From Rhizodiscina lignyota (Eukaryota): DNA of 64,000 bases. The first letter of the stretch is position 1, and each line of letters begins with the position of its first letter. Made by a program: the position numbers and the translations under genes. Location of the stretch: NCBI GenBank assembly GCA_010015805.1, contig ML978121.1, forward strand, positions 124,001 through 188,000, written 5' to 3'. This document shows positions 1 through 64,000 of this stretch, one piece after another. Below the pieces are notes generated by a model. The model saw nothing but the letters and a program-made list of their open reading frames with translations, did no database searches and had not been told where the DNA came from.

Positions 1-121
1 CCATCGGGGGAAGAGACGGAGCGATGAGAGTTGGCACAGCGAGCAGTCTCAGCAGTGGCAGGAGGATTATAGAACAGGAACGTTGCAGGATCAGACGAAC
101 CAGATACAGTCATTCCAGAGG

Positions 122-3100
122 ATGGAGAGACCGCAGATGAACAGAAGACCACATACCTCTCAATCGTCAATGACAACCGGGCTACGGAGCCGTGGACAGA
201 GTGCTCAAGTCGGTCAAGGGCTGAGCCCGGGAGCTGGGATGCAGAGAGGTCCTTCGGCTACAACGTCTCCGGTACAGACTCAAGCGTCATTATTCTCTTC
301 CGTGGAGAATATCTCCTACCAACGGACATTACCTCTCCCTCAGCAACCCTCGGCTCCCGCTTCAGCGTCGTCATTCTATTCAGTCGCTTACGACGAAGCT
401 CGCTCACACACTCCACCCATCAAGACGAATACACCAGGCAAGCCACCGACACCGCCTCCTCCGGCCAATCTGAAGCAGAAGACAAAGCTCAACTTACGAA
501 ACCCAATGTCATTGCTTTTGCGAAGGCGCTCCGGACAGCAGCTTGATCCGTTGCAAGTACCCGATGAAGGTCTTCTACTTGCCCTCAACAGAAGCAACCT
601 ACCAGACGACTACGACCCGCGTATCATCGGGACACGTGTTCACGATTTCAGCGCTCCCAGACCGCCGCCAAAGCGGTTTCACACCACACCAAACCAACCG
701 GGAATCAACGAGAGTGGAGAATTTATGCTGCGTGTTCACAGCTCTGATGACTCGCAGCGGCAAGAGAGCGAGAGTCCACCAAAGCCGAAGCGAGCACACA
801 CACCCACTTTCATGGAACACTTCGACGATGACGATAACACCGACAAGGCCGTGAGGGCTGAGGAGTTGGCAAACAAAGACTTTTTGGCTAGAAACTCGTA
901 CCATCCTCCAGGAGACGATATGGGTGCTCCACTACCTCCATTTGCAAGAGCGGCATCTGGACAGCTGCTCAGTCCGGAACCTGGCCCCGCTATTACCGAA
1001 GAGGACGATGGAGCACATGCAGAAGTCGTACCGGAGCCACCATCGAGAACACCTCCCATTCCACCAGGTCTAGCCGCGGATGTTGCTAATGAAGCTAGTG
1101 TTTCCTCCATTACTGCAACACCGGAGGACAAGACAAAACATGTACAGCCTCCACCATCTGAAGCCAGAGCTCCTTCTTCCGCTTCGCCGCCGCGCCCACG
1201 CCAACGGACTTCTCGCATGAGTAGAGACTCTCTCCCTTCGCATCTCAACAGCACCGCGTCACGATTCAGCTTCCAGTTCGGTGGTCCAGATTCGCAACTC
1301 CAGGAGAAAATTCTCGAGGAGCGGCACAAGGCGAAGCAGGCACAGAGGGATATGGCGACAAAGATGCGCCAGGATGAGGAGGAGTGGGTCGAAGATGACG
1401 ATGGGTATGGCGATTATGATGATGGTGGCATGTACGAGGAGCGCATCCCTGGTGTCAACGCGGATTTCGAGGAGGATGGATTTGATGACGGGTTCAGCCT
1501 GCCTGAGGGAATGAGGCCCATGGGAATGGATCCGTTGGAACCTGTGGGGTTTAGAGAGGATAATCCGCTTGGTGTTGCGGATATCGTCGCTGCGCAGCGC
1601 ATGGCTCTGAGCAGCAATCCCCCAAGTCCCGCTGACTACAGCCCCGCGAGCTTAGATGCTATAAGTCTGCGACTACCCAGCAATGCTTCGGCGAGGCCAA
1701 GCATAGATTTGAAAGGCAGATCTAGCATCGGTTCCAGAAGTGGGGCGAGGTTGGATGGTAGTCTATCTGGTAGCAGGAGTGCGGACAGGAGTAGAGATGT
1801 GTTACCAGAAGCGGAAGAGGAGGAGTCGGATGGTGTGTCTCTTCAGTCTCTTAAGCAAGAGGAAAGCGAGACTCCTGAGATCGATATTGCGGACAACGGC
1901 ATCGGTGGTGTAGCAGAAGATTTAAGCGACGATCTCTACTTCGACGACGGCATCATCGAAGATCCTGGTTACGCAGAGGACGCGCCACATTTCGATGAAT
2001 CTGCGTTCGACGATCCGTCGAATCCACTTTATGAACGACGCCCAGTAAATGGTGCCTCGAATAGGCCTCTCGCTGGCGAAGGGACAAGTGCAGACTCCAC
2101 GCCAGAGAAGCCTCGCGTTACTAGTTTGGAGAGTAATGCTCGACCCTTCAGCGGTGTTTCAGATGGTAATGTTCGCCCTTTCAGCGAGGTTTCGGATAAC
2201 TTCGGCGACCCTGCGCGCAAGAACCACTTATCGGATTTCGAGAATCTGAATGCTTATCACGATGCACTAGCCCAGGCTGCGACGAAAGCTTTCTCGGACG
2301 GCCGTTTCTCAAGGAAAGAGAGCGTTGACCATTCCAGAGGATTTTCTCTTGACAATGAGTTCCAGAGGTATTCGGCAGATTCGTCTACCGCCTCCGATGC
2401 TGAGAAGTCGAAGATCTCCGGCTTGCACTCTTCGGGCCAGAGCCTCGTACAGGATGATGCGAGATATAGCAATTCTTCTGCTTCGCAGGCTGCTCGGACA
2501 TCGACTACCATAGGCAGCTCTGATGGAGTGAAATCATCAGTGCCATCGTACGACCCTCTCAGGTTCTCTGAACCTGCTGATTCTGCGTTCAACTTCGATC
2601 CATCTTCTTACCAGTTTGACACAAGCTTTGATGATTACGACAATGATGATCCCATGATAGCTGCCGCGAATGCAGAAGCGCTCGCCAACGATGACGAAGG
2701 CGAGTACGGTCGCGAATTCGGCTTCTACGCTGCACCACCGCCAGGCGGGCCTCTCAATGGATTCTGTCACAACATTAGAGGAGCCGATACTGCAAGCTTG
2801 AGCAGTGATGATGGCAGTGAAGTCGAATTCATGAACGGTGGCTACTTCGGCCCGAAAGGTGTCGACCTTGTGGGTAGAAACAAGAGTCTGAGGGAGCCGA
2901 ATCTCACACCAATCACCGAGCGGAGCGAGTACAGCACTCGCAACTCATGCGTCAGCTTGTTTGGCCTGCAGAGCTCCGGTAACCTTGCTCAGCCTCCTCT
3001 ATCAGCGGGGATAACACCACTCAGCGCAGGCGCAATGCCAAGTCCCGGTCTCGCGGAGCTGGCACGGATGGGTTCATTCGGCTTGGAGGATGACGAAATG

Positions 3101-4036
3101 AGCATGGAGAAGCTCATGAAGCTGCGACGAGGTGCTTTCGGCGATGGTTCGAGGAACAGCATGAGCGATAGCAGCGCTGCGAGCGGCTCAAGCCCGAGAA
3201 ACTCAAGTCCGGTGGCGCAGACGAGCGGATATATGCTACCGAGGGGCGCTCAGATCCAACATCCCGGCCAGCATCCCGCAGTTGGATGGTTGAATGGCGT
3301 GGGCATTGGCGTCAGCGGTGTCGAAGGTCTAGAGAGGCTCGGCGAAGACGACGAGAGCGACACCGACAACAGTGTGGACGTAGAAGGCGAGCAAGACTCG
3401 GATTACGAGAGCGACGGTGCCACAGATGACAGAGTGTACGACGACGAGGACTCGCCCATGCCAGACTCTCCCACCATCATCGCCACCGATTCACAGTCTC
3501 TTGGCTCCTCACCTGTCACCACCGCCCCGCCTCAGCAGCCTCAGTTTCCATCCCTCGCCCAGCTCCACCTGCAAGGCTTCTTCAACTTGAATCAACCTCC
3601 CTCCCCACCAAACACGAATCGCTTCGACACCGATCCCCACACACCCATCTCCCCATCCTCCACTTCCGTCTCCCTCAACTCGCCTACGACCGCCCTGCGC
3701 ACCGCTGCGCACAGAGACAACACCAGCAAAGCTGCCGCTAACATGACCAAGACCCTCCCGCGGATGCAAATCCCGTCAAGCCCGAGCCGATACGCACCTG
3801 CCAGCACCGGTGGTGACGGTGCAGCCCTCCGCAAGATTCCGTCGCCCTCGCTGCCGCACAGCCCGGCGCATTCACGCAATTCTAGCCAGAACGAGAGCGG
3901 CATAACGGTGACGTACGTGCGGGAGCGCGATAATTCGGCCGAGGGGCATCGGTGGGTGCTGGAGAGGCGGAGGACGAGCGAGGCGGGCGAGGTGACGGTT
4001 TTGGGGAGGGAGGTTGTTACCGGGGGGAGGATATGA
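122..4036 (+). CDS. Large, low-complexity, intrinsically disordered fungal protein of unknown function (about 1300 aa)
   Basis: Single uninterrupted ORF; first in-frame ATG at 122. Rich in S/P/D/E, with short ordered-looking islands (NPMSLLLRRRS, YDPRIIGTRVHDFSAPRP, EYGREFGFY, REPNLTPITERSEYS, WVLERRRT). No function assignable. Confidence 0.8.
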   Translation: MERPQMNRRPHTSQSSMTTGLRSRGQSAQVGQGLSPGAGMQRGPSATTSPVQTQASLFSSVENISYQRTLPLPQQPSAPASASSFYSVAYDEARSHTPPIKTNTPGKPPTPPPPANLKQKTKLNLRNPMSLLLRRRSGQQLDPLQVPDEGLLLALNRSNLPDDYDPRIIGTRVHDFSAPRPPPKRFHTTPNQPGINESGEFMLRVHSSDDSQRQESESPPKPKRAHTPTFMEHFDDDDNTDKAVRAEELANKDFLARNSYHPPGDDMGAPLPPFARAASGQLLSPEPGPAITEEDDGAHAEVVPEPPSRTPPIPPGLAADVANEASVSSITATPEDKTKHVQPPPSEARAPSSASPPRPRQRTSRMSRDSLPSHLNSTASRFSFQFGGPDSQLQEKILEERHKAKQAQRDMATKMRQDEEEWVEDDDGYGDYDDGGMYEERIPGVNADFEEDGFDDGFSLPEGMRPMGMDPLEPVGFREDNPLGVADIVAAQRMALSSNPPSPADYSPASLDAISLRLPSNASARPSIDLKGRSSIGSRSGARLDGSLSGSRSADRSRDVLPEAEEEESDGVSLQSLKQEESETPEIDIADNGIGGVAEDLSDDLYFDDGIIEDPGYAEDAPHFDESAFDDPSNPLYERRPVNGASNRPLAGEGTSADSTPEKPRVTSLESNARPFSGVSDGNVRPFSEVSDNFGDPARKNHLSDFENLNAYHDALAQAATKAFSDGRFSRKESVDHSRGFSLDNEFQRYSADSSTASDAEKSKISGLHSSGQSLVQDDARYSNSSASQAARTSTTIGSSDGVKSSVPSYDPLRFSEPADSAFNFDPSSYQFDTSFDDYDNDDPMIAAANAEALANDDEGEYGREFGFYAAPPPGGPLNGFCHNIRGADTASLSSDDGSEVEFMNGGYFGPKGVDLVGRNKSLREPNLTPITERSEYSTRNSCVSLFGLQSSGNLAQPPLSAGITPLSAGAMPSPGLAELARMGSFGLEDDEMSMEKLMKLRRGAFGDGSRNSMSDSSAASGSSPRNSSPVAQTSGYMLPRGAQIQHPGQHPAVGWLNGVGIGVSGVEGLERLGEDDESDTDNSVDVEGEQDSDYESDGATDDRVYDDEDSPMPDSPTIIATDSQSLGSSPVTTAPPQQPQFPSLAQLHLQGFFNLNQPPSPPNTNRFDTDPHTPISPSSTSVSLNSPTTALRTAAHRDNTSKAAANMTKTLPRMQIPSSPSRYAPASTGGDGAALRKIPSPSLPHSPAHSRNSSQNESGITVTYVRERDNSAEGHRWVLERRRTSEAGEVTVLGREVVTGGRI

Positions 4037-4339
4037 TTTGCCTCTAAGCAATTTGCATTGATTGGAGATGGGAAGCAAAAGATGTGATGATTGCGTTTGG
4101 GCTTGCGTTTGGGCTTGCGTTTGATTTTGGGTTTGGTCTGATGGTTGTTTCGGACAAAAGCATCGCAAGGGGAAATGGAAAGAACAAGTATTTTGATAAG
4201 TACTTCCTGCATAATGCTTATATTGGACAGTTTAGAGATACCAACATACAGGGCACAGTGCGGTGCTTCGGGCTTTGGCGAAATGAAAATGAAATGTTCA
4301 GTGATCTGTTCGTTCATTCTCCAATGCTCTCGGGTGAGG

Positions 4340-4816
4340 TCAAGCTCCTTGCTCACCGAAAATAACAGACCTCTCGCCTTCAGTCCAATTCATCTTCAAA
4401 GTCCACTTCTTAATCTTCCACAGCCCATCACTGTCCTTGACCAAGTCCAGATAGTACAACCCGCCAGTGACATAAGCCTTGGCCTCGGGGACATATGCGT
4501 CTTCTGGTCGATAGTGATATGCCATTGCGTTGGCGGTCAAAGACGCTGTATCGGCGCCGTCCTTCAGGTCCACTCGAACATTGGTGATAAAATGCGTCGT
4601 ATGCAAGGGCATGATCTTGCTCATGATGTATTCGGTGATCGTATCCGCGCCCTGGATGGTATGTTCGCCAACGATGACCGAGGTCTCCTTCCCCGGCAAG
4701 ACTGATGACGCGAACAGTTCAGGATCATTGCCGTCTATTCCAGTAACGGAGCGATAGAGACAATCGGCGACGGCCTCACGCGGGCTGAGAGACGGGAGGG
4801 CGATAGTATACGCCAT
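4340..4816 (-). CDS. SnoaL-like / NTF2-fold protein
   Basis: 158-aa intronless ORF with SnoaL_4-type pattern: REAVADCLYR...D..D, TTHFITNVRV, GGLYYLDLVKDSDGLWKIKKW. Confidence 0.85.
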   Translation of the reverse strand: MAYTIALPSLSPREAVADCLYRSVTGIDGNDPELFASSVLPGKETSVIVGEHTIQGADTITEYIMSKIMPLHTTHFITNVRVDLKDGADTASLTANAMAYHYRPEDAYVPEAKAYVTGGLYYLDLVKDSDGLWKIKKWTLKMNWTEGERSVIFGEQGA

Positions 4817-6176
4817 TTCGACTTATCAAAACCTTGGTGGGATTGGCAAATTGAGGTCTGACTATGAAATTGAGATGAAAGTTTCCGAGCTCTACCAATT
4901 TCCGCATGCTGGGCATACCTTGTTATACCCCACGGCTTGAGGTTGAAAAGGTCAACAGCTGTCTATGCAGACCGTGTGAGGCGATGTCTGCACTTTCTTA
5001 ACGCCGGAGACCTAAATCCGGGAGCCTATCGGGAGCGTCATTGGAGAGCGGCTCCATCAATCTCTCCGCGAGAACGGTGCATTACGGTTAACCTCAGACT
5101 AGCTGCACAATCTGCAAAGATGTTGGATCATACTGTGGAGCGTTTACCTGATCCGGCCAACTGTTCTGAACTTGATTCGCTGATCCTAGGCCGTCGAACG
5201 CATTCGTGTGAGCTGAAAGGTCAAGTTCATCCGTCAGTATCTCCTTGTCGGTTCCGAACCGACCCTGACGAGAAGATGCGGCTCCCATTGACATCTGTCC
5301 GTACCATGTTACCGGCTGTCCCGAAACAGTACCCTTTTTCGGGGTAATCATGTATTAAAGGCGCTGGAAGCTTTGGGTATAATATCTCGCTGATTGGAGC
5401 CCCATAGACGACACCGATTATTCTACACGGATACAATCATAAAGTTGTGCAGCCTTGCTCGAGTCAGAGGGAGTAAGTGGAGTCAGTAGTGATAGATAGG
5501 AAATAGTTGCAAATAGCACTCCGATCGAAACTGATCGCCTGACAGAGACCCTGTTGCGAAGGTTGACTGTTCATGTCCCAGCATGGCGTATCGCGCTTGG
5601 ATGTGGGGGCGTAGAGTAATGTCGAGGGACCGTACACCGTATATCGTTTAGAGATCCTTTTTGGGACGTTCTCGGCAGCCACAAATTGTCGGCCGCATTC
5701 AAGTCGCGGATTCAGACGTAAAGCCTTCACGTGTAGATCGATAGATGGCTAGATGGCCTGATGGCTGCTAGGATGTATGGAGGGCGAAGTGGCCATGACT
5801 CTAATGCATAAATGGAAACTATTGGCTCGCTCGGATGCTTCTTTCGCCGAGCTATCATCGTTTCCAATTGAGAGGTTGCTGTTGATGAATTAGGCCGCAT
5901 CTCAGGCGGTGAGCATGTGCACGAAAAGGCAAGAGCAAGCATATGCTGGCAAACCGAGGAACTCCAAATGATCAGGACGGAAGATAGTGATGGAATGTTG
6001 TAAACTTGTGAGTGGTAATCAATCACTTGATAATTATCGGGCGGCTTTATAACAATCGGCCTCCATGCTCCTTCAACAAATGCTGTACAGTTCGAACTAC
6101 ATGCTTGCAGGCCCAATGTTAGCGTTCTACTCCGTAGCAGTATCCAGTAGCGGTACCCAGTTGTCTGATATGCTAT

Positions 6177-6530
6177 TCAATGACCCCAGCTTATGACCTC
6201 TTCGACCGATCGATTCTTCCACGGCTTGCATACCACGTTCACCCTATTTGCAAACCCGTCAAGATCCTCCAGCCCCGCCGACTCTGAGACGCACTTCGCT
6301 GCGTATTGAAGGAGCTTCTTATTCTTGCATGTGCACTCAATGATGTCTTTGTCGCTCTTCTCGTAAATGCAGCTAGTACGGTAGAAGTCCTTTCGAAGGC
6401 ATTTCTGCGCGGAGTCGGTTCCAAAGTTTGGCCAAACGTCCTCGAGGTATGGATCATCGAGATACTCCGGTCGCTTCGCAGCGGCGATGCACAGCGCACT
6501 TGCGCAGAGGAGAATTGTGCTAAAACGCAT
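6177..6530 (-). CDS. Small secreted cysteine-rich protein, CFEM-like, effector candidate
   Basis: 117 aa; signal peptide MRFSTILLCASALCIAAA; six Cys in the mature part including a CxC; TATA-like element about 120 bp upstream. Confidence 0.75.
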   Translation of the reverse strand: MRFSTILLCASALCIAAAKRPEYLDDPYLEDVWPNFGTDSAQKCLRKDFYRTSCIYEKSDKDIIECTCKNKKLLQYAAKCVSESAGLEDLDGFANRVNVVCKPWKNRSVEEVISWGH

Positions 6531-8401
6531 AATGTGGGAGTTCGATGACTTGGAATTGAGCCGAATGAAAGTGTAGTTGCTTTTTCGTGTCGGAATCTGA
6601 TTGAAGATTGAATGATAATAGAGAAGAAGGCTGAAACTATGAAGCCTTTATATACCGTTAGTCAATCATTTAACGGCTGCATTTTTTCAACGGTGATCAA
6701 TCCCGCTCAAATTGACAACATTGATGGGCTTGAAACTCGACCATTTCGAATTCTGAGTTACTAATCACAATGCTCTCTGACGGTTAATGGAAATAGATGA
6801 AATAATGTTGCGACTCAACAAAGACGAATGAATGTGGAGACTTGAGATGGAACGTGATTGAAGACTGTCGTCCGACCTATTAGGAAGGAATGGTTTCTCT
6901 CTGTGTAGTTAAGGCTTTCCAGTTCTGTTTAACGTGAACTGAAACTGTGATATTTGTAAGACTAGGGACCGAGATAAGGAGAACTTTCTCCTTCTCACGA
7001 GGCCTGATAATTCTGACGCGCAGCTCTCGGCCTTTGAAGAGTACCACCTCCACCCTTTTATGCCTTGTCTTGATGCCTGGTTGGGAGTTTCCGACCAGGA
7101 TGGTAATTGCTGCTTGTCACGGTTCTATTCTCATTTCTGCTTAAAGAAGAGGTCCTGGTCCGGTGCTTGCGAGCAACGTTCGCCATCTCGGTCCAGACCA
7201 GAACGATAATTTGATGGATGATTGCTGGCCTCAGACTTCGAGAGAGCAATTGCGCAACGAGTGCTTCCGAGCTTAAATCGGCATTGCAGATAGAGAGGCA
7301 TGGCATCATGCAACTGAGTCATTGGTGCCGGAATTTACACCTCCTATATAGGGGCTCCATCCTACTCGGCGGTAGCGCCAGACGAAGTCTCGCCAAGCTG
7401 GAGTTCCCTTTCCTCTTTCGGTATGGCCTGTGACCCCTGACTTTCTCTCCAGTTAATATCTAAGTTACTTCCCCGCACCCTCTCCAAACTTTCCATCTCT
7501 GTCACTCTCTTGGCACTACATCTCATGCCATCCTGGCGTTTCGTCACTGGAGCGTTACTTTCCTTCGAGATTCCGACCGCTTGCTTTCATCTCCTTTCAG
7601 CCTGAACTAATTGAAGATTGTTTCCTGTTTCCTTGTGCTTTGTACGTTCAGTTGCGATTAACCGCCTTGGCAGTTATGAGTCTCCAGTCTTTGATGAGAT
7701 CTTGCGCATTATCAATGTTGTTCATTTTCGGTCAGTCTCATCAATTGTTTGACATGATAGAGGAGAGATGAAGAAGAATAAATAGTCCTGGAAACCCAGA
7801 GAATTCGACAAAACGGCATCCGCCCCACAGCCGTGAAGCACAAACGACTCATTCGCAGGTTTTCTCCAATGTGCTAGCTCTGAAGCTTCGAACCTCGGAC
7901 TGAAATGTTCCACATTCCACGACATCGAACACAATATACCCGAGAAGCGGCTCTCGGAGAATATCCTAAAGAAGTGAAGGGCACAGAAACCTTGCGAGCA
8001 TCATTGCTCGGCTACATTGTCCCTGAATTGACGTCCACTTAGAGTTGAGTTGCTCGAAGCAATATGACATCAACGGCCACGAACGTGTCCAAAAGGACTT
8101 CCGGAATCATCGGCAATCCTTATTTGAGGGGTGTAGATCCTTAGAAGAGGGGAGCTTCATCGCCAAGACAAACGCGGGGAGTTCACGATGGAAAGTGAAT
8201 GTCCGAACATGATTAATATATTATGAAGCGCAAATGACTGTTCGCTGCGGACGAAGGTTCCAAATCTGCAATCAGGGCTCTGAGAAAGGTGTGGCTGTCC
8301 TGCCGCGCTTGATACTCTTCAAACTCAAAGAACCGCGAGGAACACGAACACGACTGACATTCTAATTACTTACTTTTGCGGTGTGGACACTTCGGATTGC
8401 A

Positions 8402-9544
8402 ATGTCGACTATCAGGAGCTTGATATATGGGCTGGTGTTGATACTGGCGGCGGCGCTGACTGCCATGGCCGCTCCAGGATATACACCCCAGGGACTTCGA
8501 CCTGGGGTTGAATGCCCAGTGGACCCAGGTAATCTGCCGCCAAATACCAAGCAGGTAGGCGCACTCGTTTGCCCGAGCTAAAGTATACTCGAATTGACAG
8601 AGATCTAGATAACGTACTTCGGGGAGCGTGCCGCCTTCTCACCCGATGGCAAGAAAATAGCGTTCATGGACAAGAGCTACGGCGACGCATTCGAACTGGA
8701 CTTGGAAACGAATCGTATCACACTATTGACACATCCTCAGAACGCCGGCTTCTTGCGTGTCCAGTACCTCCCGAACGGTGACTACGTCCTCATTGGCTCT
8801 CGCAGCTTTGTTGACATCACAACCACACGCGACACAACCCAGGAGCTCTGGGTTCTGAAGCAAGGCGAGATCAACCCGATCCCTCTGAATCACTTTATCG
8901 ATGAAGGTGTGGCAATTTCGCGCAAGAGTGCGAAGATCGCTTGGGCTATCAACCATGACAACTATCCTGGTGTGCTCATCGAAGGAGAAACCCTCATCTA
9001 CACTGCCGACGTCGTGTACGCCAAAAACGGTACTCCTTACCTCGACAATCAGAAGGAAGTGATTCGAGCTTGGTCTCCGGACTGTGTACTAGAACCTCAG
9101 GATTTCCGGAATGATGATAATGAACTCATCTTCATCTGCTACAGACAGATTACGGCCGAGATATCCCTCGCGAATATGCGTGGCATCGACTTGAACACCG
9201 GCAAAATAAGCGTCTACAGAAACGTAACTAACGAGTACAACGAAGTCGAAGGCATTTATCCTGACGGCCAATACGAGTTGGTCGAGTCGAGCAAGGGCCA
9301 GATACATCCTCATGGGGACGATGCAATCGACATTTGGAAGCTCAAAATAGAGCCTCACGGAACGAATTTTCGAAGGGTTACATGTTTCGGATCTAACGTT
9401 AACGGCAAGAGCCCCATCAACAAGGCCAGCAACCCTGTGGTCAGTCCAAATGGGCACACAATTGCTTTCCAGGCCGCGATAGCCGGGGATCCAGCAGGCG
9501 TTGGTTATGGGCTATTCCTCCTTGATCGAAGCGAAACAAGCTAG
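8402..9544 (+). CDS. Secreted TolB-like beta-propeller protein (PD40/WD40-like repeats)
   Basis: Signal peptide from ATG 8402. Intron about 8555-8608 (GTAGGC...CTAG) joins ...PPNTKQ to ITYFGERAAFSPDGKKIAFMDKSY. PD40 motifs FSPDGKKIAF and NPVVSPNGHTIAF. Confidence 0.8.
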
Positions 9545-9551
9545 CTGCTAG

Positions 9552-9785
9552 CACGGGGGTGAAAAAAATAGTTGAGCCCGGTTGGCCGAACGCCCGGAGT
9601 AAGAACGAGTTTTGTTCTTCCGCACGGACGAGAATATCAGTGAAAGCTCGATTAGATATAATACTAGATAGTATTTATCCAAAATTCGCAGCTTCAGCAT
9701 ACATAGTCTATGTTCACTGGCAGACGTGTGTATCTTCGCGGTGGCCTATATTGCAGCCACAACTCAACTATTTTATGACCTACTT
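9552..9785 (+). mobile_element. MITE family A, copy 1 (degenerate TIRs)
   Basis: Left end CACGGGGGTGAAAAAAATAGTTGAGCCC, right end ACTCAACTATTTTATGACCTACTT. Body is colinear with 12733-12930 (shared AACGAGTTTTGTTCTTC, TGAAAGCTCGATTA, TATATTGCAGCCAC). Confidence 0.75.
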
Positions 9786-10133
9786 CCCCAAAATTAACAG
9801 CGATCGAACAGCAAATGCAGACGTCAGATAACCGTTCTGTAGACTGCATTTCTATCCGGTGGCTACGCCGTAAGAATTTCAGAGTGCCTACGGAGAAATT
9901 ACAGACCAGCCAGTTATTCAAGGATTCTATGTACTATTTCGTATACTGTCATATTTCGGTGTCTTCTTCCTGGTGGCACGCTCAACCAGAACCAGAAAAT
10001 TACGTTACCAGTCAGTTAAAGCCTTTAATACTTTGGGCATAGCGAAATGAGTCGAACAGAGGGCTTGGGAGATACGAGTACGATACGCAAGTGATGCTGT
10101 ACTCTTGAGGAACCAGGAGGGATGAGCGACATC

Positions 10134-10290
10134 CAAGTGGGTGACAAAAAAGTTGGCCGCAGCTTTCGGGACAGTGAACAGCATTGGTGTATAGCCACTG
10201 TGAATAACACAAGGTACAGGTTTGTAAATGGCCTGTAATTGTTTAGTGTACTCCGGAGAATATATAACTGAGCTTCCAGAGATACTCTCA
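10134..10290 (-). mobile_element. MITE family A, degenerate partial copy in reverse orientation
   Basis: Starts with CAAGTGGGTGACAAAAAAGTTG (matches the family terminus). GAGCTTCCAGAGATACTCTC matches the reverse complement of GAGAGCGTCTCTGAAAGCTC in the 12.8-kb copy. Confidence 0.6.
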
Positions 10291-11196
10291 ATTGTCGTGA
10301 GGTGTAAGAGCTATTAGTCCTCGTAAGTTACCTACCATCTGGGCTGATGACCCTGATGACCACCAACCTTACAAACGCCCACCGTAGGACACGCTAAATA
10401 TCTCGGGCCGCCACAGCTGAGTTGGCGACTTTATCCCTCCACCCAACTTTCGTCGCGTTCATCGTGACCACTCTCACACCTTCTGCTCCCAGCACCATGC
10501 CGTTCATCTCAGAGACCAAGATAAAGCTCGCTTACTTCGAAGGTATTCGGGTATCGTACTCGAGTTTGCCGTTAGCATCAGCCGTCGAGCATTTCCACGT
10601 ACGAAGGAGCTTGTTTCCGGGGAGCGAACGAGACCTGGAACAGCGTCCCTTTTCCGTCATAACGAGAAGCAAAGCTACTAAGGTAGCTTGGGTAAGCTAC
10701 TCCCTAGTAGCCTCGAATAGAACCTCACCACCTTAAAGAAGCTTCTTGGAAATGCCGAGAGCAAATTTAAAACTTGCCTTCGCAGACTATTCGCTCACTG
10801 GAGACTTTTTCCATCGTACGGAGTAGAGTACCACAATGCGCAATCCAACATGAACCATGAACCAACTGGCTCCCGCTCAACGGGTTCAAGAGACTACATA
10901 GATCTTTTATTGCAGATTTATGCTTAGTATTCCAAGTTCGTTCAAACTTTCGCATTTGGTTTTCCGTTACGGAATTCCCTGCCCTGCTATGGGCATTGGT
11001 CTCCTTAATCGTAAGCTGACCTAACAGTCAAAAGTTTTCTAATCAATCTTGACGTCTTATTAACGAAATAATGTGCTTCGGAGCGCAAGAATGTGGAGTG
11101 CACACGCACTTTACATGTGTTTTAGTGTCCGCTCTTTTATCTGCTTTCCGATTCTCTCTCCGGTCATTACCGCTACTAGTACTTCGGAAAATCAAC

Positions 11197-12732
11197 ATGC
11201 TGTCTTCAAGGCGTTCTCTCATTTTGCTTTTAAGCATCATTAGCTTTGCAGTTGCTAGCAGCAGTATCGATTTGAGTGGGCTACTCCCTCAGCTCTCTCC
11301 ACATGCTTCCGTCACCGATGGATCCAACCTGGCTGCACAGCGATGGACTGAATTCGACTCTCCGACTCCTGGCGCGACTGTAAATGTTGCGACTGAGCAG
11401 GATGTTCTCGTGACGGTAATGGCCGCAACTTTGAATGACGAGTTATACACTGACTTCTCACGTGTTAAGGTCCAATACTGCATTAGAGAGAACATCGAAT
11501 TCCTCTCACAGAATGGGGGACATGGGTGGTCAACTACGATCCATTTGAAACAGAACGGGATTATCATCAATCTAGGAGCTCTCAACGATGTTACTTTCAA
11601 CAAGGCCAAAACCGAAGTCACCGTTCTCGGTGGCGCTCTGGTGTCTGACGTTGTTGCTGCTCAGTTTGCAAATCAAGCCATTGTTGCCACCGGGACTTGC
11701 AATTGCGTTGGCGCTCTCGGATCCGCACTTGGCGGCGGACTCGGAAATCTTCAAGGAAAACTCGGACTCATCTCGGACAGCATAATTTCCCTCAACGTTG
11801 TCACTGCCTCAGGAAAATCCATAACTGTTACCGAAAAGGACTTTGATCTCTGGTGGGCTCTTCGTGGGTCTGCGGCAAACTTCGCCATAGTTACGTCGGT
11901 AATTATGCGATCTCATCCAGTCGAGGCAGCTGGGTTAACTGCTTGGACGGGTCCTCTGATCTTTGCGGAGAACAAGCTGGAAGAACTGGTTCAAGCAGTA
12001 GATGAGCTCTTTTTGAAGCCAGAAATGAGCGTATCTCTAGTATTTGTCTCATCCGGGCCCCCAAACAATACAGCCCAGGTCATCGCCAGCGTCTTCTTCT
12101 ACGGCACAGAAGAAGAGGGAAGGCAAGCATTTGCGCCCCTGTACAAAATCGGTCCCCTTGTAGATGGTACAACTATTCAGCCGGTTACACGTTGGAATGA
12201 CGCCAACAACTCAACTTGCGTTAAAGGAGAACGGAAGCAAACATTTGGCGCAGGTCTCGCGCGCATGGTGCCTGCCACATGGCGTGAAATATACAAGGAG
12301 TTCCAGTCATTTATTCAACTTTCTGGGTCGGCCAACAGCTCTGTCGTGGTCAATGCAGATTCACTAGTCGAGCTCCGCCAGATTCCAGAAGGAAGCTCTT
12401 CTTTTCCATTCCGTAATACAATCAATTTCCATGCCTTCACGGTGGCTTGGTATGCGGATCCAGCCCTCGACCATCGAGCTACAGCGTATGGCTCCAACGT
12501 GCGTGATCTATGGCGTTCAACATCGGGACTAAAAGAGAATAGCACGTCAGTTACCGTATGAAGAGCCATCAAGACCCGAACATGCTAACGTAGAGTCAGA
12601 TACATAAACAACGCTTACGGAGATGAAGCCCTGGAGGTGGTCTACGGGCACAATCTTGAGAGACTGAAAGCTCTGAAGCGGCAGTTCGACCCTTATGGGC
12701 GATTCACTCAGTGGTTCTCTTTAGCTGATTAA
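11197..12732 (+). CDS. Secreted FAD-linked oxidoreductase (berberine-bridge / VAO family)
   Basis: Signal peptide; QNGGHG FAD-His motif and GTCNCVG. In-frame 54-nt intron 11416-11469 and a second intron about 12546-12599 lead to the BBE tail YINNAYGDE...YGHNLERLKALKRQFDP; stop TAA at 12730-12732. Confidence 0.9.
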
Positions 12733-12930
12733 CTGAGCGGCTGTAGTAACAACGAGTTTTGTTCTTCAGCATGAACGAGAGCGTCTCTGAAAGCTCGATT
12801 AAGTATAGACCGGACAGTATGTATCCCAAACACAGCTTCAGTGTGTACAATCTGGATTAACTTACGAGGATATGTATCCTCACGATTCAATATATTGCAG
12901 CCACGACTCAACCTTTTTGGCACCCACTTG
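12733..12930 (+). mobile_element. MITE family A, copy lacking an intact left terminus
   Basis: Colinear similarity to 9600-9785; right end GACTCAACCTTTTTGGCACCCACTTG. The left boundary is approximate. Confidence 0.7.
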
Positions 12931-13120
12931 CTTGATTCTAGCCAGGACATGAATCGGGGCAGCAATACATAGATTTGTATATTATGTCACATGTCCATCG
13001 AACGTACACAGATAATAAAACACTGTTCTGCGAATCCTCCAAATTCTCAGGAGCAACTGATTGATGCGACCGTTCAGTTGCTCATCTGCCTGACTGGCCC
13101 TTCCGCGGACGAGCTGAGAT

Positions 13121-13831
13121 TCACTGGTCCTGCTCTCCAGTCTCACCATGCAAGCCACTCGGAGAAACGTCCTCGATCTTATGAGAGTATTTCTCAGGAT
13201 GTGCCTCTCTGTCCGCTTCATGCGCATCATTGCTGTCCGCCTCGCCCAGAAAAGCTGCGTTCTTCGCGTCCTGCGGGTCGATGTCATGCCTGTGCTTTTC
13301 CGGGTTCTCGTTGAAGTCCTGTTCAAAGGCATCATCGCTGTCTGCTTCTCCTAGGAATGCTGCATTTTTGGCGTCAAGGGGAACTTGTTTTCGACCCTCT
13401 ATGTCTTTTTCAACTTCGAAGGCGTCGTTGCTGTCTCCTTCGCCCAAGAATGCAGCATTCTTGCTGTCCATGGCCTCATGGCGGTCGGCAAGAGCATCGC
13501 GGAAAGCCTCATGCCCATCGTTGGAGTCGGCCTCGCCCAGGAAAGCAGCGTACTTTGCATCTTCTTCGGGGGCCTGGTTTTGACCGGATGGAGATGCAGA
13601 CTGGGCAATCGAGTTGACCACGGGATTGCTGGAATCAGCTGGAGGAGATTGGGTAGTGCCAGGCTGAAATAGAGCAGGTCCTGGGTGGAAGAATCTCTGG
13701 TTGAGGACACTCTGCTTGTTCAGAGAATATGCCGTGATGATCGCGGCTGGGCCGGCCTTTGTTGGTAGAGCCGAGAGCGCTGGCCTGGCAGCAGAAGAGA
13801 GTGCCAGTGAGAATGCTCGAAAGGACGCCAT
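13121..13831 (-). CDS. Protein with a mitochondrial-type presequence and four acidic repeats (D[AS]K[NY]AAFLGE[AG]DS[ND]D)
   Basis: 236-aa intronless ORF. N-terminus is Ser/Ala/Arg-rich and lacks acidic residues (…QRFFH…); four near-identical repeats follow. Confidence 0.8.
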   Translation of the reverse strand: MASFRAFSLALSSAARPALSALPTKAGPAAIITAYSLNKQSVLNQRFFHPGPALFQPGTTQSPPADSSNPVVNSIAQSASPSGQNQAPEEDAKYAAFLGEADSNDGHEAFRDALADRHEAMDSKNAAFLGEGDSNDAFEVEKDIEGRKQVPLDAKNAAFLGEADSDDAFEQDFNENPEKHRHDIDPQDAKNAAFLGEADSNDAHEADREAHPEKYSHKIEDVSPSGLHGETGEQDQ

Positions 13832-15360
13832 TATGTCAATTGAAATTTCATAGCCTGGTGTCTCGAAGTTGAAGAAACGTCCAATTTACCTTTCTCGACA
13901 CCATCTCGATCATACTGAGGGGGTTGCTACCCCACATGACGCTTTGCATTCCCATTTTGGCGATACGGAGGTACATCCGCTGAGTAACAGTCGATCATTG
14001 TATTTGCATGTGATGCGCTTCGAACGCGTGTATAAAATTGGGAAAGGGATCAACTTGGACATTTCCAGCATCCAATGGACAGAATGTGGGAGTCCGACAG
14101 TGTCACCGTCGGCTCTGCGTGCCAATAAGTTGGCAATTGTAGATGAATTCTGTCGCTCTAATTAATGGTAAGTACGGTGTCATCGTATTTCGTCTAAGAT
14201 TAATAAATGTCTCTGTAGTATAGAGTGATTTCGATGGACGAGGCTCGTGGCAATCCAGTGCCTTCGTGAGCGGACTGTCTCCCTGACGAATCACGTCTGG
14301 ATGCCGCAGAAACCTGAAAACTCTTTCGACGGCGCCTTGTAGCGCTAAAGATGATTCCATCTATGCCAAAGGTCAAGGTCGATTTTCAATAGACAAAATG
14401 GAAGAAAGTCTTCTCGAAGAAGGCTGGGACATGGTGATAACGCGGCGATGAGATCCGAAGAACGATCGGAGCAGAAAAGAAGTTCTACCATTCGTATCCA
14501 TTGCCGCTAAACCCAATTCGGGCCACGTCAGTCCACAAGATAGGAGTATCGCCAGGATACAACAGACGTTGCCGCTCTCCCGTGCTCCATCAACCTTCAT
14601 TCTCACAATCGCATCACTTACAATGAGCCTGAGCGCCATGGAGTTCTGGAAACGCTGCAGCAGAACGCGTCAGTCCATGCAACGCGTTGGTCGTTGAAAC
14701 ATCGCTTCGCCCAGTCTACTCCGTAGGAAGTATGTACTCCGTACACTCGTGCGGCATCGGAAATATCAATCCAACGTCGTCGATCGTGATTGGCCGAAGA
14801 TTTGCGGCGTTTGGAATGTGGCGCACGTTGAAATGATACCCGTTTGGGAATAGCACGAGAGTCTGCGTCTTCACAGCTGGACCAGCAGCTATGGATACAC
14901 AAACCACATGCGCTATACCGAGAGCAGTTGCATTCCTCCACGCCGCGCGCTAAACATGTGTGTTTAAAATGCACAATACGAAGGCTGTCGCAAGCAAGAT
15001 TCCCATCCTTCCCTTTAGCGGCTCTACTTGCGAGAAGCAACCTCTGACGATGAGTGATTTCCACACGTATGGTGCGAAAGATAAATACACACCTATCGCC
15101 ACGTCCATTTAATGAGGCAGCTACTGCCTGAGGTAGGATCGGCGTTGTGCTTAAATGCTCTCAACTCCGTCCGTTGGAACCCAAATATTTGACGTGTAGG
15201 AGGCTACAAACAGATTGCTCCAATTCTCATCTTTTCTTCAGCTTCCACAGCTGAAAATCGTCTTGAATACCTTCAACATTCCTTCTTGTCGTTAAATTAT
15301 AATAGTCGCCTTTCAATTGCTCTCGTGAGCCTTGCGCCGTTCTCCCTTCCAGAGAAAATC

Positions 15361-17371
15361 ATGTATCTCGCCTACAAATACGCCAAGAAGAAATCAAGGG
15401 AGCGAAAGGAAGCGAAAGCAGCAGAGGCTGCCAAATCACCTTCGACAGATGCGCAACCACATGGCCAACAGGATGCGGTAGTGAGCGACGAAATCGAGGC
15501 TGCAGCACCCTCAAAAGTCCACGCAGCTGGAACAAACGACGAAAAGACAAAGCAGCCATCCCCTGGAGACCATGAGATGAGTGAAGAAGACCGCATCCAG
15601 AAGAAGAAAAGAAGAAACTATCGGCTTAAAATCATATTTGGCCTCGCCGCACCCTTTGCCCTTCAAGCCCTCGACACTACCATAGTAGCATCAGCTCTGC
15701 CATTCATTGCGAAAGACTTTGGTACGAAGACCTGTACTTCTATATTCTCAAACATGATTGCTAATCCTATCCACAGGCGAAGTCAAGCAACTCAATTGGA
15801 TCATCTCCGCCTTCAATCTCACCTCGGCCGCCTTTCTCCCATTCTGGGCCCAAATCGCCGACATATTCGGACGCCTCACTACCATTCTCGCATCCATCGT
15901 GGTGGTACTGATCGGCTCGGCTATCTGTACCGGGGCGCCTACTTCAGACTTTGGAGTTCTGCTACTCGGTCGTGGCATTCAGGGAGTTGGCACCGCAGGC
16001 GTTAGCATATGCGTCCGTATCATCCTCGCCGACAAAGTCAGTCTCAAGGAATATGCCCTCCAATGGACTCTTTTCAGCTTGGTCTCTGCTGTCGCCTTTA
16101 CTATTGGCCCTGTCATTGGTGGATATTTAACTGAGGCGACTTGGCGCTGGGTCTTTGCGATAAATCTACCAGTCGCCGCTTTTGCCATTGTGGTAGTACT
16201 ACTTGTCCTGCGCAAAGACTTGTTGGGCCCGCAACCACTACCTCAGATCGAAGGCCGCGATGTATCCACTCGGCACGGACGCTTCCTCCTGCGAATCATG
16301 ACCATTGATTACGGTGGTCAGCTCCTGTTTCTTTGGGGACTTGGACTATTGATCCTCGCGTTGACCTGGGCGGGCGGCTCGTTCGCATGGGACTCGGCAC
16401 ACGTGCTCAGTCCGCTGGTCGTTGGAGCCATACTATCCGTTATCTGGCTATTGTATGAGTTCATGATGGCCCCTCCGCGCTTCATGTCCCGCGTCTTCCC
16501 TATTCAACGCGCCATGATACCATGGGAACTGCTCTCACAACGCGATATTGGCCTGCTATTCCTCATTAACTTTGGCTCCGGAATGGCCATGTTTGCATTA
16601 CTATATTTCATGGATCTCTACTTTGCTCTTGTAGAGGGCAAAAGCGCCAGCCAAGGAGGAATTGCATTGCTCTATTTCCTACCGGGTCTCGGAGGTATGT
16701 TTATCCAAACGCTCGCAAAAGACGAGATATGGTGCTGACTGCGTCTCTTTTCAACAGTGGGTAGCTACATGGCCATGTTCTTCACCAACGTCTGGCCACG
16801 GCAAACGCAGCCGGCACTTCTCTTTGGTAGTTTGACGTCAGCAATTGGTATAACGGTTCTGATATGGGCTATCAACGTTGGCAAGGACAGTGTTATATAC
16901 GGTATGATGGCGCTGACGGGTCACGGTATCGGTATGCGTATGGTCCCCGGATCACTACATGGTCTCGGCTACTTCCCGGCCCTGACGGCTGCCATCTCAT
17001 TTCTCAGCTCATTCGCCTTGCCCTTTGGCGGCACCGTGTCCCTCACACTCATGAGTACCGTTTTCAACAACGAATCTGGCGCGCAGCACACCGACCCCAG
17101 GCGCGGCATTCGATTTGCCTTCATTGCGCTGACTCCGTTCATGTGGGTGTGCGTCGTGCTCTCGGCATTACTCGGCAACGTATGGATCCAGAAGCATGGC
17201 GCGCACGAGGTCGTCAACGGGGTATATCTCTGGAGTCTGCTCACTAGGAAGAAGCTGGTCAGGGAGCGAAGAATGAGAGGGGAAGTTGGTGGTGGCAATG
17301 ATGGTGCCATAGGGGAGCGTGCGGCGGGAGTGGCGGACGAGGAGAATCAAGCAAAGGCAGATGCTGCATAA
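15361..17371 (+). CDS. MFS drug/H+ antiporter (DHA2-type, 14 TM)
   Basis: Exons about 15361-15721, 15776-16694, 16758-17371; motifs ALDTTIVASALP, ADIFGR, GRGIQGVG, IGPVIGGYL..WRWVFAINLP. Confidence 0.92.
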
Positions 17372-17372
17372 A

Positions 17373-17584
17373 TACGAAGGAGCTAGTTTCCAGCGAGCGA
17401 ACAAGGCCCGCAACGGCGTCCCTTTTGCGTGACACCGAGAAGCAAGTCTTCTAAGGCAGGCTAGGCAGGCTACCAATCTCGAATGTAAACTTATCAATAT
17501 ATAGAAGCTTCTTGGAAGTGGGGAAGGCAAATCTAATAGAGTGTCTCTATAGACTGCTCGCTCACGGGAACTAGCTCCTTCGTA
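17373..17584. mobile_element. MITE family B, Tc1/mariner-like, with TA target-site duplication
   Basis: TACGAAGGAGCTAGTT at 17373 and its perfect reverse complement AACTAGCTCCTTCGTA ending at 17584, extending imperfectly to about 28 bp. TA at both ends; about 210 bp, non-coding. Confidence 0.8.
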
Positions 17585-17745
17585 AACAGAATGTGAGAAT
17601 CCAACAATGTGCAGCCTCGGCTTTGCGTGCCATATGATGATTTTGGTTGCTCTAATTAATGATAAGTACAGTGTCGTCGTGTTTCATCTTGGTCTAAATA
17701 AATGTTCCATCAGCCATGTGCAAGTGTCTCAACCACACAGCAGCA

Positions 17746-19519
17746 TCAGCTTCTTGCAAACAAATCTCTCCAAAACTCTTTCAGCCCATACTGCTTAGTC
17801 GGATTCTCGTCCCAAACCCTCGCCTTCTGCCCTGCTCCAAGATCCAAGAGCACACCGTTTCTGGACTGCCCAACGCTCCATTCCACCTTGGCCTTAGGCG
17901 CCAGCGCTCTTTCACGGATCTCGTTGGCCACTTGAGGGGCGACATCACGATACAGTGCAGCCAGTTCACGGTCTAGCGAGTAATAAGGCTTCTTGGCCAG
18001 ATCTGGTGCCATAAGATTGTATGAGCGTGTAAGAGCGTTGAGGTGGTTGATTGTGTGCTCGAGATATGACTGCTCGGCTGATAGCCATTGTGGGTCGCGG
18101 AAAGGGTGAGAAGGGGGCTGAATAGTCTCTTCCGGCACAGGCGGAGGAGGCGGCGGTTGGGTAACGCTCATCTGTATTTCAGGTTTTGGTGGCGAGTTCG
18201 TGGAGCTGGCATCTTCAGAGCCTTCCAGAACTTTCTCCGTGACGGTAATGTCCTCTTCGCGGGCCTCGGGCACTGTACCGGACGGTACTGGAGTCGCCTT
18301 GAGCTCCCCAGCGAGCGAAATCTGCGATACATGGCCCTCTGGATCCACAACATTGATCGTCTCTTCTTTCTTTGTTGGCGGATTGACAATCATCTCTGCC
18401 GCTGCGTATTCCTGTGCCTTGCGGATTTGCGTATCAAGGCTCCCGCCACGGCTAGCAATCGAGCGAGCAGCATGTCTCTTCCAGTCATTACGCAGCCTCG
18501 CCCGGAATTTGGTCGCGGTGCTGATGAGCTCTTGCTGTTTCTCGATCCACGGGGGTACAATATCTTGCTTCTGGATGATCTTGTTCAGAAGATATTCGGT
18601 GGTGTCAATGCTACCAAAGTTGTGAGTCTCGATGACACATAAGAACTCCACGACGAACTTACAATGGACTACTAGCATTATAGTCTCTCTCAATCTTCAT
18701 GCCTCTGGGCAAATTCTTGAACTGGCCCCGTGCAATCGCATCCTCGATCCTCTCGTTCGCAAGACTCGCCAGCCCCTGCAGTGTCACTGGCAGGCTCCGC
18801 GCACCTGGATCAAACCTCGCCTTCATCTCCTTGCGCATCTGTTCCCGCTCCTTCTCACTCACCGAGCCATCCTTCATGAAGCTGTAATGGCTCGATTTGT
18901 CCCTCGCATTGACCAAGCGTTGTCCTTGCGCCTTCCCTTTCCTCGGCCGGCCGGTATCCACTTTCGTCGGTGTCCTGACCGAGCCAGGCTTTGGGGTCGT
19001 ACCGCGTAGCGGCTTGTAAGCATCATGTAGCATGCGAAGGGCGGTATCTTCGGGCGCTTCTGTGCCGGTCCACGGCCGCGCGCCTGCAATGTCTCGCGTG
19101 CCTCGGCCAGCGCTGTCAGGTAGGTTTGCTTGTGATATCGCTCCCGCGTACTGATTGCGGAAATTCGCATTGAGTATCCGCTCCTCGAGTTCCTTGCGGA
19201 GGTTTTCGTCGAAGCCCGCCTCTTCAACTGCCTTTCGAGCGCTGCGTCCTCCCGTCTCCAAGGCTTCCTCGGTCATCTGCTCCAGTCGTTGTGACAGTGC
19301 CCCTTTCTCTTTCTCTTCCCTAGAGCTATGTCCCTCCCCGTTATCGTCCTTCGATGCGCTATCATTTTCGCCGCCAGAGCCGCTGTTGGTCTTCTCGAGT
19401 GTCGGTGGCGACCGTGAGAACAGGCGCGCTATGGGCGCATTTGGAGGTGTCAGTGGCGGGCCTCTGGCTGGGAGGCAGCGAGCGCAAATGTAGGGCACAC
19501 GTCGCGTCGCAATGCGCAT
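17746..19519 (-). CDS. DUF1992 / DnaJC28-conserved-domain protein, probably mitochondrial
   Basis: LANERIEDAIARGQFKNLPRG, then after an intron (about 18611-18663) IDTTEYLLNKIIQKQDIVPPWIEKQ; Arg-rich presequence-like N-terminus. Confidence 0.85.
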
Positions 19520-19890
19520 GAAGGATGGAGTTTGTTGTAGATGGGACGAATAGCTCCCCAGAGGTTATGACGATTTGACGGTGGAAGGGCAGACGGGGGT
19601 ATCGGTATTAGCAAGGATACCGATCCTCCAGTCCCTCGGGAGGACTTCACGAGACGTCGAAGTTACTCTCTCTTATCTCTTCGCCCTCGATTATTTTCAA
19701 GCCATGGCCGAGATTGCAAAAGCAAGTCCTACGAAAAGGACAGCCATTGATTTGATACCAACTCCGTGAGCTACATGAGCAATTTTGGTCATTCTCTCCT
19801 GAAGATCATCATGTAAAAGCAAAACCCAGCAATTTGAGTGTATCGCACTGAACCTTATCCCTCATCGTATGCTTCTAACCTTCATCGTTC

Positions 19891-20614
19891 TCAGTTCTTG
19901 CTCTCAGCTGCGACGCAGAATTTCTTGTGATGCTTCCAGTCTCCCTTCTGACAGTCCTTTCCACAGTAGGCCGCCCTCTTGCACTTGATGCAGACAAGTA
20001 GCTTCTCCTTGACCTCGGTGCACTTCCAGCATCTTGGCTCGTAGCTCAACTCGGTAGTACTCGCGCCGGTTCTCGGTGCACGAGGTCCTGGTGCTCTCAT
20101 TGGCTCGAATATGCCTCCGACGTTGATCAAGATGGAGCCACTACTATCAGAGTGTGAGCTAAGAAAGTTGTGGTGATCGGAGTACATACGCTTCACTCTC
20201 ACGCATTGCGTCCGAGTTCGGATCGTTCACAACATCGCCCACGCCGGGACATTGAAGGTCCCATGGCGTACCGTCGTTCCGATATGAGTCCAGGCCACTC
20301 TTGAACTGCTTCTTGCTCTGCGGGAACAACTCAGTGTCGTTGTACATTCCACGCAAGACGTTCATATACTTGGCATTGATTTTTGCGCCCAGCATCATTG
20401 CCAAAGCTCCGAGAAGGACAATGGAATACTTCTGAAGCGGCTTGTCGGCCAAGTAGCGATCAAACGTTTTGGCAAGGACACCTTTATCCAGAGTGCGGCG
20501 CACTTTGGCTGGATTCTCTGGGTGAAGGAGATCCACTCCGGCCACCTCACTGAGCTGGTCGGCGTGATCGAGGTCCGGGTCAGACTGAAAGAGACCGTAA
20601 CCCCAGGCACCCAT
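19891..20614 (-). CDS. MYND zinc-finger protein with DUF4259-like N-terminus
   Basis: Starts MGAWGYGLFQSD; one intron about 20131-20189; C-terminal CWKC...CIKCKRAAYCGKDCQKGDWKHHKKFC. Confidence 0.85.
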
Positions 20615-21659
20615 GGTGAAATGCTTGGTGAATCTTGGGGTGATTGAGATATTGAGGGAGATCTGAGATGAAAATAAGAGGAAGTGTTCGAAAACCCTTA
20701 CGACTGTTGGAAGACCGAGGTGAGGACTGGAGAGAGACGGGAACCTTGATCAAGGCAGCAGCAGCCGGTGTGACGTGATGTTTTCGAGTGGAGGAAGGCA
20801 CGCGCTGAAGTTGCGCCTTCCCGATGCGCGAAACCACCAAAACGCAAAGCTCCGCAGTGATGGGCCGGAAACATGAGATGGAAAGCATAAGGAGGTAAAT
20901 AGAGATTTCTCATGCGTGCATCATGTTTATAAACGCATTTCATACTGCGAAGAAACCATATTAGTGCTTGCAAGTGTTGTATCTGGGGCCCGTGCGTATG
21001 GTGTTGCCGCGGCGCTTGGAGTTTGTATTCAATTCGCGTATTTTCTAGTACTCACTCACGGGAAATGGTCATTTAGTGCAGTGGCTATGCGAGAGCACTA
21101 TGAAGACCGCTGCACTCAGGGAGTTACTAACCTTGATACAGGTCCATTCAACGAACAGCTCGGAGAGAAGCTACATAAGGAGCTTGCTTCTGTGCTCACA
21201 AGCCCTCTTCGTAACTAGTATGCGTTAAAGGAACTAGCAATGCCGTGAGTTCGCGTCTTTTTTGCACTCCTGTTCAAATCCCAGACCTTTTTTTCCATAT
21301 ATCTTCGTGGACGAGCAGTTTCGCTCTTGTCGATGCTCTGCAAATCTCAAGCAACGCATGGATGTCTCGATGACACTGACACTGCTTTCGAGCCTTTTTT
21401 TGCATTTATAGACTTAACTAAAGCGCAAAAACATCACACTCCGACCCTCTGCTCGCGTTTAGATACAAACAGGAACATCGGCTACGTACAAAACCATACT
21501 TTCGTTTTTACAACCTGGGCCGTCCTTTACGATTTCTTCATTTCTGCCGCATAGTCACGAGTGCACGACTTGTGATGGGATTGTGTCGCTTGAATCTCGG
21601 TAGCTCAGTATCTATGGGTGCATACTCTGGTTAACGGATCTCTTTCAGGCCGATGCATC

Positions 21660-22364
21660 TCAGCAACTTCCAAATCCAACCATGTTCAACGTGTTGATCT
21701 CCTCTGTCGGATCGCCTTTCATAAACACGTCGCCGCAATGGACAGTGTGATTATAGATCCTCAGATACCCCTCCAAGTTTCGTCCAGACTCGATAAACCG
21801 ATGCATCTTCCGCCAGGTATACGCACAATGCGTAGCGTGCTCCCTCTGGGTTGTCCAAAACGGATCGCGATACTCCAGGTTTTGCAGCTCGGACTCTGGA
21901 ATCTCCGCTGTACCCTCCTTGTCCGCCCAATACGTCCATGGCCCTTCAGCGCGGAAAGCGTTCAGCAGCTCCAAGTCCTGACATTCGCGCGGGAGCCATC
22001 CCGGAGCCAGAACATCGAAGACGCAGCCTCGTTCCTTGGCTTCTGCTACCGTACTTCCGCAGAAGTAAGTGTCGACGGCGTGGGACTCGTATATGGCTTT
22101 GTCCAGGTGCGGAGGAGCTGGTCGTTGTCCCACTCGCTGTGCAAGCTGCAAGTGTGTAATCCAACCCGCTGAGTAGCTGCAAATGGCAATCATGATGGCG
22201 ACGCAGCTGGCACCTACAGCTACGAGCCACTTTCTTCTAGTACCTTTCTTGAACTCTGAATAGATCCGGTGTGATGAAGGATCCGCAAGGGTGTCTTCGT
22301 ATAATGGAGGTGTTGAATCCTCTGTCTGTGGAACAGCATTGTATCCTTTCTTTGTCGATGACAT
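21660..22364 (-). CDS. Divergent double-HXXHC type II membrane protein (UstYa/DUF3328-like oxidase)
   Basis: 234 aa from ATG 22364, intronless; one N-terminal TM segment (WLVAVGASCVAIMIAICSY). Contains CGSTVAEAKERGCVFD..W.P..C and two HXXHC motifs, HATHC and HTVHC. Confidence 0.8.
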   Translation of the reverse strand: MSSTKKGYNAVPQTEDSTPPLYEDTLADPSSHRIYSEFKKGTRRKWLVAVGASCVAIMIAICSYSAGWITHLQLAQRVGQRPAPPHLDKAIYESHAVDTYFCGSTVAEAKERGCVFDVLAPGWLPRECQDLELLNAFRAEGPWTYWADKEGTAEIPESELQNLEYRDPFWTTQREHATHCAYTWRKMHRFIESGRNLEGYLRIYNHTVHCGDVFMKGDPTEEINTLNMVGFGSC

Positions 22365-22900
22365 CTTGAGTCTGAACGAATATTGTCTTTGGGCTTCAGT
22401 GCCGCAAGTATAGGATTTAGAAGAGGTGGTTTGGAGTGGTACCCAGGAGTTAGAATGCAGATACTGATACCCAAAGAAGGTGCCCAGCTCTCGCAAGAGA
22501 TACGGTGATCGTACGACAAACACCGTCTGATTAGGAACCTCAAACTCCTTTTAGAAAGACGGTTGATAATGAGACGTGATATTGAAACATTGCTCCCTCC
22601 GTGCCTATGACTGCATGCCCTTCGTTGATCACCTCGCATAACATACCTTCTGCGGTGATCTTGCGGCCGGCGGCCGGGTTAGAACTTGCCAGGGCACTTT
22701 CCCGCTCTGCAGTCAGCTTATTTCATTCATTGTCTTTGTTGTTTAACCGTGAGACATGATATCTTTGCGAAGATCATGGTATACTCCGCAACACAGGATT
22801 GAGAAACACGCTAATGCCAGCATGGGTTCTGCTGTAGTAGTGAGTTTAGCGGTGAAGGCCAAACTTATGGAATAATGCTCCAGAGCTGAGAGCCGCTGAA

Positions 22901-22908
22901 TATATAAA
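22901..22908 (+). promoter_or_regulatory. TATA box of the small peptide gene
   Basis: TATATAAA about 110 bp upstream of ATG 23013, in the 650-bp divergent intergenic region. Confidence 0.55.
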
Positions 22909-23012
22909 GCAATGTACCATGCCAAGCGAGATATCACGGACAAGTCGCAAGAGCCAGATTCCTCCAGCTTGTTACAGACACAGCATCCTCCTTTGCTCAA
23001 AAACCTTTGAAA

Positions 23013-23211
23013 ATGAAGTCCTTCATTGCTCTCTTCGTCGTTCTTCTCGGCGCGTCATTTGTTATGGCCAACCCTATCCCAAACCCAACCCCTGAAGACC
23101 TCGAGGTGAGTTCCCTAACCACAGTACACAATTTCCCTCTGAAGTTTAATCTCTGCATAGGAGGATATCCAGCAGCAGTGGTTCATCAAGAAGTACGGTG
23201 ACAAGGCATAG
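23013..23211 (+). CDS. Small secreted peptide, putative RiPP precursor (47 aa: MKSFIALFVVLLGASFVMA-NPIPNPTPEDLE-EDIQQQWFIKKYGDKA)
   Basis: Exon 1 23013-23105, phase-0 intron 23106-23160 (GTGAGT...CATAG), exon 2 23161-23211 ending in TAG. Clear signal peptide and acidic ED leader; lies among three HXXHC genes. The CDS is well supported; the precursor role is inferred. Confidence 0.75.
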
Positions 23212-23826
23212 ACGGGTTAGATATCCTCAAAGCTTGTCGTTTTACTCCCCCTCTGATGGAGACATACAGCTTTCAGAGGATATCATCAGGGCAGCATCAA
23301 AGGACAAAAGGCATTTCAAGCGTTAGATGACATTGACGCTCATTGGTGTGGTCTCAACGCCTGCCTAGGGTTGCGGAGGTTGCTGTATGTAGCATTTAAT
23401 GCGAAGCCAATCGTAGGCGCGGTCCGTGAAAAGAATTATCCGATCTGCGTAACTTCTCAGTGTGAAGGTGACAATGTAGTACGAGTGTTGAAATAGGAAG
23501 TGCCGATACGAATTACCTGAATGGACTTAATCCCAGAAGATAGAACCAATCATTCTGTCAAAGCTTTCGGTGCAACAGGTTTTGTGCTCGAAAGCACTAT
23601 GGTGCACACCAGCGTCACCATGCAAGTACTCTCTTCGATTCGGTTATTGGTATTTGCACGCTGGCTTAACCAGCGGTACTGGTAGCTTAGAAAGGGTAAT
23701 GAAGGAGGAGGTCGAAGTTCCGAGGGCTAACCAAATTAGGTGAGAGAGCTTACATGGTGCGTGACAGCCTTCTCGAGCGAAGTACCTGTCGCGCGAAAGC
23801 TACAGTACCACACTCTGCATATATTC

Positions 23827-24768
23827 TCATGTACAATGTTGTTCCACTATTGGATCCGTTTCATGCATATAAGATGCTCTTTGGGTCCACATTTTACGAT
23901 GCCTTCGGAATATGTGAATCGAGCAGATCAAAAGTGATCCTGCAAGCACTGCAAGTGCCCAATTGGCGGTAACAGCGAGCCCTGGACTTGGTGTAGCATG
24001 GACATCATGACTTGAACTGGGCGCGACTGCCTGGGTGAGCGTTGTTTCGGAAATGCCCCAGGGTCTGTATGGGCGAGATATCTGGGGGATAGTCGCCAGC
24101 TCTTGGTCCAGACTCGACTCCGCTGAAGCCCTCAGGTTCGCTTGGAGCGTGCCGTGAAAGTTGTGGGCCTCAATTCTGGCACTATCATCGAAGGAGCCCC
24201 CGAAATTCTGATCGGAATTGATAGCCCAGAGGATGGGCTGACTGTCAGACTCTGTATCGACAGTTTGAGGAGAAAAGTCGAGCAAGGCCCACGTGCTGCA
24301 GTTGTAACAGACCAGCTGAACTTCCAACACTTTAGCCGGAGCGGTGACGGATGCCTCATCGTCGAAATCGGAAAACTTTGCGCTCAGTATGTCGATCCGC
24401 GGAATCGAAAAGTAGCCCAAGGCAAACTTTGCCGAGGGATCCACCAGCGCATGCCCCATACCTGCACGTACAACTGTGGTAGCAATTTGAGAATGAGAAT
24501 ACGGGTCTCCGAAAATGACGAACATAAGCGATCCATGCATCTGAGGGCCGAGGCCGATACCGATCCAGCCTGCGGAGGAAGCGTTCAGGCGCTCTGTGAT
24601 GATCGTCGTGTATAGATCAACTGACGGAAATGCTGTTGTGTAATTCTTGAAGGTTGAAATTGCAAGGCAGAATGCATAATTTGCTGCTACATCTTCTTTG
24701 CAAAACTGCAATGGTTTCGAAAAGGCGGTAACGGTGAAGCAAAGGATCCATAGTAACCGAATCAACAT
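23827..24768 (-). CDS. Secreted/membrane-anchored cellobiose-dehydrogenase-type cytochrome (DOMON, heme b) domain protein
   Basis: Signal peptide from ATG 24768. GWIGIGLGPQMHGSLMFV (candidate Met heme ligand), CYNCSTW, QPILWA, IEAHNFHG (candidate His ligand); C-terminal hydrophobic segment WALAVLAGSLLICSIHIF followed by RRHRK. Confidence 0.82.
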   Translation of the reverse strand: MLIRLLWILCFTVTAFSKPLQFCKEDVAANYAFCLAISTFKNYTTAFPSVDLYTTIITERLNASSAGWIGIGLGPQMHGSLMFVIFGDPYSHSQIATTVVRAGMGHALVDPSAKFALGYFSIPRIDILSAKFSDFDDEASVTAPAKVLEVQLVCYNCSTWALLDFSPQTVDTESDSQPILWAINSDQNFGGSFDDSARIEAHNFHGTLQANLRASAESSLDQELATIPQISRPYRPWGISETTLTQAVAPSSSHDVHATPSPGLAVTANWALAVLAGSLLICSIHIFRRHRKMWTQRASYMHETDPIVEQHCT

Positions 24769-24986
24769 TTGGGGCAATGACGTGAAAAGGGAAGTGATAC
24801 AAACCGGCTTCAGGGAAATATGCTTAAATACGAAGCTCAGCTCGCCGACCTTGAAGATTAGTCACTAAAGTAAGACGACATACATAAGCGGCCCCTGGCT
24901 GCCTGGCATGGGTCGTTCCCCAGGTTCCCGATACGGTTATAGGTCATCTTCAGGATTCCGCAGCTACAGAAGACATGGGAAGCTAT

Positions 24987-26022
24987 CTACGGATGCAACT
25001 CGGTCACAATGTGATCTAAAGTCCAGGCATGGATGTCCCAGAAGTTCCGGCATTTGTGCATTGTCTTGAAATCCATGTGCGAGCCCCAATCCTCCTCTAC
25101 AGTATGAACCAGTACTGGCGTTACGTCCGCCGTGCACATCAGGTTCAGTCTTAGCGTATCAATACAATGATCTATTGGAGTACAGGAAGTCAGTAATCCA
25201 GACAGATCGAGCAGACATGGGACATACCCAAATGGTCGTGGAAGCCCTTTACGTGCTCTGGCTCAAACGTATCCTTATAGTAGCCAAAATAGTCAAAGAA
25301 CTCTTCCCGATAGATTCCAAGGCGAATATAATACTGTACACCGACATTGGGTCAGTAATACTTTTGTGTGCTTCCGAGGAAATAGCAAATACCCACAAGA
25401 CAATGCAACTGATGAAATACCTCCACTGCGCCTACAAGCTCATCGGGTCTGTCTTCTGCTACAGGCCTCCAACTTGCATTTGCTGCGATCCCTGGGGGAT
25501 TTTCTGGTTTACCGAGAGCAGCAAGTTTGTCTCGAGGAACTGAGATGCCGATGACTCCCATTTCACAATCAGCACCGGGAGAAACATTAAGATCTTTGAG
25601 ACTCACGAGCACCAGTTAGATGTCTCCACGCTGCTTCCGTCTCGTTGGTTGGTGGCCCTCTGTAGGGAGATGGATGTCCAAAATCGCCAGGAATATTGGA
25701 AGAGGAGTAACGAATAATATCGGCATCAAGAAGTGGAGCTGTGAAGTTGGTTAGCAAGAAGTTTGAAGTATCGTGAATATGTCGTACACCAAGGCGAAAG
25801 CTTGCGGGAGCATTCTTCATCTGTTGGTTGCGCTTGTTGTACCCATATGAGTCTCCACGATGAGGCTAGAAGCAACAGAAGTTGCAAGCCATAAACAGCA
25901 CAAGTCCACCTTGATGGCAGCGGCGACGCAAATATGCTCCATAAGGGCCTCCGCGATCTACTCGCGATTGAAAAGTCCGCGAGCCTGAGTTTCTCGCTCT
26001 GTACTTTGATGAAGCTCGCCAT
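24987..26022 (-). CDS. DUF3328 / UstYa-family oxidase (paralogue A, 5 exons)
   Basis: Manually spliced: TM segment, SPWSPLLDA, SPYRGPPTNETEAAW, VEVFHQLHCL, YYIRL, HLDHCIDTLRLNLMCTADVTP, DFKTMHKCRNFWDI; stop TAG at 24987-24989. Confidence 0.92.
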
Positions 26023-26432
26023 CAGGCTTGGCTGGGTTGAGAAGGTCCCATGTATCGGACTTTGCGAAGATGAGTGGAATTGAATTTTGGGTTGAATTTC
26101 GCTTGATGTCTGGGGTGATTTTAGCGCGGCCTTTTCTTCCGCAAACAAACAGAAAGGCAGGGTTCAGTCAGTTCGAAAGCATCGCCCTTCTTACTTGGAT
26201 CCGTCCTTACGTGAGACGCTTATCCACCTCGGAAGACTACCTGTTAGAAAGTACACAACGATCTAGCGATAGCGATGATGGCGGTTAGGATGTGGAGAAA
26301 TTTGGAATCCTTAGATGCAGGTGCGGACATGCGGACTGCAGAGAGATTTAAAATCTTCCTAAGCAGGGAATTGTGCCATTCTGGTCCGGGCCGCTTAATC
26401 GACATTGAAAGAGGGAATTTCCGTCACGCAAA

Positions 26433-27421
26433 CTACCTGATAGCGATATGATTGAACACCCATTCGCGGATATCCCAGAAGTTTCTGCATGTGTGTTTCG
26501 TATCGAAGTCTGGAGTCACTCCGCCCCAAGCTTCGGCATCATTGATTAACAGCACAGGTGTGACATCAGAGACGCACATCAGGTTGATCCTGATGATCTC
26601 GACGCAGTGATCTGTACTTCTGTCTTAGTCGTGCACCGGACCGGTTGGAGATAGCTGATGAACTTACCAAGATGCATTTTCTTCATTTTCTCGTCAAGCT
26701 CTGGCTCTTCCTGTATTGGCCACTCGTGAAAGCGTTCGAAGTACTCATCCCGGTAAAAGTGGAGTCTCAGAGTGCTCTAGATCAGCTCATCAGCGATTCA
26801 AATGGGGCCAAGAAAGGACATGAAACTTGCAAGGCAGTGGAGTTGGTGGAACATTTCAGTCAGTCCCGCAACTGAGTCCGGTCTTGATTCGGTGGGGGCT
26901 TCTCTCCAGTCGCCCTCTCTTGACTTATTCAAAAGGTCTAGCTTGTTTCGGGGAATGGCAATTGAAGGGTCTAAGGAAACGTGTTAGTCTTCAAGGTGCT
27001 ATGTTGGTAGAACAAGACCATACTGTCCCAAATGTCCTTCCAAGCGGCCTCCGTCTCTGGAGTTGGAGGCCCACTCCATTTTGAATCCGCGGGGAACGGA
27101 TTGGAGATGACGGCGCTTTCGTATTTGATGATTCCGGAGTCGATGATCGGGGCTATATCTGTTAAAACTGTATAAACTGAGGACACTGCACAACGTACAG
27201 TACGGTGATAATTGTCTTGCGCATTGTGTGTCCGTTGGCTGGTGGAGAAAAGAGATGAGGAGTAGTAGTAGTGATATCGACAGTAGGCCACTTTGCGATG
27301 TCCAGAACGGCCAGTATGCCCATCGAGAATTCGTAGCGTTTGATATCTCCCCGCTCAAGAAGCCAGTATTTTCAGGCACTTCCTCAAGGTCATCGCGGGC
27401 GGTGTCCGATGATGAGTTCAT
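26433..27421 (-). CDS. DUF3328 / UstYa-family oxidase (paralogue B, 5 exons, one GC-AG intron)
   Basis: Manually spliced: TM segment, SPYSPIIDS, WSGPPTPETEAAW, EMFHQLHCL, STLRL, HLDHCVEIIRINLMCVSDVTP, DFDTKHTCRNFWDIREW; stop TAG at 26433-26435. Confidence 0.92.
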
Positions 27422-27871
27422 TGTTAACGTCTGTATGTTCAATAAACTCGGAAGAGCAATTGTGAAAGTGATTGTTGGAGAAAAGTCAGGCTGAGTCGAA
27501 GTCGACATTATCCGCGTGCTGGGACTTTATCATGATGGAAAGACTTGCTATGTCAGCATAAGCAGTGCAACGTGATATCCCACGGCAAGTGACTTGGTGC
27601 GCCGTAAAATATCGTCGTATCAGCTCTCAGAGTGTCTAGGCGTATTAGATCGAAACTATGCCAACGAGATGATAGCTTGAGGATCGCTTCACAGAGCGAA
27701 AAGGCACGGCTCTTGATGAACAAAAGCCATGCAATCGAACTTATAATCTCAGTCTATTACATGAATGGCCAGGTGGCTATAATTGCAATTGTATTCCGTA
27801 ACGTTGCGTGAACGACAGCGCATGGAAAGTTCCCGTTGTCTCGGTAGCGACCCGCGGAGTGGGCAGACAAA

Positions 27872-28056
27872 GTGGGTGACAAAATAGTTGAGTCGAGGCT
27901 GTAATATATCGAACCGCGAGGATGTATATCCTCGTCAGTAAATATAGGTTGTATATACTAAAGCTACACGATTTTCATAAATATACTCCAGTATTTGTGT
28001 AATCGTGGTTTTAGAGATGCTCTCGCATGTCTGGGCTCAACTATTTTGTCACCCGC
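27872..28056 (-). mobile_element. MITE family A, copy with intact TIRs
   Basis: Perfect 19-bp inverted repeat GGGTGACAAAATAGTTGAG (27874-27892) / CTCAACTATTTTGTCACCC (28036-28054). Interior resembles the reverse complement of the 9.6-kb and 12.8-kb copies, with an internal deletion. Confidence 0.8.
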
Positions 28057-29035
28057 GTGGCAGACATAAGTGCACTTTCCCTGAGCGCGGAATGCATATT
28101 CTAGGCTTGTATTTAATGTCAGCGAGCGTACCAAATGAATGTCGAGTTTTGACGCAGAATGTTTGAGCTTTTGCAAAAAAGTGGAAGAGATTGGGATCCG
28201 TCAAGCCGTCGCCGTGGGATATCCTATTGCGCCGATCGTTCGGGTGAATTCCGCTCTGCTCTCCCGCTTCGTGTTTTAGAAGAGTACAGGTGGCATTATA
28301 CAACAAGATAAGAACTGTTCTTTGGCGCTATTCACGCCATATGCCAAACATCTGCTGCTTTGCTGTTTCCCTTCCTTTATCGGGGTCCTGAATCTGTGCA
28401 GAAATTAAAAAAGCTGCGGCATTCACCGTCACCCACTAAGATTTTACATAACTATTGTACTCAAAAGGTAATTAGTGAGTTCCGTACTCTTTTTCTTCGA
28501 TCAAGCTCACACTATAAAACAATTCATTGAGGTGTCCAGTTTATCTTGTTCTGTTTAGTCCGAACCACACACAGAATTCCACAAAGTTCCGCAACTGGTC
28601 TCCTTCCGTGTACGTAGCTTATACTAGATGCAGAGGCATGATGCAGGCGAAACTTGCGCAAAGGGGGAGGGCCACAACATGGAGCTGGACGCTCAACGCT
28701 AGAAGAAGATTCATTCATTTAACGGCAGTAATACACGGTTCTCCTCCCACATTATTGAATACCATAGCTCAATTTGCGCCATTTTTGACAAGACACAGCC
28801 TCAATCTGGCGTTTCATCAATTGAAAGTCAGAATGTTAGAAAAAATGAGGTACACCATACCATTCAGTCAGTGCTAATTTGTCCTAGCGCCGGAAGGGTC
28901 TCTTTCCTCCAGTTGGCGAACAGCGAACCTTTCAGTTTCTCACAGCCCAAAGTAAGAAGCGCCAACGGTACCAAGTGTTTGCATTTACTCTAAGAATGCA
29001 ACTGATGCTACTAACTTCAGTCCCTCTGTAATCAG

Positions 29036-30808
29036 TTATCCCCCCTGTCTTATCACTCGTACTTGATCATTATCATTCCCACTGTCACTCCGACAATCAT
29101 CAACCTGGCAAAAGCAGCTTTGGGCCACCCACTTCATAGCTCTCTCCACTTTGCATTGCCAACATCTGTCGCCTTGTTTCACACTCACGCTAATTCTCCC
29201 AATAGTGACCTCGCGGCCAGGTGAGGCTCGCGCTTCAGGGAGCACGTGAGGGCAGCGATGCCGGTGGCTGTGTTCAAACAAATTTTGCTCACGGTGAGCT
29301 TGGCCATGCTCAGGAGCACCATCTAGTGAATGTTGTTCTGTATGATAACTGCTCCGGTGCCGCCGAAAGGAGCCAGGATGTTCAGATGCGTTCTGAGGTT
29401 GGAGCTGAATCGGCTGAACGATGCCTGCTCGCTCTGCAAGTGGGAGAAGGATGGGCAATGCAGCTGAAGTGATCCTAGTAACTTGCATACCTGGTTGCTC
29501 TTCACCTGCCTCCCAGTGGACATGGCGGCCCTGGGGTCTTGTGTCGTTGTACTCTGCTGTCCTGAATACCATTCTTGATGCCTCTGTGTTGGCCTCGATT
29601 GGGCTCGTCTCATTCGATACATTTCCCAGAGATTCTGCTATCGCGGTATCTGCTGTAAACTCCTCTCCTTCCGTGACACTTAATGATCCCCTAGGGATTG
29701 GATATGTGTCGTTTTGCGTCGCCGGTCGCGCCACAGGGGCATTGTATAACGGGTGATTACTACCCTCGAAGCTGAACGTCCCTTGGCCACTTCTTGGAGG
29801 CTGCCAATATGCCCTCCCAACCCGAGGCGGTACTGTTGCTGTACGCCGAGGTTGGTTGGCAAGCGCCGGCAGGAATGGGCCATCGTTCGGATCATAAAAG
29901 AAGCCTCGTACTGCGCGGCCAAGACGCCTCGCCGAGGACTCGTCCTCGAAGACTATATGCAGATCTCCCGCACTCGCGCGGCGTGAGGAATATCGATGGC
30001 TTCCTGCGGATCGCAAGTTTGTGAGGCTGAAGCGCCTCGGTGAGGCCTGCTGTTGCACTTCAGCGGGCGTAAGGTCGCCAGGCCATCGTGGCTTTCCCGG
30101 AGGAGTTTTCAATCGTTCATAGGGCGGATAACTGGGTTTCAATGGCTGGCCGTATGCCTTTCCTTTGTTAAAGTCTGAGTAGATTGTTGATTCCGAGCCA
30201 TTTGCCTCGCTTCCATCTTGGAATATCTTGCGAAACTCTCGTATAGCCGCTTCGTCAAGGCTGAGTGATATCCGATGTCTACCAGCATCTACGGGCGGCT
30301 TGGTCGTGTGGACATAATTTGAACTTGCATCAACATGGACAGGAGTGAATCGCCTCTTTGCCGAAATGTCCGATATCTGGCGCCGGAGCGACAAGGAGGA
30401 CCTTTGTTCGATGATGGTCGTCAAAGGTGTACCATCCGGTCGATTATTGAATCGAACCTCCACGAGTGCCACATTGTTCGGCGCACGCGGACGACCTGGA
30501 GGTGGATCCACTGGAGGCACAGCCCTCTTCCTCTTCCGGCCCCAGCCCCGCCCCTGTCTCCGCCCAGCTTCATTCTCTCCGACTATGGCTCTTTTGTCGT
30601 CTTCATCGACGGATCGGCAAACTGAGGCGTCGTACACCGAGCTCTGGTCACTGCTTGGGGTGGCTTCGGAAGAACTTATTTTGGGATATAGTGTATATCG
30701 CCCGAACGGCCTTTGTTTCAAGTCGGCATCTTGCTGAGATGTAGATGCCTCGGGCGGACTACGAGAATTGCTTCGATCGTTGAGCTGTGCTATCTTATTT
30801 TGAGGCAT
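29036..30808 (-). CDS. Hypothetical disordered R/S/P-rich protein with a Cys-rich C-terminus
   Basis: About 590-aa ORF from first ATG 30808; motifs PLTTIIEQRS and CWQCK...SCFC. No recognisable domain. Confidence 0.65.
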   Translation of the reverse strand: MPQNKIAQLNDRSNSRSPPEASTSQQDADLKQRPFGRYTLYPKISSSEATPSSDQSSVYDASVCRSVDEDDKRAIVGENEAGRRQGRGWGRKRKRAVPPVDPPPGRPRAPNNVALVEVRFNNRPDGTPLTTIIEQRSSLSLRRQISDISAKRRFTPVHVDASSNYVHTTKPPVDAGRHRISLSLDEAAIREFRKIFQDGSEANGSESTIYSDFNKGKAYGQPLKPSYPPYERLKTPPGKPRWPGDLTPAEVQQQASPRRFSLTNLRSAGSHRYSSRRASAGDLHIVFEDESSARRLGRAVRGFFYDPNDGPFLPALANQPRRTATVPPRVGRAYWQPPRSGQGTFSFEGSNHPLYNAPVARPATQNDTYPIPRGSLSVTEGEEFTADTAIAESLGNVSNETSPIEANTEASRMVFRTAEYNDTRPQGRHVHWEAGEEQPGMQVTRITSAALPILLPLAERAGIVQPIQLQPQNASEHPGSFRRHRSSYHTEQHSLDGAPEHGQAHREQNLFEHSHRHRCPHVLPEARASPGREVTIGRISVSVKQGDRCWQCKVERAMKWVAQSCFCQVDDCRSDSGNDNDQVRVIRQGG

Positions 30809-32267
30809 TTGTGACGAAGGAGATGTACGCAATGAGCATGGAAGAGTGTGAGGAAAAGCGAATATAGAGAAGTGTACAATGAAGCAAGAATGACACTTAG
30901 CTCGTGTGTCGTCTTTGCTTCGGGTAGCTGCGATGAAGTTGTTCTCGAAGCGACTTGTCCATTACGCTATTACGTATCGCACTTGCTCTTAACAGCACCC
31001 ATCAATTAACCTGTGCTGCAGCAGATTAGTCCTTAAGGTTAGTTTAATAGTGCTTCAGAGAGCATTCATCCCGCTAAGCCTCACCAGAACCAGAACGTGG
31101 ACCTTAATAAGGATAAATCTCTCAAGAACTCTCGAGGACGTCAAGGAAGAAGTCTAGAGTCCCAAAGAGGAATGTGTTTCTGGAGAGGCTGCAATCCCAA
31201 CGGTAAGGCGTATCATGCAGGTCGATCAGGCCGCCAGTACGGTCGACGCCACCTGAAGAGTTGCCAGGAAACAGTCGGACTGGCCGTTGCTTCGGAGAGT
31301 TGATGTCCTAGCAAGCGTCCTAGTTGCTCTGGTGTTACATTTAGAGCTGGTAGTCGGAAATAACGAAGGACGTGCAGGATTGGAATTGCACCGAGCACAA
31401 TAGCCGCCGCCTCATGGAACAAGGCGCAGAGACAGAGAGAGGGTTGTGGCGGCGGTAGGCTCTCCAAGGCTTCACCTCGCAATCGTTCCTCGTGAGACGT
31501 AGTTATGTTCCGAGCAATTGGCCTCCTCGTCAGTTCGTCACAGTGCGAGAGTCGAGGGTTTTCTATTTCGAGGGAGCGTGGGCGGCCAAAGCGGGCAGAT
31601 CTCCAAAGCTTGCGCCACCGCCATGAAACATCACCACCGAGTCGGAAGAACCGGGCATAAGCCAGCATCCGCATCACTCTCTCCTCTAATTTCAATTGCT
31701 CCATGATGGAATCCCAACTAACCGCATTTCTACATTCGGTACAGCAACCGCTTGCCATGAGGCGTCGAAACAACCCAGATCGAGTTGGCCTCGTTCGATC
31801 GGCGTGTAAGTTTCGAGAAACGCTCTGCCAAGTGCCAGATGCAAAGGATCTGCATGGCTGGAGGACAGTGCCCCGTTCGGGTCGAAAGCAAGGCCATGAG
31901 GCATCACAGCCTCGCTCAGGATCGTCTCCTTTGTGTTCCTGGCTTGGAGTCTACCACGTCTAGAGGGAAGGGAACAAGCTGCGAGCATGTGGGCCGCCGA
32001 CCTTCGCTGACGCCTCATATACGGCCGCCGAGTACTTTATGTGGAGTGATCCGCAAACTGGGTCCGATTCGGTCATTGACGATTTCTTTGCATGGACTTC
32101 ATTTATTCCACTTTCTTGTTGTACATACGACATTCCTTCCTTTCCCAGTTCATTCGCTCTTCCCACGGTAACGGCTCTTTAACTCGCAGCCTCAGCGCTC
32201 CGAGGGACCTTCTCCGCATATCGTGAATTTCAGCTCTTAATGCGAGGATAAAGGAAATACCATCAAC

Positions 32268-34583
32268 ATGTTGTCTCTCACGTTCCTTTCAATATTAGCG
32301 AATATAGCAGGCAGCACTTTCGCAGCATCGACATTCTCCCCAGCTCGACCTCCCGCATTACCATTGGCAGTAAAATCGCCTTATCTCAATACTTGGTTGT
32401 ACGCTGGTAGTGACGACTCTGGAAATGGAGGCTATCTGGCTGGCAAGTGGCCGCAACATTGGGGGTAAGCATTCGAGCTTTCTGGACTCTACAATGCGCA
32501 GACGTAGCTGACATCTCATAGGAGCGGTGTGACAGGATGGACCGGGATGATTCGTGTGGACGGTGATACCTACGTCTGGATGGGTGATCCTCAAGTGGGC
32601 GCGACGACAGTCAATCAAACTTCATACACCTACACTTCGACAAAGAGCATCTTCGAAATGGACGTGGCTGGTAAAGTCCAGATGAACATCACTTTCACAT
32701 CGCCGGTCTATCCGAATGATATGAAGAGGCAATCCCTGACTTTTTCATACCTCAATGTCGACGTTGAATCAACCGATGGCTCATCACATGATGTGCAGCT
32801 GTACACGGACATATCTGCTGGTAAGCTTCTACTGACAATTGAAAGGACGCCAGAATTGGCTGACATGGGGCGCAGAATGGGTGTCTGGGGAAAACACTGT
32901 AAATGCACAATGGGATTATGCTACTTCCGGCGGCTTGTCATACCACAAGGTCTGGCGACAAACGCAGCTCCTGTTCAGCGAAAACATGGTCAATAATCAA
33001 GGTCTTATGGCTGATTGGGGTTACTGGTACTATGCGACGAACACCAGCGATAGCCTCAGTTATCTACAGGATTCTGATGCAACTCGAAATGCATTCAAGA
33101 ACGATGGAAAGCTCGGCAATAAGCAGAACAAAACGTTCCGCCCCATCAACGACGATTGGCCCGTCTTCGGTTACGCTGTTGATCTGGGCTCGGTGAAGGG
33201 TACCGCGCCGAGCCAGCTCTTTACACTCGGCTACACGCAAGAAAAGGCTGTGCAGTACAACACTACAGATGGCTACCTGGAGCTCGACTCTCTGTGGACG
33301 TCATATTTCGATGACGAGGTTTCTGCGGTAGGCCTTCAAGAATATACTCGTTCCTAGCTCAAACTGATTATTATGACAGCTCTCGTTCTTCCACAATGAC
33401 TATGCTACCGCAACGAGTATGTCCAACGATCTGGACAGCAAGATCTCATCCGACTCGAAAGCCGCTGCTGGACAAAACTACCTCACCGTTACCTCACTGT
33501 CTCTTCGTCAGGCATTTGCAGCAATCACTCCTGCCATCCGCTCCTCTGGAAAGACATATTTCTTCCTGAAGGAGATTTCGTCGAACGGCAACACGAACAC
33601 GGTGGATGTGATCTTCCCCATGCATCCCATTCTCTTGTATCTGAACCCGCAGATTCTCAAGATGTTGTTAGACCCGCTTTATGAGAACCAGGAGAGCCAC
33701 GCGTATCCAAACAGCTATGCGGAGCACGATCTTGGCGCTCACTTCCCGAACGCGACCGGCCATCCTGCTGGTGACGATGAAATGATGCCTGTCGAAGAAT
33801 GTGGAAACATGCTCATCATGACCCTCGCCTATTCCCAAAGTACTGGTGACAACAGCTACCTGTCCGATCACTATGCCAAGATGAAGCAGTGGGTCGAGTA
33901 CCTCGTCGAAGACTCGTTGATCCCGGCAGACCAGCTCAGCACTGACGACTTCGCCGGACATATCGCCAACCAGACTAATCTAGCGCTCAAGGGCATTATT
34001 GGCATCGGCGCAATGGCGGAAATCGCCAATATTACGGACAACTCCGCCGATTCGAGCAACTACTCTTCAATCTCGAAAGACTATATCAGCAAGTGGCAAG
34101 ACCTTGGCATTGCAAAGAGCGCGAGCCCGCCGCACACGACTCTCCAGTATGGCAATGACTCAACCCACGGGCTTCTCTACAACATTTATGGCGACAAGCT
34201 GCTTAAGCTTAACCTCGTTCCGCAGAGCGTCTACGACATGCAGAGCAAGTTTTATCCAACTGTTGAGAACAAGTATGGTGTCCCACTCGATACCAGAAGT
34301 ACGCAAACAAAGGGTAAGTTGCTGCACTGAGAACCCCACGCTAGCTCGAGAAGGTGCTGACAGACGAACAGGCGACTGGGAAATGTTCACCGCTGCAACA
34401 TGCGACAGCTCCACGCGCGACATGTTCATCAAAGATCTTGCTACATGGATCAACGAAACTCCCACAGGGCGTCCGTTGACCGATTTGTACGATACCAACA
34501 CAGGCGGCTGGCCGACAACCCAATTCACGGCACGGCCAGTCATGGGAGGAACCTACGCGCTCCTAGCGCTCAACTCAAAGTAG
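32268..34583 (+). CDS. gtaA: Secreted glutaminase A (GtaA family)
   Basis: STFSPARPPALPLAVKSPYLNTW, FLKEISSNGNTNTVDVIFP, MPVEECGNMLIM, QLSTDDFAG..ANQTNLALKGIIGI; five GT-AG introns. Confidence 0.93.
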
Positions 34584-35329
34584 GGACTACTTTTGCATTT
34601 GGGAGAGCTCTCAGGTTTCTGGGGTTCTGCATTTTGTACATACTGTATACATTGAACGGCGTCTGATCCATAACGGTGCATTAGGAGCGTTCGGCCACCG
34701 TCGATTTACTTACGCATGCATCGAGTGAAGAATGGGTTCCTCGGAGTTCTGGGGAGTTAATGCCTCGTATGAGCTACTTTAAGCTTTCTTGTATTATTAT
34801 TGTTCGGTGCTTCGGAGAATGCGCTGTATATATAGCTCCGCCAACACACAGAGTTTGGCATTCTGCATGGCATTGACATATTCCTTCATAAGGTTCTGAT
34901 TCTCGTACATTCAGTCAAATTCGTTTCAACATCTGCCGTCCGCTGGAAGAATAATTGAAACTTCTCCGCCTATGAAATCATGGACAGGGGAGGAAATATT
35001 TCCAGAGACGGACATAGCACGCCACACTCAGCGGCTCACGAAACAGTGGGCGCAATTGGTGGGCGCTCTTTTCATCGATGAAGAGCCAGAGAGTATACCT
35101 GAGTCGTAGGGGGCTGCAATACACAACCTCAATGGCATCAAGAGGTTGAGCCACGGCTACAATACATGGAAATCCAAGATACCAGTGTACATGTTCGCTT
35201 CATTTAGGGTAAATGAGCTTCATTGAAGTCAAGCAACTCCAAGTAAGGCTTCAAAAGGCCGGAGAAAGTGCATACTCTGCATTAAACATCATGTATATAT
35301 ATACGACGGCCATCACGATTACGTACTAT

Positions 35330-36934
35330 TCAAGGGAACACCTTGAACCCTCCCGGCAAAGCTGATTGAAAGAATCCGTTCAGATCATACTTCTTGCTCA
35401 CAGCCTGCAGCCTCGCCTTCTCCGCCTTCCCGTAGCTCGCAATCGGGTCCTGTGACCTGTCCGCATAGTTGAGATACTGGTACGGAATGTAAAGGCCTTT
35501 CTGGCGACACAAATCTTCCTGCTTGACGACGATATCTTCCATCCCCTTCTGCACGGTATCGTCGTCTGCTGCGTTTGCGTACGCTGCCGTGAGCACAGTG
35601 ACGACGAAGTCCGTCTCTCCGGCGGGCAGTCCGAGCGAGCTCTTTCCGGTTGAGACGGGCTGTGGCTGGATGAGCAGGACGAGTTGCAGGTTCTCAATGT
35701 GCGCCAGAGCCTCTGTACCGTCTTCCCAGATCTTGAAGAGGTCGGAGTAGAAGTCGGCGTCTCCATTTCGGAAGGAGAACACAAGGTCGATCGCGCTACA
35801 TGATATAATGAGTCGCGGTCCATGTCTTGACTCGTAATTCCAACGGCACTTACCGTGAAGCACCAGGAGGCAATGATCCACTCGCTTCGGTCACAAGAGA
35901 TGTCACATTCGTCAGGCGCAGAGTGTTTGCGATGGACGGAATAGCTGTAAAAGGCCTGTAGATCGGAGGATTCACGACCGGCTTGATGTAATAAAGGTCA
36001 CCGCCGACTGCATATACTTGCCCGGGGTTCTGGAAGACGAGCGCCATACCCATATCCGCCGAATCGTCGAAATTCTTGGGGTCCATGAAGCTGCTGAAAG
36101 CTTTGGCGTTCGCCGCTAGGATCTCGGGCGTATAGTTGAACGCAAGGCCGCCACCCCACATACCTTCAATCTCCCAAGTGGGAGCTTCAATTCTCGTTAC
36201 GATTCCATAGTTGTTTGAGCCGCCTTTGAGTGCAAGCCATAGATCTGGATAAGAGCGTTCGTTGACCTCAAGGATCTGTCCGGTGGCGTCGACAAGCTGA
36301 TAATTGTAGATATTCTCACAAGCCCAGCCCTGTCGCCTGGAGAGGTAGGAGATTCCACCTGCACTCGTCAGTCTCTTGAGACGGAAATTCACAGCAGATT
36401 CAAGATACCTCCAGTCGAGAACCCTCCCACTCCAATTCCCGGGACCCTTCCTCCCATGACAGTGAGATTGTACTTGTCGAGCACCGGGTAAATCTCACTC
36501 CAGATCCCGCCACTTCCAAGTGAGACTATCTTCCTGTCCTCGCTGAGCTGTAAGGAGTTCATCGAGCCCATATCGACGGTGATGCCACCTTGGATGTTCG
36601 CTGCCCCTGTCCAGATCATGTGTCCGCCGCTCCTGAGTGCGAATTGCGGACCACGATACGAGCCGTAGCCATGACCAGGATTTATCAACTTGATGAATCG
36701 GGAGACATCTTCAGCACAGGTGGGAGAGAAAACGCATCCGGGATGCAATTGGCGCTCCTGGCCAGAGTAATAGGAAGAGATGGAGTCGTTGTAAGTCGAA
36801 CTACCAGGATACGAGACATGGCCAACTTTTGACGCCAGGAGCTTGCAATATGAAGCTATATCTACAACGCTAGTGGCCGAAGTGGCTAAAACGAACGACG
36901 CGATGAGAAAGGGAACAGAGTGTGAACTCAACAT
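35330..36934 (-). CDS. Secreted FAD-binding oxidoreductase (FAD_binding_4 / VAO family)
   Basis: Signal peptide; FALRSGGH, GGRVPGIGVGG, DLWLALKGGSNNYGIVT, YLNYADRSQDPI..LQAVSKKYD; introns near 36360-36408 and 35790-35854. Confidence 0.9.
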
Positions 36935-38219
36935 GGTGAATCTGAAAAGTCACCTCGTCACCACCGAGGAGCAGGAGGCTACAAAAGTTAAAGAAAGGAT
37001 CCTGCCGCATCTTGAAGTACGTACGAGGCCCGCATGACTCGTCCAATGGCCAGGAACACGGGATTGACGTTGGCCAGCTCGCCAAAACTAAGCAGTTAGA
37101 TTGCGGAGCAGCCATGGGGTTGTTGGTGAGTCCCCAGTTAATCGCAGAGGTTCCCCATAATTGGGATGTAACCTGAGGCTCCTCTGGGTGCTTCCACCAA
37201 TGATATCGTGCGGGGATTGAGCCTCCAAGTACGCGAGCTACCTTAAGGTCGTATAGGGCCGTTTATGGTTCCTGGCGCTGGCAATAGTGAAATAGAAGAG
37301 GGTGCTTTGCAGTTTTCCATGTCAAAAGTAGAGCCAGTGATCGCTGCTGTTGGGATCGTCTCCGGCTTCACCACATCGAGTCGTATCTTGCGTTGAGGGA
37401 CCTCGGTTCGAGCGTGACGAAAAAGCTAGCCATAGCTTTCAAGACACTGAACAGCTCAGGAGTGTAGCTTTTGTTACCAATTAAACATGCAACGTTTCAA
37501 CGGTGTGCAATTGCAATATACGCTGCAAAGAACCTAAAACCAAACTTTCGCTCTTAGCTGGAAGAGACCTTTGGTACTTGCTGGACAAAATTTTCTATGC
37601 CTTGTCTTCCTGCATGACTAGTGCATCGAGCGCCCGCAAATAATCAAATCGAATCTCGACCATTAGGCAGAAGCTGTGGACTGGGTGACTGTGTTGAGTC
37701 GAGGCGAAGCTTCGTCCACGTGTACAAGTTGCAAGTTGAGCTCCTGCAAAAAATCGAATCGAAGCTCGAACTCGAAACCAAAGCCGGAAGTTGAATAGTT
37801 ACTAAAAGGACATAGCCAAGCTCGGCGCGTAATACGAGCTCGCTAGAGGTGAGGTATTGAAGCGTACGATGAAGATGAGGCATCGATTCGTATCAGGTTG
37901 CGTGGAAGGGAAATATTGTTGATCATCAGCCACAGTCAAAGCCTCAGGCAACCTGTTCACGTGCTTTGATATTGAGATGTGTGGCTGTGCACAGAAAATT
38001 CTCGTCATCGATTGGTGAGTCACTCCTGTCCACGAGCGAACATCGGACGGATGACTCTCACAACAGGATGGTGTGACTTGTCGTTCCAGTCACGAAAGAA
38101 AACCGTAAGTATAAGTAGCCTATCAGTCCTATTCCGTCCTTCTATTCTCTCTTATTTCTACATGGGCGAAGAGAAAGCATTCTTCTACCCTTCCCTCGTC
38201 TTTCTCCTTCGGCGTTACA

Positions 38220-38585
38220 ATGGGCTCTCGACATAACAGAAGACGTACTCGCAGTCGGCCTCGGAGCCGCATCGGCTCGTTTCCATCTTCTTACACTTTC
38301 AACGATTTATCATCATTCTCTACTTCTTCCACACCTGACTTTCGGACCAGAGGGTGGGAGCCACAATACAATCAGTGCCAACCCCGGTCCTCGCTGCTGG
38401 GACGCGACAGAATCCCTCATTCGCTAGACAGCATGAACGTCTCCGAAGGCGGCAGTGATAAGTCCAGCTCTCACTGCCTTCGCATGTTCGGTGGCGAGGC
38501 GAACGATGAGGCTGGCCTCTGTGCGCCTATGCTCCAGGTCGTTTTGGATCTTTTTGACGGGCGCATTGATTACGAAGACGACTGA
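38220..38585 (+). CDS. Small hypothetical protein (basic N-terminus, acidic C-terminus)
   Basis: 121-aa ATG-initiated ORF after a pyrimidine-rich leader; RRRTRSRPRSR is NLS-like. Coding status is not proven. Confidence 0.5.
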   Translation: MGSRHNRRRTRSRPRSRIGSFPSSYTFNDLSSFSTSSTPDFRTRGWEPQYNQCQPRSSLLGRDRIPHSLDSMNVSEGGSDKSSSHCLRMFGGEANDEAGLCAPMLQVVLDLFDGRIDYEDD

Positions 38586-40876
38586 AAGTGGCATCGGCGT
38601 CAAGGACCAAGCATTATTATTATCATTCTCTCCTCATTTCGCCTTCCATACACTCCTAGCACGGCGGCAATACGTTGCGCATTCATCAACTAAGACAGAG
38701 TCGATCTGACTTCCTGGATGGCCCACCAAATAGCCAACCGGCCCAAAGGCGTAGACCATCTGAAAGCCGGACTCGTAGCAGTGAAGGCTACCACTGCTGT
38801 GATCCGGCGTGATCCTGCAAACGTGGTATGCTGGATCGGTCCATAGTGCTCGGTCTTGGGACTTTGGCGTACCCCACATGCGCGGAGGAAATTGGAAAAT
38901 AAAACATCGGTGGGGCAATCCAGACAGCTTGATGCACGCGCGGTCGAAAGATTGCGCTTGAGCGTCGCCGCCTGGAGGCTCGGGCTTGATTATAAGCAGG
39001 CACGGGAGGAGTCGAAGGACGGCATGTGGGGTGGTTGGATTTGGAGTCATCGTTCGCGATGGATGGGGATGGAGATGCAGCGGGATGAGGGTTACCAGTT
39101 TCATAGGGAGCTTTCCGGTTGCTTCTGCTCCAGATTCAGATTCGATCGAATAAGCGCATGTTTATTCAGATACCCAACAGCGCAGGTTTAAATTTAAATG
39201 GAAATTGTTGTAGATCTGCTGTCTCGAATGGAAAACTCACGTGAATCGGGTACCTCGTTTGCAACATCATGCATCCAACATCATAGTGACTCACGACGAT
39301 GCGGGCATGAGTCTGTCTCATACCTAAAAGGCGGAGACGCACTCCTCTGTTTACGTGCACACAGTTCGCTCTTTCTCAATGACATGGGAAGACCTGTCAT
39401 CGTCTTGTTCGTCAAGACTTCAGGCCAGTCCTTGATCAATTGCACATGATTGACCACAAAATGAGGTAGCCAATAGCTGTCAAAAAGACTAAACGGAGCA
39501 TGCCGTAGCGAGTGCGAGCTCGGTAGAAGACGGTAACCCGCATAGCTTGGTGAATATCAGCGGATCTTACGAGCCCGGCCAGAGAAGGTAAACCGTGCAT
39601 ACTGTTGGATTTGGTACATCGTGTGAGCTCGGTAGGAGAAGCTCAGCCGCGAAACTCGGGGGGTTTCAGCGTATAGTGTAAGTTCAGTGGAGGGCGGGAG
39701 CTCGCAGAACTTGATGGCCTTTGGAGTATAGTACGAACTTGGTGGAAGAAAGTAAATCGTAGCACTTGACGAACTCTTGCACGTCTTGCAACCTGCTTCG
39801 AAGGATCACCCTCGACTAGGGCATCGACCCACTGGATACAACACGGCTGGCCCCAAAGAATGGCTTTCGACCAAGCCATAGCGACCTCCTTTGAGTTTGG
39901 CCGTATCTAAGCATAGAGAGCATACTCCAGGTTAGGACACAACACAACTACTGAGACGAAGGATGAAAGCTGAACACATTACTCGCGAGCCGAGTAGACG
40001 AACGAACGTACAATGATGGATGAGAGGTGGATTTACACATTACGGTGCGTCAAAGCGCAGATCGTGAAGTCTTCAGGCGGATCGACATTGCTAAAGATAA
40101 TGATTTAAAACTTTCGCCTCTCCCTCCGTCTTTACCTCTGCATGTGAGGACGCAGAGGCATCCAGTGGCGCACATATACTGCTGCTAAAAATAGTATATC
40201 CGCAGAGTCGCTGGCCGCGTAGCTCATGCGCGTAGCCGGCTAAGATGGAGATGGGCTGTCGGTGAAGGCGACTTGCACGAGTTAAGGCATGAAGAGTGCG
40301 TGATTACTGGAAGCAGCAGGAAATTGGCATATTGCTGGGGAGAAGGCGTCTGAACAGGAAGGTCATGGTGAACGGGGCGAATGCAAATGAATCCATTGTC
40401 ATGCACTGCCACCACCATCTGCGAGGATGCGCTCGTATGCACTGGTACGGAGCGCGTTCTAGTCAGCAGCAGAGAGGGTCGAGAGCCGAGCGCCGCAAGC
40501 TGCTTATCCTCACACGTGCGGCTGATAGGGCCCGACGCGCTGGGGACGGTGAAAAGAACAGATGTCGCGCTGCTGCTCTTCAGCTGCTGGGAGATCCGCG
40601 TGGAGCATGCCCTGCTCCATCTCATTAGGGCCTTGAACCACGCTCGCCGCACCACAAGTCTCTCCGCAAACGCGTCTCGTCCATGTCACGCCTCCAGGAC
40701 TCTGTCGTCGCTCTCGTTGAAGAAGCTTAATCCCCCCCTATTCCGCAGCATACGCGCGCCCGTCGACTCCGCCTGACAGAGTAAGAGTCCCCGTTCGCTG
40801 ATCTCTCGACCGTCAGCCCCACCCCCGACTCTCAGTTGGGCGGCGTAGAGGGAACACGCTCTCTTCCACTCCTGCC

Positions 40877-43873
40877 ATGCCAACGCTATTCAAGAACAAG
40901 ACCTCATCCTCCAAGTCTAACAGGCCGCCGGCGGGTGGGAGCGTTTCTTCGGAGCAACACGCTGCTGTGCTTACCGCTGGAGGAGGTACGTCTCGACGGG
41001 CTCTCCCGAGCTCGCTTGTCCATTCACGCACCGATCAAGAGCTCCAACTCACGCAGGCATAGAAAACTGGAACGCTGCACAGCAACAGTACAGACCTGTG
41101 GAGCAGCAGCCTCCGGTTTATGCGCAAGGCTTTGTCGCTCAAGCGCCAGGAGTGCGACAGTCCTTTGACCGACCTCCGGTAGACGTTGCTGCATCTGTGA
41201 ATGCTAGTCAGATCCAACAAGCCGCAGACCCTCGACAGGAATATCGACAGTCCTACAATCCTCAATTCGTACAACCACCGCAACAAGTACAACAGCCTCT
41301 GCAGCAGGCACAGGAGCCAAAGCGAGGCATTCGGGAGAGGCTCTTTGGACACTCGTCGCGTGAAAGCGTGGACCAGACACAGGCGAAGCCCCCAAGCAGG
41401 ACCGCATCTTTCAGGCGGAAGGACTCTCCGCACAAGCACAGCAGTCCTACAGACGAGTCTGTGAGAAAGGGGAGTGCGTATTGGAGCTCCAGGCAAAGCT
41501 CAACCGGCAACCTTCCGATCTCGCACGAGGCTGACGAAGAGGGACCAATTCACCAGTACAACCCAAACATCAACCAATCGATACCGTCCGTCCCTCCAAA
41601 GGACCCAGTAAACGTGCAGTACTACTCGCAGCAGACGCTTCAGCAACACCCTCAGTTCGCACCTTCTTCACTCCAGCGTGCGGATACAGGTCAAACATCA
41701 TCCTCGCAAGGGCAACCGGATATATATAGTGCGTCTGAGTATTCAGCTGGATCCATCCAAGCTACTCCTCAACTCAATCAGTACACCGACGCGCAAGCCG
41801 ATCCTGATCAGCAGCATTTCCAGCAGTCTCCCCCGCTGCAACAGAGCCAGCTACCGCCGCACCTACAATATCAAAGTTTCTCCCCAACACACCAACCTTC
41901 AACTGCGGCACAAATTTCACAGGCACAGCAAGGTGCGGGGACAGGCCAACGATACTCTTACTATCAACAACAGCAGACAGCAGCCCAACAACAGCAAGCC
42001 GGAGCATACAGCTCTCCAGGAGTCGGGCAAAACCAGACTCGATCTAGTCAGCAGAGTCATCAGGAACCGCAAACCGCTCAACCACCAAGTTACCAATCTC
42101 AAGTACCTGAGATTCATCAGCCACAAGCAGTTCGCGGAACTCTTCAGGTCCAGCAGCACGCTGACTCACCTTCCCACCTCCACCCTGCTCGTCCGCCATC
42201 AGGACAGCACCACTTCGTCCCTCCATCTCCGCTGAGTCAAGTCCAAGGGCAGGCGTCAGTAGCGTACGAGACCACTGCTAGCTCCCCAGCGCCTCCGAGT
42301 TCTTCTTCGGAAAGCAGCAATCAGCAGCAAGGCCTCGCTTCTCCTCCCATTTCCACCCAAAATCCAGCGCAAGCGCAGGTCCAGCCACAGCGCAAAGTGT
42401 TGGATATGCCCAGCAAAGGGACATCACATCCCACAAGGGAATCTAGCTTTCAGCCGCAGCCACAACAAGTGCCTCAGAGTGCTGCTGTACGAAGTTCAGG
42501 TGGTCAGCCGCAGCAAGCAGCTGAGGTTGGCAGGAATACGCCTCCACCAAGGCTGACTAACGACATGTCCGAGGATGAGGCCAATCAATTCAAACAGTTA
42601 GAGAAGGATTACAAGGAGCTGAGTGAGTCCAATTTGATCTCCAATGATCTCTTGCGGGAGTTAGGGACATACTAACACTAATTAACTCGCAGGGGACAAA
42701 TACCAGAAGGTGAAGAAATACTACTTCGAGAAGGAATCCCAAGTCCATGCTCTCCAGAATACCCTCGCCCACCAACGTCTCTCCCAGTCCCGGACATCCT
42801 TAGACGATTCCGAGTATTCTACACGCTTTGCACGACTTGACGGCTTGATTGCTCAACTCGCCTTCGCCATTCGCAAAGAATGGAAGTCCATTCCCATTTG
42901 GTTACAGCCTGGTGTTAATAAGGAGGCCGTCACAACAGGAAAACAAGAGATGACGGCCGTTGGAAGAGCGTTCATTTCGTCTTGGCTGGTCGAAGAAGTA
43001 TTCGACATGTACTTTCACCCAGATCTCGAACAAGGACTGTCGATGCAGTTGAAGCAGGTCCAAATGAATATACGCAAATTTGCACCACCGTTCCAGACAG
43101 ATGAGGAAGAGGAGGCACTGGGCTCTAAAGTTATCAATTGGAGGTTGACCACGTTGGAGGGTCTCCAGCAAGACTTAAAGGGCCAGCAAGCACAGGCGCA
43201 CAGACAGAGGTTGACTGAGACGCTCCAGGAACGCCTGATCGCGAGTCTGTCAATGCACCTCCAAGAGCCTGCGCCTCCGGATCTTACAGGCGGAGTTCAC
43301 ATGATTATAGAGCTTGTCGTGGGCATTGCGGGGCACCTGCCTTGCGAAAGTCGGGACGTCGTCATCGACTACTTCCCTCCGGGCTTCACTATCAACAGTG
43401 AGCTCATGAAACTAGAGAGTGGCATTCCGCCGCTGACTAATCCCATGGCTGACCTGCCTGACGCTGCTCAAACTGACCGGGCAAGTTTAAAGAGTACTAC
43501 AAGCGATCTCAGGGATTCTGTTCCTCAAACTACTGATGATGGTTCCGCGCCAGGTAGTGCCACAACCAGCTCAACGACCAGTCCGAACGCAACAAACCCC
43601 GGAGCGAAGGAAGACCGGAAACGTGGCGGAGGTAGCATGCTCAGTGGTCTCATGGGTACGAGGAAGCCTAACCAGCCTACTCAACCACAGCAAGGGAAGA
43701 TCCCTGGTGCGAGTGGTAGCCAGACGAGCTTAACGCAGCAGCCGCCGGGAAGCTCAGGGGGGCCGAAAGATGAGAGCGGAGCACCGCCGAGGGTGAGGAT
43801 TGCGGCGTTCTTGGCTGTGCAGATCCGGGGAAGGAGCATTTTAGCAAAGGCGCCTGTCTATACCAGCAACTGA
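40877..43873 (+). CDS. Conserved fungal protein: Q/S/P-rich disordered N-half, coiled coil and helical C-terminal domain
   Basis: Introns about 40986-41056 and 42623-42692 join the ORFs; KYQKVKKYYFEKE..LQNTLAHQRLSQSRTSLDDSEY..RF.RLDG. Function unknown. Confidence 0.82.
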
Positions 43874-45575
43874 GAAAAGCTTTTCTTTCCATGTCCAAAT
43901 TTCCTCTCCGGGCCAGAGGGAGGAGGTGTAGATGCAGTTCAAAGTACACTGGGCTGAAGTCGGCCGGAAAGGTGGTTGCACGGGCATATAGATACCCTCG
44001 TTTGTTTCTTACCTCCTGCAAAGGATGATGATCTAAAATGGAGACTACTTGGTCAATGTCTCCCTGCATATTCTGCTGCAATCTCAAGAGTGACAATGGC
44101 TCACCCCGACGGATGTCGAGGGAGTGTAGTAACACGAGCAAGTTTTGCTCTTCTACTTACGCGACAGCATCGCCAGAAGCTTCAGTTAATATGCCTTGGC
44201 CAGTGTTTATTCGGATAACAGAGCTTTGCTAAACATGGTCTTGTACTATATAAAGGGGGATATGTCTTAATTTTCTATCCGCACCGAAAGCAATGTCAAT
44301 AGGATCTTGCGAATGATGTGCTAGAACGCTAACCAGATCCGTACAAACGTAAAAGATTAGGAAGGTTGCATGTCGTAGAAGCCTTTGAACATTTAAAGCC
44401 CTAGGGGTCACCAAAGGCAGTTTTTATTGCAATCTTGTCAATTTGCGCACTGTACTTACTGTAGAGGCCTCCCGAGTCGAATACCGCTCTTCCTGCCGAG
44501 CAGTTGCGATTCCCTGATCGAAACACATGGACCCGATGAAGTTAGAGGGGTACAGTATAAAAAGAGCGAAGGCTTCAGAATGCTTGATTTAATTTGTGTC
44601 ACACAGTTTTGTTGAAAGTGTTCATCTTTAACTCTTATAATAATTTGATATCATTCAGACAGAGTACGGATTGTATGCTCATTTCTCGTCTCAACTGGGT
44701 TGTGTCATCCCGGCCCCACTGCTAGCCAGGAGCAAACCTTCGCCCGTACCTACGTATTGTTTCCATCGTGTCACGCCTCAAACGCTGCCCTGTTTAGTCA
44801 ATCGCTTCATCTATCAAGCAAAATTTCCGTTTTGTCACGCATCTTCCTGCCCTATCCAGCGAGACATCCCGTCCTGCCACGATTCGTCGTCACCTGCAGG
44901 GCAACTCCGCGCACCCACCTGCACCTGGGCAGAATTTTCCTTTCTGCCGTGGATCTAAAAATCGGGCACCATACAGCGCCCCTCGCACCATCACGTTTTA
45001 GCGTCCTACATGACGTTGAGGAACTTCGCCAAGCGCGGCCTGACCAGGTTAATTGACCTGTCCCAACGAACGTTGGAGTAGTGTCCGATTTCCAATCTCT
45101 CGTCCTTGTGCATCCGGGACACCGCCCGCTTGCAACCAAGCTAACTTGTAGCTTTTTTTTAAACATGGAATTCGTCACTTATCGCTGTTCGTCCCAGGCT
45201 CGGCCAGGGACGGCTGGACAAAGCGTCAGCCAGCAGGAATTTTACGGCGAACAACTCGGTCCGTTTGCAGTATATGAAGATCTAGTCTCCCCTCGGCCAC
45301 GTCCAGTGTCGACTGTTGCTAAAAGGCTTTCCGTGGTTACTACAAGTATCCGGAGACCTTATTTGTGACATCTGCGCAATTGCTTGTTTACACATAACTG
45401 TGTCGCATCAAGCAATCGCTCTTGTTTGGCTTGGAAGATAGTCAAGCTTCATTTCTTCACTTCATACACTCCTGACTCCCATTTTATACGCCTTACCAGT
45501 ATCTTTAAGCACACAGGGCTTGAGATATAGTTTTAGTGTCGCTCAATAAGACTGGTTCAAAGACGTTGACGAAGC

Positions 45576-47118
45576 ATGGCCAAGAAGCCAATTTTCTCAG
45601 CTACGCATCCGCGTGCAATCAGCTCGGCGTTTGAGAGAGTAGGCTATTGACCGCACGCTCAAACCTGGCCGGACGCTAACAGCGCGATCAGGTCTTTCTC
45701 ACTCGCCAGGATATGCAATGTTTCCACGAACCGTTTGGAGACGTGTATTATCATGGGAAAGAGAGACTTGGAGACAGATACGAAGACGACAAGTTGGCTA
45801 GGACTAACAGTGGCTTCAGCAATGCCACGTACAAGGACATTTTTGATGCAATCGAGAAGGGCGGGTCTGAGGTTGGAACATTTCCTTCCTCACGCCTGGC
45901 TTATCCCTGTCCTCGCGTGTATTCTCCTTTTCCCTCCGCCTCTCGTCCTTTCGTATTACATTCGATAGCGTTCGATACATCTCCAGTCAATGCAATAAGC
46001 AATCTCTTTCAAACAGCTCTTTCTTTCACCTTTTTCGTACTGTGATGATACCGCGTGTTTGCATATATGTCGAGGCGCTCTCTCGCAGAATCGCCTTTAC
46101 TTTACTTACCCATCCGTCAGGGTAAGCGAGTTTTCATCAAGGACATGGCCTATTACCTCATGCCACCGGATGATAAGCCTCCTTCGATTGCTCCATCCCT
46201 CGTCAACTACAAGCGCGGAGTCGGCACCACGACTAACGGCGAATTGAACGGCCACTCCAATGGCGCCGCTGTTGCGCCCGTCAATGGAGACCACAGCGAG
46301 ACGCGACCATACCCATACACTACAAAGGCAGAGCCCGGTAACCCCACTGTTGTGCCAGAAGCCGTGCTGAAGAGGTTTCACTTCACGTTCCTCATCCGCC
46401 ATCCGGTATATGATGTCTCACCCCTGTTTTTCATATTCGGGTAGCTCTAACACAGATCCCAGCGCTCAAGTATTCCGTCTTACTGGCGCTGCACTGTCCC
46501 GCCTCTAAACAAGGTGACAGGCTTCTACGACTTCATGCCCTCCGAGGCTGGCTACGCCGAGCTCGTGCGTCTCTTCGACTACCTCCGCGGCATTGGTCTC
46601 GTGGGCCCTTCCATCGCAGGCCAGGCGAAGCCCAACGGGACCAACGGTGTCAACGGAACGAATGGCGAGAAGAACGACGACAAGGTCGAGATTTGCGTCA
46701 TCGACGCGGACGACATGCTCGACAACCCGGAGGCCATGATCAAGACGTACTGCAAATCCATCAACTTGGAGTACAAGCCAGAGATGCTGAACTGGGACAA
46801 CGAGGAGGACCAGGAGCGCGCGAGGGCCGTTTTTGAGAAGTGGCCGGGCTTCCATGACGACGCGCTGGATTCGACACATCTGAAGAAGAGAGAGCACGTA
46901 TGTATTTCTGAATTTCATCCCTTTCCCCCGTGTGCCTTGCCCAGGAAATGGATTGTGCTAATTCTGGGAGGAAGAAAAAGAAGCCGAAGTCGGATGACCA
47001 GCTTTACCAGGAATGGACCGAAAAGTTCGGCGAGGAGGCGGCGAAGACGATCAGGCAGACGGTGGAGGAGAACGTGCCGCACTATGAGTACTTAAAGCAG
47101 TTTGCTATCAAGGTTTAA
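45576..47118 (+). CDS. P-loop / sulfotransferase-like protein
   Basis: MAKKPIFSATHPRAISSAFER, CFHEPFGD, RVFIKDMAYYL, HFTFLIRHP..SIPSY, VIDADDMLDNPE; several introns. Confidence 0.85.
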
Positions 47119-47602
47119 GCGATGCCTATGCAAAATCATCGTGGGGGTAGTCAGACCTGTTCACAAACAGGTGTCCTTATCACAAATTGATGGCGAGCAC
47201 TCGAAGCAGACGGGACCAAGTTGATACACTTTCTACTTCAATACACGACATTTCTTTTATGGCCATCCATACGCGATGAATTCTGAAATTCTCATGTCAA
47301 AGTGCTCACGAGAATTCTTCCGCATTGCATCAACGCTTTGTTCCGGCTGCGGTCAATACATGTTCAACTTAGAATCTACAGCTTGGCGTGGCTGTTGGAT
47401 AGATATCCTCAGCGGTGGTTAGACACACGACAACTCTCCCAGGATGTGCGAGAAATTCCATGTCATTAATAGCCCAGGAGTGGACTCAAGTCGTCGGCCA
47501 CGCAAGGCAACATACCACGTTGGAAACCATTTCACAGTTCTTCTGTGCGTCGACAGTGAGGAGAGAGACACCATGTGCATAAAGTCTATTCGTCGTAAAT
47601 AC

Positions 47603-48688
47603 TCATAGCTTAGGGATGAGCAGCGGAGTGTTCTTCTTCCTTTCCTGATACTCTTTCCGATCACCATACCGCTTGTCATACTTATCTTCGCTCAGCGGAA
47701 TGCCCGAGACCTTCGTCAAGAGCAACGTCGTAAACGCCGGACTCACTGCAGCCATCGCAACAGCACCCAACCTCGCGACTGGGCTCCCACTCCATCCCAA
47801 CGCCCTCTGGCCAGCTGTGCTAGCCAATATTCCTCCAGCCAGCGCCGCGATGCCCGTCCAAAGCGTGATCTCCCCGGCATAGTTGGGATGTCTGCTCTTG
47901 CTCCAGAGTCCACGCGTCAGGAACTCCTCGCTGTGCTTCTTCTCCCGCTTCTCCTTCAGCCAGGCGTTTTTCTGCATGTCGGCGAGCACTTCGAAGGTGA
48001 AGCCACCTAGGAAGAGCGCCGCGCCTGCTATGTCGGTGACTGTAACGCGAGCAAGGGAGGCGAAGGCGGTCGTGGGCAGGGCATTGAGGGATATTACTGG
48101 GAGAAGGCAGAGGGATACCCTACATCTTGTTAGCATCTTGATTATGGTTGCCATCTGGTCTTCTGCGTGCCGTACCAAGTAGCTTGTGCCATGAAAGCAG
48201 CGAAGAATTTAGGCGGCGAGCCACGGATATTGTCGAAGCGAGAGTCACGTCCATTCTCAGAGGTGATGCGACTGAATAGGTATGATCCCACTGCGTACCC
48301 AGGGTCAGCATTTGCAGCTCTCCTATCGACAAGACCAGTGCTAGCTCTTGAAGAACGTACACCGCGTAGCCCAGACTCCAACAGCCGCACTTATAGCCAA
48401 TTGTCTCCAATTGAACCTTCCCAATGCCACATTCGTGACTCCGGTCTTGAGTGCCTCACTCCCAAGGCCTGTCAACCTTGCGCGTATTGTCGGTAGGTAC
48501 AAGCTCACCGCCGTACAGGAGAGATACGTCAGGGAGCCGGACAAGTCATAGAAGCGCTCTGTCTGTGCGGCTATGCTTGGAATAGCAACGGCGGCTTGTA
48601 TCCCATATGCAAGGGCGACAGTGGGTACGAGGGTTCTAAGCAGCGGGCTGCGAAACGCACTGATATTGAGAAGGTACCGGAGAGCCAT
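47603..48688 (-). CDS. DUF1295 / steroid 5-alpha-reductase-like membrane protein
   Basis: TERFYDLSGSLTY, GRDSRFDNIR, FEVLADMQK, GLWSKSRHPNYAGEITLW, SGIPLSE; two introns. Confidence 0.9.
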
Positions 48689-49204
48689 TGTAGGTGACGG
48701 AGCAAATGAGACCTGGCACGAGCAGTCGAAATAGGGTTCGAAGTGTTTCGGGCCATGTAGGCCGTCTTAAAAGCGGTATCCTCACATGTTTGATGGTCGA
48801 TGTTACGAAGAGCGTGTCAACGATCACAGCTGGAAATGGTGACGTACTCGAGCTTGGACCAACTCATGTCTTTTTGGGTCTCACTGCAGTACAGAATAGT
48901 ATAGGAGCAGGCACAAGAACTTATATTCCTACAATTGATACTCCAAGGTAAAGAGAATACCTCCTCTTTTATAAACAACTGGCTCTGTCCAATCCGAGAT
49001 ATGATGCCGGCATTAAGCAAGAAATACCTGCAAACACCCAAGCTTAATCTCTAGGTATCTTCTGAGACAAGAAGTCCAAAAGGGTCAATAAAAGCCAAAT
49101 TCGAGCCCCAATTGATCCAAAACATGTCGGAACAGGTACTACGGAGTACCATGAGCGGCAAGGGGAACCCCAACTCCCGCCTAATGTCGTCTTCCAATCG
49201 TCAT

Positions 49205-50276
49205 CTAAGTCGTCTCGTCGAGACGGTATTGTCGTTTCTCGTATTCACCCTATAACACATAAGTGGATCAGTATAGCCGTACGGTGTGGAGAAGAGCATT
49301 CACTGACCTCGTCCAATTCCTTGGCAGCTTTTTCACGATGAGCCACAACCTTCCTGATCTCCGGGCTAGGACTTCCTTCCAAGATCACCTGAGTCGACTT
49401 TGGCAGCCAGCGTAAGATGTGAAACGCATTGGCATAGACATTGTTTCTCGAGTACCTCGGCTTGCCTGCGGTGGTGTTGTCACCATCGCTGCCAGGGTCG
49501 AGTGTAGCCCAGCCACCTGGAAGATCGACTGTCAGAGTGCGCAGACCCTTGCAGTACCTCAGTCCCACTCGCACGAGATCGGAAAATCCATCCAAGATGT
49601 CGTGGTGAGAAGTGATGTTGATGCGGATATGCCTAAACAAGCTCCTCGTTTTCTGCTGAAGAGAGTTGACCGAATAGATGGCGGTGTTCAGGTCGAGCAG
49701 AATTACATTCTCGGAATAGAGAATGCGGCTCGCTTCACGGTAGATCTGCTTATTGACACGGAGGAGTGCAGGGACAAGGTCTGCTCCTTTTTGCTGCGAT
49801 TGTTTGGAATCACCTCCCTTGCAGCGGCCGGCCTTCTTGATGGATTTGAATGCGCCTCGAGTGCTGCGAGGAGGATGAAGCACGAGGTCCTGCGAAAGAA
49901 CATTGCTCTCCGCCGGAAAAAGCAGGCCGCTACGAGCGGCATTCGTTTGAATGGACTGCCGTTGCCGGAGTGACGTTGACTGATCGCTGCTCTGGAGGAA
50001 ACGACGGAGAAGTACTCCAGAGTCAAACTCGCCAGAGTCGAAGTCCTCATCAAAGTCCTTGGGTGCTTCCTCTGGCTTGGAAACGGAGAAGAGGAGCGGG
50101 CCATCGCTCACGAGAGCCTGGCGATAGATGATTAAGCGTATCTCGGCGGATAGCTGTAGGAAGGGGAAATGATCATGGCGCGTAGGCTGCGGGGTGGAGG
50201 AGGCCCTCATCGACGTGCTCGATTCCGCAGCTGGCATGCCAGCAGCCATACCAGAATCAGAAATGTCGAAGCACAT
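49205..50276 (-). CDS. Hypothetical protein with an F-box-like / 2EXR-like motif
   Basis: FPFLQLSAEIRLIIYRQAL and PALLRVNKQIYREASRILYSEN. Terminal intron about 49251-49307 gives the tail GEYEKRQYRLDETT*. Start codon uncertain. Confidence 0.75.
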
Positions 50277-53200
50277 TGCGAACGAGTGAGGGTGTTTGGT
50301 CCGTAGAGCGAGCTCACGAGGAAGACGTTGAGGGATGAAAACAGACTCGGGCGACACGCAAGCGGGGTCAACAGCGTTGCGGGCACTCGTTCAGGGAGGA
50401 AGCTGAGAGGGTAATGGAGAGACGGATAATTCTGCTAGGCACGAGGCAAGAGCTGCCGGAAGCTCACATGCAAATGGCGAGGTCGGTGCAGGGCAAGATG
50501 CAGGAATGGATGTTGAGTGTTGTATTTGTGTTAGAGATCGAAGAAATCTCAAGGCGTCACTCCTTCCGCATTGAGCTCGAGGCCCGGGCCTGGGATCGCG
50601 GATCACGTGCGTGGCTGGCTTCTTTCGATCGCATCTAGCCGCTCGCCCTTAACCCTAACCCTGTCGATGCAGCGAACCCTTTGTTCAATAATCAAACTCC
50701 CCTCACGACGGAGAATTGATTCACACAAGATAGATTTCCATCTTACTCCATGGTATACTGGAAGGAGTTAGTTGTTCGCGGCCTTATTGGTCGCTGCTAT
50801 GCATTCCTCGTACCACAATGATATTTATATAACGCCCTGTTTACTCGAATACTCGACCGATAGCTTCTCTCCTATTGCCATGATTTTGCGTGTAGCTGAT
50901 CCCTTTTCCATTGTTGTTTATATTAGGTTTTATTACCATGCTCAAATGAACATGACTTTCAAGATGCATCTGTTCCGTCAGTCGTCATTAAGCGTAAAAC
51001 GCATAGCCGCCGAAATGATGGTATATATTCAACTACTGCCTGTGGCCTTCTGTTGACAACAGATATATCACCAAAAAATTGGCGACATCTCATTGACAGT
51101 GTTTATTGCCGCCTAAGACAACTCTACTTCGCTATATCTAACCTTTTAACCGTAACCTTCATCTGACTATGGCTATTATGGACCGTAGGATTGTAATCAA
51201 CTACTATTATGTGCTGCTGTCGCTCCTTTACATAATGCTAACGATACGGGATGCTCTACGCGCAATGCAAGGGAAGTTAATAGGACAAGCTCAACTGAGT
51301 CGAATAGAGTTGTCTTCCAATGGGGCCGCTCTTGAGCTACGCAGTTACGATAAACGCCGCGGGAGTCAGCTTGTTCATCTCTGACTTCAACATCTCACCA
51401 ATTCTTCGCCGGCTATCCACGTCCTAGCTTCCCCCACACTCAATCCACACCTTTTCGGATTGGTCTTTGCGCCACAAGTTATTTATAGTCGTGGCGTGGC
51501 TGCTCTCATGCGCTCCCCTTTTGTTGGACATACCTGGTTTCAAATCGGTTCTTTGATGAAAGGCGCTCACATTCAAAGGTCTATGCAGAGATTTGAACTG
51601 CACATACGATCTCCGGCAATAGTCAAGTTGATGATCGTCAACATTGATCTCTCCAATCTACACAGTCGTAAGCAACTCGCTTCTACCGATTTCCGTTTTG
51701 GTCTTGTTTTGGAATACGATATCATGTTGGGAGAGGGTCTCGCCGAAGCGCAATTCATCGGGCATCTATCGCATCGCTTCTATGACAAGCTAGACAGAAA
51801 GTCTATATGATCTGATTCGAAAGAGCCCAAAGCCTAAAGGGATCTACCGATCTGCTCAGATGCAACAGAGATGCGAGCGAGCGGTGCAAGCTATCACCGT
51901 TCTTGGCGGGCTCATGACTCGCTTCTCCCCCCGTCAATCTTGAGGCTGAATCATTACAGAGATCGCAGCACCGAAGGAGAGATCAAGAGTTCGCTTATCA
52001 AGTGCTCCTGTGCTCATGTTGCGGTTGCATTTGCAGGGTAAGCCCCATGGCAAAACCGTTGAAACATTTGACTTGGACTCGTAAGCTGTAACTTCACTCC
52101 ACGTCCGCATGTATGGACCCCCAGTGGCGGTGTACGTTCTGCAGGCACCGAATCCTTCTCCAGGGCTGCGCAAGTCCGCCTGCAAACGAGGGAAGCAGTT
52201 GTTTCAAACCGTCAGTTTCCAAGATACAATATGCATGGCGGGAGGAGCGGAGCCAGCGGGAGCCGAATGTCGGAATGAGGCTGCAGCACGCACTGATTCA
52301 ATAATTTTGGGCATTAAGATCGCCCCTTGAAACGGGGAGCGACGTCTGCACGATGGGGGGAAGTTCCGCTGTCAGAACCATACCATGTGCATGGACGCCG
52401 ATCTGCCTCTGCTCGCTTAGGCAAGATGTTCGTGCACTTCGATTGACTCGAGAAGGTTGTTACTCGCCGGTGGCATCCGCCGTGGCTGGAAACTAGTTTG
52501 AGCAGGATGGTGTCGTGTCTCTGCCATTGAGGACGGGAAACAAGTGCAGAAAGCTTGAAAGCTTGGCGGATGAGTGCAGCCGATGGCTTGCTGTAGGATG
52601 ATTACCTGAGGTTGGAAATATTATGCTGGAGTCTGCCTTCTGATTGATGAAAAGTAAATGCAAGCCCATTCGTGTTGTGCAGTCAACGTCATGCGAATCA
52701 AATCTCCCCGTCCCATTTTACCTGCGTAAGCGGTTCGCGGGTGCTGGGGGAGCAAACGCGCTATGCATCAGAACGGAAGGCTTCCAGAAAAACCGCGCAT
52801 TGATCGTTTCGCGAGGGCGACACGGGGGTCCCTGTGCTCACACACCAAGACGCACGCAACAACGGAGGTCACCACTATTTTGGAATGACTCTGTGGAGGT
52901 GCGCCGAGCGCCGGAGCGATGATGTTTGCGTTCGGTAGGGTCGCTAGCTCGGGATGCACCGGTTGCTCGACCTTGGAGAGTTGGATCCCAGTTTAGATAC
53001 GCAGAGGCGCGAAGGAAGGGGCCGTCTCTTGAGACTGACCCTGCAGCGGAAGAGTCGTTGCAGGACGATGGGGTTGCCGCAAAAGTTGGCGCGAGATGGC
53101 GATGTGCAAGGGAGCGCACGCAAAAACAAGCGCGCTTTAAATGACGAGTGGCGCCCGCCCATCTCCCCGGCAGTTGACAGCAGAAGGTACGGTGTGGTTG

Positions 53201-56200
53201 TGGCTGTCGTCATCACTCCAGACGAGCTAAAATTATAATCTGGAGAACAGTGAAGTTTGTAGGCGCTAGGTCGCAGTCTTTCCAGGGAAGAACGCCAAAT
53301 GGAGAGCAATCTCCGCGCCAAAATGCGAACAGGATGTGTGATGCTGAGTGTCAAGATCGGAAGGGATGTACGTACCACAGTCTGATGCTGTAGAAGTCAA
53401 AAGCCGAGCGAACGTCTTCGCAGAACTCCCACCACCCACCCTACGTTATGACCACAACCGCTCCGCCGACCTGGGACACCCTGTCCGTGATCTCCCATAC
53501 CCTGGGTGGACGGGTCGTGACCTACCTTCTGCACGAGCGCGATGCTATTCCCACGCGACTCAGCATTTGTCCGGGGCGGAAAAGTTAGGAGAAGAGAGAA
53601 TGGAACGTCGAGATGATGAAAGACTTTGATGCTGGTCGTGATGCCTGACGAAGGCTGCGATGTGCGCGTTTGACTTTCTGAGCGACCCTTCTCACATACC
53701 TCGGGAGGGCGATTGCACAAGATTCAGGCCTCCGTGAGTTGCAGACGAACGAAGGACGAGACCAAGGCACCCTCGTGCTCGCCATGCGTTCTAAATGAAT
53801 TTGTGAAATGCAATCGTGTAATCCAGACAGGGTGCAATCTCTGGTGAGATGAGGCCGGGAGCGCTGCGTTGTGGGCAGATATTGTCATGTCATGCAGGAT
53901 GAGAAAACTTCCTGTTCGTGGGCGGGCGAGGTTGACCCCTGCAACGTCTTCCGTACGTGCAGTAGCACAGTAGTAATACATAGGAGCAGAAGCGAGCGCT
54001 GAGAAGTCAGGCGTGACTCAGTACCACCGTAGGTCGCGCCGATATGATGTCGAAAGCGAGATGAGTGCCGGTTTGCGCGACCCCCTTTCGAGGGCGGGAA
54101 TGGGCATGCTTGCGGTTATTGGCTCGCGCTCGCATGATTGGAAACGACACTCCAGCCTCGTCAAGGGTGCGGATGAGGCGCAACGACTCACGGACAGCAG
54201 AAGCTGGCAATCATCTCCCCAGCGTGTCTGGCGTTGGGTACCCAGATAATTGGAGCAGATGGTGGGTGCGAATCTGCGGGAGGAAAGCCACGTTACAGAA
54301 GATGCACTGGGCAGAGAGAGGACATCCCTGGCGCAGCTTGGATGCCGCACGATGCAGCATGACAGCGTGGCGATCCTGGCAGAGGATGGAAGCAACCTTC
54401 TTTGCCTTCTAGCGCGCTTCCACGCCGCTTCCAAAGATGGCCTGCGCGCCGGGACGACAACGACCAACAGGCAAGGGGAGTGAGGCATGCAGACCTCACC
54501 TCGTAGCTGGCATCGGGATGCGTGACGCTACCGCCGGTGTCTTCTGACCGTCCCGTGCAGCGTGAGGCCATTATCGGAAATCTAATTTATTGGCCGCGAG
54601 TTGGACTGCCTTTACCGCCGAAGGAGCTGCGCTGTCGGCGTGCGAGTCAAGCGTCGTCTTGACTGGGTGGCCCAACCCGCGCAGGGACAATCGTCGGGAG
54701 CTTGGACAGAGTTAAAGCAAGCAATGATGCAGCAGTAGCAGAGAGATGGAGCTCCATGTAGCTGCTTGACCAAGCATAGACCTGAAGACGGACGACTGCA
54801 TGGGTAACCCTATTTCCCCAAGGGCACACCTTCTTCTGAACCGAGATGTAATCTCAAGCTGGAATGCTTCCGTGAACAAGCCGCGATCTACATAACAGCC
54901 GCTGCCGCCTAGTTGTTTGTGCTGCCCCTGAAAGGTCTAAAGACTCGACTTCGTGCCACGAACAGTCCGGCGTTGGAAAGAAGCAAACGCTTTCACTCCG
55001 TCCCCCACGAGCCGAACAAAGCACTGCTGCGAACCCCCAACGGCGCCCACATATCTGACACCCAAGTTTACGGAATTAGCTATCTTGAAGCTGCCTGTCC
55101 TGCTGTTGAGGCGCAGCGGCGACACACTCAGCTTGCGAGGTTAAAAGCGAACCGCGGCCGAGCAACTGCCAACGGCGAGTTTGCTCTCGAGCAGAGCGAG
55201 CAAGGACAGAGCAGAGGCTGATACCGCACCGGACCGACGCAGAGACTCGGCACGACTTTGTTTCGATTCGAACTTGGCCTGAAGAGGGAGTGTTCCAGAA
55301 GACTGACACCAGACGCCATCCGTACCGGCGCTTGGGAGAGGGCATCAGTCGGGAAGTGTTACATCCACCAGGATCCGGGCGCGGCCAACAGGAGGCATTT
55401 GGCAGAGGCATCGTCCAGCAGGAAGGGATTAACAGGCAGCTCATCCATTGGACCCCCAATTTACCCCTTCACGTAAGCGGCGACCAGGATTGGCGCGCAA
55501 CGGTCATCCGGAAGGTCATCGATACGGGCGGTCGCCGTCGCTCATCTGAGATCCTCAGAGGCAGCGAAGGGCCAGCGGAGCGTGCTCGCAGCCATCTCCA
55601 ACGACGGGCCGGCGCGCACGCTGCTGGAGGCTGGATTAGCATTGCTTTGTCCGCGGTGGGCACGAGTATTTTTGTCAGGAGAAGGCGTGGCGCTGCTGCG
55701 CGCTCCTTGCGGCTAGCCGACAAGCCATCGCCCCGAGCGGGCCTAGCGCCACCCACGCCGCCTCCTGCCTGGCGTGCACCTACAGGCACCCTCGCTCTTC
55801 CTCTGCGCCTTCCAGAAAGTACCCGTTGAAAAGTATTCGCTCCATCCACACCACACACCACCACCACTGCTCATCGTGCGAGCGGCCACCGACCACCGTG
55901 CCCCTCTGCCATCCGCCTCTCATCGCTGCTGCGAGAGCATCAAGGTACGTCCAGCTGAACCCCCCGAGCGACGCGCCGTTTTTGTTGTCGCGTTGTGCCC
56001 GGCTCGCGACCGGGGCGTCGTGCAGCACTGTCTCCTTTTCACCTCACCACCAACCACGCTCGCTCCACGCCGTCAACATCGCGCTTGCGTGCCTTGAACA
56101 CCCTTTGTCAACGCGCATCCTCTCTCGTTGCATCGTGCACGTCGTTGTTGTCTTGAGACACGTTCATTCACTGACACGCATCGAATCACAGTGCTACCCT

Positions 56201-56481
56201 CAGCATTGACCTTTGAGCGGCCCGATCCTGCACACAGCACGACGCCGAATTTCGAGGGACCATCGTCACCTCGATATCTCGCTCCGTCCTTGGCCTCGCT
56301 CTGCCTCCAGCCTGTGCCGTAGCTGCGCGGTGGTAGATCGGCTCGCTCAGGACACGCGTGTCCTGGATACATGTGCCACCTGGACCTCAACTCCCTCTTG
56401 GTGGCCAAAACAGTGGTGCGCTTCTTTTCCCTACACACAGGACTCAACACCCATAACTCCTCTGCATAATCATCTGTCCGG

Positions 56482-58073
<1,592 letters not shown>

Positions 58074-59350
58074 CGAACCTTCCCTTTGTCTGTGCTATAA
58101 TGTACTTCTAGAGCATCGAATCGGTTCATTTCCTTCAATTCTCGGTAATCCTCGGTCTGGTGCAGAGACCCTATACCCTCTTCATGGGCCTTTGCTTTGC
58201 ACTCACATGGCGCGGCAACTGGTCAACTAGGTCTGCGAAGGTCTTTGCGAGTTTTGCTTTTGGGGGGTTAATGGATGGCGGTGCAAAGCCGGCGCAGCAA
58301 GGAGGGGGTGTTTCTGTGCATCAGCATTTTCTGGTGCGAATTTGGCAGTTTTCCTTTCAATTTGCAATCGTCCTGTCTCTACTGTGTCTTTCGTCTACTC
58401 TGAAAAGTTGATTTGCACGTGCTCTGTTTCAGCAAGAGCCTCCTCTCACAACCAAATGTAATCTCCTAGGCGGCGTTGATAGACGGACCATGAAGCTCTT
58501 CACATGGCATCTGCTTCGGGATGGCTCGTTTTGCTTGCTTGTTAATTCTCGGCGTGTTGAAGGGGATTCTGGGGCATATTACGTGTGCATATATAATACC
58601 CAAAGCATCAACTTCAACCACTTGGTCCCCGTGCCACTGTGATGTCCAGGAGTGTGAGCGATGTGGTGCAGACACGTCGTGGAGCTCTTCCTTCGATCCT
58701 CCAGCAGAGGCCTCCCACGGCTTGGCTTGGGCGCTCGGCTACGCGGAGTTGCGAGGAGTAATATGAGGCCTGCTCGGAGGAAAGCGAGAAGACGCGGTCG
58801 CACTCCGCAGTGCGAATTAGAACTCTGGCCAAGGCAGGCTCAGTAATGTGATCTGACCAATTTTTCGTCATACAGCTGTATCGCTTCATTACGTGGTACA
58901 CGGGCAGCCCGAGCATCCCGAACGCGCGCCAGCCGACCGGGGCGTTCCAGCACCAAGACTTTTGTGATGCGGCGTCGCAGGCCAGGCCAGCTCAACCTGA
59001 CAACCTCCAGCTTCACCTCACTCGCAACAAACCACTCCACTCTCCGCTCCTTCTTCACGCCAACGCCCCTTCCGACACACTGAGACTGCGCACGGAGGCC
59101 TCGCTCCGCCTTTGAAAGATACCTAATCGCAGCTTGCCCGGTGGCGGTGATCCTAGCGAGCAGCGGCCGCGGTTGAAGGCGGCTGGCGTCATCGCGCGCG
59201 ACATCTTTTGCCAACTCGCCACGGTTACGCACAATTCTATCAAGACCTCGACTCGAAAAGGCGGATTTGACAGAACACGATCGATTGCTGGTGCCTAGAC
59301 AGCTGTTCGACTTTCCTGCACCTTGAAGCAACGTCCCGCAGCTACCCAAC

Positions 59351-61332
59351 ATGTCGAAGGTCGTCAGGAGCGTCAAGAACGTTACTAAGGGGTATACCTC
59401 CGCCCAGGTTAAGGTATGCACTCGATAGAGTCCATTTTACCTGCTGCTAGTGCCTGTTCGCTTTTTGTGAACCCCGCTGACCGTGAGTTTGTTCGACAGG
59501 TCCGCAATGCGACGTCCAACGATCCATGGGGCCCTGTGGGCTCCGACATGGCCGAGATTGCGCAAATGACCTTCCAAGAGTAAGAATGAGCACACTCATG
59601 TGTCTCCGCACACTCGAATCACAGGAGCTGATGGGCAATGCAGTACCACAACCTTCTACGAGATCATGGACATGCTCGACAAGCGACTCAACGACAAGGG
59701 CAAGAACTGGCGCCACGTGCTGAAGAGTCTGAAGGTGCTCGACTACTGCTTGCACGAAGGCAGCGAGCTGGTCGTGACGTGGGCGCGGAAGAACATCTAC
59801 ATCATCAAGACGCTGAGGGAGTTCCAGTACATTGATGAGGATGGCAGAGACGTGGGCCAGAATGGTGAGTTGATTGTCTATCGACCAAAAGGACCGAAGG
59901 CTGACATGAGTGGCGTGCAGTGCGCGTTTCTGCAAAGGAACTCACGGCGCTCATTTCCGACGAGGAGAGATTGCGTGCGGAGCGTCAGGATCGCAGGAGC
60001 TGGAAATCGCGCGTGACTGGAATCGAGGAATTTGGCCCAGGACAGCAGGGTCCAATTGGAGGAATCGAGGGTGGAAGGGGGAGAAGCAATACTAACCGCG
60101 ATCGGCGCCGACCCAATGCTGGCACCGAGGAGGACGATCTCGAATACAGACTGGCGATTGAGGCGAGCAAGAACGAAGCTGAAGAGCAGGCCAGAAGGCG
60201 GGCGCGCGATGCTCCCCCGGAGAATGATGATGACCTCGCCAAGGCTATCAAGCTGAGCAAGGAAGAGGAAGAGCTCCGCCGGCGTCAGCTCGAAGATTCG
60301 AATGCGCAGTCCTTGTTCGACGATACTCCGGCACAAGCTTCTCAACCCACTGGCTTCAACCAGGGATACCAGCAACAGGGTGCGGTGGATTGGTTCGGAA
60401 ACTTGCTCGACCAGCAACAGCCTCAGGCTCAGCCGCAGCAGACTGGTTTCGCGGGCGTTCCTGGCCAGCAGACCGGATACCAGAATGGCTTCGGGTATGG
60501 CACGTATCAGCAGCAGCCGCAGCAGCCACAGCAGACTGGTTATGATGCTTTCCAACAACTGCAGCAGCCCCAGCAGCAGTTCGTCCAGCCGCAGCAGACG
60601 GCATTCAATGTTAACAATCCATACGGCCAGCAGCTCAACGGCTACGGAGCCCAGCAACAGCCACAACAGGTGCAGCAGCAAGAGTCAGGCCCACAGGCTG
60701 GCAGCCACAACCCCTGGGCAACAGGTCTCCAGCAGGACGCCGTCAAGCCTCAGCCAACTGGCTCAAATAATCCCTTCGCCTCATCCTTCAACCGTCCTCA
60801 GTCCGCTCAAACACACCGTCCTCCCACTCTTGCTACGCTCTCCGAACAGCGTGTCACGAACACTTTCTCTTCCCCGTCTGCTGGCTCGCTCTTCACTTCC
60901 CCGCAACCACAGCAACAGGCCCAGCCATTCCAGCCCCAGCAAACCGCAAAGCCACAAGATCCCCACCGTGCTCGCCTCGATGCTCTGCTCTCTTCCGGCG
61001 AAGGTCAGGATACCTTTGGCAACGTTGGCGATCTGCGTATTCCTGCGCAGCATACCGCTCCCGGTACATTCGTCAATAGTGCAGGTGCCGGCTTGAACAG
61101 AGTCACGGCAAATGCAACTGGCACGAATCCGTTCCTGAACAGCCAGTTTACTGGAATGCCGCAAACGAACAGGATTGCGCCCGCGCAGACAGGCCCAGCG
61201 GCTGGCTTTGGCGCCGGTGGCTTTGGCGGAGGGGCTCAGTTTGCGCAGACTGGGTTCGGCGGCAGCCCGAATCCATTTGGCGCACAGCAGCCGAGGCAGC
61301 AGCAGGGCGGTGGGAGCTTGATTGATCTGTGA
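59351..61332 (+). CDS. ENT1: Epsin (Ent1/Ent2 orthologue)
   Basis: ENTH domain (MSKVVRSVKNVTKGY, VRNATSNDPWGP, KGKNWRHVLKSLKVLDY), two UIMs, NPF motifs, C-terminal clathrin box SLIDL; three introns. Confidence 0.95.
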
Positions 61333-61903
61333 GGATACCCAGACGAGCAGAATTGCTCGTGACACGGCTGGTCGAGAAATAATTTGGCAACAAATCAGGA
61401 TGGGAGTGGGACTGGGCACTGGACTGCATGCAATTTGCTTATTTTTCCTTTTGTCAAAAAGATTTTCATCTATCATGCCCCCTTTCTCTCGGAATCCTCT
61501 CATTGGCGATTGTCTCTTCGCCTACACACTTTTCCTTAAGTCACAACGGGCGATTACTCACTCAGCCTGCTTTTCATAAACTCTGTTCCCACTGGCAAAC
61601 GGCGAATATTGGGGATCGGCACTTCCCCGGGAGATTTCCTATTCGATACTCCACTTACAACTGCTTTTTTTCAATTGGATCACGAGTGGCCCCTGTACCT
61701 AGGCTTGCAGTCGCTTGAACAATTTGATCTTTCTGATAGTGCCATTTCTCCTGCTGCCGTGTGAATGTACTAATCTATACAGGTCCGTCCATGCTCTAGA
61801 GTATCCAGCCATCTCTAGCCTCTACGCCACCTCGCTAAATGACGAGCGTTGAAGAGATATTACGAATTTCTTTAAAGTGCAGATGAAAGAAAACAGAAAC
61901 GTC

Positions 61904-63277
61904 TCAATTGCCAGTATTGGGGCCAAACTTTTCCGAATGTATCCTCTCTCCGGCAACGCCGATCTGCTTCAGACCATTCTCGATATCCGTCATGAATCTT
62001 TCCGGCCCGCAGACATAGTATTGAGTCTTCGGGTTTCCGACATGCAGATCCTCCTTGCTGAGCTTATCCAGGTTCAGTCGTCCAGAATGGTGATAGTCAA
62101 CGCCCTGCACCTCGCCATCCTTGAGATACTTGTTGAACAGCACAACCTTCAGGTTAGGATTTGCCTTTGCGAGATCTTGCATGTGCGCCTTGAACGCTCG
62201 CAGATCAGAATGCCGCACACCGTGGATGTACGATATCGGCCTGTCCGACTTCTCGTCGATGAGCGAATTGAGGATGCTGGTGAGACACGTCAAGCCCACC
62301 CCAGCGGAAAGCAGGACAACAGGCGCGTCCTTGTCAGCGCTCTTCGTGTCGAAGTAGAAGTCGCCATATGGATGTGAGACCTCGACGATGTCGCCCTCAT
62401 TCCGTACGTCGTGCATCACGTTCGAGATGATGCCAGGATGTGTCGCGGCGCTTGGGTCATAGGGGTCGACCCCAGCCTCGCGCTTGACGCTCACGCGGTA
62501 GGAGGAACCATTCGGCGCGTCAGATAGTGAGTACTGCCGCGGCTGGATGTGGCCTAGGGTTGGCACCAGCGTGCGGATGGAGATGTACTGGCCAGGGAGG
62601 AAGTCTGGCAGCGGCTTGTTGCTTGCGTTCATGGGCTCGAGATAAAACGATGTGATCTCCTCGCTCTCCTTCACCTTGTGCGCGATCTTGAAGGGCGCCC
62701 AGCCCTTCCATTCTCCGGCCTTGGCGTACAGCTCTGCCTCCTTCGCGATGCAGATGTCGGCGAGTTGCCAGTAGGCCGTCGCCCATGCTTCGGCGACGTC
62801 GTCGGTCAACGCAGCGCCGAGGATCTCCTTCATCGCGGCTAGAAGGTACGTTCCCACGGTCTCGTACTGTTCGGGCCTGATGTACAACGAGGCGTGTCGC
62901 TGGCAGATAAGCTCCACAGCGGGACCAAGGGCGCCGAGATTGTCGATGTTGGCGGCGTAGGCGTACAGGGCGCCGGCAAGAGCAGCGGGCTGTCTGCCAG
63001 TCTTCATGTTCGAAAGATTGAAGACGGTCTTGAGTTCCGGATGGGCGGCCAGCATGTTGCCGTAGAATCGAGTCGTTATCGTGGCGCCATGCTCTGCAAG
63101 AATCGGCACGGTGGATTTGATGATTGACACTTGCGCGGGAGTGAGAGAGACATTCTTTGGTCTGTAGGGTTCTAATGAGGCAGCGGGTTGAGGGGTATTG
63201 ATGGTCGCTGTATCGACTGTGGCCATGGTTGGCGGAGATAAGATATGACTTGAGATTTGGTTGAGACGATGGGACAT
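61904..63277 (-). CDS. fhb: Flavohemoglobin (nitric oxide dioxygenase)
   Basis: Globin domain (IIKSTVPIL, FY.NML.AHPEL, Q..ALA, HASL) plus FAD/NAD domains (PGQYIS, RQYSLS, LLSAGVGLT, YYVCGPERFM, EKFG). Second in-frame ATG at 63226. Confidence 0.95.
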   Translation of the reverse strand: MSHRLNQISSHILSPPTMATVDTATINTPQPAASLEPYRPKNVSLTPAQVSIIKSTVPILAEHGATITTRFYGNMLAAHPELKTVFNLSNMKTGRQPAALAGALYAYAANIDNLGALGPAVELICQRHASLYIRPEQYETVGTYLLAAMKEILGAALTDDVAEAWATAYWQLADICIAKEAELYAKAGEWKGWAPFKIAHKVKESEEITSFYLEPMNASNKPLPDFLPGQYISIRTLVPTLGHIQPRQYSLSDAPNGSSYRVSVKREAGVDPYDPSAATHPGIISNVMHDVRNEGDIVEVSHPYGDFYFDTKSADKDAPVVLLSAGVGLTCLTSILNSLIDEKSDRPISYIHGVRHSDLRAFKAHMQDLAKANPNLKVVLFNKYLKDGEVQGVDYHHSGRLNLDKLSKEDLHVGNPKTQYYVCGPERFMTDIENGLKQIGVAGERIHSEKFGPNTGN

Positions 63278-64000
63278 GTGCTATGAGACTAACTGTCGAT
63301 GTGGAAATGGAAGCGATTGTACAGCAAGGTAACGAGGAGATATATCATATCAAGAACATTGTTATCCGCCGCGGACTTGTCTATGCCAAAGTGCTCTCTC
63401 ATGATACTCGCGACACTGCAGGAAGCGAATGAGGCGAGATTTGACGCGATGCACCAAGGATTGTCCACACTAAGGATTGCGATTCGCGATCTGAGCGGTC
63501 AAATTTCAATTGGAGCCTCGGAGCCTACCCGGCCGTTTTCGCAAGCACGAGGATGACCAAGCTCTCTATCATCATGGCTAGGATCGAGTTCGAAAGCACG
63601 ACTGAGACTGCATGCTCTTCCCGAGGCCCGGCGTCAGGGGCAATAACCATAGCGTAAGGGGTATCGTGCAGAAATCGCACCACCAAGACTTTTGCGGCTC
63701 GAAGGCGGAATTTCTCGTAAATACCGGAACATCTCGACTGCAAAGGTACGCGGAGAAGCATGAAAAGCCCACTCCGGCCGATATATGGAGGGAAAAATGT
63801 TAAAGTGGGCCAGAGGAGAGCGATGTTGCTACGGGTGGAGCGGTGGATCGGAGACGGCCAAGTGCATTTCTGAGTCAGTTCCCACATGGCATCTCCGCGG
63901 GGAAATGGCGCCAACCTCTATCCAAATCCAGCGTGCAGAAACGTCCCCTTATGGCTGCTGTTCGTCGTTGCAGGCCATCTCAGCCCAGGTATTTGGAACC

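Follow-up and report, generated by a model that had tools for sequence, protein, structure and literature searches.

A five-gene locus of Rhizodiscina lignyota with paired HxxHC proteins, a small putative peptide precursor and a CDH-type cytochrome

Gene content and layout

A set of five genes is found in positions 21660–27421 (5.8 kb) of a 64 kb stretch of the Rhizodiscina lignyota genome (assembly GCA_010015805.1, contig ML978121.1, 124,001–188,000 of the forward strand). We will call the whole stretch of 64 kb the window. Three of the genes code for proteins with paired HxxHC motifs, one for a tiny peptide with a putative signal sequence and one for a cytochrome. Their arrangement exceeds chance. 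We think it somewhat probable that they form a minimal secretory-pathway peptide-modification cluster, a dikaritin-like RiPP system. The features of the locus are as follows:

21660–22364, minus strand: g1, single exon, 234 aa, from the ORF listing
22365–23012, no strand: g1–g2 intergenic region, divergent, 648 bp, read from the sequence
23013–23105, plus strand: g2 exon 1; putative signal peptide, NPIPNPTP and start of an acidic pro-region
23106–23160, plus strand: g2 intron, 55 nt; GTGAGT donor, CTAAC branch-site consensus, TAG acceptor
23161–23211, plus strand: g2 exon 2; acidic residues, a single putative core QQQWFIKKYG, short tail and stop
23827–24768, minus strand: g3, CDH-type cytochrome b (DOMON-like), 313 aa, PF16010
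24987–26022, minus strand: g4, UstYa/DUF3328, 5 exons, 271 aa, exon-wise PF11807 matches
26022–25788, 25738–25607, 25554–25397, 25333–25228 and 25171–24987, minus strand: g4 exons, open spliced frame
26433–27421, minus strand: g5, UstYa/DUF3328 paralogue, 5 exons, 259 aa, exon-wise PF11807 matches
27421–27199, 27152–27024, 26970–26831, 26776–26668 and 26611–26433, minus strand: g5 exons, open spliced frame

The spacers measured from the gene models are 648 bp (g1–g2), 615 bp (g2–g3), 218 bp (g3–g4) and 410 bp (g4–g5), in agreement with the short spacers given in a preliminary description of this DNA. The same description placed all five products of this compact set in the secretory pathway, and signal peptides or TM helices are indeed found in the gene models. 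It also reported no other tailoring genes inside: tyrosinase, methyltransferase, peptidase and transporter domains are absent from the 5.8 kb according to Pfam. The two ORFs on each side of the cluster gave weak Pfam matches below the cut-off or a MYND finger and nothing else. For ORFs of at least 100 aa in the whole 64 kb, Pfam gave no match to NRPS, PKS or any other scaffold-enzyme domain. The g1–g2 intergenic region probably acts as a promoter; TATATAAAG is present in it, roughly 110 bp upstream of the start codon of g2.

The HxxHC proteins

The exons of g4 and g5 match PF11807 colinearly, with best exon E values of 5.6e-13 (g4) and 3.6e-13 (g5), so that this profile identifies both as UstYa. 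Their spliced proteins carry the same two motifs, HQLHC and HLDHC, and they have intron positions in common; the third exon of g5 (26970–26831) is followed by a GC-AG intron. A TM helix is present in g4. The DUF3328 protein with two HXXHC motifs that characterizes dikaritin/KEP systems is thus found here in both g4 and g5.

The third protein, g1, has an N-terminal TM helix as a type II membrane protein, with motifs HATHC and HTVHC in the arrangement HxxHC(x26)HxxHC (H176/H179/C180 and H206/H209/C210). It has no match in Pfam at E<=0.1, PF11807 included. For this reason only two of the three HXXHC proteins can be called UstYa by sequence: the three oxidases of the preliminary description do all have paired motifs, but its common DUF3328 assignment holds only for g4 and g5. 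We rejected g1 as a PF11807/DUF3328 protein on the lack of a Pfam match and on an hhalign comparison of its family alignment with g4 and g5, which gave a probability of 3% over 15 columns. A PF11807 match was found in one of the 42 g1-family members, with E 0.0027. By sequence, g1 has no detectable relation with g4 and g5 beyond the motif.

With a cut-off of E<=1e-3 the g1 family counts 1771 representatives, and with E<=1e-10 it counts 965; it is a large ascomycete family for which Pfam has no model. A relative with 64% identity to g1 lies on contigs of 1.2 and 3.4 kb. The motif columns are invariant or nearly so across 42 aligned members. The AF2 model of g1 has pLDDT >93 for residues 100–234. 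In this model the lumenal domain is predicted to be mixed alpha/beta and both motifs lie on helices (173–193 and 204–216). A homodimer prediction scores 0.58, while the best of three controls gives 0.10. The homodimer mark is reached, among solved structures, by 21 of 30 proteins solved as a pair of identical chains and by 0 of 23 single-chain proteins; in a eukaryotic set the figures are 17/29 for paired and 0/30 for single-chain proteins. The g1 dimer runs have a contact agreement of at least 100% and a partner pLDDT of at least 91. The predicted interface is formed by residues 174–192 and 202–220, the HxxHC helices. With a TM helix, motif helices and a homodimer, g1 would have, in prediction only, the architecture of the DUF3328 'superfamily' of Huang et al. 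2025.

The putative precursor

The spliced model of g2 has 47 codons, a putative signal peptide and a canonical intron, and by this model g2 encodes a putative pre-pro-peptide of 47 residues. The splicing is inferred from consensus signals in the sequence. The preliminary description had a gene at this place, but its start, at about 23014, has to be moved to the ATG at 23013. The hydrophobic leader was seen by inspection and by a crude signal-peptide filter, and the gene lies between other genes of the cluster. Such an ORF means little by itself, because the filter detects 28 signal-like ORFs of at least 40 aa in the 64 kb (about 0.4 per kb). A peculiarity of g2 is that it is the only one of the 28 in which the signal is followed by four consecutive X-Pro dipeptides; a run of this kind is present in 4 of the 706 ATG-ORFs of at least 40 aa in the window.

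Since g2 has a single core and no KR site in its translation, it differs from the repeat precursors of dikaritin/KEP systems. WFIKK is encoded once in the window, no coding tandem repeat that might belong to a repeat precursor is found anywhere in it, and no repeat ORF turned up near the cluster. The single tiny precursor described earlier is therefore retained as a tiny putative signal-peptide gene with one core, but without the repeats and KR sites which define dikaritin/KEP precursors. A tblastn search of 52 metagenome loci found no g2 homologue (best E 0.005 and 0.19, neither of them a small peptide gene).

The cytochrome

g3 matches PF16010 (CDH-cyt) with E 2.2e-10 and 41 bits, against a cut-off of 27, which bears out the DOMON cytochrome of the preliminary description. 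It has a signal peptide and a single C-terminal TM helix after the cytochrome domain. There is no PF03188 match in g3 and no b561-like remnant in the window, so that the multi-helix b561 which follows the DOMON-type domain in CYBDOM proteins is not found in it. The AF2 model of g3 is poor (pLDDT 37). Among the matches listed for the Atlas model, the structure neighbours are CDH-cyt clusters, with TM 0.46–0.54 by query; one neighbour is an 'iron reductase domain protein' cluster with 723 members. A PDB sequence search with g3 gave no match. By profile and fold g3 is a CDH-type cytochrome b. Its alignment with the L042 and L052 fusion proteins described below (three sequences) has two invariant residues, Met77 and His202, which may correspond to the CDH axial haem ligands.

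Co-clustering in other fungi

The 52 metagenome loci with g1-family genes were grouped into 39 lineages, 19 of them of at least 10 kb and 20 shorter. A UstYa-like gene is found in the same locus as the g1-family gene in 15 of the 39 lineages: 9 of the 19 long ones and 6 of the 20 shorter ones. In all 15 the closest UstYa-like match is at most 4 kb from the g1-like gene. PF11807 was confirmed among ORFs of at least 110 aa in the five lineages checked by Pfam (5/5). The remaining 10 long lineages with g1-like genes have no UstYa gene. As a scale for these figures, Umemura 2020 gives a total of 9399 DUF3328 genes for 1461 strains.

Repeat precursors of the Kex2 type, clear or probable, are present in seven of the 19 long lineages (L015, L019, L028, L031, L038, L041 and L042); none was detected in the other 12. 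The repeat core is FPEWIKKR in L019 (9 copies), AINWIKR in L015 (4 copies) and TFVPKDYKR in L042. The WIK(K/R) cores of L015 and L019 seem to resemble the WFIKKY of g2, a likeness which is short and was noticed post hoc; the g1 of the window is outside the clade of their g1-like genes. The RiPP reading is well grounded because the g1 family co-clusters with UstYa genes, with Kex2-type repeat precursors and, in two lineages, with WIK(K/R) cores. The dikaritin-like character proposed in the preliminary description thus stands on the UstYa genes, the putative signal-peptide gene and the co-clustering of the family elsewhere, but not on the precursor, which lacks repeats and KR sites.

A cytochrome gene is found in the locus in only one of the 39 other lineages. 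This independent lineage (L008, L010, L042 and L052) has a gene in which CDH-cyt is fused to cytochrome b561 (PF16010 at 3.5e-11 and PF03188 at 5.4e-6). The fusion gene is the divergent neighbour of the g1-like gene; a UstYa gene is found at a distance of 1.9 kb and a repeat precursor at 3.8 kb. The g1-like gene of this lineage and the g1 of the window belong to different clades.

Proposed mechanism and alternatives

In the cluster that we propose, signal peptidase would cut the g2 product after the hydrophobic leader and a Ste13-type dipeptidyl aminopeptidase would trim the four X-Pro dipeptides. The acidic spacer would present one aromatic/basic core, around WFIKKY, to g1, g4 and g5. These would be membrane-anchored enzymes facing the lumen, each with HxxHC...HxxHC, and by analogy with CctR, ApnU and AprY they might dimerise through disulfides or a helix bundle and have a binuclear copper site. 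With O2 and two electrons they would oxidise side chains of the core, be it by cross-linking, by hydroxylation or in another way. A protease of the host, with its gene outside the cluster, would take off the KK pair together with the short tail. In cellobiose dehydrogenase, the cytochrome domain donates electrons to copper LPMOs. In a similar way g3, anchored in the same membrane as the oxidases with its haem domain in the lumen, would hand single electrons to their Cu(II) sites. Against this last step, g3 lacks b561, by means of which electrons would cross the membrane.

CctR needs an electron input, and an accessory electron-transfer protein in the organelle lumen has been hypothesised (PMC12435403). 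The CDH-cyt/b561 fusion beside the same gene set in another lineage suggests that the copper enzymes receive their electrons from the cytochrome, which would be the partner named as missing in that work. A broader proposal, which we put forward tentatively as possible rather than probable, is that haem-b DOMON-type cytochromes encoded in such clusters are the missing physiological electron donors for binuclear copper oxygenases of the DUF3328 type in the lumen of the fungal secretory pathway. The g1 family would be a further class of these copper enzymes, with ribosomal peptides, single-core ones included, as substrates. The donor would then take two forms, a membrane-anchored CDH-cyt here and elsewhere a CDH-cyt/b561 fusion which carries electrons across the membrane. 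We found no link in the literature between DUF3328 and DOMON, or between DUF3328 and b561.

The HxxHC enzymes and the cytochrome might instead cooperate on a substrate made elsewhere, g2 being an unrelated secreted peptide or no gene. Such a substrate might be a non-ribosomal peptide, a repeat-type precursor from a different locus or some other metabolite. DUF3328 enzymes do act on the non-ribosomal peptide cyclochlorotine (PMC12435403), and the available part of the lichen RiPP paper considers precursors outside such clusters (PMC12048977). The 12 long lineages without a detectable repeat precursor, the frequency with which signal-like ORFs are expected by chance and the failure to detect g2 homologues in the 52 loci point in the same direction. 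However, the 64 kb has no scaffold-enzyme domain of the kind searched for, while g2 lies between cluster genes, has consensus intron signals and is unique among the signal-like ORFs by its (X-Pro)4; its aromatic/basic core is also like the repeat-precursor cores of related clusters. We consider a substrate from elsewhere rather unlikely.

The five genes might also have no pathway in common and lie together by chance or through descent, as in a g4/g5 tandem duplication. This is very improbable: g1-family and UstYa genes are paired in 15 of 39 lineages, at no more than 4 kb from each other in each case, a cytochrome neighbour is seen once more, in a g1 clade other than that of the window, and the spacers are short (218–648 bp). 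Another alternative is that the locus serves copper/iron redox chemistry or homeostasis in the secretory pathway or at the cell surface, with no natural product; the haem-b 'iron reductase domain' protein would then work with Cu-binding HxxHC membrane proteins. The iron reductase cluster among the listed Atlas neighbours of g3 agrees with such a role, as do the two copper ions bound by HxxHC...HxxHC in CctR (PMC12435403) and the CYBDOM proteins, which are described as ferric reductases in plants. It is nevertheless very improbable, as the characterised UstYa/DUF3328 proteins are biosynthetic oxidases, the g1 family adjoins UstYa genes and repeat precursors, and a cytochrome accompanies these genes in just one other lineage.

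[quoted passage not shown] With g3 at 218 bp from a UstYa gene and the b561 fusion in an unrelated lineage, there is now a concrete candidate for the electron donor. Mining of fungal RiPPs rests on PF11807 and on repeated KR-flanked cores; pipelines of this type would miss both the HxxHC family without a Pfam model (about 1800 representatives) and single-core precursors, which in the available part of the lichen RiPP paper are raised as speculation only (PMC12048977). With five genes, the locus is a convenient minimal system for reconstitution.

Comparison with known systems

The asperipin-2a cluster of Aspergillus flavus contains the precursor AprA, the DUF3328 cyclase AprY, a reductase and a transporter. 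Like the present locus it is very small, and there DUF3328 alone makes macrocycles on a precursor with a signal peptide; one DUF3328 protein suffices, according to the available text of Umemura 2020. AprY is reported to be copper- and O2-dependent and dimeric, as cited in PMC12435403. However, the repeats of AprA are processed by Kex2, while g2 has a single core without KR. The present locus also has a cytochrome and three HxxHC proteins, of which one comes from a second family, but no transporter. Another compact RiPP cluster with a DUF3328 cyclase is the four-gene epichloecyclin cluster gigA-gigB-gigC-kexB of Epichloe festucae. In its cores INFKIPYT and IGFKLPYR, the residues Phe, Lys and Tyr succeed one another as they do in WFIKKY. 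It differs in that GigA carries repeats and that a lysine methyltransferase with a SET domain and a kexin belong to the cluster; neither a cytochrome nor a g1-family protein is reported for it (PMC10540207). In the ustiloxin and phomopsin clusters UstYa-family proteins with double HXXHC adjoin a signal-peptide precursor, as they would here; these clusters add repeat precursors, tyrosinase, methyltransferase, peptidases and transporters, among others, and none of these is found in the 5.8 kb.

g3 and the L042 fusion can be compared with the CDH cytochrome domain that serves copper LPMOs and with CYBDOM proteins (DOMON + cytochrome b561), which are trans-membrane electron carriers. In g3 and in the fusion, the partner of the haem-b DOMON-type domain would be a copper oxygenase. 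Unlike CDH and CYBDOM, g3 has no flavin dehydrogenase or b561 domain, and its electrons would go to an enzyme of the DUF3328 type within the secretory pathway instead of an LPMO. The cyclochlorotine hydroxylase CctR combines an N-terminal TM helix with a lumenal domain, and its HxxHC(x)nHxxHC lies on paired helices where the two subunits of the homodimer meet (PMC12435403). Its substrate is a non-ribosomal peptide, its lumenal domain is all-helical in contrast with the mixed alpha/beta domain predicted for g1, and the two have no detectable sequence homology. Nevertheless, g1 reproduces the CctR architecture in prediction, and g4 and g5 share their Pfam family with the DUF3328 group.

Organization of the gene cluster

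The window is fungal in character, with GT-AG introns and a G+C content of 52%. The preliminary description had placed five genes at 21660-27421. All five could be modelled, and the spacers in our models (648, 615, 218 and 410 bp) match those it gave.

Genes of the cluster and nearest neighbours on each side
19894-20749: MYND-finger gene, with a DnaJ-C28 gene the nearest recognisable on the left
21660-22364, minus strand: g1, single exon, 234 aa; short N-terminal tail, one trans-membrane (TM) helix, C-terminal domain with HATHC and HTVHC
23013-23105, plus strand: g2 exon 1 (gene start 23013); hydrophobic leader, then NPIPNPTP and acidic residues
between 23013-23105 and 23161-23211, plus strand: g2 intron, 55 nt; GTGAGT, CTAAC, TAG
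23161-23211, plus strand: g2 exon 2; acidic residues continue, followed by QQQWFIKKYG, a tail of four residues and the stop codon
23827-24768, minus strand: g3, 313 aa; signal peptide, one C-terminal TM helix, PF16010 match
24987-26022, minus strand: g4, five exons, 271 aa; TM helix, HQLHC and HLDHC
26433-27421, minus strand: g5, five exons, 259 aa; TM helix, HQLHC and HLDHC
29039-30961: 641-aa ORF without any Pfam match, on the right together with a glutaminase A gene

Genes g4 and g5 are paralogues with identical intron positions and open spliced frames. Their exons match PF11807 (UstYa, DUF3328) colinearly over profile positions 44-220, with the exception of the variable fourth exon. The third intron of g5, between 26831 and 26776, can be read only as GC-AG, with a GCAAGT donor; at the same codon g4 has a GT-AG intron. 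A word-index search of longer proteins with the last exon of g5 gave no match.

Among ORFs of at least 100 aa in the rest of the window, Pfam detects no domain of an NRPS, PKS, tyrosinase, methyltransferase or peptidase. To the left of the cluster, past the MYND-finger and DnaJ-C28 genes, there is an MFS transporter at a distance of 4.3 kb. A possible separate small-molecule cluster spans 4343-17368, where a SnoaL-like gene, a secreted oxidase with FAD_binding_4 (BBE-type) and an MFS transporter are found within 13 kb. Another FAD_binding_4 gene is present at 35333-37262, and an open frame of 1344 codons (2-4033, plus strand) runs past the left end of the window, with no Pfam match even at E<=0.1.

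A separate family of HxxHC proteins

The preliminary description counted three HXXHC oxidases. All three proteins do have paired HXXHC motifs, but g1 falls outside DUF3328/PF11807 and has no Pfam match at E<=0.1. A HMMER search against 1.84 billion representatives found 1771 relatives of g1 with E<=1e-3, 965 of them with E<=1e-10; among the best 10 of the 1771 every named one is a "hypothetical protein", most are metagenomic and one comes from Xylogone. A word-index protein search gave one relative. In an alignment of 42 members of the family C102, G103, C114, C128, H179, C180, H206 and C210 are invariant, while H176, H209 and C234 are nearly so, which results in the motif HxxHC(x26)HxxHC. Only one of the 42 matches PF11807, with E 0.0027. 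With hhalign and hmmsearch nothing could be aligned between the g1 family and g4/g5 beyond the HxxHC stretch: the profile-profile comparison with g4 and g5 covers 15 columns around the first motif, with a probability of 3%. In a protein-language-model atlas g1 is found amid unnamed ascomycete clusters (scores 0.95-0.96), and a cluster with 28% UstYa first appears at 0.85.

An AlphaFold2 model of g1, based on the 42-sequence alignment, has pLDDT >93 for residues 100-234. The first motif opens a helix (173-193) and the second lies within another one (204-216). A Foldseek search of the PDB with this model found no solved relative at E<=0.001. Independently of that alignment, g1 is predicted to form a homodimer, with a score of 0.58 against 0.10 for the best of three controls. 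Of proteins solved as same-chain pairs 21 of 30 reach this mark, and of those solved as single chains none of 23; in eukaryotes the figures are 17 of 29 and none of 30. All contacts (100%) agree between runs, with a partner pLDDT of at least 91. The predicted interface is formed by residues 174-192 and 202-220, i.e. by both HxxHC helices of each copy. The cyclochlorotine hydroxylase CctR, a DUF3328 copper enzyme, combines a TM helix with a lumenal domain; where its two copies meet, a four-helix bundle carries HxxHC(x)nHxxHC, which binds two coppers (PMC12435403). Since the arrangement predicted for g1, with its HxxHC helices at the homodimer interface, is that described for CctR, we treat g1 as an enzyme that would work like a DUF3328 protein, though it is not placed in PF11807.

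Genes associated with the g1 family

We scanned JGI metagenome contigs with an alignment of ten sequences, g1 and its closest relatives, and obtained 52 loci, which represent 39 lineages when grouped by blastn (identity of 88% or more over 300 bp or more). With 64% identity, the nearest relative of g1 (P0002/P0152, on contigs of 1.2 and 3.4 kb) is outside these loci. As tblastn queries for UstYa genes we used g4 and g5, together with five UstYa ORFs of the loci that Pfam had confirmed. A UstYa-like gene accompanies the g1-like gene in 15 of the 39 lineages: 9 of the 19 for which at least 10 kb were fetched and 6 of the 20 shorter ones. In all 15 the nearest match is at most 4 kb away from the g1-like gene. 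When ORFs of at least 110 aa were examined in nine loci, PF11807 was confirmed in L001, L013, L015, L019 and L042. For 1461 fungal strains Umemura 2020 reports 9399 DUF3328 genes in total. With such a handful in each genome, the pairing is far above chance. It is frequent, not obligate, since a UstYa gene was not found in 10 of the 19 long lineages.

Repeat precursors of the Kex2 type are found in 7 of the 19 long lineages, two of them only probable:

Repeat precursors in loci of the g1 family
L019/L020: repeat end FPEWIKKR, nine copies behind a leader
L015: repeat EEAINWIKR, four copies
L031: repeat DPIFARVDKR, about 17 copies, spacers EAEA
L042: repeat end VTFVPKDYKR, eight copies
L041: repeat end GSVVSVYKR, five copies
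L028 and L038: probable Kex2-type repeat precursors

Six of these seven lineages also have a UstYa gene, and therefore the g1 family is a regular member of DUF3328-type RiPP clusters. We found no description of it in this role in the literature searched. Some loci also contain MFS or ABC transporters, Zn2Cys6 regulators, peptidase M3 or P450s. Genes of the family often come in twos or threes in one locus (L001-L004, L005, L038), with copies from different clades, which suggests a division of labour among paralogues.

The cytochrome

The product of g3 matches PF16010, the cytochrome domain of cellobiose dehydrogenase (CDH-cyt), with E 2.2e-10 and 41 bits (cut-off 27). Its listed structure neighbours in the atlas are clusters which carry CDH-cyt; in the first one 73% of the members also have cytochrome b561. 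A word-index protein search returned nothing but the window's own protein, a sequence search of the PDB gave no match, and an AF2 model from a three-sequence alignment was unusable (pLDDT 37).

A related gene is present in one of the 39 lineages, in near-identical copies (L008/L010/L042/L052):

L042:7919-9220, minus strand: fusion of CDH-cyt (PF16010, E 3.5e-11) followed by cytochrome b561 (PF03188, E 5.4e-6), 434 aa

Judged by its sequence, this is a predicted CYBDOM-type trans-membrane electron carrier. Its gene and a g1-like gene are divergent neighbours, 526 bp apart; a UstYa gene lies 1.9 kb and the eight-copy precursor 3.8 kb beyond, and the cluster also holds a fragment of an ABC transporter. 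The identity with g3 is 32% and extends through the first TM helix inclusive, with a Met (77) and a His (202) conserved. No trace of a b561 part is found beside g3 in the window, and there are no further cytochrome-like matches in the 433 kb of loci. The g1-like gene of this lineage belongs to a different clade from g1, so the association with a cytochrome is not simply inherited with one subfamily. With its single independent recurrence among 39 lineages, the association is no more than suggestive: if we assume 5 to 20 CDH-cyt genes per genome, about 55 g1-like genes would show one adjacency by chance with an estimated probability of roughly 0.03 to 0.1.

The cytochrome domain of CDH is a known electron donor to copper LPMOs, and by analogy g3 would be a good mechanistic fit as a reductant of the copper enzymes. 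Our literature search found no paper which pairs DUF3328 with DOMON or with b561. The terms CDH-cyt, Cytochrom_B561, DOMON, WIKKR and WIKR are all absent from the text supplements of Umemura 2020.

The candidate precursor

The five genes most likely constitute a minimal DUF3328-type peptide-modification cluster. That the full mechanism applies, with g2 as the substrate and g3 as the reductant, we consider somewhat probable. In the main alternative g2 would be a bystander and the enzymes would have a substrate from another locus, which appears rather unlikely to us. The position of g2 inside the cluster, its hydrophobic leader and its consensus splice signals point to a precursor. Since 28 ORFs of 40 aa or more in the 64 kb pass a crude filter as signal-like, the leader by itself says little. 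The four X-Pro dipeptides directly after it are more distinctive: among the 28 only g2 has such a run, which overall is present in 4 of the 706 ATG-ORFs that reach 40 aa. Runs of this kind are the substrate pattern of Ste13-type dipeptidyl aminopeptidases. The precursors of L015 and L041 likewise begin with a leader followed by X-Pro or X-Ala pairs.

The core of g2, W-F-I-K-K-Y, is similar to the W-I-K-K/R cores of L019 and L015 and shares the order F..K..Y with the L042 core, both being short likenesses noticed post hoc. A tree built from 40 g1-like domains joins the genes of L015 and L019 in one well-supported clade (96/95), while g1 is placed elsewhere, nearest to L003, L005 and L006, which counts against the likeness as support for g2. 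There is one core, with KK instead of KR; WFIKK is encoded once in the 64 kb, where no tandem repeat able to encode a repeat precursor is present, and tblastn with the g2 peptide found no homologue in the 52 loci.

Some small ORFs of these loci deserve a comment. Two matches to g2 were discarded: the one in L045 (best E 0.005) is not an ORF with a leader on reading, and the one in L016 (E 0.19) proved to be the beginning of a larger secreted protein. L013 and L048 contain small signal-like ORFs, which are too uncertain to be counted as single-core precursors. L013 has two or three UstYa genes, one g1-like gene and no repeat precursor; directly after a UstYa gene there is a 39-codon ORF with a leader (8166-8285, plus strand), too uncertain to call. 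In L035 a tiny gene (7350-7760, minus strand) is flanked by a UstYa-like gene and a g1-like one. It encodes a leader and, within an acidic stretch, X-Pro pairs. Three short introns then follow one another, as read by eye only from consensus donors and branch sites of the CTAAC type. The micro-exons, once joined, would encode a peptide of about 44 residues whose SYFN-K-acidic tail is rich in aromatic residues. This may be a further precursor without repeats, built like g2.

Comparison with known clusters

The RiPP interpretation of the preliminary description is partly supported: the set of genes is compact and of DUF3328 type, with g1 outside PF11807 and a candidate precursor lacking KR repeats. 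The repeat precursor of the dikaritin/KEP class (Kex2-processed repeat precursors) is absent from the cluster, which is therefore a variant and not a member of that class. The epichloecyclins INFKIPYT and IGFKLPYR (PMC10540207) have the F..K..Y order of the g2 core, again a short, post hoc likeness. The cluster differs from the described DUF3328-type clusters in that its candidate precursor has a single core and no KR, its third oxidase comes from an unannotated HxxHC family and it encodes its own cytochrome.

Follow-up and report, generated by a model that had tools for sequence, protein, structure and literature searches.

A candidate single-core precursor peptide gene within a compact block of DUF3328-type oxidase and cytochrome genes in Rhizodiscina lignyota

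The peptide gene and its surroundings

The window, by which we mean the whole 64-kb stretch of Rhizodiscina lignyota DNA that was analyzed, holds a block of five genes packed into less than 6 kb (Table 1). Four of these, designated A, B, C, and D, are on the minus strand, and the fifth, a short peptide gene on the plus strand, sits between A and D, 648 bp from the divergently oriented A and 615 bp from D. It is the only precursor-like gene within the block. The 648-bp region may act as a common promoter for the peptide gene and A. A comparison of four upstream regions returned two 7-mers present in three of them and no shared 8-mer, which is the level expected by chance. To the left of the block are MYND-finger, DnaJ-C28-like, and MFS genes, with two unrelated genes intervening between the MFS gene (15.2 to 17.4 kb) and the block; the MITE-like element at the right edge has many diverged copies in sequencing run X1. 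The window may itself derive from this run, which agrees with positions 21000 to 27899 without differences.

Elsewhere in the window, genes for FAD-binding/berberine-bridge-type oxidases occur at 11053-12561 (+) and 35330-36949 (-), about 9 and 8 kb to either side of the block, and we found no evidence tying these two genes to it. An open reading frame at 13121-13885 (-), with no Pfam match, encodes a mitochondrial-type N terminus and four copies of an acidic unit of 13 to 20 residues. Long open reading frames (1344, 584, and 395 codons) at 2-4033 (+) and 40921-43870 (+) gave no Pfam match at an E value of 1.

Table 1. Positions of features of the block, counted from the first letter of the window
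Feature	Position	Strand	Description
Oxidase A	21660..22364	-	Single exon, 234 aa; one N-terminal membrane helix; two HxxHC motifs; outside the Pfam UstYa cutoff
TATA box (TATATAA) of peptide gene	22901..22907	+	Within the 648-bp region between the peptide gene and the oxidase A gene
Peptide gene exon 1	23013..23105	+	Predicted signal peptide, four X-Pro dipeptides, start of acidic stretch
Predicted 55-nt phase-0 intron of peptide gene	23106..23160	+	Alternative in-frame acceptors 3, 12, 15, and 18 nt downstream
Peptide gene exon 2	23161..23211	+	16 residues including Gln35-37, Trp38, Phe39, Lys41-Lys42, and Tyr43; stop codon
Gene D	23827..24768	-	313 aa; signal peptide; CDH-type cytochrome domain (PF16010); Met77, His202; one C-terminal membrane helix
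Oxidase B	24987..26022	-	Five exons, about 271 aa; UstYa (PF11807); two HxxHC motifs; open frame
Oxidase C	26433..27421	-	Five exons (one GC-AG intron), 259 aa; UstYa (PF11807); two HxxHC motifs; open frame
MITE-like element	27870-28054		About 180 bp; 24-nt terminal inverted repeats, 92% complementary; right edge of block

The peptide gene starts with an ATG at 23013 that has A at position -3 and lies 112 nt downstream of the TATATAA sequence, and it ends with a stop codon at 23209-23211. The original prediction had held that removal of a canonical 55-nt phase-0 intron yields a 47-residue product, and recomputing the gene structure returned the same coordinates and the same two-exon product; the unspliced frame, which had been given as 64 residues, has 62 on recount. 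The predicted intron has a GTGAGT donor, a weak TTTAAT branch site, and a TAG acceptor. Introns of the neighboring genes (n = 8) measure 46 to 63 nt. The donor of the peptide gene scores 8.1, compared with 4.5 to 9.2 for the seven GT donors of the neighbors, and its acceptor scores 4.2, on the weak side of their range of 1.0 to 8.9. Each of the five in-frame acceptors, which give introns of 55, 58, 67, 70, and 73 nt, keeps the product from Trp38 to its end. The form with the 67-nt intron scores close to the 55-nt form in a scanner for small secreted genes (27.5 versus 29.7), and so the exact junction is tentative.

Codon usage agrees with the spliced reading. Preferred codons, taken from a list based on general ascomycete knowledge rather than trained on this genome, make up 25 of 31 codons in exon 1 and 14 of 16 in exon 2 in the spliced frame, whereas reading exon 2 in either of its other two frames gives 4 and 2 of 16; the binomial P value for exon 2 is 0.002 against a background of 0.50, and the unspliced tail has 10 of 31. 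With its score of 29.7 the peptide gene ranked first in the 64 kb, and the only other gene to pass the scanner was a CFEM gene at 18.2. None of 1,093 simulated 64-kb windows matched the peptide gene (best simulated score, 22.1), a result which, since the scanner weights were fixed after the gene had been seen, is to be read as far from chance and not as a formal P value. Residues 1 to 19 form a predicted signal peptide cleaved after Ala19, as called by hydrophobicity and a simple cleavage-site rule; a signal peptide is also a feature of Kex2-processed repeat precursors (KEPs). Judged by these features of the DNA, the two-exon gene for 47 residues is very probably real. It seems to be unannotated, since its neighbors A and D are present in the NCBI/UniRef protein collection, whereas the peptide frame has no match there. 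Queries with the unspliced frame found neither the exact peptide sequence in the protein collection nor, in a word index, any protein of 34 to 109 residues sharing three 5-residue words with the exon 1 frame; the same frame gave one row at 0.77 in the ESM Atlas, which is a lead at most.

Oxidases and cytochrome of the block

The expectation that UstYa/DUF3328 genes neighbor the peptide gene was borne out by B and C, whose exons score 25.9 to 50.3 bits against Pfam UstYa (cutoff, 25) and which lie 1.8 and 3.2 kb away, as is expected of a dikaritin precursor. C is a tandem paralog of B with identical intron positions; the second acceptor of B has two in-frame choices. Gene A is a different matter. 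It has no match to UstYa (PF11807) itself, 3 of 40 members of its family give weak UstYa matches below the cutoff (E values of 0.003 to 0.03), and a profile of A set against the UstYa alignment, which has only seven rows, reached an hhalign probability of 0.5, which is no match. A fold search of the PDB with A and sequence searches of the PDB with A and with D were likewise without a match. Residues H176, H179, C180, H206, H209, and C210 of A are nonetheless conserved without exception across the 14 sequences aligned, and a structural model (mean pLDDT, 80) places the two HxxHC motifs on neighboring helices (173-193 and 204-216) behind the membrane helix, the arrangement described for CctR (PMC12435403). 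Motif and predicted topology thus suggest kinship of A with UstYa. A belongs to a large fungal family: with an E-value limit of 0.001, it has 1,769 relatives in a set of representatives clustered at 50% identity. As the family lies beyond the Pfam cutoff, counts of DUF3328 clusters that are based on PF11807 would miss A-type genes.

No tyrosinase, methyltransferase, or kexin or other peptidase was detected in the open reading frames scanned (19 + 73, with the rest of 12 to 36 kb inspected by eye), and no transporter adjoins the block. The block therefore differs from the older five-gene description of dikaritin clusters, which lists a tyrosinase, a methyltransferase, a peptidase, or a transporter (PMC12048977).

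D scores 41.8 bits against PF16010. As in the fungal proteins that join a CDH-type cytochrome (AA8/DOMON) to b561 (the CYBDOM type), this domain has an invariant Met and His, M77 and H202, found in 17 of 17 aligned sequences, which, as in CDH, we take to be the heme ligands. CYBDOM-type proteins and most relatives of D carry a b561 membrane domain with four His residues, whereas D has a single membrane helix and no b561, and the six frames of 23000-24800 contain no b561 remnant. D shares 27 to 33% identity with proteins from Trichoderma and from metagenomes.

Loci of A-type relatives

A metagenome scan with the alignment of A recovered 53 loci, which fell into 40 groups, 20 of them with 9.8 kb or more of DNA. 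Precursor counts refer to these 20 long groups and leave out the 20 shorter ones; several loci end, with their contig, near the oxidase. Multicore precursors were present in 8 of the 20 (L015, L019/20, L029, L032, L039, L042, L043, and L050/51), a short nonrepeat gene in one (L036), and a micro-exon gene in one (L018), and the scanner found no precursor in 10, including the oxidase-rich loci L001-L004 and L013. The repeat units of the multicore precursors contain Tyr in three of eight cases, Trp without Tyr in two, and no aromatic residue in two. A small two-exon candidate in L038, 7 kb from the oxidase behind unrelated genes, failed the scanner and was not counted.

The closest parallel in design to the peptide gene is the gene at 7745-7300 (-) in L036, a candidate for a second one-core precursor. 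It encodes 41 to 48 residues without repeats, has a TATA box, a signal peptide, a Pro-rich acidic linker, and a Tyr-Phe pair near its end, and is interrupted by a first phase-0 intron after Glu and by two further introns, the acceptors being uncertain; the databases contain it only as unspliced read-through. Three UstYa genes and one A-type gene surround it. L043, in turn, is the parallel in gene content. Its cluster at 7916-15296, which looks like an undescribed cluster for a ribosomally synthesized and modified peptide (RiPP), comprises an A-type oxidase, a UstYa oxidase, a CDH-cytochrome/b561 fusion (PF03188; 27% identity to D), a precursor of eight repeats, and an adjoining ABC transporter. 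The precursors of L015 (four repeats) and L019/L020 (nine repeats) are neighbors of A-type and UstYa genes; each of their acidic units lacks Tyr and closes with Trp-Ile and a dibasic site, and the L015 precursor has a short tail after its last dibasic site. Since none of these peptides is homologous to that of the window, the parallels support the kind of gene and not particular residues.

The original prediction had suggested a search for peptide homologs near DUF3328 genes in related genomes. A permissive tblastn search and a degenerate exon 2 pattern found none in the 53 loci, and none was found in viral contigs, an unlikely place. The 53 loci came without the contig of the closest relative of A (P0002/P0152; 65%), and an orthologous peptide gene is most likely to be found there. 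Alignment of the peptide to nine other precursor candidates gave no significant match: a likeness to the L015 repeat that had been noticed by eye was the best and was equaled by 551 of 5,000 shuffles, and 2,265 of 5,000 were as good as the alignment to the L019 repeat.

This lack of a homolog would fit a peptide gene that is a silent or decaying relic, or one that is not spliced, left over from a longer repeat precursor in a disintegrating cluster, as would the weak branch site and acceptor and the truncation of D relative to its relatives. We regard such decay as very improbable, given that all four enzyme genes have open frames and catalytic motifs intact across eight introns, that codon bias extends over both exons of the peptide gene in the spliced frame only, and that no trace of a former repeat or of a b561 domain turned up.

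A second possibility is that the peptide is an independent linear secreted peptide, such as a signal, an effector, or a metal-binding peptide, and that the oxidases act on a precursor encoded elsewhere or on a nonpeptide metabolite. Half of the long A-type groups are without a precursor, and about two-thirds of DUF3328 genes lie more than 15 genes away from any KEP gene (2,991 of 9,399 lie within that distance; PMC7329392). DUF3328 enzymes are also known to act on nonribosomal peptides and polyketides (PMC12048977, in part; PMC12435403). In addition, with a multicopy inverted-repeat element at its border, the block may owe its assembly to rearrangement. This reading is countered by the position of the peptide gene inside the block, between A and D; with no more than two genes in 64 kb passing the scanner, it is unlikely to have landed there by chance, and the L036 parallel and the gene set of L043 also point to a functional unit. 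On balance we consider an independent peptide unlikely, while giving it real weight.

The L043 cluster bears on the cytochrome as well. It is the only one of the 40 locus groups in which a cytochrome gene recurs near the A-type oxidase, the other 39 having none within the DNA examined; chance seems an unlikely reason for a cytochrome gene to adjoin an A-type gene in both of two unrelated fungi. The DUF3328 enzyme CctR requires Cu(I) and electrons, and its authors postulated in 2025 that an accessory protein in the oxidizing lumen supplies it with one or the other (PMC12435403). The topology of D fits such a protein, and in its L043 relative a b561 domain could take electrons from one side of the membrane to the other. 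We therefore tentatively propose D as a lumenal electron donor for DUF3328 copper enzymes, at somewhat worse than even odds. A predicted complex of an A dimer with D and heme scored 0.01, which counts neither way, and our literature search, made largely without subscription papers, found nothing linking DUF3328 clusters to CDH-type or b561 cytochromes.

The core and the proposed pathway

The predicted peptide has a single aromatic segment with Trp38, Phe39, and Tyr43, of the kind expected of a dikaritin core, preceded by an acidic stretch at about residues 28 to 33. The acidic linker may resemble that of the asperipin precursor, a likeness that carries no weight here. The peptide consists of one unit with one KK pair (Lys41-Lys42) and has no repeat in its DNA or protein, just as the original prediction of one core had it; there is no dibasic site ahead of the core, the sole KK lying within or after it, and no dibasic-bounded repeats occur within any single frame of the 64-kb window. 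By definition, a KEP has three or more tandem repeats, each 8 aa or longer, bounded by KR, KK, RK, or RR sites (PMC7329392). The peptide gene is accordingly not filed as a KEP, and the expectation that repeat-based mining would miss it holds under this published rule.

How the KK pair is read decides where the core ends. It could be a Kex2/Kex1 site. The core would then end at Ile40, with the oxidases acting on the Gln residues or on Trp38, Phe39, or Ile40; the final five residues, those following KK, would be discarded as a tail, and the gene would represent a Trp-Ile-dibasic repeat array that has collapsed to one unit. The units of L015 and L019/L020 described above are in keeping with this, L015 down to its short tail, and both KEP surveys quoted by PMC7329392 (in excerpt) treat KK as a Kex2 site. 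Near DUF3328 genes, on the other hand, Tyr is enriched in repeats (65.6% versus 38.2%) and Trp is not (20.5% versus 24.5%; PMC7329392, section 7, in excerpt). The likeness to L015 and L019 did not survive the shuffle tests, and all eight repeats of L043, which are bounded by KR, retain an internal KK between a Gln following Arg and a Tyr preceding KR. Kex2, moreover, favors Arg at P1. A core that includes Tyr43 is preferred because of the enrichment of Tyr and not Trp, the internal KK of L043, and this P1 preference, and a core ending at Ile40 seems improbable. Weighing against this preference, Tyr occurs in just three of the eight kinds of repeat unit near A-type genes, and two of the eight close with Trp-Ile and a dibasic site. 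Nothing in the present analysis supports the W-x4-Y macrocycle that had been proposed as the alternative to cleavage at KK.

Among known systems, the dikaritin pathway, in which UstYa homologs cyclize a KEP precursor (PMC10512285, in excerpt), offers the nearest comparisons. The asperipin-2a cluster of Aspergillus flavus (aprA, aprY, aprT, and aprR) is, like the block, minimal, with a secreted precursor, an aromatic-rich core, a DUF3328 oxidase, and no tyrosinase (PMC6514808, in excerpt), and its dicopper enzyme forms ethers from Tyr-O to C-beta (PMC12186524, in excerpt). Unlike the window peptide, AprA is built of repeats and is cleaved at Kex2 sites; the block has one core, no KR, three oxidases, and a cytochrome and lacks a reductase or adjacent transporter. 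The epichloecyclin (gig) core of Epichloe festucae contains Lys and has Phe four residues before the ring-closing Tyr, the spacing of Phe39 and Tyr43 here. In gig precursors, by contrast, each core is preceded by a Kex2 site, cleavage of which exposes the amine for ring closure. The window peptide has no such site, and the kexB and SET methyltransferase genes of the gig cluster have no counterpart in the block. The shared spacing, noticed after the fact, is no more than a lead to Phe39 as a possible partner of Tyr43. Ustiloxin and phomopsin precursors share with the window an endoplasmic reticulum (ER) signal peptide, acidic residues ahead of the core, and two or more UstYa-type oxidases; unlike the window peptide and its block, they have 8 to 16 repeats, cores with N-terminal Tyr, a tyrosinase, a methyltransferase, peptidases, and a regulator (PMC12048977 and PMC6514808, both in excerpt). 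CctR, ApnU, and AprY resemble A, B, and C in having one N-terminal membrane helix and a lumenal domain with a double HxxHC motif. A differs from these three in lying outside the Pfam model and matching no solved structure, and CctR differs from the oxidases as proposed here in that its substrate is a nonribosomal peptide; its electron donor is not known (PMC12435403). By this comparison the block appears to resemble an asperipin- or epichloecyclin-type pathway, yet its peptide is not a KEP.

One-core precursors are not without precedent. Single-repeat gigA-like genes are reported for Aciculosporium take (PMC10540207, section 3.1, in excerpt), where GigB is truncated, whereas the oxidases of the window are intact, and a single core has been suggested for lichen clusters (PMC12048977, in excerpt). 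A literature search that was largely without subscription papers found no characterized one-core dikaritin.

We estimate the probability that the peptide gene encodes a single-core precursor of a dikaritin-like modified peptide, both readings of the core taken together, at roughly 0.6. The multicore precursors in 8 of 20 long A-type groups and the L036 and L043 parallels argue for it; the failure to find an orthologous peptide and the 10 long groups without a precursor argue against it. The narrower proposal, that the core contains Tyr43 and that A to D make up a minimal tailoring set, has in our view slightly less than an even chance.

Under this Tyr43-containing proposal, the peptide would enter the ER and lose residues 1 to 19, and a peptidase of the Ste13/DPP-IV type would trim the four X-Pro dipeptides. 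Dikaritin precursors are described as passing through the ER and Golgi apparatus and being cut like alpha-factor, with Ste13 removing X-Pro and X-Ala dipeptides. The acidic stretch might serve as a recognition leader for A, B, and C, which, as membrane-anchored dicopper oxidases, would act with O2 in the lumen of the Golgi apparatus or vacuole; DUF3328 proteins are membrane-anchored, lumenal, dicopper, and O2 dependent and need Cu(I) (PMC12435403). Tyr43, through its phenol oxygen or a ring carbon, would be cross-linked to a residue among Gln37 to Ile40, Trp38 or Phe39 might be oxidized further, and KK would remain inside the ring or be cut only afterwards. As the block contains no peptidase, the product would presumably be released by housekeeping proteases. 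D would relay electrons in the lumen and so hold the copper in its reduced state; having no b561 domain, it would require a second partner. Ustiloxin yield climbs steeply with repeat number (PMC10512285, in excerpt), and so a single core may give little product.

Mining for fungal RiPPs relies on repeats, and the low proportion of DUF3328 genes near a repeat precursor, together with the missing-precursor problem stated for lichen clusters (PMC12048977, in excerpt), shows where a one-copy, repeat-free precursor would matter, since repeat-based searches cannot find it. The block is small and intact, has independent parallels, and bears both on DUF3328 substrates without repeat precursors and on the electron donor; with five genes and one 28-residue substrate, it is an unusually simple system for studying one-core precursors and for assigning oxidases to bonds. 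D is a named candidate for the accessory reductant postulated for CctR (PMC12435403). Some DUF3328 steps fail in heterologous hosts (PMC10512285, in excerpt), which a reductant such as D, if confirmed, could explain. A broader generalization is conceivable, in which tiny, intron-split one-core genes like those of the window and L036 are a general class of dikaritin precursors that explains a fair share of the roughly two-thirds of DUF3328 genes lacking a nearby repeat precursor, the A family adds one more branch to these peptide oxidases, and the CDH-type cytochrome of such clusters, which in L043 is fused to b561, fills the vacant role of physiological electron donor to DUF3328 copper enzymes, as CDH does for LPMOs. 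We consider it doubtful that all of this will hold.

Several of the precursors beside A-type genes have unusual units. Repeat precursors adjoining A-type oxidases at L029:10093 (+), L039:16556 (+), and L032:3813 (-) have units without Tyr or Trp, and in the precursor at L050:1360 (+) (L050/51) each unit is split by an intron; the A-type branch may therefore act on nonaromatic cores. The micro-exon gene of L018 (3367-4352, +), about 2.8 kb from an A-type oxidase, encodes a secreted peptide and has at least 13 consecutive introns, with 12 single-codon exons and one two-codon exon, and its frame is open throughout as far as it was traced.

Follow-up and report, generated by a model that had tools for sequence, protein, structure and literature searches.

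P0001, a minus-strand gene at positions 23827..24768 of the 64,000-nucleotide stretch of Rhizodiscina lignyota DNA analysed here (the window), was identified as a CDH-type (DOMON) cytochrome gene that appears to have lost the b561 part of its family and that lies inside a RiPP-like cluster with DUF3328 genes. We tentatively read its product, with a little less than even confidence, as a lumenal electron carrier or copper reductase working for its DUF3328 RiPP cluster. Full-length relatives that carry the b561 core are the better test case for such a partner and the stronger witness, P0001 the weaker one.

The open reading frame (24768-23827, minus strand) is a single exon without an intron and encodes 313 aa, arranged as a signal peptide, a CDH-type (DOMON) cytochrome b domain, a Ser/Thr/Pro linker, a membrane helix and a short basic tail. 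An earlier note on this DNA had described a cytochrome domain with candidate Met and His heme ligands, a signal peptide, one C-terminal transmembrane segment and neither a flavin nor a b561 domain, and these features were borne out. The Pfam search that it proposed returned CDH-cyt (PF16010, residues 43-217, E 1.3e-10) as the sole match, at 41.8 bits against a curated cut-off of 27. The AF2 model (pLDDT 82.7) consists of a beta-sandwich and one helix at 262-299. Using this model, Foldseek gave 8 matches at E<=0.001, every one a CDH or PDH structure, with a TM by target of 0.65-0.66 to isolated cytochrome domains and 14-18% identity to the solved CDH/PDH structures. The predicted axial heme ligands are Met77 (24538..24540, minus strand) and His202 (24163..24165, minus strand), whose columns hold M and H in 75/76 rows each and which a profile alignment matches to the corresponding Met and His in P. 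chrysosporium CDH (1d7c). Hydropathy, on which the predicted signal peptide rests, shows a hydrophobic N-terminal stretch and one segment from about residue 263 followed by a basic run; together with the AF2 helix it defines the single membrane helix (residues ~263-288; 23905..23982, minus strand).

A GMC flavin domain was not found in P0001, in which PF16010 alone matched and the frame ends at 313 aa. Nor was a b561 domain found, with one helix only and a b561 HMM score of 1.3 bits, where shuffled sequences reach 5.0. A b561 remnant was looked for downstream by tblastn and by HMM and was not found, which speaks against a hidden intron or frameshift leading into b561. A separately assembled contig from a public run that may be the origin of this DNA was identical to the window over 21500-27500, with no difference, and the short form is therefore not an assembly slip. 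P0001 is confirmed as a real gene for a cytochrome of the Met/His heme-b type, with heme binding predicted from sequence and model.

An exhaustive homologue search gave 116 proteins, P0001 included; a word-index search with P0001 returned only P0001 itself. Among the 84 proteins whose cytochrome domain is whole, 64 also have b561; the 20 others include P0001, fragments and apparently mis-spliced models, with P0040 as another clean single-helix form. In a second set, centred on P0018, all 112 whole-domain proteins carry b561 (112/112). The closest relative, P0002, has 40% identity to P0001 and a model with five C-terminal membrane helices. Because most relatives, P0002 included, have this b561-type membrane core, P0001 is read as a derivative of the CYBDOM family (DOMON plus b561, the architecture of most of its relatives) that has lost the core. 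The lumenal DOMON heme domain of a CYBDOM is present in P0001 and the four-His b561 helical core is absent. The description as a stand-alone cytochrome holds as far as b561 is missing here, but by these sequence comparisons the stand-alone form is a derived state, that of a truncated family descendant and not of a complete CYBDOM. The remaining helix may descend either from b561 helix 1 or from the last helix. Its assignment to b561 helix 1 with a His to Pro change came from the MAFFT placement only, with an HMM score below those of the shuffles, and was set aside. P0040 stands on another branch, and the end of its sequence is similar to the final helix and acidic tail of the full-length proteins, which suggests an internal loss of the b561 core.

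The prevalence of b561 in both sets is what would be expected of a relic, a CYBDOM that came with this cluster or formerly served it and that, having lost the b561 core, now lies idle or decays. The long branch of P0001 points the same way (1.06, three times the 0.32 of its sister P0002), as does a domain identity of <=44% to any relative. Against this, the signal, the heme-ligand residues, both Cys pairs and the anchored C-terminus are all intact in an open frame, and a second single-helix form, P0040, occurs on a separate branch. Furthermore, P0001 keeps 32/39 highly conserved columns (82%) versus 14/93 variable ones (15%), a pattern which indicates that selection has acted on its fold; seven relatives keep 85-100% of the conserved columns. 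A relic is considered unlikely, although it is the strongest of the alternatives to a carrier serving the cluster.

The cluster has five genes in the order B, A, P0001, precursor and C, in a genome of 33.4 Mb on 33 contigs; the spliced gene models are predictions built from coordinates. DUF3328 gene A (24987..26022, minus strand) has a five-exon model of 271 aa with two HxxHC motifs and PF11807 matches on its exons, and gene B (26433..27421, minus strand) a five-exon model of 259 aa with two HxxHC motifs and 46% identity to A. The stop of gene A ends at 24987 and the ATG of P0001 follows after 218 bp on the same strand, in agreement with the gap of about 220 bp reported before. A candidate single-core RiPP precursor lies at 23013..23211 (plus strand) and encodes 47 aa with one 55-bp intron. 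It is single copy, with one DNA match in the whole genome, and combines a hydrophobic N-terminus and an acidic leader with a second exon that holds Trp, Phe, Tyr and a Lys-Lys pair. We infer that this secreted peptide serves as the RiPP precursor. It is of a type that repeat-based mining would miss.

Gene C (21660..22364, minus strand) is a single exon that encodes a membrane-anchored protein with two HxxHC motifs and no PF11807 match. Its family, HxxHC proteins missed by PF11807, has 11 other matches in the genome, many of them inside DUF3328 loci; a word-index search with gene C gave one other match, and members in Atlas clusters provide a weak UstYa lead. Heme, the cytochrome domain (18-246) and two copies of the gene C protein (88-234) were modelled as a complex from single sequences; the score of 0.10, with the mark at 0.34, counts neither for nor against an interaction. 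The region from 20 to 29 kb of the window shows no gene for a peptidase, tyrosinase or transporter, and the regions upstream of B, A, the cytochrome and the precursor have no 8-mer common to three or more of them. At 4-11 kb the cluster is flanked by a FAD-binding oxidoreductase (11053-12561, plus strand), an MFS transporter (15193-17371, plus strand), a glutaminase GtaA (32508-34583, plus strand) and a second probable FAD-binding oxidoreductase below the cut-off (35330-36949, minus strand). Elsewhere in the window, a frame at 13121-13885 (minus strand) encodes a protein in which an N-terminus rich in Arg, Ser and Ala is followed by about five Ala/Asp-rich repeats, with no Pfam match, and the gene at 61904-63280 (minus strand) appears flavohemoglobin-like by eye.

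A PF11807 scan of the genome gave 76 exon matches in 36 DUF3328 loci, a large expansion. Positions no more than 5 kb from a DUF3328 match make up about 1.2% of the genome, and the chance that one among the 4 CDH-cyt genes falls that close is about 5%, so that the closeness of P0001 to DUF3328 is by itself suggestive and not decisive alone. Each of the three other CDH-cyt genes of the genome has b561, and the nearest DUF3328 match is 43-617 kb away from them. No CDH-cyt gene was found in 45 stretches of 10 kb that take in the 35 remaining DUF3328 loci, two C-type loci and the locus of the fat storage-inducing transmembrane (FIT) gene, in a scan whose controls recovered all four known CDH-cyt genes. 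An adjacent partner is therefore not needed for most DUF3328 genes, and the other loci may use unlinked full-length proteins or small-molecule reductants. An S53 peptidase gene was observed about 5-7 kb from three of the DUF3328 loci (C1:2.89 Mb, C13:0.34 Mb and C24:0.11 Mb). Further small secreted candidate precursors were seen at own-genome loci L013, L012, L017, L022/L114 and L115, with clear repeats flanked by Lys-Arg/Arg-Arg in that of L013.

The careful tree was built from 53 chosen rows of 107 domains, the others being omitted to save time. In it, P0001 is the sister of P0002 (support 99/97) inside a wider 41-row clade (100/98) and falls outside a 26-row group (94/88) that holds L041, L080 and the Colletotrichum protein. 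A HxHH motif at the ligand His, which we infer to be a plausible copper site beside the heme, occurs in 97/115 proteins of the second set and 16/41 in the linked tree group, with 0/21 in the group of P0001 and 0/39 among outgroup rows. P0001 has no HxHH; at the place of this motif in the cluster-linked sub-group it carries a single additional His, at 205. P0001 lies outside the DUF3328-linked CYBDOM sub-group by both tree placement and HxHH. L049 has HxHH yet no DUF3328 within 10 kb.

A motif scan of a metagenome collection gave 62 loci in 41 groups, from which L045, L053, L054, L058, L068, L090 and L094 were dropped as non-homologues. DUF3328 genes occur in 1/12 homologous locus groups of at least 7 kb, namely at L041. 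This locus (1-11950) contains two DUF3328 genes together with a P450, an S53 peptidase, a full-length cytochrome+b561 gene and a repeat precursor whose cores contain Tyr, and the cytochrome+b561 gene stands between the S53 peptidase and the precursor. The same kind of complete-looking RiPP cluster was also observed at L059 and L074. The short loci L080 and L083 show the head-to-head S53 pairing of L041, in L083 by inspection. By tree group, DUF3328 was found at 1/2 loci in the group of L041, at 0/4 informative loci in the group of P0001 (L057 shows one side only) and at 0/6 more distant loci, five of which were placed by a low profile score and not by the tree. The earlier note had called the cytochrome a candidate dedicated partner, and the word dedicated is not borne out: among the loci covered, none of the 4 others in the nearest branch is linked to DUF3328, and the stretches covered at the other 35 loci of the genome hold no such gene. 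Genes A and B are 25-27% identical to the DUF3328 proteins of L041, no closer than to own-genome paralogues, and the precursor is of another build, which leaves a separate recruitment or a chance neighbour. Given the low identity, the clade seems to have been recruited independently into the P0001 cluster.

As a chance neighbour, P0001 would be a displaced AA8 ferric/cupric reductase-type cytochrome, comparable to the Serpula IR proteins or to DOMON-only proteins, for metal uptake or extracellular redox chemistry, which we regard as improbable. The 0/4 count for its branch and the chance proximity of about 5% are in its favour, and stand-alone CDH-type iron reductases have been described in the part of the literature covered. 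Members of the P0001 group were observed near a FIT gene in two lineages (L050 9665-12791 and L063 780-11494). The FIT gene of the window genome has no CYBDOM within 10 kb, and P0001 could therefore be a displaced FIT-side gene. P0001 lies, however, inside the cluster and not beside it, directly behind gene A on the same strand, and the wider clade does occur in DUF3328 clusters.

The latter point was followed up by accession, with the distance between accession numbers as a proxy for gene distance. Accessions were looked up for 30 relatives, the last ten chosen as older NCBI genomes, and 28 accession prefixes were compared with the available part of Table S2 of Umemura 2020 (PMC7329392), which lists repeat precursors only and in which the presence of the strains was confirmed for part of them. 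In those entries, 9/28 accessions, from 6/14 genera, lie <=10 numbers from a precursor flagged 'DUF3328 in vicinity'. The close pairs, with the second number shortened, are EFQ35642/37, KGO69682/84, OAA82016/19, PFH57166/62, EQL38622/31-32, OAT05519/09-10, EER44640/46, EGE77290/84 and KLJ07389/83. The other 19 have no flagged precursor nearby in those entries; one, from Sordaria, has an unflagged precursor 5 numbers away and 18 have none. Against an expected rate per genus of about 0.3-6%, p is 1e-4 or less. Eight of the nine positives belong to precursor type 13 (49 precursors in 19 genera, 46 of them flagged, in the part covered), and they therefore probably represent a single ancient cluster family that Eurotiomycetes and Sordariomycetes have retained; when these positives are counted as one, the test weakens to p 0.0005-0.12. 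The comparison of genome neighbours proposed in the earlier note is in this way partly favourable, with six genera near a DUF3328-flagged precursor but mostly through one homologous cluster family. The precursor of L041 may be of type 13 as well. In the text and supplements of the KEP survey, figures aside, CDH-cyt, b561 and DOMON are not named in the parts covered (PMC7329392). The full-length relatives recur in similar clusters, and the family may therefore be the missing electron supply of DUF3328. As a guess, the Aspergillus relative may belong to the asperigimycin cluster.

DUF3328 enzymes introduce cross-links, hydroxylations and halogenations into many fungal peptides. The characterised member CctR acts as a dimer that depends on copper and O2 and whose catalytic domain is predicted to be lumenal; reductants stimulate it, a Cu(I) chelator blocks it, and an accessory protein for electron transfer or Cu(I) delivery has been hypothesised (Huang 2025, PMC12435403). 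These enzymes require Cu(I) although the lumen in which they reside is oxidising, and the question of their physiological reductant is raised explicitly in the same work (Huang 2025, PMC12435403). The prediction that the heme domain faces the same lumenal compartment as the oxidase domains agrees with this topology (Huang 2025, PMC12435403). In the proposed mechanism, P0001 folds, by sequence and model, into a putative heme-b cytochrome with Met and His as ligands, on the lumenal side of the ER/Golgi membrane, and would be co-localised with the DUF3328 enzymes, whose copper sites, as published for CctR, would face the same lumen and need Cu(I) (PMC12435403). Its reduced heme would pass single electrons to the DUF3328 copper or reduce Cu(II) for loading. 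Since b561 is gone, P0001 would keep the last relay only and require an electron donor in trans; its re-reduction might come from a small-molecule reductant in the lumen or from any of the genome's three full-length cytochrome+b561 proteins, which is the weakest step.

In the full-length relatives the whole path would lie in one polypeptide, from a cytosolic reductant through two b561 hemes and the DOMON heme to copper. In the sections covered of the work on the plant CYBDOM HYP1, cytosolic ascorbate electrons pass via the hemes to ferric and cupric acceptors (PMC10784544). A full-length fungal CYBDOM in a DUF3328 cluster fits the predicted accessory-protein gap well. By extension, the fungal cytochrome+b561 clade might be a 'P450-reductase equivalent' for DUF3328, kept in one widespread RiPP family and with a minimal, membrane-tethered shuttle without b561 recruited a second time here, a conjecture that we hold somewhat more loosely than the role of P0001 itself. 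The clade would carry cytosolic electrons across the Golgi/vacuole membrane to the lumenal heme, and the His cluster beside this heme would reduce or hand over copper. The idea of a redox partner thus gains from the accessory protein hypothesised by Huang 2025 and from the recurrence of relatives in DUF3328/RiPP clusters, and loses by the 0/4 of the P0001 branch. Also against P0001 as a carrier are the lack of an electron source of its own without b561, its long branch with slightly fewer conserved columns than the seven relatives, and its position outside the linked group, without HxHH.

Another job in the cluster, as an electron sink for oxidative cross-linking, a heme catalyst on the peptide or a protection against copper/ROS, would suit the loss of b561, which removes the reducing input and fits an acceptor or buffer, and also His106, which is conserved in 70/76 rows and stands where CDH has Tyr. 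Six-coordinate hemes with Met/His ligation typically carry electrons and are not catalysts, which counts against the catalyst role. We give these roles little credence, as the characterised DUF3328 enzyme CctR needs electrons in, not out (PMC12435403).

For the preferred reading of P0001 as a carrier or copper reductase, literature linking DUF3328/UstYa with cytochrome b561 was not found in the partial coverage searched, so that an earlier mention is possible. The RiPP literature examined, epichloecyclin included and figures aside, has no mention of b561, and no paper on DUF3328, copper and ascorbate was found in the literature searched. For DUF3328 and cellobiose dehydrogenase, the part of the literature covered holds one transcriptome paper. 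The CYBDOM-type family provides a concrete reductant candidate with named clusters for direct testing. If the proposal is true, it would supply a missing component for heterologous expression and biocatalysis of DUF3328 enzymes and a new marker gene for RiPP cluster mining.

Among known systems, the CYBDOM proteins (Arabidopsis HYP1/CRR; fungal CDH-cyt + b561) share with P0001 the signal peptide, the Met/His DOMON site and the membrane anchor, whereas P0001 has one helix and no b561 hemes, and it belongs to a RiPP cluster, where copper enzymes are the putative acceptors, instead of to iron homeostasis. The CDH cytochrome domain and AA8 iron reductases (1d7c, 4qi3; Serpula IR1/IR2) share fold and ligands; unlike them, P0001 has no flavin or PQQ domain and no CBM, and is membrane-anchored. 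CDH cytochrome reduces LPMO copper, and the analogy drawn from this by the earlier note holds for fold and ligands, but CYBDOM/cytochrome b561 is the better model because P0001 is a truncated member of that family, with the membrane-crossing part lost. AIR12 is GPI-anchored, and we know of no link from it to copper enzymes. In the part of the source covered, this plant protein is, like P0001, a heme-binding DOMON without b561 (PMC10784544). Dikaritin (ustiloxin/asperipin-type) clusters resemble the window in having a secreted precursor beside HxxHC DUF3328 genes, here A and B with paired HxxHC; unlike in those clusters, the 47-aa secreted candidate has one core, with the Lys-Lys pair and no repeats. 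In secretory vesicles, cytochrome b561 and ascorbate supply the peptide-amidating and dopamine monooxygenases. This system works as proposed here, in that electrons cross a membrane to serve peptide-maturing copper oxygenases in the lumen, and differs in using ascorbate as the shuttle and in having unclustered genes. P0001 is a known kind of protein in a new variant and a new setting, the DUF3328 RiPP cluster.
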